Source: Squalus acanthias (lineage: Eukaryota). From it: a stretch of DNA of 64,000 nucleotides. The stretch spans positions 22,136,001 to 22,200,000 of the forward strand of contig CM059432.1 in NCBI GenBank assembly GCA_030390025.1. Direction: 5' to 3'. Positions 1 to 64,000 of the stretch are shown here, one piece after another. The notes beneath the pieces were generated by a model. That model saw nothing but the letters and a program-made list of their open reading frames with translations. It had not been told where the DNA came from and did no database searches. Position numbers and translations under genes: made by a program. The first letter of the stretch is position 1. Every line of letters starts with the position of its first letter.

Positions 1-399
1 TACAACGGAGATGTGATGAAGGTAGTAGTATTAGGTCTGAAAGAAAGTCGCCTCTGATGCTGCTGCATTGAATGTCTTCAGAGACTGCCTGGCCTTGCTG
101 TGAGAGGACATGGAAAAAAATTCTCTCTCTCTCTCTCTCTTTTTTTGCATCCAGGTCCACTCACAGCAAAAGGCAGGCAATCTCTGAGACCAGGCAGTCT
201 CTGCAATGATGACATCATCAGAGGCGACCTTCAGACTGAAACCACTAATTGGTTCATGGGTTCCCACATGCTGGAACTCAATTGCCCAATTAAGTTAAAA
301 TTGCATCATTCATCCACATTAATCTGGAGTCGGGGGGGGGGGGCAACACGAAATGCGGATCACACGACCCCAACCCGACCCCAAGACAAAATCCAGCCC
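1..399. mobile_element. Right part of a Harbinger-like MITE with an internal fold-back
   Basis: Ends in AAAATCCAGCCC, the same GGG-type terminus seen on other MITEs here. Imperfect inverted repeat spans 34-238. The left end lies outside the window. Confidence 0.4.
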
Positions 400-486
400 A
401 TAATCTATCCAGGCTAATTTTTCTTCTGCCAAAAATTATCCTTAAAACATTTCACTTACTTGTTTTCTTCCTCCTCACTCCAACAA

Positions 487-850
487 GGGAATGGTAGCAT
501 AGTGGTAATGTTACTGGACTAGTAATCCTAAACCTGGACTAATAATTCAGTGATTAAGAATTCAAGTCCCACCACTAACAGCTGAGGAATTTAAATTCAG
601 TTAATTAAATAAATCTGGATTAAAAAGTAATGGTGACCATAAAACTATCAGATTGTTGTAAAAACTCATCTGATTCACTAATGTCCTTTAGGAAAAGAAC
701 ATCTGCTGTCTTTACCTATATGTAACTCCAGACCCACGGCAATGTGGTTGATTCTTAACTGCCCTCTGAAATGGACTGGCAAGTCACACAAGAACAATTA
801 GGCATGAGCAATAAATGCTAGCGACACCCACATCCTGTGAATAAATAAAA
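487..850 (+). mobile_element. tRNA-derived SINE whose 3' tail matches the CR1-group LINE at 34546-35131
   Basis: A-box-like TAGCATAGTGG and B-box-like TTCAAGTCC. Tail CAATTAGG..GCAATAAATGCT..GCGACACCCACATCC followed by an A-rich end. Confidence 0.75.
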
Positions 851-1115
851 TCTGTCCATTTTGGAAGTGGGTGCAGCATCCAAAAGTTGGACTTCTGATG
901 ACCTAAAATTATCTCGAATTGAGCACATTTATAGCAGCAATTGATTGCAAAAAAATTCAATGATTGCTAGTGCCACATTTCAAAAGTGTCCATTCAGTAA
1001 TGAGGGTTAACATTTGGCAGTAGAGATTGACAGCAATAATATATGGTTTGTATATTGCTAATGTGTGGACCGATTTACTGCTCACTCAGTAGGTTCTTTG
1101 CTGCTAAGCATCTTT

Positions 1116-1620
1116 ACAACAACAGCAGCAACTTGGATTTATATAGCAGCTTTAATGTAGTGAAACATCCCAAGGCACTTCACAGGAGCGTTACCAAACA
1201 AAATTTGACACCGATCCACATAAGGAGATATTAGGACAGGTGACCAAAAGCTTGGTCAGAGAGGTAGGTTTTAAGGAGCGTGTTAAAGGAGGAGAGAGAG
1301 GTAGAGAGGCGAAGAGGTTTAGGGAGGGAATTCCAGTGCTTAGGGCCTTGTCAGCTGAAGGCACGGCCACCAATGGTGGAGCAGAAGGTTACAGAGACAG
1401 GGAGGGGTGAGGTCATGAAGGGATTTGAAAACAATGTTGAGAATTTTAAAATCGAGGCGTTGCCGGACCGGGAACCAATGCAGGTCAGCGAGCACAGGGG
1501 TGACGGGTGAATGGGACTTGGTGTGAGTTCGGATACGGGCAGCAGAGTTTTGGATGAGCTCAAGTTTATGGAGGATGGAAGATGGGAGTCGGGCCAGGAG
1601 AGCATTGGAATAGTCAAGTC
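1116..1620 (-). mobile_element. L2 LINE 3' fragment
   Basis: Reverse complement of the L2 end at 18518-19278, including the GCTATATAAAT..AAGTTG(Y)TG tail. Confidence 0.8.
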
Positions 1621-2298
1621 CAGACTACATTCACTTCTGCCTAAAGCTTCTTACTAAACACACTGACTATAGAAGTGGTTTGAAGTGGCTTTGTATTTAT
1701 GCAAAGCATGTGAGTTTCCTGTTTTAACAGCTAGAAAGAATGTAACAATTGCAGAAAATAATGACTTTCACATCTAAATATAGACACATGAAAAAAATAT
1801 ATAATAGTGTAGTCCAGATTCAATGGCTGTTTAGGTCAAATTCAGTAATTTTACCTCTTGTACCTAAGCATAAAAGTAAATACTCTTTTTTTCAATGTTT
1901 GGGTTATTAGTGTAGAATTGTGGCAGAAGATTTTGTGATTGATCACAAATGAATATTGTTGGTTAATAAAACCAAGCAAATTACCTATAATTTTATTTTG
2001 AGGGAATGGAACCATAGAATCATAGAATGAGACAGCACAGAAGGAGGCCACTCGGCCCATTGTGCCTGTGCCAGCTCTCTAAAAGGGCTATTATCTTAAA
2101 ATAAACCATTTTTTTCTACTTTCTCTCATGCCAATAGTACTTTGAGTCCTGCAAAGAATGTTAATAATACAATCTAGGACAGTTTCCTAGGACAATATAC
2201 ATAGATACATAGATACATAGAAGATAGGAGCAGGAGTAGGCCATCCGGCCCTTCGAGCCTGCTCCGCCATTTAATGAGATCATGGCTGATCCTCCAAT

Positions 2299-5166
2299 TC
2301 AGTATCCCGTCCCCGCCTTCTCTCCGTAACCCTTAACCCCTTTTGCCTGTAGAAATACATCTAATTCCCTCTTAAATATATTTAATGAGCTGGCGTACAC
2401 TGCCCTCTGTGGCAATGAGTTCCACAGGTTCACCACCCTCTGAGTGAAGAAATTCCACCTCATTTCTGTCCTAAATGGTTTAGCCCTTATCCTTAAATTA
2501 TGTCCTCTAGTTCTGTTCTCACCCGCCAAGGGAAACATTCCTTCTGCATCTAGTCTGTCTAGACCTGTCAGAATTTTATACACTTCTATGAGGTCCCCTC
2601 TCAATCTTCTAAACTCCAGTGTGTACATCCCTAAACTACATAGTCTCTCCTCATAGGTCAATCCCGCCATTCCTGGTATCAGCCTGGTGAATCGCCGCTG
2701 CACCCCCTCCATGGCAAGAACATCTTTCCTCAGATGAGGCGACCAAAACTGTACACAGTACTCGAGGTGTGGTCTCACCAGTGCCCTGTACAGCTGCAGC
2801 AAGGTATCCCTGTTCCTGTATTCCAACCCTTTTGCTATGAAGGCCAGCATACCGTTTGCCTTCTTGATCGCCTGTTGCACCTGCATGCTCGCCTTCAGTG
2901 ACTGGTGTACAAGAACACCCAGGTCTCTCTGTACTTCCCCCTCTCCCAATTTATTGCCATTTAAATAATAATTTGCCCTCCCGTTCCTGCACCCAAGGTG
3001 GATAACTTCGCACTTGTCCACATTATAGTGCATCTGCCATTTATCCGCCCAATCACCCAGTCTGTCCAAATCGCTCTGGAGCTTCCTGGTCTCCTCCTTT
3101 GAGCCCACCCCCCCTCCTAGTTTAGTGTCGTCTGCAAATTTGGAAATGCTGCATCCGACTCCCTGATCCAGGTCATTAATGTAAATTGTGAACAGCTGGG
3201 GACCCAGGACAGATCCCTGTGGTACCCCACTTGTTACTGCCTGCCATTCAGAAAATGAGCCGTTTATTCCAACTCTCTGTTTTCTATCTGACAGCCAGTT
3301 CTCTATCCACGTCAATACTTTCCCCTTTATCCCATGAGCTTCAATTTTCCCTGCTAATCTTTTATGTGGGACCTTATCGAAGGCCTTTTGGAAGTCCAGG
3401 TACACCACATCTACTGGCTCTCCCCCATCTATTTTACCAGTTACTCCCTCAAAAAATTCCAATAGATTAGTCAAGCACGATTTACCCTTTGTAAATCCAT
3501 GTTGACTCTGTCCTATCCTGTCCCCATTTGCTAAGTGCTCCGCTATTTCATCCTTAATGATGGACTCCAGCATTTTGCCCACAACTGATGTAAGGCTTAC
3601 AGGTCTGTAATTACCTGCTTTTTCCCTACCCCCCTTTTTGAATAGTGGGGTAACGTTAGCTACCCTCCAATCCATGGGCACTGTTCCCGAGTCTAATGAA
3701 TTCTGAAAAATCATACTTAGTGCATCCGCTATCTCTAGGGCCACCTCCTTCAGCACCCTAGGATGCATGTTATCAGGCCCTGGGGATTTGTCCGCCTTCA
3801 ATCCCTTTAGCTTCCTTAACACCATATCCTTAGAGATATTGACTTGCGTCAGTTCCTCCTTTGCAAATGTCCCTATTTTTCCCGATATCCCAGGGAGGTT
3901 TTTTGTGTCTTCCTTCGTAAAGACTGACCCAAAGTATGCATTTAGTTGGTCTGCCATTTCCTTATTTCCCGTTATATATTCCCCCGTATCTGACTGCAAT
4001 GGGCCAACTTTGGTTTTCACCAGTCTTTTCCTCTTGATATACTTATAAAAGCTTTTGGAGTTAGTTTTTATATTTTCCGCCAGCTTGCTTTCGTAAGCTA
4101 TTTTGCCCCTCTTGATTAAGCCCTTTGTCCTCCTTTGCTCTATCTTAAACTGTTCCCAATCTTCCGCTCTGGCGCTTTTTTTGGCTATTTTATACGCCCT
4201 ATCTTTGGATTTTATGCTGTCTCTAATTTCCCCTGTTATCCACGGTTGAGTCACCTTTTTAGATTTCCTTTTATGCCAGATTGGTATAAACAATTTTTGC
4301 AATTTTGTCATTCTATCTTTAAATGCTTGCCATTGTTTATCTACCTCCAGTCCTCCCAGGAACGTTGTCCAATCAGACCTACTCAGTTCCCGTCTAATGG
4401 CATCATAATTCCCCTTGTTTAAATTCAGGACCTTAGTATCTGAGTCAATTTCTTCGCTCTCCATTTCGAGTGAGAAATCGATCATGTTATGATCGCTCTG
4501 ACCCAAGGGTCCCCGTACAACAAGATTACTAATTAGTCCCTTCTCATTGCACAGTACCCAGTCCAATATAGCCTGTTCCCGAGTTGGTTCCTCGACATAT
4601 TGATCCAGATAACCATCCCTTAAACACTCAAGGAATTCCTCCTCCTCATTATTTTTACTGATTAGGCTATTCCAATCTATATGTAAGTTAAAGTCACCTA
4701 TGATGACAGCTGTGCTCTTATTGCACGCTTCTCTAATTTCCCTCGTGATGCCCTCCCCAACCTCTATTTTACTATTTGGAGGCCTATATACCACTCCTAT
4801 TAATGTTTTTCGCCCCTCGCTATTTCTTAGCTCCACCCATATAGATTCTGTATTAACTGAGTTAATATCCTTCCTTTCAATTGCATTTATCCCTTCTTTT
4901 ACCAGCAATGCTACCCCTCCTCCCTTTCTTTTTTGTCGATCCTTCCTAAATACTGAATACCCCTGTATGTTAAGCTCCCAGCCCTGCTCACCCTGCAACC
5001 ATGTTTCCGTAATCCCAATTAGATCATAATTATTAACCTCTATTTCCACAGCTAATTCATCTACCTTGTTCCTGATGCTTCTCGCATTAAGGTATAAAAC
5101 CCTCAGGCTTTTTTTATGCTCACATTTTTTATGAATTAGTTTGGCCCTTTGTTTTTTGTTCCTCAC
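2299..5166 (-). CDS. CR1 ORF2: APE endonuclease plus reverse transcriptase (frame open upstream to 5265; the track start is GTG)
   Basis: Endonuclease motifs LNARSI, GITETW, GDFN and SDH. RT motifs [21 protein letters not shown] and FADD. 955 aa without a stop. Confidence 0.95.
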   Translation of the reverse strand: MRNKKQRAKLIHKKCEHKKSLRVLYLNARSIRNKVDELAVEIEVNNYDLIGITETWLQGEQGWELNIQGYSVFRKDRQKRKGGGVALLVKEGINAIERKDINSVNTESIWVELRNSEGRKTLIGVVYRPPNSKIEVGEGITREIREACNKSTAVIIGDFNLHIDWNSLISKNNEEEEFLECLRDGYLDQYVEEPTREQAILDWVLCNEKGLISNLVVRGPLGQSDHNMIDFSLEMESEEIDSDTKVLNLNKGNYDAIRRELSRSDWTTFLGGLEVDKQWQAFKDRMTKLQKLFIPIWHKRKSKKVTQPWITGEIRDSIKSKDRAYKIAKKSARAEDWEQFKIEQRRTKGLIKRGKIAYESKLAENIKTNSKSFYKYIKRKRLVKTKVGPLQSDTGEYITGNKEMADQLNAYFGSVFTKEDTKNLPGISGKIGTFAKEELTQVNISKDMVLRKLKGLKADKSPGPDNMHPRVLKEVALEIADALSMIFQNSLDSGTVPMDWRVANVTPLFKKGGREKAGNYRPVSLTSVVGKMLESIIKDEIAEHLANGDRIGQSQHGFTKGKSCLTNLLEFFEGVTGKIDGGEPVDVVYLDFQKAFDKVPHKRLAGKIEAHGIKGKVLTWIENWLSDRKQRVGINGSFSEWQAVTSGVPQGSVLGPQLFTIYINDLDQGVGCSISKFADDTKLGGGVGSKEETRKLQSDLDRLGDWADKWQMHYNVDKCEVIHLGCRNGRANYYLNGNKLGEGEVQRDLGVLVHQSLKASMQVQQAIKKANGMLAFIAKGLEYRNRDTLLQLYRALVRPHLEYCVQFWSPHLRKDVLAMEGVQRRFTRLIPGMAGLTYEERLCSLGMYTLEFRRLRGDLIEVYKILTGLDRLDAEGMFPLAGENRTRGHNLRIRAKPFRTEMRWNFFTQRVVNLWNSLPQRAVYASSLNIFKRELDVFLQAKGVKGYGEKAGTGY

Positions 5167-5240
5167 CCTTTTACCATTTATTTCTGTCTGCCTTTCACTT
5201 TCCTCTATTTCACTACATAGGTTTCTAGCCCCCTGCCATA

Positions 5241-6188
5241 CTAGTTTAAATGCTCCCGAACTGCTTTATCAAAAATTACCCCGAGAACATCAGTTCCATC
5301 TTTGCACAGGTGTAGACCGTCCCTTTTGTATAGGTCACACCTACCACAAAACTGGTTCCAATGACTCAAAAATTTAAAACCCTCCCTCTTACACCACTGC
5401 TCAAGCCACGTATTTAGCCTAACTATCCTGTTCTCTGTACTCTTACTAGCACGTGGCACTGGTAGTAATCCAGAGATTACTACCTTCGAGGTCCTACTTT
5501 TTAGCTTGGCTCCTAACTCCCTAAATTCTACTTGTAGGACCTCTTCCCTTTTTTTAGCTACGTCGTTGGTACCAACATGTATCACGACAACTGGCTGTTC
5601 CCCCTCCCCCTCCAGAATGTTCTGCACCCGCGCCGAGACATCCTTGACCCTTGCACCAGGGAGGCAACATACCATCCTGGAGTCTCGGTCGCGACCACAG
5701 AAACCCCTATCTATTCCCCTTACAATCGAATCCCCTATTACTATAGCCCTGCCACTCTTTTTCCCTCCCTTCTTTGCAACAGAGCCAGTCATGGTGCCAT
5801 GAGCCTGGCTGCTGGTGCCTTCCCCCGATGAGTCATCCCCCCCGACAACAGCACCTAAGGCGGTGAACCTGTTGCTAAGGGAGACAACCCCAGGGGATTT
5901 CTGCACTACCTTCCTGCCCTTGCTCTGCCTTTTGGTCACCCATGTACTATCTACGCTGGCCTTAACCTGCGGTGTGACCAACTCACTAAATGTGTTATCC
6001 ACAACCCTCTCAGAATCGTGGATGCTCCAAAGTGAGTCCATCCGCAGCTCAAGGGCCGTCATGCGGTCCCACATGAGCTGCAGCTGGACACACTTCCCGC
6101 ACACATGGTTGTCAGGGACACAGGAAGCGTCCCTGATTTCCCACATGTTACAGGAGGAGCATGACACAGGTCCGAGCTCTACTGCCAT
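5241..6188 (-). CDS. CR1 ORF1: CxxC..CxxC zinc finger/leucine zipper plus SGNH/GDSL esterase
   Basis: CSSC and CGKC, then SGNH blocks IGDSIVR, HVGTND and DGLHL. 315 aa with ATG start. Confidence 0.93.
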   Translation of the reverse strand: MAVELGPVSCSSCNMWEIRDASCVPDNHVCGKCVQLQLMWDRMTALELRMDSLWSIHDSERVVDNTFSELVTPQVKASVDSTWVTKRQSKGRKVVQKSPGVVSLSNRFTALGAVVGGDDSSGEGTSSQAHGTMTGSVAKKGGKKSGRAIVIGDSIVRGIDRGFCGRDRDSRMVCCLPGARVKDVSARVQNILEGEGEQPVVVIHVGTNDVAKKREEVLQVEFRELGAKLKSRTSKVVISGLLPVPRASKSTENRIVRLNTWLEQWCKREGFKFLSHWNQFCGRCDLYKRDGLHLCKDGTDVLGVIFDKAVREHLN

Positions 6189-6646
6189 GACTTAACCCTT
6201 ATATTACTTTTTAATTTTCTAGTTTTAGTTTATTTATTGACTTTTGTTTTCCCGAAGCTTACTTAGACCAATGTAGACTGTACTCCTCTTATTCCTTTTT
6301 AAACTAACCAAATCCCACTAGTTTTAGTTTTACTTTCTAGGAAGGTTTGAGGAAAGTACTTACCAGTTAGTCTTACCTCCCTGGTCTTTCGCTGACTTCC
6401 CGGTCTTGTGTCCCCTTGGTCCTACGCCGACTTCCCGCTCCTCCCGGTTCCTGCCCTGCTGAAAAGAAACTGAGACCAAAAAATTTGTGACCTCTGTTTT
6501 TAGACTGCTAAAAGACTAGTAGGTTAGAGGAGGAGGGCGGGTGGGGGTTCCTACTCTGTAGGAACTCGGGTTTAAGCCACCACCCTCCTTAAATGCTGTT
6601 CACCTGGGTGCTTCCCACCTGGTCCGCTTCCGGTCTCGTCTCTCCG

Positions 6647-7109
6647 GACACTGGCCTCTGCAAAAAAAAAAGCCCGCGAAAGTGAGTTTAACTACTCACT
6701 GTGCTGCTGCTCTCTCCGCTCCCGACACTGGCCTCTGCAAAAAAAGCCCGCGAAAGTGAGTTTAAATACTCACTGTGCTGCTGCTCTCTCCGCTCCCGAC
6801 ACTGGCCTCTGCAAAAAAAGCCCGCGAAAGTGAGTTTAAATACTCACTGTGCTGCTGCTCTCTCCGCTCCCGACACTGGCCTCTGCAAAAAAAGCCCGCG
6901 AAAGTGAGTTTAAATACTCACTGTGCTGCTGCTCTCTCCGCTCCCGACACTGGCCTCTGCAAAAAAAAGCCCGCGAAAGTGAGTTTAAATACTCACTGTG
7001 CTGCTGCTCTCTCCGCTCCCGACACTGGCCTCTGCAAAAAAAAGCCCGCGAAAGTGAGTTTAACTACTCACTGTGCTGCTGCTCTCTCCGCTCCCGACAC
7101 TGGCCTCTC
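6647..7109 (-). repeat. Tandem 74-77 bp monomers (6 full plus 14 bp) forming the CR1 5' end
   Basis: Units start at 6647, 6724, 6798, 6872, 6946, 7021 and 7096. They differ only in A-run length and one base, and lie inside the TAT TSD. Confidence 0.95.
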
Positions 7110-7822
7110 TATGTGATGGAACCAACCAGGAAACAGGTTATTTTAGATCTTGTATTGTGTAATGAGACAGGGTTAATTAGCAATCTCATAGTAAAGGATC
7201 CTCTGGGGCAGAGTGATCATAATATGATAGAATTTCACATTAATTTTGAGAGTGACTTGCCTAAGTCCGAAACTAGAGTCTTAAACATAAATAAAGCCAA
7301 TTGCAGAGGTATGAGGGGTGAGTTGGCTAAGGTAGATTGGAAAAAATGATTAAAAAGTATGGCGTTAGATAAGCAGTGATTAGCATTTAAAGAAATATTT
7401 CTCAACAAAAATACATTCCATTGAGAAACAGAAACTCCACAGGAAAAGTGATCCAACCATAGCTAACTAAAGAAGTTCAGGATAGTATTAGATTGAAAGA
7501 AGAAGCTTATAATGTTGCGAAGAATAGTAGTAAGCTTGAGGATTTGGAGAGTTTCAGAAACCAGCAAAGGATGACCAAAAAATTGATAAAAAGGGAAAAA
7601 ATAGAATATGAGAGAAACCGAGCAAGAAATATAAAAGCAGATTATAAGAGCTTCTACAAATATGTAAAAAGGAAGAGAGTAGCAAAAGTAAATGTTGGTC
7701 CCTCAGAGGCTGAGACAGAAGAAACTATTATGGGGAATAAGGAATTGGCAGAAACGTTAAACAAATATTTTGTATCTGTCTTTGTAAAAGAAAACAAAAA
7801 GCATACCAAAAAGGGGAACCAA

Positions 7823-8715
7823 GGGGTAAAAATTCAGTTGGTTGCGCCTCCCGTTAGCGCCTTAAGAGGGCGCTAATGGGGCGCAAAGCCGCTAACGCTC
7901 GGGCGCAGCGATGTTTGCACCGCTCGGGAACTTAACTAGACATTGTACGGCGGCGCTAAACTTTACCGCTGCGACCACCTGCGCGCGCAGATTGTGACGT
8001 CATTCCATGGTGCAACGCCCTTGTGGCGCCCCGGAGCGGAAATTGAGTGGCGCCCCCTGCCTTACCGCCTGACGCTAGCAACGACAGGTTGAGGGGAGCG
8101 TTCTGCAGTCATGAAGGGAAAGGGGGAGCGCTATTTAAAGGTGACCGATTCCTGCCTTTTATTGTTGGTGCCATTTTTGAACTACGCATTCTGAGAGAGA
8201 GAGGGAGAGACTTCTGAAGAGATTCAACGTGGTGTGAAGGAGTTTTGGGTACTAAGCAGCACTTTGCAGGTTCATTTTGATTTGCCATTCCTTGTATCGA
8301 TTTAGCAGAGACTGTGGGGGCTGCACTCTGAGCTCTTTACCTTGTACTCTCCATTGTTCTTTCCAGCACATTTGATGTGCAAGTCTCTCCAGGCCGAGAT
8401 TCAAGGCTGCAATGAACAGGATGTGGATGGAAAGCAAGATTAACCATCCCCTTTAAGAACTGGCCCGTGCCATTGTGTGTGTGTTCCATTGCTGACTGAC
8501 ATTACATGAGCTTCGCCAGCGCTCTGAGTTAGCGCCTCACTCCTTGGCCTTTGCGCCTTAAGACAGGTGTGCAGTGCCTGATTTAGCGCTCCACTCACCT
8601 CCCGGGGTGGTAAAAGTGAAGTTTCCAGTCAGTGGCGATAATTAGCGCCAGGCGCTAATATTTGCGTCCAGACGATATTTGCGCCCCAAATGGGGCGCGA
8701 CCTAATTTTTCCCCC
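7823..8715. mobile_element. Non-autonomous Harbinger element, 893 bp
   Basis: Termini GGGGTAAAAATT and AATTTTTCCCCC, 3-bp TSD CAA. Both ends match the element at 9507-15129 in opposite orientation. Confidence 0.93.
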
Positions 8716-11171
8716 CAAGGATCTAATGAGGGTAAGGAACTTAACGTAATTAATATAAGTAGAGAAAAACTACGAGAGAAACTAATGGGACTAAAAGTCG
8801 ACAAATCCCCTGGACCTGACAGCCTACATCCTAGGATTCTAAAAGAGGTGGCTGAAGAGATAGTGGATGCATTGGTTTTGATCTTCCAAAATTCCCTAGA
8901 TTCTAGAACGGTCCCAGCGGATTGGAAGGTCGCAAATGTAACACTGCTATTCAAGAAAGGAGGGAGAGAGAAAACAGGGAACTACAGGTCAGTTAGCCTG
9001 ACATCAGTCGTCGGGAAAATGCTGGAATCCATTGTTAAGGAAATGGTATCAGGGCACTTAGAAAATCATAACATGATTAGGTAGAGTCAACATGGTTTTA
9101 TGAAAGGGAAATCGTGTTTGACAAATTTATTAGAGTTTTTTGAGGATGTAACTAGCATGGTAGATAAAGGGGAACCAGTGGATGTAGTATATTTGGATTT
9201 CCAAAAGGCATTCGATAAGGTGCCACATAAAAGGTTATTACACAAGATTAGGGCTCATGGGGTTGGGGTAATATAGTAGCATGGATAGAGGATTGGTTAA
9301 CGGACAGAAAACAGAGAGTCGGGATAAACGGATCTTTTTCAGGTTGGCAGGCTGTAACTAGTGGGGTGCCTGCAAGGATCAGTGTTGGGGCCTCAGCTAT
9401 TTACAATCTATATTAATGACCTAGATGAAGGGACCAAGTGTAATGTATCCAAGTTTGCTGATGATACAAAGCTAAGTGGGACAGTAAGCTGTGAGGAGAA
9501 CACAAAGGGGTAGAAATTAGGTCACGCCCCATTTGGGGCGCAAATATCGTCTGGACGCAAATATTAGCGCCTGGCGCTAATTATCGGCACTGACTGGAAA
9601 CTTCACTTTTACCGCCCCGGGAGGTGAGTGGAGCGCTAAAGCAGGCGCTGCACACCTGTCTTAAGGCGCAAAGGCCAAGGAGTGAGGCGCTAACTCAGCG
9701 CGCGAGCGCAGCGCAGCTGCTGCCAGTTAGCGAGGGAACACAGACACACTGGCGCCGGCCACTTCTTAAAGCGGGGGGGGCCAACTTGCTCCCCAGCCAC
9801 ACCCTGCTCATTGCAGCCTTGAATCTCGGCCTGGAGAGACCTGTGAATCCATTTTGCTGCCAAGCATGGAGAGGGTGAGAGAACGCACTCATCGCTTCAC
9901 CGAGCGGGCCTTGGATGCTCTGGTTGGCGCGGTGGAGTGCAGACGATGTATGCTCTTCCCTGAGAGTGGCAGGAGGCCTTTGCCACGCGAGTTCAGAAGA
10001 GTGTGGAGGGAGGTGGCTCAGAGCGTCTCCTCCAGGAGCATGGTGCCCAGGACCCATACTCAATGCCGCAAAAAGTTCAACGACCTCACTCGGGTCGTCA
10101 GGGTGAGTGGCTTTTTCTCAATACCTCTCCATCCCTCCATCTCAACCTCACTCTATGGCCAGAGGGTCTTAAAACCCCAATGCACAACACTCATCCAACA
10201 CCTATGGCCCTTTCATCAAACACACACACACATTCCACACTTTGCATACAGTAAGGGCTATTCACCTATGGGAGGCACATCAGGCAAGACCATGGCTGTA
10301 TATTTACTCAGATGCTGTCCTTTTTCTTACAGGCCAAGCTGGTGCATAATCGGAGACAGCAGCAACGGACAGGTGGAGGGCGGCCTCAGCTGCAACCCCT
10401 CAGCGATCTGGAGGAGTGCATCCACAGGATTGTGGCAAGCCGGGTGATCGGTCCCGTCGCCACTGGAGACGCCGACCCCGTTCTGGACAGCAATGGTAAG
10501 GTCATCACCTTTTTGTCCTCTGTCCTTCCACTTGTCCCTCACAACACCAGCCTTTGACACTTTCAATCCAACTTGCTAACTCGCTGCACTTATTCCTCCC
10601 TTACTGCCACCCTGTCCTCACGCTAAAGCCACTCTTGTACCTCCCTGCTTTCAGATGGTGATTCACCAGCTGAGGAGATGGTCCCTGAAGCTGCCACTGG
10701 GAGTGATGCTGCAGCTGAGGAGGAAGAGGAAGCCGGAGCATCAGTGCCACCCTCTCCCGAGGAAGCCCATGCCCACACTGGGAACACGCCTTCCCTGGAG
10801 GGGAGCAGGGGGGAAGGGTCTGATGAGGGTGAAGATCCAGGACCCAGCGGGCTGCAGCAACGCCATGGGGGGGGTAGGGAAGAACGGGGGCCTTCTCCCC
10901 AGAGGGAGAGTATGCCAGACACTCCTACTGCAATGGACGCAGAGGAGGAGTGGCTGATTGCAGAAATGAACAGCCAGGCGGTGGGCATGCACACTGAGCT
11001 CATGGGTGCAGTGGGAAGGGTGCCCGAATGCATTGAGTCACTGGCAAGGAGTGTGGAGCACTTCGCTGTAGCACAGGCGGATGCCACACTAACGCTTAGT
11101 GCTGCAATTCAGTCACTGGCTGCCGTGATCCCATCTCTGACTGCTCTCACCCCCAATATGCCAACATCTTC

Positions 11172-12320
11172 ATGCACAAGTTCGAGCAAGACTTCTTCGC
11201 TGCACAGGACCTCCAACCAACGCTGTACACCAGATACATCGACGACATCTTCTTCCTTTGGACCCACGGCGAAGGATCACTGAAAGGACTACATGATAGC
11301 ATCAACAGGTTCCATCCCACCATCAAACTCACCATGGACTACTCCTCAGAATCGGTTTCATTCTTGGACACACGAATCTCCATCAAAGACGGACGCCTCA
11401 GCACTTCACTCTACCGCAAGCCCACGGACAACCTCACGATGCTCCACTTCTCCAGCTTCCACCCTAACCACGTTAAAGAAGCCATCCCCTATGGACAAGC
11501 CCTGCGAATACACAGGATCTGCTCAGACGAGGAGGAACGCGATGGACACCTACGGACACTGAAAGACGCCCTCGTAAGAACGGGATATGACGCTCGACTC
11601 GTCGATCGACAGTTCCGACGGGCCACAGCGAAAAACCGCATAGACCTCCTCAGAAGACGAACACGGGACACAAACAACAGAGTACCCTACGTCGTCCAGT
11701 ACTTCCCCGGAGCGGAAAAACTACGCCATGTTCTTCGCAGCCTTCAACATGTCATCGATGACGACGAACACCTTGCTAAGGCCATCCCCACGCCTCCACT
11801 ACTCGCCTTCAAGCAGCCGCCTAACCTCAAAAGTACCATCGTTCGCAGCAGATTGCCCATCTTTCAGGCGAACAGCAACCAAGACACCACACAACCCTGC
11901 CACGGCAACCTCTGCAAGACATGCCAAATCATGGACACAGATACCATCATCACACGTGAGGACACTACCCACCAGGTACACGGTACATACTCATGTGACT
12001 CGGCCAACGTTGTCTACCTGATACGTTGCAGTAAAGGATGCTCCAGAGCATGGTACATCAGCGAGACCATGCAGACACTGAGACAACGTATGAACGGACA
12101 CCGCGCAACAATCGCCAGGCAGGAGGGTTGCCTCCCAGTCGGGGAACACTTCAGCAGCCAGGGGCATTCAGCCTCGGATATGCGGGTAAGCGTTCTCCAA
12201 GGCGGCCTTCGAAATACACGACAGCGCAAAATCATCGAGCAGAAACTGATAGCCAAGTTCCGCACTCATGAGGAGGGCCTCAATCGCGATATCGGGTTCA
12301 TGTCACGATACAGAACGTGA
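11172..12320 (+). CDS. Penelope-like RT C-terminal half, Cys-rich linker and GIY-YIG endonuclease (partial)
   Basis: RYIDD, FLD, LYRKPT, PCHGNLCKTC, VVYLIRC..WYISET..LRQRMNGH and GLN. The YIG motif reads YIS. Confidence 0.9.
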   Translation: MHKFEQDFFAAQDLQPTLYTRYIDDIFFLWTHGEGSLKGLHDSINRFHPTIKLTMDYSSESVSFLDTRISIKDGRLSTSLYRKPTDNLTMLHFSSFHPNHVKEAIPYGQALRIHRICSDEEERDGHLRTLKDALVRTGYDARLVDRQFRRATAKNRIDLLRRRTRDTNNRVPYVVQYFPGAEKLRHVLRSLQHVIDDDEHLAKAIPTPPLLAFKQPPNLKSTIVRSRLPIFQANSNQDTTQPCHGNLCKTCQIMDTDTIITREDTTHQVHGTYSCDSANVVYLIRCSKGCSRAWYISETMQTLRQRMNGHRATIARQEGCLPVGEHFSSQGHSASDMRVSVLQGGLRNTRQRKIIEQKLIAKFRTHEEGLNRDIGFMSRYRT

Positions 12321-12542
12321 CTTGACATCATGGCCGGTCTTCCCAGGTGTTTTTTTTTAAAAAAGGCTAACACAAGAACCTACACAGATTGACAGGATAT
12401 GCAGCCAGCAGGTGGTTTGACACGTTGGACCCCCTGGGACACATCTCATTGTCTTGGCTATGCTCTTTGATGTGGGAAAGATTTGAATATATTTTGTCTG
12501 TGTTTAAATTGTGAATTCTGGGAGATTCTCTCACTGCTAAAC

Positions 12543-12581
12543 TTACCTGACGAAGGAGCAAACTGCTCCGAAAGCTTGTAA
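12543..12581 (+). ncRNA. Minimal type I hammerhead ribozyme in the Penelope pseudo-LTR
   Basis: UUAC-CUGACGA-A-GGAGCA(aac)UGCUCC-GAAA-GC-UU-GUAA: conserved core, 6-bp stem II, palindromic AGCU stem III and 4-bp stem I. Confidence 0.75.
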
Positions 12582-13456
12582 AATTAAATAAATCTGTTGG
12601 ACTATAACCTGGTGTTGTGCGACTTCTCATTTTTGTCCACCCCAGTCCAACGCCGGCATCTCCACATCATGCTCTCATACAGACTCAGATTGAGGCCACG
12701 CGAGCACAGACTGCTGCCAACCTCGATGGTTCGTGCACATGTCCCCGGGGCTGTCACCGCGCCGCAGCAGGCCAGCAATCTGTTCTCCGGCAGATTGCTC
12801 CGGATGCTGAAGTGCTGCCCCGTGGGAGTGCCAGTGTGTCGGGCGAGCAGGGAGTTGCTGTCCTCTCTCACGATGACAGCATTCCTGCTGCCATCACTGT
12901 CACTTCTCCACTGCACTTGCCACCGCCTGTAGGACAGACTGCTGCCGCCCATGCAGAGTTGGTACAGTCTGCAGCCGGGCCCTCCAGGCCCAGAACTGGT
13001 CGAGGCCGTCCTTCAGGGGCATCTGCAGTGTCAGGGTCTGACGAGCAGCAGTCTTCCACCAGCCTTGCTGCAGCCACTGAGGTCCCATTACGGAGGAGCA
13101 GTAGGGTTAGAAGGGGGGAAGTGCGCAAGGGAAGGAGATCACCCTCGAAGGGCAAAAAGTAGGAGGTGTGACAAAATGCTGGTCATTTTTTTATTAAAGG
13201 TCGAGGTTCGTGGTCCAACTTTTGTTTAGTGTTTTGGACATTATCTCCAGGTTGTGAGAACCAGTTATGTTATTGACTGTTGTTTTGTGTTTATTTCTAT
13301 GAGTTTGTCATGAGGAATTGACACACACAGAGTTTGTAAAATAAATAAGTTTCTGTATTCAAAATATACATGGTTGGTGGTTGGAATTATTGGTGCCTTG
13401 GCCGGCTTAGGGGTTGCGTGCTGGGTTGATTAATGTTGGTAGCAATGGCAGGGGCC

Positions 13457-14617
13457 CTAGAAGCGGCTTGCTATTAGCCGTTGACGGACGGCCCTTGCAG
13501 TTTGACCATTGTGGGCCGCCCTCCTGCCTTGGTGCTGCTGATGATCATCGTCCTCGTCCTCTTCCTCCTCTTCCTCCTCCTCCTCTGGTGGTGCTCCAAG
13601 GCCTGGTGGCATTGGCTGGGTCCTGAGGATTGCCATGTTATGCAACATGCAGCACACGACTACGAAGTTCGATACTCGCTCAGGCGAGTACTGCAGGGCT
13701 CCTCCGGAATGGTCCAGACAGCGGAACCGTTGCTTCAGCACGCCGATTGTGCGCTCAATAATGTTCCTGGTAGCTTGATGGCTCTCATTGTACCGCAGCT
13801 CAGCAGGGGTGTTGGGCGTACGGAGCGGTGTCCTCAGCCAGGTGCTCAATGCATACCCCTTGTCCCCGAGAAGCCAACCAACTGGCTGATGCGGTGCCTC
13901 CAAAAGTTCTGCCACAGTAGTCTGGCGCAGGATAAAAGCATCGTGGCAGCTGCCAGGATACTGGGCATTGACAGCGAGTATCAGCTGTCTGTGGTCACAG
14001 ACCAACTGGACATTCAAGGAATGGAACCCCTTTCTGTTCCTGAATTCCTCGGCATTCTCACGCGGAGCACGCAAAGCCACATGCGTGCAGTCAATGGCGC
14101 CCTGCACCATGGGGAAGCCCGCTACCCTCGCAAAGCCCAGAGCGCGGTCACGCTGCTTGTCTGGGGTCATGGGGAAAGAGATGAACTCTCGTCTCCTTCT
14201 GAAGAAGGCATTTGTGACCTGCCGGATGCAGCAATGCACCGCGAACTGGGAGATATTGGCGAGGTCCCCAGCAGCAGCTTGAAATGAGCCAGTGGCGTAA
14301 AAGTTCAAAGCCACTGTGACCTTCACTGCCACCGACAGAGATGTCCTGGACCTCAGTTGAGGCTGCAGATCTGGCTGCAGCAGGTGGCAGAGCTCAGTGA
14401 CCAACTCCTTGCTGAATCGCAGCCTTCGCAAACACAGCTCCTCGGACATATGGATGTAGGAGAGCTGTTCACGATATACCCTGGGAGGGTAAGCTCTCCT
14501 GTACATACGCCTGATGGCCCTCCTCCGTCTGGCCATCATTGCCACTCTCTCTCTGCGTCTCTGTATCCTCCGATTCAGCTGGAGCAGGACGACGCCCCCA
14601 ATCAGTGCAGCCCCCAT
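13457..14617 (-). CDS. Harbinger DDE transposase (HARBI1-like family), 386 aa from the first ATG
   Basis: GAIDCTH, NRKGFHSLNVQ, PGSCHD, LGDKGY and RNIIERTIGVLKQRFRCL. Frame is uninterrupted. Confidence 0.95.
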   Translation of the reverse strand: MGAALIGGVVLLQLNRRIQRRRERVAMMARRRRAIRRMYRRAYPPRVYREQLSYIHMSEELCLRRLRFSKELVTELCHLLQPDLQPQLRSRTSLSVAVKVTVALNFYATGSFQAAAGDLANISQFAVHCCIRQVTNAFFRRRREFISFPMTPDKQRDRALGFARVAGFPMVQGAIDCTHVALRAPRENAEEFRNRKGFHSLNVQLVCDHRQLILAVNAQYPGSCHDAFILRQTTVAELLEAPHQPVGWLLGDKGYALSTWLRTPLRTPNTPAELRYNESHQATRNIIERTIGVLKQRFRCLDHSGGALQYSPERVSNFVVVCCMLHNMAILRTQPMPPGLGAPPEEEEEEEEEDEDDDHQQHQGRRAAHNGQTARAVRQRLIASRF

Positions 14618-16429
14618 ATTCTCTTTGCAAGCAAAGTAATGAAGGACAGCAACTAAAGTAGCAGCAAAGTTAGGATCAATAGGCAAAACTACCTCACAAA
14701 GCGTTGAGTCAGTGTAGAAGTCTCTCTTTCTCTCTCTCCGAATCTCTCTCTCTCTCTCAGAACGAGTGGTGCAAAAATGTCGACCACAGAAAAAGACAGG
14801 AAGAGGCCCCCTTTAAATAGCGGCCCCCCCCAGCCCCACAGCGATTGATAGCGTTCCAGTCTTCCGGTCGTTGGAAGCGCCAGGCGGTAAGGCAGGGGGC
14901 GCCACTCAATTTCCGCTCCGGGGCACCACAAGGGCGTTGCACCATGGAATGACGTCACAATCTGCGCGCGCAGGTGGTCGCAGCGGTAAGTTTTAGCGCC
15001 GCCGCACAATGTCAAGTTAAGTTCCCGAGCGGCGCAAACATCGCTGCGCCCAGGCGTTAGCGGCTTTGCGACTCATTAGCGCCCTCTTAAGGCGCTAACG
15101 GGAGGCGCAACCAACTGAATTTTTACCCCAAAGAGTCTGCAAAGGGATATAGATAGACTAAGTGAGTGGGCAGTAAGGTGACAGATGGAGTATAATGTAG
15201 GGAAATGTGAGGTTATTCACTTTGGTAGGAAGAATAGAAAAACAGAATATTCTGTAAATGGTGAGAAACTTTCAAATGTTGGTGTTCAGAGAGATTTGGG
15301 TGTCCTTGTGCAAGAAACACAGAAAGCTAGCATGCAGGTACAGCAAGCAATAAGGAAGGCAAATAGCATGTTGGCCTTTATTGCAAGGGGGTTGTAGTAT
15401 AAGAGTAAGGAAGTCTTGCTACAATTATACAGGGCCTTGGTGAGACCACACCTGGAGTACTGTGCATAGTTTTGGTCTCCTTATCTAAGGAAGGATATAC
15501 TTGCCTTGGAGGCAGTGCAACAAAGGTTCACTAGATTGATTCCTGGGATGAGAGGGCTGTCCTATGATGAAAGATTGTGTAGATTGGACCTATACTCTCT
15601 GGAGTTTAGAAGAATGAGAGGTGATCTCATTGAAACATATAAGATTCTGAAGGGGATTGACAGGGTAGATGCTGAGAGGTTGTTTCCCCAGGCTGGAGTG
15701 TCTAGAACTAGGGGGCATAGTCTCAGGATAAGGGGTAGGCCATTTAAGACCGAGATGAGGAGGAATTTCTTCACTCAGAGGGTTGTGAATCTTTGGAATT
15801 CTCTGCCCCAGACGGTTGTGGATGCTGAGTCTTTGAGTATATGCAAGGCTGAGATAGATAGATTTTTGGACTCTAGGGGAATCAAGGGTTATGGAGATCA
15901 GGCGGAGAAAGTGGAGTTGAGGTCAATAATCAGCCATGATCTTATTGAATGGAGGAGCAGGCTCGAGGGGACGTATGGCCTACTCCTGCTCTTATTTCTT
16001 ATGTTCTTATATTCTTAATCTTGACAGATCAGTGCCCTTATAGGAAATGGTAAACTCCAGGCTTCAGTACAACAAACTGAATATGGATTCTGAAGTCTGG
16101 CTCCAAATAGTAATTCATTTTATTGCTTCATCTTCAAAGACAAGCTTCCAAGTAGATGCGTTTCAGTTACCCGAGGACTGTTGTTAGCTGCTTTGAGGAG
16201 ATCATTAATATTGTGTTATCCTTAGATGATTGCAGGAGGTTAACTACTATTGGCTCACATAAAGGGAAACTTTTTTTTTGATTCTGGGTTGCTGTGAGAG
16301 TGGAGCGCAACTGGGGACACACAACCTCCTAATGTCCCTCTCCGCTTTTTAATTTCCTCGTGACTGTGGGCCAGTGGGAAAGAGGCGCGAGTTTACTAGT
16401 GCCACAGATGGTCAATTTCGGGATGCAGG

Positions 16430-16905
16430 AAAATTAAGGTCATGGACACCATCAGAGTTCACCTTTGCCAAAAAGCTCAAGTAGGCTAGATGTTTGCCGG
16501 TTCTTCTTTTCCAAAAGAGTAGTGAGCCTCTGGACTGCGTTGCCGGCTTCTGCCGTGTGTGCTGACTCTCTGCAAGCCTTCAAGTGAGATCTGGACCGGC
16601 TCTTGGCTGGAGCAGAGATTGCCTCTTATGAAAGGTAAGTGGATTATTAGTTAACATACACATGGCCAATGCGATCTCCTGGACTAGTTTTGATTGTCGA
16701 TGGGGGTCGGAGAGGAATTTTCCAATTTATTTTTCCCTTATTGGTCTTGTTTTTTTCTGGTTGTTTGGCTCTCCCAGGAGATTACACACCTGGGTGGGGG
16801 GGGGGGCGGTGGGGGAGGGTAGGAAGCGTCTACTTGCGATGCTCAGACATCATGAGTGTGGAGCAGGCTTAATGGGCTAGCTGTTCTTTTCCTGCCCCGT
16901 CATAT
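16430..16905 (+). mobile_element. Old CR1-like 3' fragment with a long 3' UTR
   Basis: Degraded FFFSKRVVSLW..LP..DSLQAFK peptide, then a CR1-like terminal hairpin. Confidence 0.55.
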
Positions 16906-17691
16906 GTGCCACGCTCCTGCCGGTGGTTCTTGTTATCAATACCAGTGCCTTATTATCCCGTTGTAATACGAGATGGCACAGAAGCCTCCAAAGATGGGGA
17001 ACGCCACTTTTGTAAAAATTGTCTTATTCTCCGCTTGCAGGGGGCTGCAATGCTATTCCGATCACGAGGGGACTGAGCCTACACTGTGCTCAGCAGTGCA
17101 AGCTTTGCGTTGCTGGCCAACCTTCCCCGACACATTGGAGAAGGCTTTGTAGGCACAATTGCAAAGTTACATTCAAGGCTTTTGGGCACATGTGTAAACA
17201 TTACGTGTGCACTGTTGCCATATTGTTGCTACTAGTCTCCACAGCTTCCCAGTCTTCGGAGGCCTGTATATCACCTCCCGTGTTGTAGTGTTGCCTCCAG
17301 AAGCAACGCTGCAAAGTAAATGGGATAGTAAGGCACATTTAAATTGATAACATGCATCAGTGGCAGCAGCATGGTATTCAAAATGCAAGCAATTGCATTG
17401 TATTGAGAAATTGCTTTTGTTTGGATATAAGAATTTTGTGCTTGATATACTTTTTGACTCAACAACTATGTTAGTCATTAGCATGGAGAAAACTCCTTTT
17501 TTATGTAATCGGTAAGAAAAAAATGTACTTTAAAATAAATCTGTGAATTAAAAAAAGCTGCATTTATTTTCATTCGAATTATTTTGATTTCTTGTTCATT
17601 GTGAACAGGCGGTATCCTGCTGACATTAACATCTGGTTAAGAGAATGATCTCCTTAAAAGCTGCGATGATTGTTAGATAACCAGAAACTAT

Positions 17692-18390
17692 GGGGTGAAT
17701 TTTAAACCCCAGAAACTGGTGGGTTGGGGCCGGGTCAGATGTTAAAACTTTTTAAATCTCAAACGCGACCCCGACCCGCATCCAACCCACCCACTTCTGG
17801 GTTTAATGCAGGTGGGACAGGGGGCGAGCAGCCAATCCGCTCTCAGGAGGTGGGTTGGCAATTTAAATATTTGAATGTGGCTGGCAGCCTCTGAGTTAAC
17901 CTGATTTTCAGGTTTAACAGTAGCCGGCCAGATTTCCCAGGCCTTGGGAGCTGAAAGGAGCCGAGACAGCTTCGGGGAGAAGGTAAATGCCTTTACAGCA
18001 CTGCTTGTGGGCCAGGAGACACAGGAGTGTTTTCCCCCGGCCCCCTTAGGCTCCCCCCTCCTTATCAGACCCTAGCCCCATATAAAGAGCCTCGGGATCG
18101 GATATCGGACCCCCCTGGGATCGGAGATCGGACCCCCCTCCCAGGACCCTAGTAGGAGAATCCCATACCTGCTCCTGCGGCATCCCTCCCCCCCACCCCC
18201 TCGCCCAACTGGAAGCCAAGACTGTCACCCAAGCTGACTTCCGGGGGGCGTCTTGTCAAAGAAAAAAGTCGCACGCTGTGGAGTTAAAACCCACAGATGG
18301 CAGGGAAAGCCGGACTTCGGTGTCTTTGCCTTTCTCCCGCTCGCTCTGTGTCCATTTTTCGTCCACCAGTCTGTAAAATGCTCCAAGATG
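17692..18390. mobile_element. Degenerate GC-rich MITE; related copies near 22015-22535, 41870-42270, 44105-44750 and 55435-55830
   Basis: GGGGTGAATTTT-type terminus and shared internal motifs such as TTTAAATAT and CCCACCC. Confidence 0.45.
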
Positions 18391-18517
18391 TCCCTTATAT
18401 GTGAGACGAAAAATAAAAATGTAAGTTGGTGGTATTCAACCTCTTAAAAACGACAGCCAATAGCAAATATGTAGTTCTTCCACTGATGGTTGAAGCTGGA
18501 ATTATAGGGGGTAGTAT

Positions 18518-19278
18518 TAAGAGTTAGAGGCTGAACCACACTGTTCGCAACCTTGGTGTCATATTTAACCCTGAAATGAGCTTCCGACCACATATCCGCA
18601 GCATAACAAAGACCACCTACTTCCACCTCCGTAACATCACCCGTCTCCGCCCTTGCCTCAGCTCATCTGCTGCTGAAACCCTCATCCATGCCTTTGTTAC
18701 CTCTAGACTTGACCTATTCCAATGCACTCCTGGCTGGCCTCCCATATTCCACCCTACGTAAACTTAGGTCATCCAAAACTCGGCTGCCCGTGTCCTAACC
18801 CGCACCAAGTCCCGTCCGCCCATCACCCCTGTGCTCGCTGACCTACATTGGCTCTCGGTTAAGCAACGACTTGATTTCAAAATTCTCTTCCTTGTTTCCA
18901 AATCCATCCATGGCCTCGCCCCTCCCTATCTCTGTAATCTCCTTCAGCCCCACAACCCCCCGAGATATCTGCGCTCCTCCAGTTCTGCCCTCTTTAGCAT
19001 CCCTGATTATAATCGCTCAACCTTTGGTGGTCGTGCCTTCTGTTGCCTAGGCCCTAAGCTCTGGAATTCCCTCCCTAAACCTCTCCGCCTCTCTACCTCT
19101 CCTCCTTTAAGATGCTCCTTCAAACCTACCTCTTTGACTAAGCTTTTGGTCACCTGCCCTAATTTATCCTTATGTGGCTCGGTGTCAAATTTTTGTCTTA
19201 AACTACTCCTGTGCAGCGCCTTGGGACGTTTTACTATGTTAAAGGTGCTATATAAATACAAGTTGTTGTTGTTGTTGT
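18518..19278 (+). mobile_element. L2 LINE 3' fragment
   Basis: [16 protein letters not shown] peptide, GGRAF..GPKLWNSLP and a (TTG)n tail. Confidence 0.88.
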
Positions 19279-19974
19279 AGTTCTCCCTCAGGGAGCCTCA
19301 CCCTCGGCTGCGAATTTTGGGACATCGATTGTGCGTTGCCCAAGATTTTCTATACATAGAACCATAAAGGTTTACAGCACAAAAGGAGGCCATTCAGCCC
19401 AACATGTCTATGCCATTGCTTTGAAAAGAATTAAGAAAGCATTTACATTTATATAGCACATTTCATGATCTCAGGACGTCCCAAAGCGCTTTACAGCCAA
19501 TTAAGTATTTTTTGAGTGCATTCTCTGTTGTAATCTAGGGAAACGTGGGAGCCATATTGTACACGGCAAGATCCCAAAAACAGCAATGAGATGTATTCTA
19601 TGCCTCTAAATACAATACCAAGGATACCGCTTGCCTTTGAATCTTGATGTCAATACACTGAGGTTGCGACAGAAGTAAAAGCATATAGAGAACAAAATCT
19701 TTGATCTCCATAAGTAACTAAAAGACAATACTGTCATCAAAGCTGATTGATGGTTGGCCTGCCTAGTTTATTTTATGGTTGAATGCCTACGCTGATAGGT
19801 ACGTGTCCACTAAATTCACCCTGACCTAGAATAGTTTTCCCATTTTTTTTTAAATGTTCTTTATTCACATGCTTTTTCTATGGAAAGATGAGTAACCTCC
19901 CTGCCTTCTTTTAAATATATTTTCTCAGAAAAGGATTGGGTAATATTGATGTTTTTCCCGTAGCTGTATATATT

Positions 19975-20723
19975 GGGCCAGAAATTCGGCTTTCGGCTTC
20001 CTGCGGGTGCAAGATCGCGTGCGTACTTACCTAGCGCGCCTGCCGTTGTGCTTCGGGCCCACGTGGAATTTGGCTCCTGGGCCTCCTGCAGGTGCTTGTG
20101 TATCCCAGGGGCACAGTTAGTTCGAAGCGTCCCCTGGGATCACGTGGGCCATGGAGACCCAATCCTAGCAGGGAATTTTCATTCATAGATTTGACAGGAA
20201 GACCTGTCAAATCTATGAATAGAGATCGGCCCCAAAACCACACTTAAACTTCAAATAATTTTTTTTAAAACATCACATTTTTAAAATAACTATAAGTTAC
20301 ATAAATTAACTACTTTAAACAAAAATTTTAATTTTTGAAAAAATTTATTATACTTTTTAATGGTGCTAAAAATAAACTTACCTTTCTTTAAAGTATCTAA
20401 AAAAGATAAACCTGTTGAAAAAATGTTTAAATTGTAATTAATTAACCACTTACCTTGTTAAAAACAGGCCTTGCGCCTCCTTTTTAAAAGTGCAGCTTCT
20501 CCATACTTACCCTCCCGGAGAAACCTGAAAAAAAAAACAAAGTTCGCTGCATGCGCGCAGCCTCTCCCGCGCACGCGTTCGACTTCTGAACCCCTCCCTT
20601 CAGGGAAATGGAAGTTCCGGTTTCCCGCACATGCGCAGTGCATGCAGGAAACCGGCACTTCAGATGGCCTTACGGGTGAGTACACAGCGCGTGCTCACCC
20701 GACAAGTGCCGAATTTCTGGCCC
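19975..20723. mobile_element. Harbinger-like MITE, 749 bp
   Basis: Perfect 16-bp TIR GGGCCAGAAATTCGGC and 3-bp TSD ATT. Confidence 0.88.
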
Positions 20724-21078
20724 ATTGTATTCAGTGCTTTCTCTAGTACTGCCTCAATAGGTTTCAAGGCTTTCTTTTCCAAAGTGCTAAGCCTCATAAA
20801 ATAGCTTTGTTGTTTGCCAGAGCAGAGTGAGGGTACTTATGGAGAGTGAGTTGTGAGAGATTTGTCTTGTTTTGAGTCATAAGATTCTTCATGGGAATTT
20901 ATAGCTGGTCACTGCTACCAGGGAACAACTTGTCTGATTATATATGAAATACACATTCTCTGTCTCACGCACAGACATCACTTCGAAGGCATTCTCCATA
21001 TGAGAAGGCTGCTTAACACAGGAACAGGAGTAGGCAATCCAGCCCCTTGAGTCTGTTCATCATTCAATTAGATCATGG

Positions 21079-21795
21079 GACCTTGGAGTGCATGTCCACA
21101 GATCCCTGAAGGTAGCAGGCCAAGTAGATAAGGTGGTTAAGAAGGCATACGGAATGCTTGCCTTTATTAGCCGTGGCATAGAATACAAGAGCAGGGGGGT
21201 TATGCTTCAACTGTATAAAACACTAGTTAGGCCTCAGCTAGAGTACTGCGTGCAGTTCTGGTCACCACATTACAGGAAAGATGTGATTGCACTTGAGAGG
21301 GTACAGAGGAGATTTACAAGGATGTTGCTGGGAGTAGAGAATCTTAGCTATGAGGAAAGACTGATAGGCTGGGTCTGTTTTCCTTGGAACAGAGGAGGCT
21401 GAGGGGAGACTTTATTGAGGTGTATAAAATTATGAGGGGCATAGATAAAGTGGATAGAAAGGACCTATTTCCCTTAGCAGAGGGGTCAAAAACCAGGGGG
21501 CACAGATTTAAAGTAATTGGGGGAAGGTTTAGAGGGAATTTGAGGGGAAATTTCTTCACCCAGAGGATTGTGGGGGTCTGGAACTCACTGCCTGAAAGGG
21601 TGGTAGAGGAAGGAACCCTAACCACATTTAAAAAGTACTTGGATGTGCACTTGGGATGCTGTAACCTGCAGGGCTACGGACCAAGAGCTGGGAAGTGGGA
21701 TTAGGCTGGATAGCTCTTTGTTGGCCGGCGCGGACACGATGGGCCGAAATGGCCTCCTTCCGTGCTGTAACTTTCTATGATTCTATGATTCTATG
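21079..21795 (+). mobile_element. CR1 3' fragment inserted into a reversed CR1 tail (about 21016-22020)
   Basis: LVRPQLEYCVQFWSP peptide, (TTCTATGA)n tail and ATGG duplicated at the junctions. Confidence 0.85.
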
Positions 21796-23060
21796 ATGGC
21801 TGATCTGTATCTCAACCCCAGTTATCCGCCTTTGCTCCATATCCCTTGATACCCTTACTGAACAAAAATCTATCGATCTCTGTCTTGGAAATTTCAATTG
21901 ACCCAGCATCCACAGCCATCATAGGGTTTTGGGGGAGAGTGTTCTTAGATTTCCTCTACTGTTTGTGTGAGAAAACGCTTCCTGATTTCATTCCTAATTA
22001 GCTCTAATTTTAAGATTATACCTGGCATGAGACCTGGGCGATTTTAACTCCTGGGCCTCACCTGTATGCCCCGGTCAGTTGGCCACACAAAATGAATGGG
22101 AATTGGCAGCTGGTGTAAGAAGAATTTTGGGTAGCAGGTGGCCTTCAGCCGGCACCAAAGGAATGGTTGCCAACTCGCAGGTAAGTTACTATGAGGGCGT
22201 TTTGGAATGGTCTCATGATCAGGAAGGAGGGGAGATCGGGCAGGGGATGTTAAAAAAGTCTCGTTTGAGCCTCTTCTGGCCCCAGATCCTCTGCCTGTTG
22301 TCTTCAACTGGCAGGAAAGCCACAAAGGCGTCCCCATTCAGGCCACCAGTTAAAATTGCAGTCGGGGCCTTCTGATGTCATTGGACCCCGATCTGCATAT
22401 TTAAAGAAGGACCCCACCAGCTTCAGGCAGGTGTCCTTGCTGCTTGCTCAGAAGCGCAGGTTAAAATTTAAAATATTGGGATCGATACAGGATATCGGTG
22501 GGAAAGTCGAACATGTAGGCTTAAAATTGCCCCCTATGTCAGGAAAACTTGTCGAGCAGATACTGTATGGCTTCGGAACCTATTTGTGATTGACAGTTTT
22601 GAAAGGTGACATTTAAATTTCTTTTGTCCTCGTTCAGACTTCAAAAAAGGGAGAAATATAACTGGGTCTCTGTGATTTTTATCTTTCTCACATAAAATGT
22701 TTTCATCAAGGACATAAGGAGGTCGACAATGTGGTTCCCATGCAGATCGACTAGTGCTCGTGCTATTCATGCACTGAACATGCCTGCGCATCACCCTGCC
22801 CATTAATGAGGTTATCTCATTAGAATTTTTACTGTTCTCAACACGATGCTCGTGACATGCCAGGAACGCTATTGGTTGGAGACCATCATTTCAGGCACCA
22901 GCAGCTCATGAAAGGGTTCGCTCTCTCTGTTCAGTGCTCCCTGCGCTACCCTCCCCTCCAGCCGCTATTCCAGACAGGTATTGTGCAACTGGAGTGCTGC
23001 TCAATTACTCCAGTTTGCTTTGAAGGGAGGCCCCTGCAATGTTCCCCCCTATTTTATTTT

Positions 23061-23246
23061 GATGCGGAGATGCCGGTGTTGGACTGGGGTGGAGAAATGA
23101 GAGAAGTCGCACAACACCAGGTTATAGTCCAACAGCTTCATTTGAAATCACAAGCTTTCGGAGTGCTGCTCCTTCGTCAGGTGAAGTGAAGAGATGCATA
23201 TAGGCACAGCATATATAGTCAGAGAACACTGCCAGATGATTATAGA
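23061..23246 (-). mobile_element. Penelope pseudo-LTR remnant
   Basis: Reverse-complement match to 12540-12669. TTATTTT duplicated on both sides. Confidence 0.85.
23148..23184 (-). ncRNA. Minimal hammerhead ribozyme, second copy
   Basis: UCAC-CUGACGA-A-GGAG(cagca)CUCC-GAAA-GC-UU-GUGA. Confidence 0.7.
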
Positions 23247-24720
23247 TTATTTTGGGGTGCACGGCCCCTTTAACAGGCTGCGCGGCCCATTCAAAGTTTC
23301 GTGCACGCGCAAAATTTCACATTGGAAAAGCCGGTCCCGGGCTGCGCGGGACCGGCAGACAAAATGGGATTAGAATAGACAGGGCTTGATGGCCGGCACA
23401 GACACGATGGGCCGAAGGGCCTCTTTCTGTGCTGTATAACTCTACTCTCTCTCTATAGCTGCGTGGCCGCACGGTTGCGCAGCTCAGAGGGAACGTGGGG
23501 CCCCTGTAATTTCAATGTTTTTCAGAGCCTGAATGAACCTTGTGTACAAGCTTCCAATGCTTTTAATGCTGGTCGGCCAAATTAGGGCATTCTTGGCGCA
23601 TCACTGCGTTGAAAGCCTCCGCTCCCAATGGCCCAAAAATCCCTGTAACCAGTCAATGAACAGTCCCCGCGGTTAGTCAGACTTGCCCTTGCCCATTTAA
23701 TCTCCATGATATTTTGCGTGGCAAGTTGCTGGAAGTACGGGATTGAAACGATACAGCCCTCTACAGGGCATGTGGGATCTGAGTGAACAGGGCAATGTGT
23801 ATCTCCTTAGCCAATCAGATTGAAGGATTGTGAAATTAACAGCGCAAGGTCTGAACAAGGAAGTGTAAGTTAGAATTGGCAAATTCAATGTCAAATCAGG
23901 AAAGAAAGATTAGGTTAAGGGAGAGAGAAAAAAAGAGGCAATTGAGTCCCTGCGTGTGCGTTCCCCTGGCCAATTAGTGTTTTGGGTCTATAAGAAAAAG
24001 TAAAAAAGGTAAAATTACTTTTTAAAATCTCTAACAACGATTAAAACCTGAAGGAATGGGACTCCACACTTGTAAAATTAATTTTCAGTGCCAGAGAGGT
24101 TGACTGGCAGTAATTAATACATATCACATCATTAAAAGGGTATTTAGACTGCAAATGACTTGACTTAATTTTCTGTGGCGAGTTTACTTCATATCTACGA
24201 CGCAAGTACAGGAACGTCACGCCGCTCAATGCATTTGAAAGGGGAGCCAGACAGCGAGATGCTTTTTTCATGAAGCTAATGGCAGAGCGGCGCATCTCCG
24301 ACAGCAACTTCTTGATTTCTGTGTTGAATCGCGCAACTGCCCTCGCCCAAAGCTGTTATTAGCCTCGCCGTTATTTTGACGGCAATTTTTCGGCCACTAA
24401 TATGCATTATCAGCCAAGTGTTGTTTAAATACTTCAGAGAATTGCTAAAATACCTTGGCCGCGATTTTCCCATTGGTTGGGTGCAGGTCAGGTGGTCGGC
24501 AGGTCCGGTCCCGCCGCCGCTTTCAGCCGGTAATAAATTGCAATTTTGCCCTAATTGGGCAATTGAGTCCCTGCGTGTGCGCTCCCCTGGCCAATCAGTG
24601 TTTTGGGTCTGGAACTGGCCTCTGCTGATGTCTGTGAGCCAGCTGCATTTAAGGGGCCCATGCAGCCTTGGTTCATTCTCTCATTATTTGCTGCTGGATA
24701 TCCTTCTGTCAACTGCTGCC

Positions 24721-26690
24721 ATGACTACCTCAAGGGCCAAGGCCTCTCCCCGATTTGATGATGACTCTCTCCATGCTCTTGTGGAGGGAGTCAGAGGGCG
24801 CAAGGAGGTACTCTTCCCATCCTCTGGGCGGAAGAATCCACCACAGCAAACCAAAGCAGGCTGGCTGCAAATTGCTCAGGAGGTGAGCTCCAGATCCATG
24901 TGTACTCGAACCTGGGTACAGTGCAGAACAAGGTTCAATGACCTGGTCCGCTCAGGGAAAGTGAGTATAACATCACCATTACCCTCAATCTGCTCCCCAT
25001 CTCCTCTCATCACCAGCACTCTGCATTGTCAACCTACTCCTGCACATCCCACTTTACCCTTACATCCCTTGCACCCTTAACCATCCCTCTCTCTCTATGT
25101 ACAGAATCACTTCACTATTCGACTATGCTGCCCTCACACTCGCTATGACAACAACTAACAACGCACAGGGAGAGCCCTTGGTATTGGCACCTCACTCCAT
25201 CTTTGTCTCCCTCTAAGCATCTATGCTATGGATTCTCTACACTCACTCTATCATTCTCACTCAAACTCCACTTGTCTCCCTCATTGCAGGAAAAGAGAGC
25301 CCACAATAAGAGGGAGAGGGCTAAGACAGGAGGAGGGCCACCTTCCATAGCGCATCTCACCAACGCTGAGGACGGCCCTAGAAATCATTGGAGGTGATGA
25401 GGATGTGGAAGTGGGGGATGGTCAGACGGGCGCAGCAGAGCAAGCTGGTGACAGAACAGATTTGCACCTCTCTCATTTACATTGCATGAGTGACTGATAT
25501 GGCATCTGATGCTCATACAGATTGACTTATGATCATCTGCACAATTCCATGTGCATGCTACGTTAATATCACATGTCTAACTCATGCCTTTACTCCCCCA
25601 CAGGACCATCGACAGCCCCCTCCCCACTGTCCAGGAGGAAGAGCCTGAGCCGGAAGACTCCTCAGAGGAACCTGCAACCTCTGAGGGCGCAGCGTCAGCA
25701 GAATTAAGCGCACCCAGCACCAGCGCAGATACGCACACCTCGGTGGGACCTTCGCAACATAGAGTAGTGCTGTCACCTGGTGTATCACAGCTCACAAGTG
25801 AGCATCAGCAGATGGTGGAGACAGGGACAGCAGTGGAGAGTTCTCATCGGAGACCGCAGGGCGCTCCCAGCTCTGCTCAGCTGCACGTGGACCCTGTGCC
25901 TCTGGGTCCATCCAGAAAGAGAGCAGTGCTGGAACTCCAGGAACAAGTGCAGGAGTCTCTGGCAGGTTTTGCATCCAGGGTTACTGCGAGTGTGGAGAGG
26001 ATGGAGGAGTCCATCTCTAACATGAGCAGTGCCTTTGTGGAGGCAATGGCTCATGAATGCACCACCATGGAAAGGATGGCTACCTCCGTGGTAAGGATGG
26101 CTATCTCTCTGGAAAGGATGGCTATGGTAGAGGAGAGGATGGCTACGACCATGGAGGAAATAAGTCGCCAGAGTCTGGAAAACATGGTGAATGTTCAGAA
26201 TAGACTGACATCTCTGGAGGAGCGATGGGTAGCTATTGAGCAGAGAAACCAGAGCTTCATGGAAGTCCTTTTGAGTAGGACTGCCAGTGCAGATACGGGT
26301 CCTCATGGCCTCCCTGATGTGCAGCAAGGTGCTGTCAAGCCACTTGCAAGCACTGAAGTGGGGCTGACCCATGAGAGGGATGTTGGTGGCAGGCAACAAG
26401 GGAGTGGGGGCTCCTCTCCAAGCACTCACACTCCCATGCCACTGAGTAGCCCTCGGTCAGAGCCCCACCAGAGTCCTCACCCAACTGAGATGGGCGTCTC
26501 AGCCCCTGCACAGACGCAGGAGGAGCAGACTGTTGCCGAGCCCTCACAGGCTCGCAAACCCAGAGGAAGCCCACCAAAGGTGTCGAAGCAGGAGCAGCAT
26601 GAAAGTGAGCAAGGTGCCTCCACATCTGCTGAAGCCACAGGGGAAGCACCACGTAGAAGCACGTGTAAGAGGAAGATAACGCACAATTAG
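24721..26690 (+). pseudogene. Harbinger Myb/SANT-like gene (exon 1 24721-24960, exon 2 from 25290, exon 3 about 25604-26690), probable frameshift in exon 2
   Basis: PRFDDDSLHALVEGV..W..IAQEV..RTWVQCRTRFNDL, GTGAGT donor, KTGGG motif and MERMA heptad repeats in exon 3. Confidence 0.8.
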
Positions 26691-26867
26691 TCACAAGGGT
26701 AGTCACTTGGGTGTTCTGTTCTGTTGTCTTTATTTTTTGCCATTGTCATCCTTTTGTGCATTGATTAAACAGAAGTGATGGCAAACAGTTGAAGTTCTGG
26801 CCTATGTGATCTGGGAAATGGAAGTTGCACATTGAGGGCTCAGGGCGACTTGCATTTGTAATGATGG

Positions 26868-27081
26868 TCATCCTCGGCCTGTAAACCCTGTGTTGGGTGT
26901 ATCTCCTGTGGCGATATGCAGCCCTACGCTGATGCCTTCTGCCCTGTGCAGCATCAGGTGACTGAGTAGGAGGTTGGTGCTCCTGCTGTTAGTGCTGCTG
27001 TTGTGCCTGGTTCTGCTGCTGCTGCGGCTGCTCTTCCTCTGAATCTGAGGACCAGGATGAAAGGAAATAAATGGTTCCCAT
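26868..27081 (-). pseudogene. N-terminal remnant of a Harbinger transposase
   Basis: ATG at 27081 and one internal stop. RRYTQHRVYRPRMT resembles RRAYPPRVYREQLS of the intact transposase. The catalytic core is absent. Confidence 0.6.
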
Positions 27082-27727
27082 GCTGCTGGTAGATATCTCA
27101 GTTGAGGAAGCGCTCAGTCAATGTGGGGAGAGGGTTTTCCCAGGAGGTCACAGTGGAGATGGATCTCGGCTTCACCACCTCCAAGATCAGTAGTTTTTAG
27201 TAGTAGCAAAAAGTTTTCCAAGACCTGAAAAAACAAAGTTCTGCCATCTGCAACTGAGCCTTGTTGAGAGCACTGTTTTTATGCTGGAGCCGCAGCTGTG
27301 AAGAAGGCAGCCACTTGTGAACCCACCACAATCAGCTGGCGTGGTTTGGGAACGGCGCGGAACACGTAGAAAAAGTGGTAAAATCTAAAACCGCTGTCAA
27401 AATAGCATTATCCAGGCAGTTAACAAGCAGTTAACTGCCTTAAAGACCTATCCCGCCGCTTGGTGGCGGGACCAATCGGGAGTCTGGGAGGCCGCCTTTG
27501 GGAAAGTTGCACGGAGGCGGGTTGACGGCGGGATCGGAACCTGCCGTCAATATTTGCGATTTTACCACCTGACCCGCCTCCAAACCCGCTCTCTGAGCGC
27601 CGGCAAAATCGCGGCCCTTGACTTTTATTGTTTTGTACCAAGACTAAAAAGGAGAGGCAACAAGATAAATCAAGAAGTAATGATCGGATGACTCCAGATT
27701 TGGAAAAAAAGGATCAAAATTTCCCAT

Positions 27728-30286
27728 TGTAAGAGTTTCGTGCCTGTGTCTCAGACGGTGCTGGTGCGAGGTTAGGCCTTCGTTGCCTAATACTATTGCT
27801 TGCTCTGGTCTCCGGCCAGCCTTATTGCAATAAGCACTTGTGAGTGGTTCGACCCACTCGCCCTTACGGTTCTAACACTGGACTTAGGTGCAGGAGCAGT
27901 AATGCAGAGAAAAACTCAAATAGACCTGGTTGAATAGTACGAAATGGAAAATCTTTATTGCATAGCATCCAAAATCATGAAGTGCATGTCATAGGCGCAA
28001 ATTAACGAGAGTACAAGTATACATACATTCATAAAGCTTGGTCTATGGTAATGAAGAACGCACGGCACATCGTAAAAAGGGGAACACATTATACTTTATC
28101 CTTAATAAAACCACCCTCCCTTATCAATACCTACACTACGTCTAGATTTGTAGGATCGGGAAACATGCTCACCACTCATGTTACTTCGGAGAATTTTAAA
28201 ATGAGGCACTCGGCTCGTTTCGCTGCAGCGCCTGACTGTCACGTGTTTGGAGGGGTCTCTGTACCCCACTTGTTTATCTTCGCTGCTGCAACAAGCAGGT
28301 CCGACTCCCTGTTGTCATGAAGAACTCGACAGAACTCGGACACGGTTAGAAAAGTCTTCCTGTTCCCGACACCGGTTGTCGGTAGATTTCAATGAAGAGT
28401 TTTTCTTGTATTTTCGGGCGCGGTCGGGGTTTACTGACCATGGCGGCACGTGGATTCTTCTTCTTTTCTTGTCATTTCATCTTGTCTCTTCGGGCCTTCG
28501 GGTCCAGACACCGTTTACCGACTCTCGGGATGGTGCACCCGGTCACTTGCCCTTGTCGAGGCGGCTCGTTCCGATTGAGCTCCACCCAACATTCGAATAG
28601 CCGACCCGTACGGCTAAAAGTCAAGAGTCAACAAAGTCCAGCCCTAAAGAAGAGCTTCAGCCAGCGATCGAGCGAGTCAAAAGAGAATAAGAGCTCAGCA
28701 GTCAGCAGCGAGATAAGAGAATAAGGGGTAAAAATTCAGTTGGTTGCGCCTCCCGTTAGCGCCTTAAGAGGGCGCTAATGGGGCGCAAAGCTGCTAACGC
28801 CCAGGCGCAGCGATGTTTGCGCCGCTCGGGAACTTAACTAGACATTGTGCGGCGGCGCTAAACTTTACCGCTGCGACCACCTGCGCACGCAGATTGTGAC
28901 GTCATTCCATGGTGCAACGCCCTTGTGGCGCCCCGGAGTGGAAATTGAGTGGCGCCCCCTGCCTTACCGCCTGACGCTAGCAACGACAGGTTGAGGGGAG
29001 CGTTCTGCAGTCATGAAGGGAAAGGGGGAGTGCTATTTAAAGGTGACCGCTTCCTGCCTTTTATTGTTGGTGCCATTTTTGAACTACGCATTCTGAGAGA
29101 GAGAGGGAGAGACTTCTGGAGAGATTCAACGTTGTGTGAAGGAGTTTTGGGTACTGAGCAGCACTTTGCAGGTTCATTTTGATTTGCCATTCCTTGTATC
29201 GATTTAGCAGAGACTGTGGGGGCTGCACTCTGAGCTCTTTCCCTGGGCCTCTCCATTGTTCTTTCCAGCACATTTGATGTGCAAGTCTCTCCAGGCCGAG
29301 ATTCAAGGCTGCAATGAACAGGATGTGGATGGAAAGCAAGATTAACCATCCCCTTTAAGAACTGGCCCGTGCCATTGTGTGTGTGTTCCATTGCTGACTG
29401 ACATTACATGAGCTTCGCCAGCGCTCTGAGTTAGCGCCTCACTCCTTGGCCTTTGCGCCTTAAGACAGGTGTGCAGCGCCTGATTTAGCGCTCCACTCAC
29501 CTCCCGGGGCGGTAAAAGTGAAGTTTCCAGTCAGTGGCGATAATTAGCGCCAGGCGCTAATATTTGCGTCCGGACGATATTTGCGCCCCAAATGGGGCGC
29601 GACCTAATTTTTCCCCCTAAGAGTCGAATCAAGAGCCCGATGGACATTTGTTCACTATAGTTATAGTGATGTGTTCCCTTATCTCCCGCTCAAATCTTAA
29701 TGTTTGTCCTTTGTGTAATACTGGTGCACAAAACTCCCAGCATGGGGCGGTTGTCTTCTTTAACGGGTTTTGGTAGCACCTGAAACTGGCCAACTACCCG
29801 TTAATGTTTTCCCCATTGTTGACCCAGCCAGGATGTGTACGAATCGTCTCCCTGACTGGTTTTGGGGGCCCCTGAATACTTGTTTAATCACCCGTCAATG
29901 TCTCTCTCATTGTAGAGCCGGGGGCGGGGGGGTATTTGTGTATTGATGTGTCTGGATGGGCCTTCGATTGCCCAGTACAATGATCCTTACTTGTGCATGG
30001 AAAACGATTCCAGCACTTATATGTTTGCTATTGTTTCAAATGCAAACGGGTTGCATCCTGTCTTTATCAATGTTTATCGAGTATGATCCAATCTTATATT
30101 GAATGTTTATTCGACGCCATCTTGTCTGCCCACTGTAATTCTGGAAGCTTCTGCCACGATGCGCGGCGGCCATTTTACAGGCTTCTGTGTCCTTTATATC
30201 AGGACAGCATTTCGTTTAATAAGACTGATCAAACGAATCTGTTTCACTTTCGTTATTTTGAATCGTGATAATTGCGAAACTTTACA
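27728..30286 (-). mobile_element. Solo LTR, about 1.66 kb without the nested Harbinger
   Basis: TG..CA ends with short inverted repeats TGTAAGAGTTTCG and CGAAACTTTACA. 5-bp TSD CCCAT. Minus-strand AATAAA near 27957 and TATA-like site near 29660 suggest the orientation. Confidence 0.8.
28725..29617. mobile_element. Non-autonomous Harbinger element, 893 bp, near-identical to 7823-8715
   Basis: Same termini and length as 7823-8715. TSD TAA. Confidence 0.93.
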
Positions 30287-32269
30287 CCCATCTTGAACAA
30301 GATGAATATTAACAATGTCACCTTCGATAACAGTAGTTATGTAGATAATTGTGGCAACTGTCTTGCACACAGCAGTCAAGTGAAGAATCAGTTAAACTGT
30401 TTTTGGTGAGGAACAGGGATTATTAACGTCCACCTGATTTAGCTTGACATCTCATCAGAAGGACAGTACCTCCATCAATGCAGCACTCCCTAAGTACTGC
30501 ATTGGATGGTCAGCTTAGATTATGGGCACAAATCCTGGAGCTCACAACCTTTTGACTGATACAAGATAGAAGAACGCAATGAACTGAGAAAAGCCTTCGC
30601 CATTGAGCCCTGCATTAAGACTGGAATAAGGATGCACGGGTAAAGCTGTAAGTGTTTGGGAGTGCACAGCATGGAGTAGAAAATAGAAATGAGTACCTAA
30701 CCTTTAGAAAACAGTTAGGTCCATCTCGTTGACAACACCCGATTGTGCCTTAGACATTTTCTTATTGGGAGTAACTAACTGTTGTGCTGAAATCTGCCCC
30801 GACTATCCACAGAGCCCAAGGAGTCAAGAGGTGAAATTATCCATCAAAATTAATTTGTCTCGCTATTTGGCGCACAATTGTTGGCAATTCTTATTGTGTC
30901 AGGAACAGACTTCACTGTTAGTGGCAGGAATCTTCCTTTCTGATTTGTTTCAGTGCTGAGAAGAAAGCAAGTGAGAGATTTCCCAGATAGAGTCACCTCC
31001 TCATCTGGAAATCCTGTCTTCAGATTCTTGTGTTTGTTGGCATCTCTTGTAGGAGTGCATGGTCATTTTTTGTTTCCTTATTTGGGAATCATTTCTTTTG
31101 AAAGTTTGCTGCCTTCTGAATACTCTGGCTGTTGAACGGTTCCACGGCTATTGGCAGCTTTATGGCTGGCTTTGTGTTAACCTGGACAGTGCATGTCGGC
31201 AGGCTATTCTGCCTTCGAAACAAAGGGCATCACATCTGAGCCCGATCGTGTTCTCGCTCAACATCCACACGCATGCACATTTCGGCAGGGTCACTGGATA
31301 ATAATCGGGAGCATGAACACTGTTCCCTCCCCCCACCTTTATCCTGAGACAGTGAAGGAAATTGTAATATCCCAGCTGGTCCCTTGCTGAGATCAGCTAA
31401 TGCTGCATTTATACTGCAGTATGGGTCCCAGCCAGGCAATGGCTCATTAATACTGCTGACTGCAATTATATCAGTTGTTACAGCGATGAGCAGAGCTCCT
31501 CTCCCACCAATCAAAATTATAGGGTTAGAATTGCTGCTGGCGTTCTCCCGATTGTCTGCTGTAAAAGCTCTTTGCACCGTTTCTCCGGGGTTTCCACTGA
31601 TCTTCCGACGAAATTATGATGGATGACAAGGAGAATCCCCTGGGAAATGAATGGTGGAAATATTTAAAGAGAGTGGGCAGCAGTGTCTGCACTGTCTAAA
31701 CATTTAAATTAGCTCCAGATAGCTTCCAAAAGTGTTCAGATGGACTAAGGGCCCCCTTGAGTGCTTTTCAAACGCTGTTATACAGTGCATTAAAGCTACA
31801 CTCCAGTGTCAAATGGCAGTAGTTTGAGACTACTTTCTCCAGAGAGTCCCACATTGCTTCTCTTTACAGGCAAGCTGGATCGCTAATCTGGATATATCGT
31901 GCAACCTTAGCATCACTGTGAAGTGGAAAGGGCTTTGAAGTGATATTAAAGTTGCAAAATAAATGCACAATATCTAGGTACAGACCAGGGATCAAAAGTG
32001 TAACTTCTTGGTCGATATGGTTTTGTGCCATATCACATGGTGCCATTACCCACTTTTTTTTATATGGATTTATTCAGCATTTAAAACATTTACAACATCG
32101 TGATCATTCCCTTGTATCATACCCACTCAACTATCAGAGATTTAATCCATAGATCAACCTAACTCCTTCACATCCCTCACCACTACTTCTTGTAATTTTG
32201 TCGGGCTGTAATTTGTTTCATCTTAGCCTGTTGTATAATAGATGTTTGTCCAGGTAACATTGCCTGTTG

Positions 32270-32650
32270 GTGTTAGCTGTTGCTCAGTGGTAGCACTCTT
32301 GCGTCTGGGTCAGAAGGGTATGGGTTCAAAGTCCTACTCCAGAGATTTGACCACATAATCTAGGTTGACACTCAGGTGGACGTAAAAGATCCCCTGGCGC
32401 TATTCAAAGAAGAGTAGGGGAGTTCTCCCCAGTGTCCTGGCCAATATTTACCCCGAAGCCATCATCATTACAACAGATTATCTGGACATTATCACTTTGC
32501 TGTTTGTGGGACCTTGCTGTGAGCAGAGATGCTGCCGTGTTTCCTACATTGTAACAGTGACTACACTTTAAAAGTACTTCATTGGCTGTAAAGTGCTTTG
32601 AGACGTCCTGAGGTGGTGAAAGGCGGTATAGAAATGCAAATACTTTCTTT
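32270..32650 (+). mobile_element. DeuSINE-like (SacSINE1-like) tRNA SINE; further copies near 19435-19590, 30375-30570, 35295-35590 and 44770-45010
   Basis: A and B boxes, central GGGGAGTTCTCCCC..GTCCTGGCCAATATTT domain and an L2-like tail. Confidence 0.75.
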
Positions 32651-33263
32651 CTCCCTCCCTCCATTAGAACAATCACCCACATCATCAACTAGTACAACAT
32701 TTGACTACAAAGTGCAAATATGCAACCCAAACTTTGCACAACAAATAGATAAATTTACCTCATCATTAACTTCTTCCCATCTTCTCCACCCCACCACCTG
32801 TTTCCATGTGAGAGGCTTGTTTGAGAAACCTAGTTGAAGCCTCAAAGCTCAGAGAGCAGAACCCTACCAAGGTTGAAAAGAGTACAAGAGCTGAGATAGA
32901 TAAACAATAGTGACCAGCAAGGGGGCACATACTCAGAATATCATTGAAAGAATGAAAGGGAAGTTACACGTTTTTTATTCCACTTGGAGGGTTAGTAGCA
33001 CACGGAATGCTTTACTACAAGTGGCTATTGAAGTGGAGATTATGACCTGGAATTTCCTTGGAGCTGTTCCTGCTCCACTGCCATATCTTCACTAGAAGTG
33101 TGAAACCTTGTTTATGCGGATAATTGGCTTTCCACTGCACTCCCGGCAAAGTTATAGAGGTGGAGCGGGAGCAGCTCTGAGGAAATTCTTGGCGTAAAAA
33201 CTCATTTAAATGGGAATTTGATAATTACTTGATGAATATTTTTATGAAGATTTATGAAACCCT

Positions 33264-34053
33264 TCACAGAATCACAGAATCCCCACAGTACAGATAGAGG
33301 CCATTTCGGCCCATCGAGCCTGCACATATCCTACCCTATCCCCGTAACCCCACGTATTTAATCCCCCCTAACACTAAGGGTCAATTTATCATAGCCAAAT
33401 CAACACGGTGGCATAGTGGTTAGCACTGGTGCCTCACAGCGCCAGGGACCCGTGTTCGAATCTGACCTCGGGTGACTGTCTGTGTGGAGTTTGCACATTC
33501 TCCCCGTGTCTGTGTGGGTTTCCTCCGGGTGCTCCGGTTTCCTCCCACAGTCCAAAAATGTGCGGGTTAGGTTGATTTGGCTATGATAAATTGACCCTTA
33601 GTGTTAGAGGGGGATTAAATATGTGGGGTTATGGGGATAGGATGGGATATGTTAGGGGGAATTAAATACATGGGGTTACGGGGGTAGGGTGGGATATGTG
33701 TACTGTGGGGATTAAAGCAGGGACAGGGTACTGGATTTGAATGATCAGCCATGATCGTATTGAATGGTGGAGCAGGCTCGACGGGCCGAATGGCCTACTC
33801 CTGCTCCTAGATTCTATGTTTCTAACCCGCACATCTTTGGACTGTGGGAGGAAACCGGAGCACCCGGAGGAAACCCACGCAGACACGGGGAGAATGTGCA
33901 AACTCCACACAGACAGTCACCCGGGGCCGGATTCGAACCCGGGTCCCTGGCGCTGTGAGGTAATAGTGCTAACCACTATGACACGGTGGCAGTGCAGGCT
34001 CGATGGGCTGAAATGGCCTCTATCTGCACTGTGGGGATTCTGTGATTCTGTGA
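33264..34053. mobile_element. Cluster of nested and inverted HE1-type V-SINEs plus a CR1 tail
   Basis: V-domain GTGGAGTTTGCACATTCTCCCCGTGTCTG on both strands and (TTCTGTGA)n tails at both outer ends. Confidence 0.85.
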
Positions 34054-34545
34054 ATATTAAAGGAGACAAAAAAAAGAATTGAGATTAGAATAGGTACCTC
34101 TGTTTAAAGAACTGGCACTGGCATAGGTGTGAGGACAGGACAGGCTCAGATGTGATGCCCCATAACCGATGCTCATTGGCAATGTTTGTGCAGGAATAAC
34201 GTTTACTTGGGCCATTGAACATGCGTGATCCCAACAAAGAGTTAAACCTTTAAGAAAGGGGGAGAAAATTGGCAGAAAAGAAAAGTAGACAAACGTTAAC
34301 AGAAAAGTTTGTTACAATATCCAAATTAAATTTCCTTTGAAGCTGGAACCAAGCTTTAAAGAGCTACACCTGGCAGCTGAGCAGTCCACCGGCACCTATT
34401 GTGTAAACTCAGGTATGCATAATGGACTCCTGCTGGTGCCTGATACCTTCTTTCCTCTCAGCTAGATGGCCAAAGGACAAAACAAAATGTTTTTTTATTT
34501 TTCTCTAATGCCTGGGCCTAGTGCTTTATTTAAAAAAAAATTATT

Positions 34546-35131
34546 TTGTGGCGAGTGTCTCACCTCCTGACTCCCCAAAGCCTTTCCACCATATACAAGG
34601 CACAAGTAATGAGTGTGATGGAATACTCTTCACTTGCCTGGATGAGTGCAGCTCCAACAATACTCAAGAAGCTCGACATCATCCAGGACAAAGCAGCCCG
34701 CTTGATTGGCACCCCATCCACCACCTTAATCATTCACTCCCTCCACCACCGGCGTACCGTGGCTGCAGTGTGTACCATCTACAAGATGCACTGCAGCAAC
34801 TCGCCAAGGCTTCTTCGGCAGCATCTCCCCAACCCGCGACCTCTTCCACCTAGAAGGACATGGGCAGCAGGCGCATGGGAACACCACCACCTCCAAGTTC
34901 CCCTCCAAGTCACACACCATCCTGACTTAGAAGTATATCGCCGATCCTTCATCATCGCTGGGTCAAAATCTTGGAACTCCCTCCCTAACAGCACTGTGGG
35001 AGTACCTTCACCACACGGACTGCAGCGGTTCAAGAAGGCGGCTCACCACCACCTTCTCAAGGGCAATTAGGGATGGGCATTAAATACTGGCCTTGCCAGT
35101 GACGCCCACATCCCACAAACAAATTAAAAAA
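34546..35131 (+). mobile_element. CR1-group (Crack/Daphne-like) LINE 3' fragment; related pieces at 52400-52795 and 63585-63821
   Basis: IYKAQV..MEYSS.AW..LDIIQDKAARLI peptide and SWNSLP. Tail GGGATGGGCA.TAAAT.CTGGCCTTGCCAG.GACGCCCACATCCC. Confidence 0.75.
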
Positions 35132-36274
35132 ACAGGAGAAAGCAAAGTGAATATATACATTTTTTGATACCAATGTTGCTGGCTGCAGGCTAACAAAAAA
35201 ATTGATATGGGCTAAAGGTTAAAGATCAATATAGATTCTTAAATTTTTAGTAAATTGTAAATGCAATCATAAAGAACACATTTATGACTTTGTTAGCGAA
35301 GAGATAGCTCTCTCACCTTTGAGTTGAAAGGTTCTGGGTTCAGGGCCTACTCCAAAAGTTGAGCACATAATCTAGGGTAACATTGCATTGCCTACGGTAC
35401 TGTGAGGTGCAAAACTGAGCCTGTCTGCCTGTTCAGGCGGACATTAAAGATTTATACGATACTATTTGAAGAGCAGGGAGCTGTGCTGGCTAGCCCACAC
35501 CAGCAAAACCAAGTTAATTGGTCATTCATCTCATTGCTATTTATGAGACCTTACTGTGTGTAAAATGGTTGCTGCATTTATCAATGCAACTATGCAATAT
35601 ATAATTTGTTGTATAAAAAGTGTGCAGCCCATAAATGTCTATCATGTAACTGGACACGAAAAGTATATTTTCTAAAGAAGTTCCATTTTTTTCCCCACAT
35701 ATTTCTCGTTTCTTATAAAGTAGAGGCATTTATTATTAAGATAAGGATCCCAAAATTCCATGGGAAACTGGTGGAATCCCCACCCCAAGTAAACAGGGGA
35801 GGCCTGGTTACATCAGGTCTCCGCCGTTTCTGCCAGTTTCAGCATTGTCTTGTAAAGAGTGGAACTTCCATCCGTCCCTTAAAAGGCAAATGACGGGCTG
35901 GGGCAGGGGGACTCCTGAAACTGGAAGTCCCTACAACTGAGCCTTAGTCTGGACCTGTCATTTCAGTGGCTGCCAGTACATCGATAGAGATCTGACCACT
36001 AGCTCCACTGAGCCCCTCTGTACTGGCCACTGCTGGAAACACTTACCCTTTGTTTAATTGCATCACTTCTATAATAACAGGTCGGATTTTGCTGTAAAAT
36101 TAATGGTGAGGCTAACAGCGTTCTCTGTTATTAATGTGTAAATCGGACAGCAACTTCTGGCGACCGCACATGCACAGTTAAATGCGGAAATCCAGAAGTT
36201 ACTGTTCGAGATGCCCTGCTCCCCCAGAAGCTGCCCGACAATGGTATCTCGCTGTCTGATTCATCATTGAAAAT

Positions 36275-36585
36275 GGGCAACACGGTGGCATAGTGGTTAG
36301 CACTGTTGCCTCATCAGCGCCAGGGACCTGGGTTCAAATGCAGCCCGGGTGACTGTCTGTGTGGAGTTTGCACATTCTCCCCGTGTCTGCGTGGGTTTCC
36401 TCCGTGTGCTCTGGTTTCCTCCCACAGTCCAAAGATGTGTGGGTTAGGTTGATTTGGCTATGATAAATTGACCCTTAGTGTTAGGGGGATTAAATACATG
36501 CAGATAGGGTGGGATATGTGTCGGTGCAGGCTCAATGGGCTGAAATGGCCTCTATCTGCACTGTGGGGATTCTGTGATTCTGTGA
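36275..36585 (+). mobile_element. Full-length HE1-type V-SINE inside an older MITE related to 23880-24398
   Basis: tRNA head with A and B boxes, V-domain and CR1-like tail. Confidence 0.88.
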
Positions 36586-36929
36586 AAACATGGAATGGCA
36601 TGAAGTTGCTGTACTTGCCTCACAGATAAGGACTAAACTTGTCACAAAATGTTAGGGCATGCCCATTCCAGTCTAACTACCCTTTTGAACAGTGTGATAA
36701 GTCTTAATTACTGGCAAACAACCTCTCTGGCACTGAAAATTAACTTTTACAAACATGGAGTCTCATTTTTTCATCTTTTGATTATTGTTGGAGATTTTTT
36801 TTTAATTTAAATAAAATTTATTTTTTTAACATTTTCTTTCTGTCTCTTTTACCTCTCTTTCTTTATCTAATTTTTCTTTCCCCTTCTTTATTTTGCTTTG
36901 TACCTGATTTGACATTGAATTCATATTCC

Positions 36930-37247
36930 AACTTACTCCTTGCCTCAGCACATCTGCTGCTGAAACCCTCATCCATGCCTTTGTTACCTCTAGACTTGAC
37001 TATTCCAACGCACTCCTGGCTGGCCTCCCACATTCCACCATATGTAAACTTGAGGTCATCCAAAACTCGGCTGCCCGTGTCCTAACTCGCACCAATTCCC
37101 GTTCACCCATCACACCTGTGCTCGCTGACCTCCATTGGCTCCCGGTTAAGCAACGCCTCGATTTTAAAATTCTCATCCTTGTTTTCAAATCCCTCCCATG
37201 GCCTCGCCCCTCCCTATCTCCGTAATCTCCTCCAGCCCCACAACATC
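36930..37247 (+). mobile_element. L2 LINE fragment
   Basis: High similarity to 18650-18960. Confidence 0.8.
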
Positions 37248-38322
37248 CAGCCCAGCATCACCGTCATTGTTAGACTAGCTCAGTGCCAAAGCAGGAAACT
37301 ATTCTCAGTGCCTCATTAATGCGCTTATTCACAAACGGGGTGTTCTTTCTGCTTGCAGTAATTGTCACCTTGTGCTGCGAGTAGATTGCTTTCAGTTGTG
37401 ATGCACTACAAAATTACCTGGTGCAATATCCTTCCTTCTCTATAGAGCCGTTCCATAGGAACATAAGGAGCAGCAGGTGACAGCTTTAAGGAAATGGCCT
37501 GGGGAAGAGACATTAGCAACGTTGTAATCACCATTCTGAGATAGTGCAGCAGCAGCTTGACACGGCTGCAGATGTTGTTTAATAGGCATTTTGTCAAATT
37601 ACCTAGTCTGCCTTTACTAATACATCTGCTGCACTTTGCACAAAATCAGTTTAGGTGAGCATCTTGATGTACGATAAAACGATTCAACTCACAAAAAATA
37701 TGAGGAGGATGATATAATGGTTTGAATTATGCTGACAGTGAGTTCAGAAAAGGTAATGTTCAAGGACATTTGGGAGGAAGCAAGAGGATATTCAGGAGAG
37801 ACAGCTAATAACTTTAGAAAGGCATAAACACTGTTACAGTACAGAAAGTAGCTCATGGTGTATAATTTAATTGTCCCTTTCAGAGCATTGCTACTTGCCT
37901 TAAGATAATCACTAGAATTGGAAGTGGCTTTTGATGTATGAAAGTATAGTTAAGAGGGTAGATTTTATGAATTTGCGCTCTGAGGCAAAGCTAATTAGTA
38001 GGATTTCTTTTTGTTACCAATACCAGATATTTGAAATTAAAGCAGAAAGTGGGCTAAATGTGCAGCAGGTCAGTCAGTAAACATCAGAAAGAGAGAAATG
38101 CATTCAGGATCTCATTGAATTGTTGATCAGAACCAGAGTGTAGGATTGAACCATGAAGTAATACATTTCTCTCTCTTTCTGATGCTGACTGAGCTGCAGT
38201 ACATTGCCACCATTTTCTGTTTTACTTTAACCATAGGAGGCAAACAGCCTCTTTTGCTGAAGGACTTGGAAAGACAACAAGAACTTGCATTTTTATGGCA
38301 CCTTTAACATAGAGAAACAGCA

Positions 38323-38540
38323 GAGTGAGCCTTTGGCGCAGCGGTAGCATTCCTGCCGGCGGGCGAGAAGGTGCAGCGTTCAAACCCCACTCCCGACAGT
38401 CCCGGCGAGTAGAATTGGAATTGGAAGTGGAATTGGAAGTGGAATTGGAATTCTTTGAATTCTACGTTGATATCCAGTGGGAAACTCGCGTCTGGTGGGT
38501 TGTGGGAGCCCATAAATAAAACCCTCACGGCCGCATAAGA
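38323..38540 (+). other. tRNA-headed, CpG-rich SINE-like unit with a GAATTG/GAAGTG hexamer run
   Basis: A box TGGCGCAGCGG, B box GTTCAAACC and GAGTG..CACTC acceptor-like stem. Confidence 0.5.
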
Positions 38541-38979
38541 CTTACCACCCTATCAGCTAGTATAAAGATAGTTATGACCATGGAAAGAGCATTAATGTGT
38601 CTAGTCAGACTATTAATTAGCCTGTGAATCCTTCCACTATTCCCCCAAAGGGAACAGCAAGACAACCATAAGAAGAAGATAGTAAAACAGCAGCAGAGTT
38701 GGAGCCAGAATAGTTTGGATTTTCTTCTCTGTTTTTCAAACAATCGGACAATCCAGATGGACTGCACTGGTCCTATACATTTCAATGCTCCTCTTTCCCA
38801 AATTCCACCCAGCCCACCTGAAGAATACAATTCATTCACTGCGCCTTTTATAAATTGATGTCATAGAAAGTTTGGGGGATGATTCTGCTTGAATATGCAA
38901 AAGTGGGCATAAAGGGCAGAATACATCTGTGCTCCAGACAAACGACAGTTATTTTTATGAGGTTTCTCCTGATAAGGCT

Positions 38980-39463
38980 GTCAAGGCCTTGGAGAGGTTG
39001 CAGTGGAGGTTTATTCGAATAATACCAGAGACAAAGAACTTCTGTTATGTGGAGAGACTAGATAAACTGAGATTGTTCTCTTTAGAGCAGAGACGGTGAA
39101 GGAGAGATTTAATGGAGGTGCTCAAAGTTAGGAAGGGGTAGAGTAAATAAGGAGAAATTGTTTCCACTGGCAGGATGACCGATAACCGGAGGACACAGAT
39201 TTAAGATAATCAGCAAAAGAACCAGAGGAGGAAATGAGGAGAATTGTTTTTATGCAGTGAGTTGTTATGATCTGGAATGCACACCTGAAAGGGTGGTGGA
39301 AACGGATTCAATAATAACTTTCAAAAGGGAATTGGATAAATACTTGGAAAGGAATTAACTGTAGAACTATAGGGAAAGAACAAGGGAGTGGGACTAATTG
39401 GCTAGCTCCTTCAAAGAGTCACAATGGGCCGAATGGCCTCCTTCTGCGCTGTAAGGTTCTATG
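38980..39463 (+). mobile_element. Old CR1 3' fragment
   Basis: Degraded LERLQ..TGGHRFKI peptide and GGGCCGAATGGCCT hairpin tail. Confidence 0.75.
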
Positions 39464-41124
39464 ATACTTCAGCAGAAGGACTGTAGAAACCCGAGAGAAA
39501 CAGTGTAAATGGGTTTCAGCGATTCTTCCGCCAAAGTCACAGCAGGCAATCGGGAGAATCCCAGAGGAAATTCAACCTCAAAGTCTTTACTCACAGCATT
39601 TCTCACAGCAGGTCAAGAAGAAAGGGTTAAACTAGGATTGGCGCAACGAGTCTTGACTTCAACACAGTGAGAATGCAGGAAGCAGGAGCCACATTTGGAA
39701 CTCGACACGAACAAGAGAGGGAATTTCACAACAGCAATGATCATAAAAGGATCAGTAAAACAGAGAACCTGCAAAGTGCAAAATGTGCCAATTGCAAACC
39801 AGAGTTTGTTTAGCTCTTCGCTCAAGATAAGCACTCACTGCTGGAAGGAAAAAAGCTATGCAACAAGAGAGGCCTGATCAGATAGCTGTCAGCTGCTAAT
39901 TTTCTGTTGCTCCAAGTAGGAGGAAGGAATTGCTTAAACTTCTGAGGCTATCAGAGGCTGGTAGCGGCTCATGAAAACATTGCATGTCTCATTGAATAAA
40001 TGTGTAAGTAGCAGCAAGGTGGTCGAATTATTTCACTAACATGCTATGGTAAAACAGTGGGAGTATTCTATAACCAAGCTAGTAACACATTCAGAGCAAG
40101 CCGGTTACCCTGTTATAATCAGTCAATAGTTGATTGTTGAGTTTGGGTGCTCTGAATGACAATATTTCTTTATTTAAAATGCAAAGGTCAGCATAATCAT
40201 TGGGTTAGTGGATGCTATGAAATTACTCAGCTCAAGGCAAAGGTTTCTTTGAGGCATGGATTAATTCTCCGGATTTCCTGGTGGAAAACTGTTATCTTCT
40301 AGACCCAGATTTGCAATGGGTTTAAGAGATGGAAGTACTTTACAGTGATGGCTCACTGGCAGGTTCTTGTGTGATATTATTCTTATTATTTCACCTAACC
40401 AAATGTGAGTAACAAAGTTCCGAACTATCCGTCTATCCTACTCCATGAATTGCCTGCATTCTCAATGTATTCAAGAGGTTTTTCTTGGGTAAGTATTTGC
40501 GTTAAGTTCATTACCAGCGTGGGTAATTGTTTCCAGGGAAGCAGAATGGCACCTAATACATCTTACCAGATGGAATTGAACCACGTGACCTTTGTTGAGT
40601 TAGCTGTGTTTCCGCTAGCAGTAAAACATAGAGCCATGCAAACCTTGTACCATTGCCAAGCTATTCTTCAGAGAGAGAGAAGAAAAAACATTTGCAGAGT
40701 GAAAAGTGATAGTTGGTTAATCAAACAGCGTAATATTTAAGCTACGGGCAGTACAGAATTTTTATATACCTGGAACAAACTAATTAGACTGGGGGGCAGT
40801 AAATACACAGCAGTAGTGGTAGGTTGTTTCAATTGTTTGGATTTAAATTTGCACCATCACTGTGGGAATATCTCCTGTGCTCTGCACCCGACCGCAGTTC
40901 AAACTGATTTGCTTTTGCTGTGGAACTTTTGTGTAAAGTTAAGCTTCGGAGAGATAGTTCACCTCCCCATTTTGCTATAGATCTGGTGACTGATGTGGCA
41001 GGATTTATGGGGGGAAGCCTGTGATGAGTAACCCAATGGGAAGGCTCAGCTGGCAGATAGGCCCAATTTGTTACGCGGAAACCATACGCACCTGCTGGTA
41101 TCGATCCTTGGATAGAAATCCCTC

Positions 41125-42715
41125 ATAAGAACATAAGAATTAGGAGCAGGAGTAGGCCATATGGCCCCTCGAGCCTGCTCCGCCATTCAATAAGATCATG
41201 GCTGATCTTCGACCTCAACTCCACTTTCCTGCCTTATCCCCATATCCCTTAATTCCTCTGAAGTCCAAAAATCTATCTATCTCAGCCTTGAATATAATGC
41301 GATTGAGCATCCACAGCACTTTGGGGCAGATAATTCCAAAGAGTCACAACCCTCTGAATGAAGAAATTTCTCCTCATCTCAGTCTTAAAAGGCCGTCCCC
41401 TATCCTGAGATTATGCCCCCTAGTTCTAGACTCTCCAGCCAGGGGAAACAATCTCTCAGCATCCCCCTCAGAATCCTATAGGTTTCAATGAGATAACCTC
41501 TCATTCTTCTAAACTCCAGAGAGTATCTACTCAATCTATCCTCAGAGGCTAACCTGACATGAATCTTGTCATTCATGTGGAAATTACTTATGAAATAATA
41601 CTGGGTGGCCTGCTGGTGGCGCTGTCCAGGGAGAGTATAAATACTCGGGCATGGGCCCAGCTTGCTCAGGACATTCTTTAACAGGAACTAGTGAAGGACA
41701 CAACCAGACCTCCATGTTGAAAAACAGTTGATTAAAGCTTTGTTTAATGCTTAGACCAAGTGCCTAGTAGTTTTCTTACGTCACAACCCTCTCATCCCAG
41801 GGAATAATCTAGTGAACCTTCATTGCACCACCTCTAAGGCAAGTATGTCCTTCCTTAAATAAGGAGACCTGGGGAGGCGATTGGAGGCCTCATAGGAGTG
41901 TCTCCAATCAGGGGAGGGTGGGTATGGTAGGGACCCTGGATCCAGCAGGTCGGTATAAAGCCACTTACCTCCTGGATGCAGCTGTCCTCGCCTCTGTTTA
42001 ACTGCCGGGTTTCACGAATTGTGTGAAACCCGTCCACAGGCAGTTAAAAACAAAATGGAGGGGAAAATAGAGGCTTCCAGCCTCATTACAATATTTAAAT
42101 TGAGGTAGCGCCCCTGGGAGCGGGTTGGCTGCCCGCCCCCATCCCGCCTCCAGGAAAACCGGAAGTGGGCGGGTTGGAGGCATTATCAAGTCGGGATTCA
42201 CATTTTTAACAATTTAACTGCCCCCACACCCCAAACCCACCCATTTTTTGATGGGAAAATTCTGACCTCTGTGTTTCCTGTATGAGGACACCCAGATCTC
42301 TCTGAACACCAACATTTAATAGTTTTTCAGCATTTAAAAAATATTCTGTTTTTCTATTCTACCTACCAAAGTGAATAACCTCACATTTCTCCACATTATA
42401 CTCCATCTGCTACCTTATCGCCCACTCACTTTATATCCCTTTGCAGGCTCTTTGTGTCCTCATATCTTACTTTTCTACATAGCTTTGTATTGTCAGCAAA
42501 CTTGGGTACATTGCACTCGGTCCCTTCATCTAAGTCATTAATATAGATTGTGAATAGCTGAGGCCCAAGCACTGATCCTTGCGGCACCCCACAATTTACA
42601 GCCTGCCAACCGGAAAATGACCCATTTATCCCTACTCTCCGTTTTCTGTCTGTTAACCAATCCTCTATCCGTACTAATACCTTACCCCCAACCCCATGTG
42701 CCCTTATCTTGCCCA
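41125..42715 (-). mobile_element. Fragmented CR1 3' part interrupted by a MITE
   Basis: [10 protein letters not shown] and FADN peptide at 42426-42715, and a reversed CR1 tail at 41125. Confidence 0.8.
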
Positions 42716-43049
42716 TCATTAGAAATGACAAGTTTTCCACTCCCTCCCCCCTCCCCCCCACGCAGTACTCACTAATCTCTATAAATATCGGAAAGCATAA
42801 GGAGACCACAATGTTTAAGTCTCCAAGTGACTAGCTGAATCAGATATCACCATATAAGGATGAAAAAGACTGAAGGGCTAATGGGTTTGGTGGCTAGATT
42901 TTTGGATACTAAGGGAATCAAGGGACATGGAGATCGGGCAGGAAAGTGGAGTTGAGGTCGAAGATCAGCCATGATCTTATTGAATGGTGGAGCAGGCTCG
43001 AGGGGGCCATATGGCCTACTCCAGCTCCTAACTCTTATATTCTTATGTT

Positions 43050-43240
43050 CTGCAGGGCATCCGGCTTCATCAAATACGACATGTTCCCTTCAGAGCAAAG
43101 CGGCAGGACCCTCAACTTCTACGGGCGTGCTGGCTTCCCCAGGGTGCAGGGGGCTGTCGATTGTATCCATGTGGCGCTGAATGCTCCACTCGTGGAACCA
43201 GTCACGTTCATCAACAGGGAATGGTTCCACTCGTTAATGC
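43050..43240 (+). pseudogene. Isolated Harbinger transposase fragment abutting a CR1 tail (42895-43050)
   Basis: AGFPRVQGAVDCIHVAL.AP..F.NR..FHSL. Confidence 0.75.
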
Positions 43241-46200
43241 GCAAATTGTCTGCGTGTGATCTGAGTCTTTACAGTCGCGTGTGATCGGTTTTCGGGGCCC
43301 GCCATTGGCCTCACCGCGCCTGAGGTCCCTGAATTGCCACTGCGCTCGTTGCAGCGTATTCAAATGGCTTTTGCAGGAAACTTCGGAGCGACTTCGCAAC
43401 GGGGAGATTGGCACGCAGAATGTCGTAAGTTACGGCGTACGTCGCCGATCCAGGAGGTTTTGGACCAAAGAAAAAAATGTGCAAACAGCTCACGAAACCT
43501 AGGTCATAAGACTTATGAAGCAGATTAATTAGCACTGCTCAGAGCTGTGTATTTTGTAGATTTATGTACGTTGTGTCATCTTAATTAAAATATTGCTGCT
43601 GGTGCTGATCTTCCCAGTTTCATGAATCACTAATAAGTCATTAATTAATCCAATAACCAAAACCAGCAGGTTTCAGCACATTTGTCACTGGGGCTGCCTT
43701 GATTTAAATCTGTAAGATTGGGTAGCTGCGTATAGTTATAGAATGAATCTGACACACGTACAAATTCATGGAGGTAAAAGGGAAAGTGGCAATAATGCCT
43801 CTTTGTTATTAACTAACAGGTTCCCGCCTCAAGCCTATGTTCAATCATATTCTTGTGAATTTTACTCAAGACTGTCTCAGACTTACACCTCATCATATTT
43901 CACTGACAATGATCTGCAAAGGACTAGAATGCACTTCCTGAAAGGGTGGTGGAAGCAGGTTCAATGGTAACTTTCAAAAGGGAATTGATACTTGAAAATG
44001 AAAGCGACACAGGGAAAATGCAGGGGATTAATTGGATAGCTCTTTCAAAGAGCCAGCACAGACATGATGGGCCGAATAAGCTCTTTCTATGCTGTAAGAT
44101 TCTATGGCCCCGATATTAACAGGGAGGCAGGGAGGGTGTGGGGCAGCACGGGGAAAACCTGGCAAGGTCGGGAATGCTGAGTTTCAGCCACATTTAATGG
44201 AAAGACCTCATTATAATTTTTTCTTCTGGTTTCCGCTCGGCAGCCGGCCAAATTGACAGGGGAAGGGGGAAAACCAACATTAGATGGCCGTAGCCGGGGA
44301 TCCTCGGGGACAATTCCTGGCAATTGGGAGCAGGGAGGGAGCGAGAGATCGGGGCTGAGGGGTGGGGAAGAGTGCGGTGATCGTGGCAGGGAGGAGAGAG
44401 GCCACGATCGGCAGAGGGGAAGCCGAGGCTCCTCCTGCCCCACCAGGCGTGCTGTAAAAGGCACTTACTGTCTTGCACCAGCAGCTCCCACCTCCCTAAT
44501 ACTGCCAGGTTTCCCGAGCCCTAGGAAACCTGCTCGGCAACTGTTAAATTAAAATCAGGCTCCAAATTGCACTGTGGGAGCCTGATTAAAATAGGTTAAT
44601 GAGGTGTCCTGCCTCTCGATGGCAGGACATACGCACAACACCGAAACCACTGGCGTAAAAAAACGCCAATGCAGCGGGTTGATGACGCATTTCCCGTTTT
44701 TAACTTTTTAACCCTCTCCTGCCTGTCGTGTTAGGGCTAATATTGAGGTCTTTGATTCTATGAATGAGTTATATTATGCAGGTAAATAGCAGCCATTTGC
44801 ATAACAGTGAGATCCCACAAATGCTAATCAGATGAATGATGAGTTCATCTATTTTTGGTGATGTGGATTGAGGGAGGAATGTGGGCCTGGGCAATAGGAT
44901 AACTCCCTGCTCTTTTTCAAATAGGATCTGCAAGATTTTTCATCTCACTACGACATTGGAGAGGGGCTTTAACTCACAACCTTCTGACTCAGAGGGAAGA
45001 GTACTAACAGCTGGTGTGGGTGAAGAAACTCAATAAATGTCAGAAGTTGAAGCAAATCTCCTTTTGGTTTCTGTCTGCCTGTTTCCTGTAATTGCAGTGC
45101 GGAGGAACTGAGTGACAAAGACCTCCGCTCTGATATTAACTCTGGATGGGCTTGTTGGCGGCAGGATGGCGAGGTGACTTGGAAACTCATCCACAGCTGC
45201 AGAAATTAGGCCCGGGCTATTTTAACTCCTGGTTCTCCCTAACATGCCGCGTGTCCGCTTCAAGTTGGCGGGAAGTGGCGGATAAGCGTGTGACCTGGAG
45301 GCCGCCCGTTCCAGGGGTGTATTGCGTATGGGAAGTGAGGGCAGTCCAGGCAGGGGAGGCCTCAGCTTTCCGTCTAGGGCCCAGAGGACCACTCTTGCTC
45401 CTCCTGACTCCATAAAAGAAAGAAAAACAGTTACCAATTTCAGCCCCAGGTGAATCCAATAGGTACCTCTTTCATTTACGTGGCTGCACGTTTGAAGACC
45501 ATGGAAGGAGAATGCCATAGTCAAGATAGTAAACCAAAGACGTAAACCATGTATGGCATATGGAGATTTAAACAAAAATAACTCTTCATCATAAGACTGT
45601 GAAAAGTGTAGCTCATTAAAATCTAGTGTGAATGCAGATATTATTAGCTCTCATTGTACATTTGCTGATATATTATTTAAACCTACTATGCTAAATTACA
45701 TTTAAATAATATTCAAAAATAGTGAATTGTCCACTCCTCTTGAATAATATACTTATTAGATTCTGCGAACTGGCCGATGTTGTCTCTTTTGCAGCACATA
45801 AAAGACAAGAGACATTTATTCCTTTCAGCTGCTGACAGTTTTATTTTGTAAGTCCAGTCTCGCTATTATGTGTGGTAAATTGGCACTGCCTTCAAACAGA
45901 ACAAAGCACAGCTCGAGATTGCTAGGTTCATTCCAGCACAAAATTCAACTCAACTCCACAGGCCACTTACAGAATATGTTAAGCAGTCAGATTACTGAGA
46001 TGGAGCCTAATCGGTTAGACAGGGACAGAGGCAATAGAGGTAAACAAGCCCGACTGGGGAACCTGGCCATTTTCATGAATTAAAAAGTGAGGTTTGTAAA
46101 GTCATTATCGAGTACACAATCATCAATTCCAAAATGATGATGGAGGTTTTGCCTGTCGCGATAGACAAAACAAATGCCCCATTGAGAGGAGGGCTGGCTG

Positions 46201-47143
46201 CCCCATTGAGAGGAGGGTTACACGCACAAAGCTGACTGAGTTACATGTCTAAATCTAATTTTAGGTAACGTCAGCTGCAACACAGTGAATTTGACATCAT
46301 TTCAGCTCTTCAGGTGGGGATGCAGAGGGGTTAGGACAACAATGCTTGCAGCAGCTCCTCACAGTGGGACCCAGAAGAGGTTCTGAAAAACACAGCTGCT
46401 GCTAAATGACCATGCAGCTCTGCAGACGTGGTACATCGCAAAGCAGCGAAGAATATACAATAAGGGCAATTATCCAAGTTCCTACTGATGATGGGGACGC
46501 ATGGCGCACTGTCAGCGAATAGCCCATCCACTGATTTCAAGGGACAGAAAATCTCGGCCAACGGCACCTGAAACGTTTTGATATGTGCTGGAAACTGACA
46601 AGAATCCCCACCACTGGTGCATACCTAGAAAACTAGAGAGAAAATTACCTGTTACATACAGGATTTGAAAATGAACTTAAATTGAATCTGAGGAGTCAAT
46701 CAATGGGAATTCCTTCTGCTGCTAGGCTTCTTGTTTTTTTTCCAACCAGTGATTTTTACCTCTGGTATGGTTTATTTATTGTGGTATTGCACTTCAGCCA
46801 TTGTAATAGACTTCCAATAGGTGCGGACCGAGGAGGAGCAGCGGCGGCAGAGGATAAAAGCGAGCCCTGGGAGCAGGTAGGCCCACCAATCTCAGAGCGG
46901 GAGACAGAAGTAAAAAGTAATCAAAGTGTGACGTCACCAGAAAGCAGGTAAGTGATTGGTTGGTGAGTATTTCTCTCTTTCTCCTTTTTCCATACTTAAA
47001 TTCTGTGGTTTATAGTTTCTAGAGTCTCTGTGGTGTAGCGGGGACTGCTGTTAAACAAGGGCCCTTGAGTATATCATTTAATTGAAGTAAAATTGGTGGG
47101 ATTCATTTAATTTAATTTTAATTAATTAATTAAAGGGTAAGTC

Positions 47144-48094
47144 ATGGCAGGAGAGCTCCACCCTGTGATATGCTCCTCCTGCTATATGTGGGAAATCAGG
47201 GATGCTTCCTGTGTCCCTGACGACCATGTGTGTGGGAAGTGTATCCAGCTGCAGCTACTGATGGACCGCATTGCGGCGCTGGAGCTGCGGATGGATGCCT
47301 ATTGGAGCATTCGCGATGCTGAGGACGTCGTGGATAGCACATTTAGAGAGTTGGTCACACCGCAGGTAAAGGGTGTACAGGCAGGAAGTGAATGGGTGAC
47401 CACCAGGCAGAGTAAGAGGTGCAGGCAGGTAGTGCAGGGGTCCCCTGTTGCCATCCCCCTCTCAAACAGATATACCACTTTGGATGCTGTTGGGGGGGAT
47501 GACTTATCAGGGGAAGGCAGCAGCAGCCAACTTCCTGGCACCATGGGTGGCTCTGCTGTACAGGCAGGGAGGAAAAAGTGTGGAAGAGCTATAGTGATAG
47601 GGGATTCAATTGTAAGGGGAATAGATAGGTGTTTCTGCGGCCACCAACGAGACTCCAGGATGGTGTGTTGCCTCCCTGGTGCAAGGGTCAAGGACGTCTC
47701 AGAGCGGCTACAGAACATTCTGGAGGGGGAGGGCAAACAGCCAGTTGTCGTGGTGCACATAGGCATCAACGATATAGGTAAAAAATGGGATGAGGTCCTA
47801 AAAGCAGAATATAGGGAGTTAGGAGGTAAATGAAAAAATAGGACCTCAAAGGTAGTAATCTCAGGATTGCTACCAGTGCCACGTGCTAGTCAGAGTAGAA
47901 ATAGAAGGATATTTCAAATGAATAGGTTGCTAGAGGAATGGTGCAAGGGGGAGGGATTCAAATTCCTTGGACATTGGAACCGGTTCTGGGGGAGGTGGGA
48001 CCAGTACAAACGGGACGGTCTGCACCTGGGCAGGGCCGGGACCGATGTCCTAGGGGGAGTGTTTGCTAGTGCTGTTGGGGAGGGTTTAAACTAA
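47144..48094 (+). pseudogene. CR1 ORF1 (zinc finger plus esterase) with a premature TGA at 47831
   Basis: Colinear with 5241-6188; IGDSIVR and DGLHL motifs. Confidence 0.9.
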
Positions 48095-51075
48095 AGTGGC
48101 AGGGGTTTGGGAACCTGAGCAGGGAGACAGAGGAAAGGGAAACAAGGATAAAAGCAAAAGACAGGAAGGAGAAAAACAAAAGTAGAAGGCAAAGAACTCA
48201 ACGGTTTAAATCAAACATGGTCACAGTAAATAATAATTCATATAGCTCTGAGAGCGTTAAAAAAACAAGCCTGAAGGCTTTGTGTCTTAATGCAAGGAGC
48301 ATTCGGAACAAGGTGGATGAATTAGCTGCGCAAATAGAGGTAAATGAATGCGATTTGATTGGGATTACAGAAACATGGCTCCAGGGTGGCCAAGGCTGGG
48401 AACTCAACATCCAGGGGTATTCAATATTTAGGAAAGATAGGCAAAAAAGAAAGGGAGGTTGGGTAGCATTGCTGGTTAAAGAGGGGATTAACACAATTGA
48501 AAGGAAGGATATTAGCTCTGATGATGCGGAATCTGTATGGGTTAACTGAGAAATAACAAGGGGCAGAAAACATTAGTGGGAGTGGTATATAGACCTCCAA
48601 ACAGTAATATGGAGGTTGGGGATGGCATTAAAAGGGAAATTAGAGAAGCATGCAGTAAGGCCACAGTAGTCATCATGGGTGACTTTAATTTACATATAAA
48701 TTGGGCTAACCAAATTAGTAAAAATATTGTGGAGGAGGAATTCCTAGAATGTTTACGGGATGGTTTTCTGGAACAATATGTCGAGGAACCAACCAGAGAT
48801 CAGGCCATCTTAGACTGGGTATTATGTAACGAGAAAGGATTAATTAGCAATCTTGTTGTACGAGGCCCCTTGGGTCAGAGTGACCATAATATGATAGAAT
48901 TCTTCATTAGGATGGAGAGTGAAGTAGTTGAATCAGAGACTAGGGTCCTGAATTTAAATAAAGGAAACTACGATGGTATGAGGCGCGAATTGGGTAGGAT
49001 TGATTGGGGAATGTCACTCGAAGGGTTGACGATGGATAGGCAATGGCAAACATTCAAAGACTGCATGGATGAACTACAGAATTTGTTCATCCCAGTGTGG
49101 CATAAGAATAAAACAAAAAGGGTGACTCAACCGTGGCTAACAAGGGAAATTAGGGATAGCATAAGATCCAAGGAGAGGGCATATAAATTGGCCAGAAAAA
49201 GCGGTAACCCTGAGGATTGGGAGCAGTTTAGGATTCAACAAAGGAGGACAAAGGGATTAATTAAGAAGGGGAAAATAGAATATGAAAGTAAGCTTGCTGG
49301 GAACATAAAAACTGACTGTAAGAGTTTTTATAGATATGTGAAGAGAAAAAGATTAGTGAAATCAAGTGTAAGTCCCTTGCAGTCAGAAGCGGGGGAAGTT
49401 ATAATGGGGAACAAAGAAATGGCAGACCAATTAAATGCATATTTTGGTTCTGTCTTCACAAAGGAGGACACAAATAACCTCCCAGAGATGTTGGAGAACA
49501 TACGGTCTGATGAAAGGGAGGAACTGAAAGAAATCAGTATTTGCAGGGAAATGGTGTTAGGGAAATTGACGGGATTGAAGGCCGATAAATCCCCAGGGCC
49601 TGATAATCTACATCCTAGGGTACTTAAGGAAGTGGCCGTAGAAATAGTAGATGCATTGCTGATCATCTTCCAACATTCGATGGAATCTGGAACTGTACCC
49701 ATGGATTGGACGGTAGGTAATGTTACACTACTATTCAAAAAGGGTGGTAGAGAGAAAGCGGGAAATTACAGACCGGTAAGCCTGACATCGGTAGTGGGGA
49801 AAATGCTAGAGTCCATTATAAAGGATGTAATAGCTGAGCACTTGAAAAACAGTGACAGGACCGGACAAAGTCAACATGGATTTACAAAAGGTAAATCGTG
49901 CTTGACTAATCTACTGGAATTTTTTGAGGATGTAACTGGTAAAATAGATAAGGGAGAACCAGTGGATGTGGTGTATTTGGACTTTCAAAAGGCTTTCGAT
50001 AAGGTCCCGCATAAGAGATTAGCGTGTAAAGTTAAGGCACATGGGATTGGGGGCAAGGTATTGACTTGGATAGAGAACTGGTTGGCGGACAGAAAGCAAA
50101 GAGTAGGAATTAATGGGTCTTTTTCCGAGTGGCAAGCAGTGACTAGTGGGGTACCGCAGGGATCGGTCCTTGGACCCCAGCTATTCACAATATACATTAA
50201 TGATCTAGATAAGGGAACTAAATGTAATATCTCCAAGTTTGCAGATGACACAAAGCTGGGTGGGAGTGTGTGCTGCGAGGAGGATACCGAGAAACTCCAG
50301 GATGATTGGACAGGTTGGGTGAGTGGGCAGAAGCATGGCAGATGCAATATAACGTGAATAAATGCGAAGTTATCCACTTTGCTGTCAAAAACAGAAAGGC
50401 AGACTATTATCTGAATGGCAATAGATTGGGAGAAGAGGAAGTGCAACGAGACCTGGGTGTCCTTGTGCACCAGTCGCTGAAGGTAAGCATGCAGGTGCAG
50501 CAGGCGGTGAAGAAGGCAAATGGTATGTTGGCCTTCATAGCAAAAGGGTTTGAGTATAGGAACAGGGATGTCCTGCTGCAGTTGTACAGGGCCTTGGTGA
50601 GACCACACCTTGAGTATTGTGTGCAGTTTTGGTCGCCTTATCTGAGGAAGTATCTTCTTGCCATGGAGGGAGTTCAGCGAAGATTCACAAGGCTGATACC
50701 TGGAATGGCAGGAATGACATATGAGGAGAGATTGGGTCGATTGGGCTTATACTCGCTGGAGTATAGAAGAATGAGAGGGGATCTCATCAAAACATATAAA
50801 ATTCTGACAGGTCTGGACAAACTAGATGCAGGAAGAATGTTCCCGATGGTCGGAGAGTCCAGAACCAGGGGTCATAATCTAACGATAGGGGTAAGCCATT
50901 TAGGACCGAAATGAGGAGGAATTTCTTCACCCAGAGAGTGGTGAACCTGTGGCATTCTCTACTACAGAATGTAGTTGAGGCCAAGTCATTAAATATATTC
51001 AAGAATGAGTTAGATATATTTCTTAAAGCTAAAGGTATCAAGGGATATGGGGAGAAGGCAGGTACAGGGTACTGA
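48085..51075 (+). pseudogene. CR1 ORF2 (endonuclease-RT) with a stop at 48547 and frameshifts near 50305 and 50885
   Basis: ORF pieces at 48217, 48576 and 50306 are colinear with the intact ORF2. Confidence 0.92.
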
Positions 51076-51177
51076 GTTTGGATGATCAGCCATGATCTCA
51101 TCGAATGGCGGAGCAGGCTCGAGGGGCCGAATGGCCTACTCCTGCTCCTATGTTCTATATTTCTATGTTTCTATATA

Positions 51178-51520
51178 TCCATTCCATTGTTGCATTTCAG
51201 ATATTGTCTAACATTTATGATATTGTACCTGGAGCATTGCCAATCAATTGTGTTGTTGCATATTTAGTATTGTCCATCTATTGTTATATTTTAGCTCTAA
51301 TATTTCCCATCAATTGTAATATTGAACCTCGTGTATGGTTCACCCATTGTAATGTACTTCAGGTATTGTCCAACCATTGTGATGTTGTACCTCAGATATT
51401 ATGCATCCATTGTGATGTTTTACTGTCTGATATTGTCCATCCATTGTGATGTTGTACCTCAGATATTTCCCATTCTTGTAACATTGAGACATCCATCCAT
51501 TGGAATTTTTACTGATGATA
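51178..51520. repeat. Degenerate minisatellite of about 33 bp, roughly 10 copies
   Basis: Consensus CCATTGTGATGTTGTACCTCAGATATTGTCCAT. Confidence 0.7.
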
Positions 51521-51527
51521 TTGTCTC

Positions 51528-52305
51528 TTACATAGGATTACATCGGATATATGGCACAGAAACAGGCCATTCGGCCCAACCAGTCCATGCCGTCATTTAT
51601 GCTCCACACGAGTCTCCTCCCGTCTTTCCTCATCTAACTCTATCAGTATAACCCTCTATTCCCTTTTCCCTCATATGCTTATCTAGCCTCCCCTTAAATG
51701 CATCTATACTATTCGCTTCAACCACTCCCTGTGGTAGCGACTTCCACATTCTCTCCACTCTTTGGGTAAAGAAGTTTCTTCTGAATTCCCTATTGGCTTT
51801 CTTGGTGACTATCTTAAATTGATGGCCTCTAATTATGCTCTTCCCCACAAGTGGAATCCACTCTATCAAAATTTTTCATAATTTAAAGACGCCTATTAGG
51901 TCACCCCTCAGCCTTCTTTTTTCAAGAGAAAAGAGACCCAGCCTGTTCATCCTTTCCTGATATGTATACCCTCGCATTTCTGGTAGCATCCTTGTAAATC
52001 TTCACTGCACCCTCTCCAGTACCTCTATATCCTTTTTATAATATGGCAACCAGAACTGTATGCAGTACTCTAAGTGTGGTCTAACCAAGGTTCGATACAG
52101 GTTTAGCATAACTTCCCTACTTTTCAATTTTATCCCTCTAGAAATAAACCCTAGTGCTTGGTTTGCTTTTTTTAATGGCCTTGCTAACCTGTGCCGCAAC
52201 TTTTAGTGATTTGTGTATTTGTACTCCGAGATCCCTTTTTTCCTCTACCCCACCTAGACTCGCACCCTCCAAGTGATTAGTGACCTCCCTATTCTTCCTA
52301 CCTAA
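51528..52305 (-). mobile_element. CR1 3' fragment of another subfamily
   Basis: LVRPHLEYCIQFW and NFFTQRV peptides, with a reversed tail at 51528. Confidence 0.85.
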
Positions 52306-53769
52306 ATAAGCTTCCATCCCAGTCAGAGGAAATGGGTAAGATTAATGACAAATACACACGCCAATGGCAAAATTCAAATATATAACTTTCAAAAGTACAC
52401 TGAACTCAATATCCACCCCCTCCGCCACCGGCCCACAGTGGTTGCAAGTATGCACTGCCTACAAGGTGCACTGCAGCAACTCATCAAGCTTACTTTGACA
52501 GCACCTCCCAGCCCCATGGCCTCTACCACCGAGAAGAACAAGAGCAGTAAGATCATGCAAACATCATCACCTCCTAGTTCCCCTGCAAGTTATATATCAT
52601 CCTGAGTTGGACAGATACTGCTGTTCTTTCATCATTGCTGAGTGAAAATCCTGGAATTTGTTACTCATCATTGCGGGAATACCATCAGCATAAGTTCAAG
52701 GAGAAGGCCCACCACCACCTTCTCTGGCAGCTAGGGATGGACAATAAATGTGGCACCACTAATATTGCCCACATCCCAAGAACAAACATAAAAATTTGAT
52801 GAAGTATATATATATATGTAAAAATTGAAAATTCCGATGTCTTTGTGCTATGGACCAGTTCCCAGCCGACAGTATTGGTAAGCGACATATTATCTGGACT
52901 CTGCCAACATCACTCTATTTCCATCAAACAGGATATGTGAAAGGGTAATGGGATCAGTCAACCTTTGATTCATCCCTCTATTCTTCTCTTCTCATCAAGA
53001 AACAACCGGTCATCACTTAGCAACTCCTATTGACGGTACAGATCAGGTTGAAAGTACTATTTATTTTTAATATATTTGTGGGAGTGTATTCATAAGTGTA
53101 GCACACCTTTGATGTTCATGTGCTATTATATTCACTGGCATGTATTCTTCATACATAAATGGTTTCTACATTAAATTGAAAGATATGTTTGGGTGTGCTC
53201 CTCTTGAATAGATTGCTACTTTTACTTAGTTCTAATTATTATTATTTTCCTCGTATTGTTTGCTTTTAAAATTAACTAAGATTGGCACATCAAATCCAGC
53301 AATGTTGGGTGCTTATGATAATTTTGCAGCATCGAGAGAATAGCATAATATTTCCATAACTATTTTTATCATCATGTATTTTACATAAGTGCCACACACA
53401 TTTAAAGATTTGGTCATTAAGGATAAGTCAGTTGTCTGCTTCCAACAAAATTTCAGACAGACTGTTAATCATTTTTATAGCAGCAATAAACCAGTAATAC
53501 TTGCCTAAAACTAGAATCTTGTATTTACTAACAGATGGTGATTAATCCTCCATGTTCAATTACTGTAGTTCATTTAAAATGAAAAATTGCTTTTGACTAA
53601 ATAAAATTATTAGCATAATGTTATCTGGATTCAGAAATTCATTCCATTTATATTTTGTGCAAGATGGCCACTGAAATTGTAAATGCCAAGCAAACATTCT
53701 TACTTTCAAGCATTGTGCATATAAATGGTAACTGCCACTGGAAGCCTATATATAAAGTTTAAACACAAA

Positions 53770-54665
53770 GGGGGAGAAATTCAGTATCGCCCCATTTGGG
53801 GCGCAATTATCGGCCGGGCGCAAAGATTAGCGCCTGGCGCTAATTATCGCCACCGACTGCAAACTTGACTTTTATCGCCCCTGGAGGTGATTGGAGTGCT
53901 AAATCAGGCACTTCACACCTGTCTTAAGGCGCAAAGGCCGAGGAGCGAGGCGCTACCTCAGAGCGCTGGCGAAGCTCATGTGATGTCAGTCAGCAATGGA
54001 ACACACACACAATGGCGCCGGCCAGTTCTTAAAGGGGAGGGTTGATCTTGCTTTCCATCCACATCCTACTCATTGCAGCCTTGAATCTCGGCCTGGAGAG
54101 ACCTGCACATCAAATCTGCTGGAAAGAACAATGGAGAGAACCAGGGAAAGAGCTCAGAGTGCAGCCCCCACAGTCTCTTCTAAATCGATACAAGGAAGGG
54201 CAAATCAAAATGAACCTGCAAAGTGCTGCTCAGTACCCAAAACTCCTTCACACAGCGTTGAATCTCTCCAGAAGTCTCTCTCTCTCTCTCTCGCAGAAAG
54301 CGTGGTTCAAAAATGTGACCAACAATAAAAGGCAGGAAGCGGTCGCCTTTAAATAGCGCTCCCCCAGTCCCTTCCTGACTGCAAAATGCTCCCCTCAACC
54401 TGTCGTTGCTAGCGGCAGGCGGTAAGGCAGGGGGCGCCACTCAATATCCGCTCCGGGGCGATAAATGGGGCGTTGCGCACTCGACTGACGTCACGATCTG
54501 CCGGCGCAGGAGATCGTGGCGGTAGTGTTTAGCGCTGCCGCAAAATGTCTAGTTAATTTCGCGAGCGGCGCAAACATCGCCGCGCCCGGGTGCTTGTTGC
54601 TTTGCGCCCCATTAGCGCCCTCTTAAGGCGCTAACGGGAGGCGCAACCAACTGAATTTTTCCCCC
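53770..54665. mobile_element. Non-autonomous Harbinger element, 896 bp, diverged sister in opposite orientation
   Basis: Termini GGGGGAGAAATT and AATTTTTCCCCC, TSD AAA. Confidence 0.92.
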
Positions 54666-55864
54666 AAAGTCTCCAGGATGCCACAAGACACAATCCTGTC
54701 TTCAAGTTTGCATTTGTTTGCTTCTTTTAGCAGAGTTTTAATGCAATTTCTATGCATCTTTTTCTCTGTCTTTTCCTTTGATAAGTGTTATGAACCAACA
54801 ACAAATACTTGCATTTATAAAGCACCTTAACAGATAAGGGGAGTAATTTTGACTTTGGGTGATAATATAACATGGGCAATATCGATTCAGCCGCCCATTA
54901 TACATCTCTCCCGATTTTAATTTCCATTGACTTCAAAATCAAAGCCAAATTATGCCCAAGATGTCCCAAGGCACTTAACAGTGAAATAATATGATGAACA
55001 GATGCTGAGCCATGAGAGAGAAGTTAGGAGAGGTGATTGAAGCCAAGGTCAAAAAGATGGGTTTTATGAAGATTTTTAAAGGAAGTCAAAGAAATGGAGA
55101 CATTTAGGGATGGAGTTCCGTAGGGCTGAGGTGAGTGAAAGCTCATTGCTTTAATGGGCCACAGGGAGAGGAGAAGCAAAAGAACCAGAGTTGGAGGAAC
55201 AAAGTGTGCATGAAAGGATCCATGGCTGGAGGAGATTGGGGAGGTTGGAAGTTGAGAACCACAACACAATCCCCTCTTGCTCAAGAATAAGGGACAGTCC
55301 AGGAATAGAAATCTTTTCAGCATTATCACAGAATTTTAGGATAAGCCAAAAGACATGAAATCTTTCTGAAAAAAGTTGTTTCTGGCAATTCCCTGAAGAT
55401 GGATTACCCTGCTATCGCAAGCTGATACACTGTCTGCAATTTTAACTCCAGCCACCTGGTGGAAACCAGGTGTAGGGGGCAATTATAATGGACCCACTCC
55501 TTGCCTGCTCTGATTTGATCGGACTGCAATTTTAAATTGTAGGCGACAAGGACACCCAAGCCGATGGGGGCCTCTTTAAATATGCAGGTTGGGCTTGATG
55601 ACATCAACGGAGCCCGATCTGCAAATTTTAACCCGAGCCCTAAGTGTGGGAGCAGTGGTGGCTACCCGACCAGGCCAAAGCTGCCGGGGACAGCAGCCAG
55701 GGTCAGAAGCGTCCAAGTGAGGTAAAGTTTTAAATTGTTTTTTTAGTTTTCTATTGGGCCACGAGGAGCAGGAGTGCTCCTTCAGGCCCTACAAGGGAAC
55801 CTTGGGCCACCCCTGCCGCTGGTGAAAGGTAATAGCTTGAAAATTCAATCTATGCAGTTAATGC

Positions 55865-56437
55865 CAACAACAAGCATGACTTGCATTTATATAACACCTT
55901 TAACATAGTAAAACGTCACATGGAGCTTCACAGGAGCGTAATGCGAAAAAAATTGACACCGAGACAAAGAATGGAGATGTTAGAATGGGTGACTAAAAGC
56001 TTGGTCAAAAGTGTAGGTTTTAAAGAGTGTCTTAAAAGAAGAGAAGTGGCAAGGTGGAGAGGTTTGGGGAGGGAAATCCAGAGCTTCGGGCCTAGGTGGC
56101 TGAAGACACGACCACCAATGGTGAGCCGAAGGGAGTGAGGGATACACAAGAGGACAGATTTGGAGGAACGCAGAGTTCTTGGAGGATTGTAGCACTGGAG
56201 GAGGTTACAGGGATAGGGAGGGGCGAAAGCATGGAAGGATTTGAAGCAGAGAATGAGAATTTTAAAATCGAGGCATTGCTGGACCAGAAGCTAATGCAGG
56301 TCAGTGAGCACAGCAGTGATGGTGCAAGTTAGGATACGGGCAGTAGAGTTTTAGATAGCTCAAGTTTACAGAGTGTGGAAGGTGGGAGGCCAGCCAGGAG
56401 TGCATTGAAATAGTTGAGTCTGGAGGCGTGGATGAGG
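55865..56437 (-). mobile_element. L2 LINE 3' fragment
   Basis: GGRVFSHLGPKLW peptide and L2 tail. Confidence 0.8.
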
Positions 56438-56589
56438 GATGGGTCAAGTAGATTGCACAACTGACTTGGAATGAAGGATTGTTCAATATTAAGACCACCA
56501 ACTTCTAGACTGAAGATGGCGCTAGAAATGTCATAGCTTATTAACAATGGCTATGGCTTCAAAATCTACAGCACATTGTAATGGAAGTT

Positions 56590-56900
56590 CTTATATAGAA
56601 GTGACTCCTGAATTTGACCAAGCTGATGACCATCATTGCATTGATACCATGGACTCTTATAGTAAACTGGCTGAAGTTGCTTTTGCTTCACAGATGGCTA
56701 CACGAACTGCTGTCAAGTTCCAGCCATCTGTCTTCAGCAGAGCGCCTAATCCTAATGAACTGGTTTCAGGTAATGAATTTCAGCTCATCTAGCAGAATTT
56801 TGCTGAATTCCTGTACCAGAGAGAAAGGAAACATTTGTGCTCATCACCGTATTGCGTTTGTGCCAATGGGGAATAGGAACATTTGAATTATGTTTTTGAA
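56590..56900 (+). pseudogene. Highly degraded Gypsy-type integrase core fossil
   Basis: MDSYSKLAEVAF..VKF..VFSRAPNPNELVSGN..F.EFL..H..SSPY..ANGE resembles the D.YSKWPE..LVSDNG.QF..ANG..E pattern. Confidence 0.6.
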
Positions 56901-57469
56901 CACTGCCTACAAACAATTGCCTGAATAATCACCATGGAAACCCATTGTTCCTCAATTGTCGATAGCTTATATGGCAAATCCTCATGAAACACAAATAGAA
57001 AATAGATGCACAGAAGGTTAAACATCGATGAACCAGCCACACTTAATAGAAAAAATAGTGACATTTATAATGGAGTGGAATAGAAACAGGAAATAACAAG
57101 TAAAAATATATATACATGCCAGAGGGTTAAAACTCCAGATTATAAATATGGTGATTTAGTTCACATACAGACACTTTGGAGAACCAAAAAGGTGAATCTG
57201 AAAACTTAGAGCCTTAGGTTAGAACATAGAACATAGAACAGTACAGCACAGTACAGGCCCTTCGGCCCTCGATGTTGTGCCGAGCATTGTACAATGGCAG
57301 AGCATGGAATATTATGCGTGCAATTTTACCAGAGATGACGTTCATGGTTGACACAGGCAGAGAGTCTCTATGCTGTGCCAAGCACAAAACTAAGCCCCAC
57401 TACTTCTCTCAAGGATTTGATCAGAAGAAGTCTCAGCACTGCCCGAAGTTGGATTTTTACAGAAAGTGG

Positions 57470-57800
57470 GGAAAGGACCTATTTCCCTTAGCAGAGGGGT
57501 CAAAAACCAGGGGGCACAGAGTTAAAGTAATTGGTGGAAGGTTTAGAGGGGATTTGAGGGGAAATATCTTCACCCAGAGGGTTGTGGGGGTCTAGAACTC
57601 ACTGCCTGAAAGGGTGGTAGAGGCAGGAACCCTAACCACATTTAAAAAGTACTTGGATGTGTACTTGGGATGCTGTAACCTGCAGGGCTACGGACCAAGA
57701 GCTGGGAAGTGGGATTAGGCTGGATAGCTCTTTGTTGGCCGGCACGGACACGATGGGCCAAAATGGCCTCCTTCCGTACTGTAGCTTTCTATGATTCTAA
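57470..57800 (+). mobile_element. CR1 3' fragment, same subfamily as 21079-21795
   Basis: Near-identical to 21460-21790. Confidence 0.88.
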
Positions 57801-58099
57801 GAACAGACACTCTCCCATTTTTCAGCAAAAGAGGAATTTCACCCCATGACATAATTTGACAGTAGTGACAACTGAGTTCTAAGGTAGTTAGGTTCCATAT
57901 TTGTATTTGTGTGAATTACCAAATGCTGTGCAGTAGTGTTAGTAGTGTGTATGTCCCTTGTACTTGAGGATGACTGTGCCAACAGTGAAAGGAACATAAG
58001 TCCATGGTAGATGGGTGCGTTGATAACTATGCGAGACAATACGTGACAGGCATTGTCTACCGCAGGCCTAACATGACCACATTCCTAGGGGCGGTTCCC

Positions 58100-59400
58100 T
58101 TGATCCCTCTGACATTGCCAACACTTCCATCTGTCGTAGCTTTCCTCCACATTGCCATGATGTTGTAGCTCAAAGCCTTTCACTTTATTTCACTTCATTC
58201 CTGTCTGTTGGTGGCTAGGATTTCCCAAGAGTCAATAATCATGTTGCACTGCTTGAAATGAATCTTTAGTGTGTCCTTATAACGTTTTTGTTGTCACACT
58301 GCTTTCTTCTGCAATCCACCAGTTCTCCAAAAAGTACCTGCATTGACAACCATACATCGTCCATCCTAACAACATGTACAGCCTGTTAGGAATTGCAGCA
58401 GGAAAGGTTTTATTAAAGAATCTATTTCATATACAGGACTCCATTTTATGGTTAAAAGACAGTTTTTTGCAGGATCTGTTGAAACAGGCAATATCTGTAG
58501 AATGTCACAAGACATCTCAGATTACCATAGCCACTTTGTAAGGCAGTGCCGACTGTTATCATGTAAGATAGCCTTCTAATAGATACATCAATCTCTTTGA
58601 CGACTATTGGAGTAATTTTAACTTACGCCGATGGTGTAAAATAGGCCATATTGGATTGGCCGCCCATTATGCATCACTTCCGATTTTCCTTTCTATTGAA
58701 GACGATCGCCAAAAGTTAAAATTACCCCCTATGCTATGAGACTCACTTTTTAAAATGCCGAGCTAATGTAAGAGCAAGAGTGAAGGTCATGTGATGGCCT
58801 TTTATCTGTAGGATAAAAAGTGACATCACTGTAAAAGAATTAGGGAAGACCCAGGGACTAATCACCCTGTGACTGAGCTCAGCAACTGTAACGGGAGGTC
58901 TCCTGCAGCCTTTGCATTGTTGTGTGTGCTGTCTGTGAGTATCAATTCCTCTTATAAAATCTATAAGTGAAGCTTTACTATCTAAAACTTTAATTCCTAG
59001 CATAGAGACAACAGCTCCAAACTTGTCTATCTTGCAATATTACTTAACGCAGCCCAATGGAGCTGAGCATTGATTATCATAACCTCAATGTTGGCGCTTT
59101 CAGCACATTCAGTAGCTGTTGAGTGTGGCTTCTATAGAGTGTCCATGTTTCTTGTCTATACTGGAGATTGGTAAGGACAAATGACTTATAAATCTTCAGT
59201 TTAGTGACAACCTTGATACCAGACTGATTCCATATATGCTTGAACAGTCTGTCAAAGGTCACATTTGCTCTCTGCATGTGAGCCATCACTTCCTTATCAA
59301 TTCTAGGATCATCAGAGACTCTTGGGAACTCCTTGACCACATTCAATTCAATTTTGCCAATAGTGATCGATGTTTTAACACATGGCTTCTCAGTATGCTT
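58100..59400 (-). mobile_element. Old fragmented RTE LINE pieces
   Basis: TKLKIYK..L.Y..ETWTLY at 59110-59346 and QQKRYKDTLK near 58280. Confidence 0.6.
58608..58729. mobile_element. 122-bp Harbinger-like MITE; partial relative at 54838-54950
   Basis: TIR core GTAATTTTAACTT and AAGTTAAAATTAC, TSD TAT. Confidence 0.65.
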
Positions 59401-59524
59401 CTGAGAAACAGAAAAAAAATCAATGCCAGTTTAATGAAAATGCCAAGGCCTTGGTCCTACTCTCTGGAATCCCCTCTCTAAACTATCTCCCACCTCTTCA
59501 CTTCTGTCTGCACCTATTAAAAGA

Positions 59525-59955
59525 TGAAGACTTTCATTTATATAGCACCTTTCATGACCACCAGACATCCCAAAGTGCTTTATAGCCAATGATGTACTTT
59601 TTGAAGTGTAGTCCCTGTTGTAATGTAGGAAACGCAGCAGCCAATTTCCCACAAACAGTAATGTGATAATGACCAGATAATCTGTTTTAGTGATGCTGAC
59701 TGAGGGATAAATATTGGCCAGGACACCGGGGATAACTCCCCTGCTCTTCTTCGAAATAGTGCCAAGGGAATCTTTTATGTTCACCTGAGAGAGCAGACGG
59801 GGCCTCGGTTTAACGTCTCATCCGAAAGACGTCAGTGTAGCACTGGAGTGTCAGCCTAGAATTTTGTGCTCAGGTCTCTGGAGTGGGACTTGAACCCACA
59901 ACCTCTGATTCAGAGGCAAGTGGGGTCTTACCAACTGAGACACTGGCTGACACTT
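59525..59955 (-). mobile_element. DeuSINE-like SINE, near full length
   Basis: Reverse-complement match to 32270-32650, with head and tail present. Confidence 0.8.
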
Positions 59956-61564
59956 AAAAAGCCTCTCAAAGCCCATATTCACAACTAAGCATTTGTTCAC
60001 CTTTCTTAACTGTCCCACCATGCCTGGCTATCAGTTCGTTTATCATTTTCTCTCTCTCTGTGAAGTGCCTTGGAATGTTTTCTGCATTCAAGGAACGATA
60101 TAAATGCAAGGTGTTCTTATATGAGCGCAGCTATTACAAACCTGTCGACCTCTATTTACTTGCTGCACTCCATAGTGTAATCAAGCTCAGCTCCTTACCC
60201 TGGCAGCATCATTGACTCAGGATAACATGCTGTCATGATAAGGGAGCCACTTTCAGTTATGTAGATGCAGAAACTGGTCCTGCTCGTTTGCTCTTTCTGT
60301 GCATTTAAGGTGGATGCCAGCGTCTCTTAAGTCCGAGTAATAGCGGGAGAATGGTGCATGGAGCCCACACTTCGGAAACTGGCCGTGGTTTTGAGCACAA
60401 ACATAAAAGGCACCAGCATCTGACATTGATCCTGAAAGTGGCTGTCATATACAAGGGTTCTCTGTGCTGCATCTTGCCTGAAGAAACATGTTAAACAAAA
60501 GCGTTTTGCATTTGCTTAGGAAAACAGACAATGTGATACTCACGAGTGTTAAATATTTAAGCACAGCATTAATCACTGTCTTCAAGACAATTATTGAAGA
60601 CAAGAGGTTGTGCAAGCAGCACTGAGGCTGATAAAATATTCCTGCCTGATTGCAAGGTTCCCTGATGAAAAGCCCAAAATCACCATCTGACAAGCAAAAG
60701 GTCAAGTAGAAGGAATTTATCAGAGTAAAACAATTGCCTGATCCTCAATCATTGAATCTCAACGAGAATTAAACCTGCTGTGTGGTCTTGCTGCAGTGCA
60801 CTGCAGTAAATGTTGCAGCTATCCTATGGAGCATCGAATCCCATAAAATACAAGATCTGATTTCTTCCTTTTGGCAGGGCCAGATCATATGATTAATGAT
60901 CCTTTTCTGACCCAGCAGAATCTATCAGCCTGTACTTACTTCAAATCTAGTTACATAAATCATTCCCTGAATAGTCTAAATCTATACCTCTGGCATTCTC
61001 AAAAAATGTACTGACTCCAGCCATCTCACAATCGTGCCCAATGCCCATGGGACCTTTCCAGGCTTATCTCTGCTGAGCCTGTCGTTCCCAGCGTCCCATC
61101 AGGTCTGAAAGGTGGTAGCTGGCTTCTACTGTGCACCACCATTATAACACTACCTGTATTATAACGTAGCACAGTGAATGCTTTCAGTGGAGCATGAAGC
61201 AAACAAAGAAACAAATAAAAGAATAGGACATCGGGATCAAGAGGCTGGGTACTGAGCAAACATCCAAGAAACCAACAGTTAACCATTTACGATGACAGCT
61301 GAAATATTATTATTCTCCATTATACAAATAACCAACCAAAAGTTATTTTAGAACAGTTTTCTCCCTATCCACCCCATAATTTTCTCCTTTGCTCTCATGA
61401 AGGTGCTACAGTATTGTTCCACAGGCACTGGCAACTTTCTGATATCTCACCCAAGTTGTCATTCTTCATGCGTAAGCCTAGACAGTGTGTCGGCAGTCTA
61501 TTCAACTATGAAGAGATCACAGGTCAGCCAGATCCTGCACTTGCTGTACATTCACACATGAGCA

Positions 61565-63537
61565 CATTCAAGGCCACCTACAGACCAAGCACCCAAGGTC
61601 CTACCCCACTGCGGGCCAAGAACAGAGAGGTACTCATCAAGGACAGGGAGGCAGTCAGTGCCCGCTGGAAGGAGCACTTCGAGGATCTCCTTAACTGAGA
61701 ATCTGTCTTCGATGTGAGTGTCTTCAACTCCATCCCGCAGCATGCTACCCGCCACCACCTCAGCACAACCCCAGCCCAGCATGAGGTTGAAAAGGCCATC
61801 TGACAACTGAAGAACAACAAGGCCTCAGGAGCAGATGGAATCCCTGCCGAGGCACTAAAGCATGGCAGAGAAGCACTACTGGCGCAAATTCATGAACTCA
61901 TTTCTCTTATCTGGAAGGAGGAGAGCATGCCAGGGGATCTCAGAGACGCCGTAATTGTGACCATCTTCAAGAAAGGTGACAAGTCCGATTGCGGTAATTA
62001 CAGAGGAGTTTCCCTGCTGTCTGCCGCAGGGAAATTCATCGCAAGAATCCTCCTCAATCGCCTTCTCCCAGTGGCTGAAGAGTTCCTCCAAGAGTTGCAA
62101 CGCGGATTCCGCCCACTAAGGGGCACAATGGAAAAGATCTTCACCGCACGTCAATTAAAAGAGAAATGCAGGGAACAGCACCAACCACTGTACATGGCCT
62201 TCTTTGACCTCACAAAGGCCTTCAACACTGTCAACCGTGAGGGATTATGGAGTGTCCTCCTCAAATTCGGCTGCCCTCAAAAGTTTGTCACCATCCTTCG
62301 CCTGCTTCACGAAAACATGCAAGCCGTGATCCTGACCAACAGTTCCACCACAGACCCAATTCACGTACGGACCGGGGTCAAGCAAGGCTGTGTCATCGCA
62401 CCAACGCTCTTCTCGATCTTCCTTGCTGCAATGCTCCATCTCACCCTCAGTAAGCTCCCCGCTGGAGTGGAGCTAATTCACAGAACAAACGGGAAACTTT
62501 TCAACCTCTGTCGCCTCCAGTCCAGATCCAAGGTCGTCCCTTCCTCTATCATTGAATTACAGTATGCAGACAACGCTTGCATCTGCGCACACTCGGAGGT
62601 TGAACTCCAAACCATCGTCAACACCTTCACCGGGCCTTACACTAAACATCCGTAAGACAAAGGTTTTCTACCATCCTGCCCCCGCCACACAGTACTGCTC
62701 CCTGATTATCAAAATCCACGACAAGGCCTTGGACAACGTGGACCACTTTCCATACCTCGGGAGCCTACTGTCAACAAGGGCAGACGTCGACGACGAAGTC
62801 CAACACCGCCTTCAGTGTGCCAGTGCAGCCTTCAGTCACCTGAGGAAGAGAGAGTTTGAAGACCAGGACCTCAAACCTTGCACCAAGCTCATGGTCTACA
62901 GAGCAGTAGTGATAACCGCCCTCCTGTATGCCTCAGAGATATGGGCCATGTACAGCAGGCACCTCAAAGCACTGGAGAGGTACCACCAACACTGCCTCCG
63001 CAAGATCCTGCAGATCCATTGGCAGGATAGGCGCACCAACGTCAGTGTTCTCGCTCAGGCCAACATCCCCAGCATCGAAGCTTTGACCACGCTCGATCAG
63101 CTCCGATGGACGGGTCACATCGTCCGCATGCCCGATACGAGACTCCCAAAACAAGCGCTCTACTCAGAGCCCCGACACGGCAAGTGAGCCCCAGGTGGGC
63201 AGAGGAAATGCTTCAAGGACACCCTCAAAGCCTCCTTGAAAAAGTGCAACATCCCCACTGACACCTGCGAATCCCTGGCTAAAGACCGCGCAAAGTGGAG
63301 GAGAAGCATCCGGGAAGGCGCCGAACACCTTGAGTCTCTTCGCTGGGACCAAGTGAAAGCCAAGCGCAAGGAGCGCACGTCAACCCAAGCACCCCACCCA
63401 CTCACCCCTTCAACCACCGTCTGCCCTACCTGTGACAGAGACTGTAGGTCCCGCATTGGACTCATCAGTCACCTGAGAACTCATTTTTAATGTGGAAGCA
63501 AGTCATCCTCGGTTCCGAGGGACTGCCTAAGAAGAAA
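61565..63537 (+). mobile_element. 5'-truncated RTE-clade LINE with decayed RT and a C-terminal C2H2 finger
   Basis: NYRGVSLL, FDLTKAF, GVKQGC, QYADN, FPYLGS and CPTC..HLRTH, followed by an (AAG)n tail. Contains stops and a frameshift. Confidence 0.92.
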
Positions 63538-64000
63538 GACATTCCCACTAGAGTGACAACATAACATAAGAACCGTGATTAGTTTTCCACCTCCAAGTCA
63601 CATGCCATCCTAACTTAGAAGTATATCGCCGATCCTTCATCATCGCTGGGTCAAAATCCTGGAACTCCCTACCTAACAGCACTCTGGGAGTACCTTCACC
63701 ACACGAACTGCAGCGGTTCAAGTAGGCGGCTCACCACCACCTTCTCAAGGGCAATTAGGGATGGGCAATAAATGCTGGCCTTGCCAGCGACGCCCACATC
63801 CCATAAACAAATTAAAAAAAACTCTTAGCTCAGAGGTGCATATAGTGCCTTTAATGTAGAGATGCGTCCCAAGAGGTCTGAGGAAAACAGATGATGAGCC
63901 AAAGAAGAGAATATTAGGAAGCCACTAAAAGCCTTTTCAAAGACGTGGGTTTTAATGAGAGTCTTAAAGGAGGAGTGAGAGGCGGAGGTATGGAAGGGTT

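Follow-up and report, generated by a model that had tools for sequence, protein, structure and literature searches.

A conserved slippery heptamer as a candidate programmed -1 frameshift site at the ORF1/ORF2 junction of CR1 LINEs

A CR1 LINE in the window, the 64,000-nucleotide stretch of Squalus acanthias DNA analysed here, carries the heptamer U_UUA_AAC directly before the stop codon of ORF1, with ORF2 in the -1 frame. The heptamer, its phase and the adjoining stop are retained in all readable diverged CR1 lineages, seven from this genome and one from an unrelated public contig, and on the evidence of the aligned sequences all three are under selection at the nucleotide level. The heptamer is probably a programmed -1 ribosomal frameshift site which makes an ORF1-ORF2 fusion; what we infer in this reading is the occurrence of the slip, how efficient it is and any part played by the G-run that follows.

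The element and its junction

The full-length element (2197 to roughly 6500) and all of its features given below lie on the minus strand. Both ORFs are intact, and the copy is one of ten junction copies in the genome which are 99-100% identical. ORF1 (5241..6188; ATG 6188-6186, TAG 5243-5241) codes for 315 amino acids plus the stop, with a CxxC...CxxC motif at the N-terminus and an SGNH/GDSL (OSK-like) esterase at about 5295-5741 (PF13472, E 2e-11; PF17182, E 9e-9). The ORF2 frame (2299..5265; 988 codons stop to stop) is -1 relative to ORF1 and contains, according to Pfam, an apurinic-type endonuclease at about 4489-5088 (PF03372/PF14529, Exo_endo_phos) and a reverse transcriptase (RT) at about 2998-3630 (PF00078, RVT_1). 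CR1-group LINEs end in short octamer repeats, not poly(A), and the 3' UTR here (2197..2298) ends in (CTATGTAT)x3 at 2197-2220. The element is assigned to the CR1 group from this domain content and 3' end; an esterase-type ORF1 is reported for CR1 and L2 lineages in the available part of PMC13343379. Database relatives of the ORF1 protein (ORF1p) are annotated merely as uncharacterised proteins. Another CR1 copy, broken and of a different subfamily, lies on the plus strand at 47141-51072, with the junction TTTAAACTAA at 48085..48094.

ORF1 of the intact element ends in GAG CAT TTA AAC TAG, in which T_TTA_AAC (5250-5244) lies in the X_XXY_YYZ phase of ORF1 and directly adjoins the stop (5241..5243; TAG or TAA across lineages). 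The -1 frame reads FKLVWQGARNLCSEIEES... and is open from 5265 to the ORF2 stop at 2301-2299; it begins right after TGA TAA and overlaps ORF1 by 22 nt, the ORF1 stop excluded. Both the in-phase heptamer, read off the minus strand, and the frame running open into the endonuclease-RT ORF and closed by TGA TAA five codons upstream are as the initial annotation had described them. It had also claimed that this frame has no AUG until residue 228, at the end of the endonuclease domain, which frame and Pfam bear out: the first Met is codon 261 of the frame (residue 228 when counted from GTG 5166), at the end of the Exo_endo_phos match (residues 60-259). The AUG just after the ORF1 stop had been called out of frame, and this ATG, 2 nt past the stop, is indeed in the +1 frame, where it reads MAGG-stop. 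Over the next 65 codons past the heptamer, the ORF2 frame is free of stops, whereas the ORF1 frame has 7 and the +1 frame has 10. As expected of a canonical -1 site, the heptamer is in phase and the -1 ORF is open without a start of its own. The fusion would be 315 + 981 = 1296 amino acids long, in agreement with the roughly 1296 residues proposed earlier for a zinc finger-esterase-endonuclease-RT polyprotein, of which the CxxC motif, esterase, endonuclease and RT were all found.

Within a single element, the heptamer exceeds chance only weakly. ORF1 has 3 in-phase heptamers of the X_XXY_YYZ type over its 317 codons, and ORF2 has 5 over 989. In the window, TTTAAACTAR is found 3 times where 0.29 would be expected, two of the three being CR1 junctions. 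The argument that the heptamer stands above chance takes its weight from conservation among lineages, not from counts in one element.

Conservation among lineages

The junction, TTTAAAC (or TTTAAAT) followed by TAR, is present in every copy of lineages A (12/12), B (2/2), C (4/4), E (9/9) and H (1/1), in 4 of the 5 copies of F, in 37 of the 45 copies of G, and in 20/30 copies of D, which is a decayed family. Lineage H is the unrelated public contig, with an ORF1p identity of 34%. Wherever a lineage has a readable ORF1, its heptamer is in the X_XXY_YYZ phase and its ORF2 in the -1 frame, which opens 3-5 codons upstream of the heptamer across lineages.

Five lineages were aligned at pairwise nucleotide identities of 0.49-0.84 (1070 columns, 221 invariant), and the sole invariant run of at least 6 nt is TTTAAACTA, the heptamer with the next two bases. 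Third positions are invariant in 25/158 cases overall. In the synonymous-site control, the five lineages share the same degenerate amino acid in 46 columns and use one codon throughout in six of these. Eleven of the columns conserve Leu, a single codon (TTA) is kept at the heptamer only, and judged by the Leu columns with one retained codon, synonymous sites appear frozen at the junction alone. The codon preceding TTA is CAT, GAT, GCT, GCT and CAT in the five lineages, so the amino acid varies while the third-base T is constant. This is conservation beyond coding need, as expected of a programmed -1 site, and the alignment of junctions across diverged CR1 copies, which had been proposed beforehand as a test, favours the frameshift reading.

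Since Leu-Asn is invariant in the protein, it might instead be a functional ORF1p C-terminus, its nucleotides inherited by descent and their conservation unrelated to ORF2 expression. In the same five lineages, however, the codon has changed in all ten other conserved Leu columns; residue -3 is chemically free yet limited to amino acids with an NNU codon; and the first two bases of the stop codon are invariant too. We regard this account as very improbable.

ORF1 protein ends in other genomes

Leu-Asn ORF1p ends are found in sharks, rays, lizards, turtles, one bird and one alligator. They occur in 36/38 comparable ORF1p relatives at an identity of at least 40% and in 59 of the 110 cluster representatives whose sequence extends to the C-terminus, the named clusters coming from a lizard, a tegu, three turtles and a swallow, with the alligator besides. 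Across 85 distinct Leu-Asn tails, residue -3 is one of 12 different amino acids, and those without an NNU codon (E/Q/K/M/W) stand at -3 in 1/85 tails, versus 37/85 at -4 and 27/85 at -5. Other ORF1p ends, QGN and SKN, are likewise compatible with X_XXA_AAC as read from protein tails only.

The evidence for amniote CR1 consists of protein sequences, not DNA. Scans of public genome contigs and viral contigs for amniote CR1 junction DNA gave no relative. In the metagenomes, a single contig (L098) was vertebrate-like, the rest being distant invertebrate-type elements. For the QGN-type ORF1, no close DNA relative was found in the window's genome (best match 43% identical).

Start codons and transcripts

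AUG codons in the ORF2 frame are not conserved. They stand at +19, +23 or +44 in some lineages, three lineages (E and H among them) have none before the endonuclease, and in family A the first ORF2-frame Met follows the heptamer by 255 codons. The initial annotation had asked whether the absence of an AUG is conserved, and no AUG in this frame is shared among lineages. It had also named a start of ORF2 at GTG 5166 as evidence that would count against frameshifting; this GTG is not kept outside lineages A and B.

These observations bear on termination-reinitiation or non-AUG initiation, by which ribosomes would restart near the ORF1 stop in the -1 frame and make a separate ORF2p, TTTAAACTAR and the G-run being the restart signal. 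There is precedent: in the available part of Atkins 2016, L1 ORF2 is held to be translated with no frameshift, by an unconventional initiation independent of AUG, so that missing AUGs alone are weak proof of a frameshift, and the available part of PMC3708506 describes UAAUG stop-start coupling in SART1. A stop that always adjoins the motif suits a termination-linked event, and no frameshift-stimulating structure is predicted. On the other hand, no start codon of the downstream frame lies at or next to the stop, the sole AUG near it is in the +1 frame and missing in 5/8 lineage representatives (D, F, G, H and most E copies), and the ORF2 frame has no conserved AUG or GTG. A restart would also leave unexplained the perfect in-phase slippery heptamer, the U before UUA which is constant although the amino acid varies, and the QGN and SKN ends which fit X_XXA_AAC as well. 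We therefore consider a restart unlikely. Stop-codon readthrough would need ORF2 in the frame of ORF1, and ORF2 is -1.

Reads of two RNA-seq runs were placed at a likeness of at least 97%, with a 3% reporting threshold. At summed depths of about 85 and 120 over the junction, neither a joint nor a listed indel is seen there, and the whole element is free of joints, which does not support the spliced RNA that had been suggested as another possible source of ORF2. Indels are listed at 5548, 6208 and 6448 only, none of them in 5229-5270, and no RNA-level frame correction was seen. Because the reads fall on both strands and differ from the window copy at fixed sites, they do not demonstrate a transcript of this copy from a LINE promoter.

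Some lineages have a hypervariable poly-G run directly 5' or 3' of the heptamer which could slip in transcription or reverse transcription, and the frame might accordingly be fixed in RNA by splicing, editing or polymerase slippage on a homopolymer. Against this stand the absence of joints and junction indels in the reads just described and a window family without a long homopolymer at its junction; such a correction seems extremely unlikely.

A natural in-frame ORF1-ORF2 fusion in lineage G was rejected as a selection artefact, places with a long open frame having been chosen. The first sample was of seven copies with a Pfam OSK hit, all of them reading ORF2 in the frame of ORF1 and carrying G-runs of 9, 12 or 15. 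A resample took 39 further copies as the best DNA matches to one copy's junction stretch, ignoring frame. Among the 30 that allowed scoring, fusion and the frameshift phase were found 11 times each and the third phase 8 times. The poly-G run of this lineage is simply hypervariable. The protein database has just five longer fused proteins, mostly chimeric gene models. In the entry P0268, the gene model has an internal gap.

Downstream structure

The stimulatory stem-loop or pseudoknot expected 5-9 nt downstream of a canonical -1 site was not found. ViennaRNA, which predicts neither pseudoknots nor G-quadruplexes, gave no fold in the downstream 120 nt more stable than in shuffled sequences in seven lineages (z -0.83 to +0.97), so an unusual stimulator may exist. 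Rfam gave no match at the junction even with E-values up to 5 allowed. The earlier remark that there is no convincing downstream pseudoknot thus holds, and no stable structure of any sort is predicted. Lineages A and C alone have a predicted hairpin, which is weak and 6 bp long; its pairing bases are not retained in F, G, E and H. A slippery heptamer by itself usually yields very little shifting, and since no structure is predicted, the efficiency of the shift is probably low.

The candidate stimulator is a G-rich tract, GGCAGGGGG, at 5229..5237, whose G-run begins 11 nt past the heptamer. Three G columns are invariant at this position in the five-lineage alignment, and a G-run at +9 to +11 was read directly in lineages A-H. 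A G-quadruplex in the window family was considered and is unlikely, there being by eye not four G-runs within reach. The linker amino acids past the heptamer evolve fast between lineages A and B (by eye) and are uninformative.

Proposed mechanism

In the proposed frameshift, most ribosomes on CR1 RNA would end ORF1 at UAG and release a free 315-aa zinc-motif/esterase protein, and a minority would slip back one base and enter ORF2. The tRNA-Leu and tRNA-Asn may slip together, from UUA AAC to UUU AAA, or tRNA-Asn may slip alone with the stop codon waiting in the A site. Either route would give ...EHLN-LVWQG..., with the ORF2 frame read from CUA 5244-5242 onwards. The product would be an ORF1-endonuclease-RT fusion of 1296 aa, the LINE counterpart of retroviral Gag-Pol, and the fusion would bring the enzyme into the ORF1p-RNA particle.

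Comparison with known systems

The heptamer U_UUA_AAC and its phase are identical to those of coronavirus/arterivirus ORF1a/1b, where the polymerase extends the upstream product at its C-terminus, as proposed for CR1; the site of equine arteritis virus is G_UUA_AAC. Coronavirus and arterivirus sites need a pseudoknot that lies 5-7 nt further downstream; the CR1 site lacks a predicted structure, and its heptamer is directly followed by the 0-frame stop. Rous sarcoma virus gag-pol, with A_AAU_UUA followed by UAG, likewise has its stop directly past a heptamer, though a different one. The PEG10 heptamer is G_GGA_AAC, which some ORF1p clusters would fit through their QGN ends, seen as protein tails. 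PEG10 and PNMA-type genes, in the available part of the source, are like CR1 in being vertebrate genomic -1 sites of retroelement origin; unlike CR1, they are LTR-derived, single-copy host genes with a pseudoknot.

In retroviral and LTR-retrotransposon Gag-Pol, a minority product fuses a structural or RNA-binding protein to RT (Atkins 2016, available part), as is proposed for CR1. Retroviruses have a protease that cuts the fusion, whereas CR1, a non-LTR element, encodes none in the Pfam scan. The Dictyostelium non-LTR retrotransposons TRE5-A/TRE3-A belong to another clade and host than CR1. SART1 and human L1 share with CR1 a bicistronic LINE RNA with ORF2 close to or overlapping ORF1, but the UAAUG coupling of the one and the AUG-independent start of the other give a separate ORF2p and involve no slippery heptamer; unlike in SART1, the nearby AUG of CR1 is out of frame and not conserved.

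No description of a CR1 frameshift site was found in the literature; Haas 1997, Kajikawa 1997 and Repbase may mention the overlap. The words frameshift, overlap, slippery, reinitiation and 'stop codon' are absent from the available part of a 2026 CR1-group survey (PMC13343379). In the parts available, LINE ORF2 translation was called 'not clear' in 2013 (PMC3708506) and that of L1 ORF2 'unknown and novel' in 2016 (Atkins 2016).

Implications

Distant esterase-ORF1 LINEs from metagenomes have ORF2 in frame behind a single UGA-C in 19/25 cases, which by analogy would be the other retroviral route to fusion. A broader reading, possible if on balance doubtful, is that CR1-group esterase-ORF1 LINEs make their endonuclease-RT solely as a recoded fusion. 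Jawed vertebrates from sharks to birds would mostly use U_UUA_AAC, with other X_XXA_AAC sites (G_GGA_AAC or A_AAA_AAC) where ORF1p ends in QGN or SKN, and some invertebrate relatives would use readthrough of the in-frame UGA-C. The shift would be stimulated by the G-run at the mRNA entry, possibly through a protein or rRNA contact, and not by folded RNA.

How ORF2 is translated from a bicistronic LINE RNA is a long-standing question, and the conserved slippery heptamer offers a concrete hypothesis. If it is right, vertebrate genomes would hold a large class of -1 sites, apparently without classical RNA structure, and a Gag-Pol-like fusion would tether RT to its own RNA particle, a simple basis for cis-preference. 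Frameshift and readthrough would then be alternative routes to fusion in non-LTR elements, mirroring retroviruses. If the broader reading is also true, there would be hundreds to thousands of functional frameshift sites in vertebrate genomes.

The ORF1/ORF2 junction of the CR1 element

A full-length CR1-type LINE lies on the minus strand at about 6500-2197. Its ORF1 (315 aa, ATG 6188 to TAG 5243-5241) encodes an N-terminal CxxC...CxxC motif and an SGNH/GDSL (OSK-like) esterase, its ORF2 (5265-2299, 988 codons from stop to stop) encodes an Exo_endo_phos endonuclease and an RVT_1 reverse transcriptase, and its 3' UTR ends in three copies of the octamer CTATGTAT. The initial annotation had proposed that a programmed -1 ribosomal frameshift fuses the two ORFs, and its statements about the sequence were all correct when the minus strand was read again. 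The final ORF1 codons are GAG CAT TTA AAC TAG, so T_TTA_AAC (5250-5244) is an in-phase X_XXY_YYZ heptamer abutting the stop, as described. The ORF2 frame is -1 relative to ORF1 and becomes open five codons 5' of the heptamer, after TGA TAA. Within 65 codons 3' of the heptamer there is no stop in the -1 frame, and there are seven in the ORF1 frame and ten in the +1 frame. The position of the first methionine of the ORF2 frame was confirmed; it is codon 261, or residue 228 when numbering begins at GTG 5166, and falls where the endonuclease domain ends. As also annotated, the ATG two bases 3' of the ORF1 stop is out of frame; it belongs to the +1 frame and encodes MAGG before a stop.

Judged from sequence, the heptamer is probably a -1 programmed frameshift site at U_UUA_AAC. 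The ribosome could slip in tandem on the heptamer, or tRNA-Asn could slip while the stop occupies the A site; either route would give the identical 1296-aa fusion, with ...EHLN-LVWQG... at the joint. Taken alone, a single heptamer of this kind is not very surprising. In-phase heptamers of the type occur three times in the 317 ORF1 codons and five times in the 989 ORF2 codons. The case depends on comparison among copies.

The window is dense in CR1. A second full-length element, of another subfamily, lies on the plus strand at 47141-51072; its ORF1p is 71% identical to that of the first. ORF1 of this second copy is interrupted by a stop and ORF2 by frame breaks, and the junction reads TTTAAACTAA (48085-48094, plus strand). 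ORF2 fragments truncated at the 5' end, from several subfamilies and on both strands, lie at 7032-9507, 15101-15904, 21079-21692, 38974-42719, 51636-52308, 57479-57706 and 61807-62424. A tandem array of a 74-bp unit (6642-7108 on the plus strand, 6.2 copies, 98% match) adjoins the 5' end of the first CR1.

Conservation among lineages of the same genome

Ten junction copies in the 3.7 Gb genome, the window's copy included, are 99-100% identical, so this CR1 family (lineage A) is young; diverged subfamilies of the same genome are 82% and 74-78% identical. Among the 121 matching places listed for the same genome, many have the esterase domain in an open frame of exactly 316 aa. These frames equal the window's ORF1 frame in length and suggest a large young family that retains an intact ORF1. 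Between 4900 and 5600, 88-95% of sampled 31-letter words occur in runs of at least 6 coded organism labels; near-identical copies of this CR1 family therefore exist beyond one label, where labels may stand for the same or sister species.

Seven lineages (A-G) were reached outward from the window's copy by three routes: a DNA query with a diverged copy, a DNA query with a 5'-truncated fragment from elsewhere in the window, and a Pfam OSK search followed by the reading of 20 small stretches. Relative to the window's copy, ORF1p identity drops to about 50% in lineage E, and TTTAAAC followed by TAA or TAG is present in every lineage. With TTTAAAC or TTTAAAT plus TAR scored as the motif, it was found in 12/12 copies of lineage A, 2/2 of B, 4/4 of C, 9/9 of E, 4/5 of F, 37/45 of G, and 20/30 of D, which is old and decayed. 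All readable ORF1s end in ...x-Leu-Asn-stop on the heptamer, with ORF2 onward in the -1 frame. Five of the nine lineage E copies have a -1 frame that is intact from the heptamer to within the conserved sequence further 3'; in the remaining four it is displaced by a variable poly-G run.

The first methionine 3' of the heptamer comes at +255 codons in lineage A, +19 in B, +44 in C and +23 in D (one copy read), and lineage E has none in the ORF2 frame ahead of the endonuclease; the position of an AUG in this frame is conserved nowhere among the lineages compared. GTG 5166, named in the initial annotation as an alternative start of ORF2, is retained in lineages A and B only. When the junctions of diverged copies are aligned, the heptamer, its phase and the adjoining stop are retained across lineages A-G and the public contig L098, with no conserved AUG in the ORF2 frame.

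In lineage G (loci L085, L088, L092-L096 and L178-L216) the heptamer is immediately preceded by a poly-G run of about 9-17 nt, whose length varies among copies that are 94-97% identical. A reading of this lineage as a natural in-frame ORF1-ORF2 fusion was withdrawn after an unbiased sample showed the run to be hypervariable: among the 30 scorable of 39 copies, 11 are fused, 11 are in the frameshift phase and 8 are in the third phase. ORF1 and ORF2 thus occur in all three relative phases. Similar variation of a Gly run is seen in the ray proteins P0025 and P0120.

Selection on nucleotides at the junction

The last 600 nt of ORF1 and 300 nt downstream were aligned for five lineage representatives. 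Pairwise identity is 0.49-0.84, 221 of the 1070 columns are invariant, and the sole invariant run of at least 6 nt is TTTAAACTA. A codon alignment of the five lineages (158 codons, 25 with invariant third positions) served as a control for synonymous sites. The same degenerate amino acid is kept in 46 columns, six of which keep the same codon. One of the 11 conserved Leu columns uses a single codon in all five lineages, and it is the heptamer's TTA. The codon 5' of it is CAT, GAT, GCT, GCT and CAT, with a constant third-base T and a variable amino acid. The pattern is that expected of a constrained U_UUA_AAC, not of a constrained peptide. The suggestion that protein-level constraint alone explains the conservation is poorly supported, and we think it very improbable.

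Relatives beyond this genome

A metagenome scan with the ORF1p alignment as query gave 80 loci. One is L098, a 1460-nt contig with an ORF1p 34% identical to the window's. Its ORF1 ends CAG AAG CAT TTA AAC TAG, and 3' of the stop is a purine-rich stretch in which six G stand in a row. The endonuclease lies at -1; this frame is closed five codons upstream and has no Met before the endonuclease motif. By these features L098 is a far relative with the same architecture.

A word-based protein search with ORF1p found 119 relatives; those named are from sharks, rays and skates, with weaker ones from cyprinids, characins and one alligator. A Leu-Asn C-terminus is present in 36 of the 38 comparable relatives with at least 40% identity and in 5 of the 42 below 40%, alligator included. 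A teleost group ends otherwise, for example in ...SLRAET. Protein P0009 comes from a 4159-nt contig and is annotated as a Pseudomonas aeruginosa SGNH/GDSL hydrolase. It shares 58% identity with the window's ORF1p, has the C-terminus ...REGLN and is probably encoded by fish DNA within a bacterial assembly. Another CR1 ORF1p, P0024, is filed under '40S ribosomal protein S24 isoform X2'.

When 1.84 billion cluster representatives were searched with a profile, 10,471 matched at E up to 0.001. Among the best 150 of these, 110 extend to the profile end, and their C-termini include LN in 59, GN in 10 (QGN in 9) and KN in 3, with a possible slight bias toward LN because the profile was derived from LN-ending sequences. 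LN clusters with named members are from Zootoca, Salvator, Macrochelys, Chelydra, Chrysemys and Hirundo. There are 85 distinct LN tails among 275 proteins, with 12 different amino acids before Leu-Asn. A residue with no NNU codon (E, Q, K, M or W) stands at -3 in 1 of the 85 tails, which are not phylogenetically independent, at -4 in 37 and at -5 in 27. These residue -3 statistics fit retention of U as the first base of the heptamer, from sharks to birds, judged for amniotes from proteins alone. Some clusters (proteins P0167-P0254, P0195 and P0253) end instead in QGN (9), SGN (1) and LSKN or QGKN (3). Going by the protein ends, QGN and SKN would fit G_GGA_AAC and A_AAA_AAC heptamers.

The main rival to frameshifting is that ORF2 is reached by AUG-independent termination-reinitiation or by stop-start coupling. 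Both have precedents: AUG-independent ORF2 initiation, as proposed for L1 (Atkins 2016), and stop-start coupling in SART1 (PMC3708506). This rival leaves unexplained the frozen synonymous sites, the phase of the heptamer and the NNU rule at -3, and we consider it rather unlikely.

Downstream sequence and RNA reads

A heptamer without a stimulator gives little shifting. The initial annotation saw no convincing downstream pseudoknot, and this agrees with our results: in seven lineages the predicted fold of the 120 nt 3' of the heptamer is no more stable than that of shuffled sequence (z -0.83 to +0.97), and an Rfam search gave no match. An interrupted 6-bp hairpin is predicted in lineages A and C only, and its pairing bases are missing from lineages E, F, G and H (L098). 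The other feature common to the lineages is a G-run with three invariant G columns, which starts 9-11 nt 3' of the heptamer, close to the usual starting point of frameshift stimulators. Low shifting would suit a LINE that needs very little ORF2p, which is an argument and not evidence.

Two RNA-seq runs with the same species label were aligned to the whole element at a likeness of at least 97%, with a summed read depth in the junction bin of about 85 and about 120. A spliced RNA had been named as an alternative source of ORF2, and neither run has a joint anywhere across the element. The indels among the differences listed are at 5548, 6208 and 6448, and 66 single-letter differences exist beyond those listed. 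With no joint or listed indel at the junction, splicing or polymerase slippage there is not supported, and frame correction at the RNA level appears a most remote explanation. The reads are in both orientations and have fixed-site differences from the window's copy, so they represent family members in RNA and not transcription of the window's copy from its own promoter.

Comparison with known systems

U_UUA_AAC is the heptamer of coronaviruses and arteriviruses, and the CR1 heptamer is the same. In Rous sarcoma virus a stop follows the heptamer, and the CR1 stop likewise comes directly after it. TRE5-A and TRE3-A, two non-LTR elements of Dictyostelium, are stated to use a -1 frameshift for ORF2, the same reading as proposed here for CR1. 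A large 2016 recoding review covers only HeT-A, TART and L1 among non-LTR elements, and the terms frameshift, overlap, slippery, reinitiation and 'stop codon' do not occur in a 2026 survey of CR1-group elements (PMC13343379). Full-text literature searches gave no account of frameshifting in CR1; older papers on the CR1 ORFs may note the overlap. As read here, the CR1 junction carries a predicted -1 frameshift signal of the known Gag-Pol type, in a vertebrate LINE and with no recognisable RNA stimulator.

The remaining metagenome loci are mostly distant esterase-ORF1 LINEs, and many of the records look like insect-gut samples. Of the 38 loci with an endonuclease match downstream of ORF1, 25 have the two ORFs in one frame, 7 have the endonuclease at -1 and 6 have it at +1. 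In 19 of the 25 same-frame loci no stop other than that of ORF1 lies between the ORFs, and 17 of the 25 have UGA with a following C as the ORF1 stop, often TGA CTA. Examples within L100-L176 are L100 (stop at 2002-2004) and L107 (stop at 2020-2022). This same-frame arrangement looks like a readthrough version of the Gag-Pol layout. As an independent line, these loci suggest that an ORF1-ORF2 fusion is the functional form in the esterase-ORF1 group of LINEs.

Follow-up and report, generated by a model that had tools for sequence, protein, structure and literature searches.

A candidate programmed −1 frameshift signal at the ORF1–ORF2 junction of CR1-type LINEs with an esterase ORF1

Two CR1-type elements and their junctions

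The 64-kb stretch of DNA analysed here (the window) contains two long CR1-type LINEs, one intact and one decayed, that are 79% identical over 4065 nt by blastn (Table 1). Pfam assigned the ORF1 of the intact copy to Lipase_GDSL_2 (SGNH esterase) and its ORF2 to Exo_endo_phos and RVT_1. The best solved relative of ORF1 is 4C1B, an ORF1-encoded protein (E = 6.6e-45). The tail of the intact copy is an octamer microsatellite (8-bp unit, 3.1 copies, 2197–2221) and there is no poly(A). In the decayed copy, ORF1 is 71% identical to its intact counterpart and carries a premature stop at 47831–47833; ORF2 matches in four pieces (59–81% identity), with frame breaks near 48546–48570, 50306 and 50887. The original prediction had made no mention of this decay. 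The blastn match between the copies stops at 51178, and imperfect octamer repeats could be read from the sequence near 51150–51178. No convincing target-site duplication was found. Shark HER1 belongs with the canonical esterase-ORF1 CR1 LINEs of vertebrates. The window elements have the features that mark this group in the accounts available (PMC13343379, PMC4316615), namely an SGNH esterase-type ORF1, an ORF2 with APE endonuclease and reverse transcriptase, and an octamer-microsatellite 3' UTR. Placement in CR1 rather than L2 is indirect: it would rest on ORF1 homology to turtle and lizard proteins and on chondrichthyan L2s being devoid of ORF1 (PMC13343379).

Table 1. Features of the two elements, in coordinates of the window
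Feature	Position	Strand	Remarks
Intact CR1 copy	2.2–7.1 kb	−	ORF1 unbroken, ORF2 frame unbroken
ORF2 frame, intact copy	2299..5250	−	983 codons counted from heptamer, unbroken
Five-G run, intact copy	5233–5229	−	Downstream of heptamer and TAG
ORF1, intact copy	5241..6188	−	316-codon frame, ends ...HLN-stop
Heptamer T_TTA_AAC, intact copy	5244..5250	−	Followed by TAG stop at 5243–5241
Decayed CR1 copy	about 46.8–51.2 kb	+	ORF1 premature stop, three ORF2 frame breaks
ORF1, decayed copy	47144..48094	+	Cys-rich N-terminus and SGNH esterase, ends ...GLN-stop
TAG closing the −1 frame	48067..48069	+	Five codons upstream of heptamer
Slippery heptamer T_TTA_AAC (TTTAAAC), candidate −1 shift site	48085..48091	+	Decayed copy
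ORF1 stop TAA, decayed copy	48092..48094	+	Directly 3' of heptamer
Linker, decayed copy	48095..48270	+	Open in −1 frame, basic, low complexity, loosely constrained
G-run, candidate stimulator	48102..48105	+	Starts 11 nt after heptamer
In-frame ATG	48217..48219	+	Codon 45 of −1 frame, 24 codons before N of NARS
ORF2 body (APE endonuclease and reverse transcriptase), decayed copy	48271..51075	+
3' UTR, decayed copy	51076..51178	+	Imperfect octamer repeats at end

In both copies the last sense codons of ORF1 form T_TTA_AAC, an X_XXY_YYZ heptamer in the zero-frame phase of a canonical −1 signal. The heptamer of the decayed copy and its adjoining TAA lie exactly where the original prediction had placed them, and its other statements on the anatomy of this junction were likewise borne out. 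The −1 frame is closed five codons upstream by a TAG, which confines any shift to the 22 nt before the ORF1 stop. From the heptamer it is open for 44 codons up to the in-frame ATG that precedes the endonuclease, and it continues without a stop as far as codon 154, inside the endonuclease. The −1-frame peptides are, as predicted, FKLKWQGFGNLSRETEE in the decayed copy and FKLVWQGARNLCSEIEE in the intact minus-strand copy.

The two copies keep the heptamer and its phase while differing around it. ORF1 stops at TAA in the decayed copy and at TAG in the intact copy, and the intact copy has the shorter linker, by exactly 14 codons (42 nt), reaching the N of NARS at codon 55 as against codon 69. Their 5' UTRs differ as well, the blastn match between the copies extending no more than about 20 nt upstream of the ORF1 ATG. 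ATG 48217 is absent from the intact copy, in which no Met is found from the heptamer to, or within, the first endonuclease motifs. TTTAAACTA occurs three times in the window (both strands), and two of these occurrences are the two junctions. Position 48106, next to the G-run of the decayed copy, is mostly G in related copies.

Junction codons across lineages

A search with the ORF1 protein gave 270 homologues, 120 of which are covered by the following counts. LN followed by a stop ends 93 of the 108 listed homologues that reach the C-terminal region, at 28–71% identity to the query. Among the matches listed, named homologues come from sharks, rays, coelacanth, bony fish, Xenopus, turtles and lizards, and the best named relatives from sharks and rays, which suggests a cartilaginous fish as host. 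Such conservation would also be expected if the esterase required LN at its C-terminus and the DNA match had simply been inherited, an explanation that the original prediction had itself raised. The 79% identity of the window copies is in keeping with shared ancestry, and L315 and N316 are invariant in an alignment of 48 sequences (picked from LN-ending matches). Amino acids without a T-ending codon (E, Q, K, M or W) precede LN in 3/93 homologues, compared with 41/93 and 42/93 in the next two columns. Two nearby hydrophobic ORF1 columns are equally depleted (3/93 and 4/93), as protein constraint would have it, and the test is therefore weak taken alone. The crystallised chain of the fish LINE esterase (4C1B), on the other hand, ends two profile positions before the LN columns.

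We scanned metagenomes by ORF1 protein similarity, without use of the motif, and obtained 36 loci. Nineteen ended before the junction and one (L037) encoded a non-LINE SGNH protein without ORF2; the remaining 16 and the two window copies make up a set of 18 junctions. These represent about six deep lineages with ORF1 C-termini 15–45% identical (frameshifted L004 left out), and ten of them are closely related and "bird-like", as judged by similarity to a crane protein at the start of the endonuclease. L010, L028 and L036 belong to the 18 junctions and stand outside the codon-background and linker counts (n = 15). Searches for such loci in viral contigs gave one truncated locus in three scans, and in bacterial genomes none.

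A slippery-type heptamer was present in 18/18 junctions: T_TTA_AAC in 15, G_TTA_AAC in two and T_TTT_TTA, followed by ATT TAA, in one (L021). G_UUA_AAC is the full heptamer of the equine arteritis virus shift site. The junction Leu is TTA in 18/18 (background in ORF1 bodies 30/202) and the junction Asn AAC in 17/17 (background 36/71; 15 junctions measured for both backgrounds), while none of nine internal LN pairs of ORF1 reads T_TTA_AAC. Among these 18 junctions, the free synonymous variation at the LN codons that would have told against a signal was not seen. The expectation that Leu is always TTA held throughout, and the expectation that it is always preceded by T failed at the two G_TTA_AAC junctions. 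Fixation of synonymous positions across lineages this divergent in ORF1 runs counter to protein constraint with shared ancestry. These codon data appear largely to refute that explanation, which we now regard as very improbable.

Joining of ORF1 and ORF2 at the RNA level, by splicing or by polymerase slippage, is another alternative. CTAG, which resembles a splice acceptor, is found in most junctions; the decayed copy, L021 and L024 have TAA instead, however, and L032 has no stop there at all. The upstream sequence is purine-rich, with no pyrimidine tract, and most junctions have T and A runs of no more than three nucleotides. We consider RNA-level joining hardly credible.

A more distant clade was examined with a profile of five ORF1s, and counts were made from the best 150 matches listed. 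The L column was kept, with a stop within four residues, in 73/150. Asn follows this Leu in 38 of the 73, and 34 of the other 35 have Phe before it. The residue before FL lacks a T-ending codon in 0/34; in the same column of the LN group it is K or Q, without a T-ending codon, in 15/38. Fisher tests on these counts ignore kinship and hence overstate the evidence. The FL pattern is what would be expected if the site had moved one codon upstream to U_UUU_UUA, the heptamer of HIV-1 (PMC4373837), and the DNA of L021 does read T_TTT_TTA. When 67 of these proteins, trimmed of their last residues, were placed in a quick tree, three changes between xLN and FLx were needed, and strongly supported branches force at least two of them. 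That Asn is freely replaced once Phe precedes Leu is a further argument against a protein requirement for LN. No slippery-compatible pair was found within the last five residues in 31/122 anchored distant ORF1s, several of which have KN or LN farther from a displaced stop.

Reading frame, start codons and downstream element

The endonuclease lies in the −1 frame in 13/13 junctions that reach it (of the first 15), beginning at codon 36 to 96; the linkers thus range from 36 to 96 codons. Counted up to a Met, the endonuclease or the end of the contig, whichever came first, the −1 frame of the 15 junctions is stop-free over a total of 527 codons, whereas the other two frames contain 52 and 107 stops in the 12 linkers counted. 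Upstream of the heptamer, the −1 frame is closed within 1–14 codons in 13/15 junctions, which limits the place of any shift. The downstream ORF thus extends from the heptamer in the −1 frame, with no start codon common to the junctions. Two decayed loci are exceptions: in L028 the ORF1 stop is lost and the frame is broken in the linker, and in L005 codon 92, where the endonuclease starts, is a stop. The proposal that the inter-ORF spacer is coding, in a frame entered at the heptamer, is well supported by these data.

Between the two window copies, pN/pS was 0.39 for linker codons 4–17 and 0.56 for codons 4–35 (32 codons), compared with 0.40 in the terminal part of ORF1 and 0.15 in the endonuclease, all based on few changes. 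Codons 4–35 gave 0.30 in the +1 frame, and pN/pS alone does not, therefore, identify the coding frame. Variants among related copies were obtained from contigs of three runs on 47860–48400, 40 of 124 being listed. Twenty of those listed fall in the linker; in the −1 frame 16 are non-synonymous and four synonymous, and none creates a stop. No listed variant falls in the heptamer, as would be expected of about half of all 9-nt stretches. Indels at ≥4% were not found in 47860–48400 in the contigs of the three runs, which is weak evidence. A raw RNA run on the same interval gave no reads (one run), and a search with the linker peptide gave no match among three candidates. Taken together, the linker appears to be coding in the −1 frame but loosely constrained. 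The transframe motif pointed out in the original prediction is present in both copies, but the case for its conservation is weaker than had been supposed: the heptamer and the G-run determine FKL and the Gly at codon 7, WQG mainly mirrors the G-run, and the remainder is loosely constrained linker.

ORF2 could also be obtained if ribosomes terminated at the ORF1 stop and, as in L1 and SART1, reinitiated in the −1 frame, using either a nearby ATG or a non-AUG codon; the conserved sequence would then provide the context for termination or reinitiation. Some lineages do offer AUG starts. In five bird-like loci an ATG follows the stop at a distance of 2 nt. L004, L006, L007, L014 and L036 have ATG as codon 5. 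ATG 48217 is flanked by A at −3 and G at +4. It matches none of the 40 listed variants (of 124), among which several near-fixed differences of the decayed copy do appear, and it is probably the majority state of its subfamily, in which it could serve as a second start. L1 tolerates loss of the ORF2 AUG (PMC1965478), and SART1 uses an overlapping stop-start (PMC3894237). The first −1-frame Met, however, has no common position: it is codon 5, 23, 26, 29, 45 or 90, or is missing before the endonuclease (intact window copy, L002, L021 and L024). Nor do 33 long ORF2 homologues share a start position, annotated starts being those chosen by gene callers. ATG 48217 can explain neither the open frame upstream of it nor the lineages without such an ATG. 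Its conservation, which had been named as evidence against a coding spacer, thus probably holds within its subfamily and fails beyond it. Furthermore, the heptamer is kept when the stop is displaced by 1, 2 or 10 codons (L021, L032 and L008, respectively), the sequences that replace it are again slippery heptamers, and reinitiation leaves codon fixation upstream of the stop unexplained. As the sole route to ORF2 we consider reinitiation unlikely; it may operate alongside frameshifting wherever an ATG is present.

Canonical −1 signals are followed, after a few nt, by a stable stem-loop or pseudoknot. Folding of the sequence after the heptamer was not significantly better than that of shuffled sequences in either window copy (z −1.5 to +0.7), nor was it better in four bird-like loci. 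Hairpins are present in the distant clade: that of L024 (z −2.6) starts at +11 from the heptamer, and so does that of L021 (z −4.0), in which the heptamer itself is shifted. The spacing of 11 nt is thus common to both, the hairpin having been displaced by 3 nt with respect to the stop along with the heptamer. The hairpin is weak in L032 (z −1.4) and absent in L008.

In the vertebrate-type elements, a run of at least four G occupies this place. Such a run starts at +10 or +11 in 10/10 shark, L002 and bird-like junctions among the first 15, and at +8 in L003, +11 in L028 and +12 in L036; the background start rate in these elements is 0.001–0.011 per nt. In the ten junctions codon 6 has G in third position and codon 7 reads GGG, a triplet that makes up about 30–40% of Gly codons (four ORF2s). 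The pattern, seen in three lineages, points to the G-run as a putative RNA-level element. Two specific forms of such an element were considered and dropped. G-quadruplex patterns were inconsistent, a three-tier pattern occurring in 1/15 junctions, and the best long-range partners of the G-run, scored with no control, differed between shark and bird-like loci.

A model for ORF2 expression and its relation to known systems

We propose that CR1-type LINEs with an esterase ORF1 very probably express ORF2 by programmed −1 frameshifting, to give an ORF1–ORF2 fusion. Most ribosomes would end at the ORF1 stop directly after U_UUA_AAC. On a minority, the Leu and Asn tRNAs would slip in tandem one base back on the heptamer, in competition with termination at the adjoining stop. 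The shifted ribosomes would cross a flexible linker and go on to translate the endonuclease and reverse transcriptase, and the product would be a low-ratio ORF1–ORF2 fusion resembling retroviral Gag-Pol. The pause probably comes from the adjoining stop combined with the element that starts about 11 nt downstream, which would be a hairpin in one distant clade and a G-run in vertebrate-type elements. U_UUA_AAC is counted with the heptamers on which mammalian ribosomes shift most readily, and in pea enation mosaic virus a stop near the shift site matters (PMC5009743).

The same heptamers are used by viruses, U_UUA_AAC by the coronavirus IBV and U_UUU_UUA by HIV-1, and the equine arteritis virus site appears as G_UU(A) in the corresponding part of a frameshifting review. 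As at viral −1 sites, an abundant first protein would be made along with a rare polymerase fusion, and the distant CR1 clade has a 3' hairpin. Unlike at viral sites, the CR1 stop lies directly after the heptamer, and the vertebrate-type elements have a G-run in place of a stable stem or pseudoknot. The PRRSV nsp2 site resembles the latter arrangement, with no obvious downstream structure and a short homopolymer-rich motif 11 nt on (10-nt spacer), as far as described in PMC4937337. In contrast to the CR1 G-run, the PRRSV motif is C-rich and is bound by PCBP together with nsp1beta (PMC4937337); we take the parallel as a lead only. A wider scenario can be offered tentatively, by analogy, and we think it rather doubtful: an ancient −1 shift common to jawed vertebrates and distant hosts, in which viral-type heptamers were swapped repeatedly and, in vertebrates, the hairpin was replaced at the same distance by a protein-bound G-run.

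Human L1, SART1 and ZfL2-1 are also bicistronic LINE RNAs with down-regulated ORF2. ZfL2-1 obtains its ORF2 by stop read-through. L1 relies on AUG-independent initiation (PMC1965478) and SART1 on UAAUG coupling (PMC3894237), as outlined in these sources, both unlike the shift proposed for CR1. Closer in mechanism are the APE-type non-LTR elements TRE5-A and TRE3-A of Dictyostelium, for which a review legend states that a −1 frameshift is required for ORF2 (PMC5911963). The TRE elements belong to another lineage and host; CR1 differs from them in keeping one heptamer across vertebrates and distant hosts.

We found no description of a CR1 frameshift in the literature covered; the 1997 chicken/turtle CR1 papers and the 2003 esterase paper lie outside that coverage and may mention an overlap. 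The available parts of the CR1 accounts cited above (PMC13343379, PMC4316615) give no mechanism of ORF2 translation against which to set the present reading of the junctions. The terms overlap, start codon, translation and frameshift are all absent from the main text of the 2026 CR1-group survey (PMC13343379), and a full-text search count of the 2016 frameshifting review gave no mention of CR1. ORF2 translation in two-ORF LINEs is called an open question in a 2013 commentary (PMC3894237), and the initiation models listed in its accessible part do not include frameshifting. The proposed mechanism is thus a familiar type of recoding in a very abundant LINE clade for which we found no earlier description. 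What the present analysis adds is the breadth across lineages, the repeated switch of heptamer and the fixed +11 element.

In most vertebrates the CR1 group is described as the dominant kind of retrotransposon (PMC13343379). If the proposal is correct, CR1 ORF2p would carry ORF1p at its N-terminus, annotated ORF2 starts would be wrong, the spacer would be coding, and host factors that act on viral frameshifting could also affect CR1. The candidate signal is less than 30 nt long.

TTTAAAC and further LINE sequences in the window

At its 5' end, the intact CR1 copy consists of a tandem repeat, four units of which contain TTTAAAC, the heptamer proposed as a -1 shift site (T_TTA_AAC) at the end of ORF1; here its context is non-coding. 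Elsewhere in the window, none of six further 5'-truncated CR1 fragments contains the ORF1 junction. Their ORF2 identities fall within a range of 45-75%.

Repeat and further LINE sequences in the window
Feature	Position	Strand	Remarks
74-bp tandem repeat, 5' end of intact CR1 copy	6642-7108	minus	6.2 units, 98% match
5'-truncated CR1 fragment	7032-7804		
5'-truncated CR1 fragment	8719-9507		
5'-truncated CR1 fragment	15101-15904		
5'-truncated CR1 fragment	21079-21692		
5'-truncated CR1 fragment	41227-42719		
5'-truncated CR1 fragment	51636-52308		
Decayed RT	61804-63187		only about 25% identity to CR1 ORF2, hence a different LINE clade

Candidate stem in bird-like linkers

Inspection by eye of bird-like metagenome loci revealed a short candidate stem about 28-52 nt past the heptamer in L006, L013, L014 and L017, the arms of which vary in sequence and, as judged by eye, retain complementarity. 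Fold prediction returned this stem only in L006 and L017 of the four, and the candidate was no better than shuffles.

ORF1 C-termini and database entries

Among the distant ORF1s, P0300 reads RTKK and then continues directly into the endonuclease motif in the same frame, whereas its relatives read RTKN at the matching place and stop shortly afterwards. An A-rich shift site, with ORF2 lying in the -1 frame, would be in keeping with this difference, as far as can be judged from the protein sequences. KN or GN lies close to the C-terminus of ten distant ORF1s (P0250, P0266, P0267, P0269, P0272, P0277, P0282, P0284, P0285 and P0291); these protein sequences are compatible with possible A_AAA_AAC or G_GGA_AAC heptamers.

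The entries for two CR1-type ORF1s ending in Leu-Asn (P0010 and P0088) name Pseudomonas aeruginosa and the flatworm Protopolystoma xenopodis as their sources, which probably reflects host contamination. Two crane proteins labelled mitochondrial enolase superfamily member 1 (P0131 and P0136) contain an endonuclease and an RT domain and resemble CR1 ORF2.
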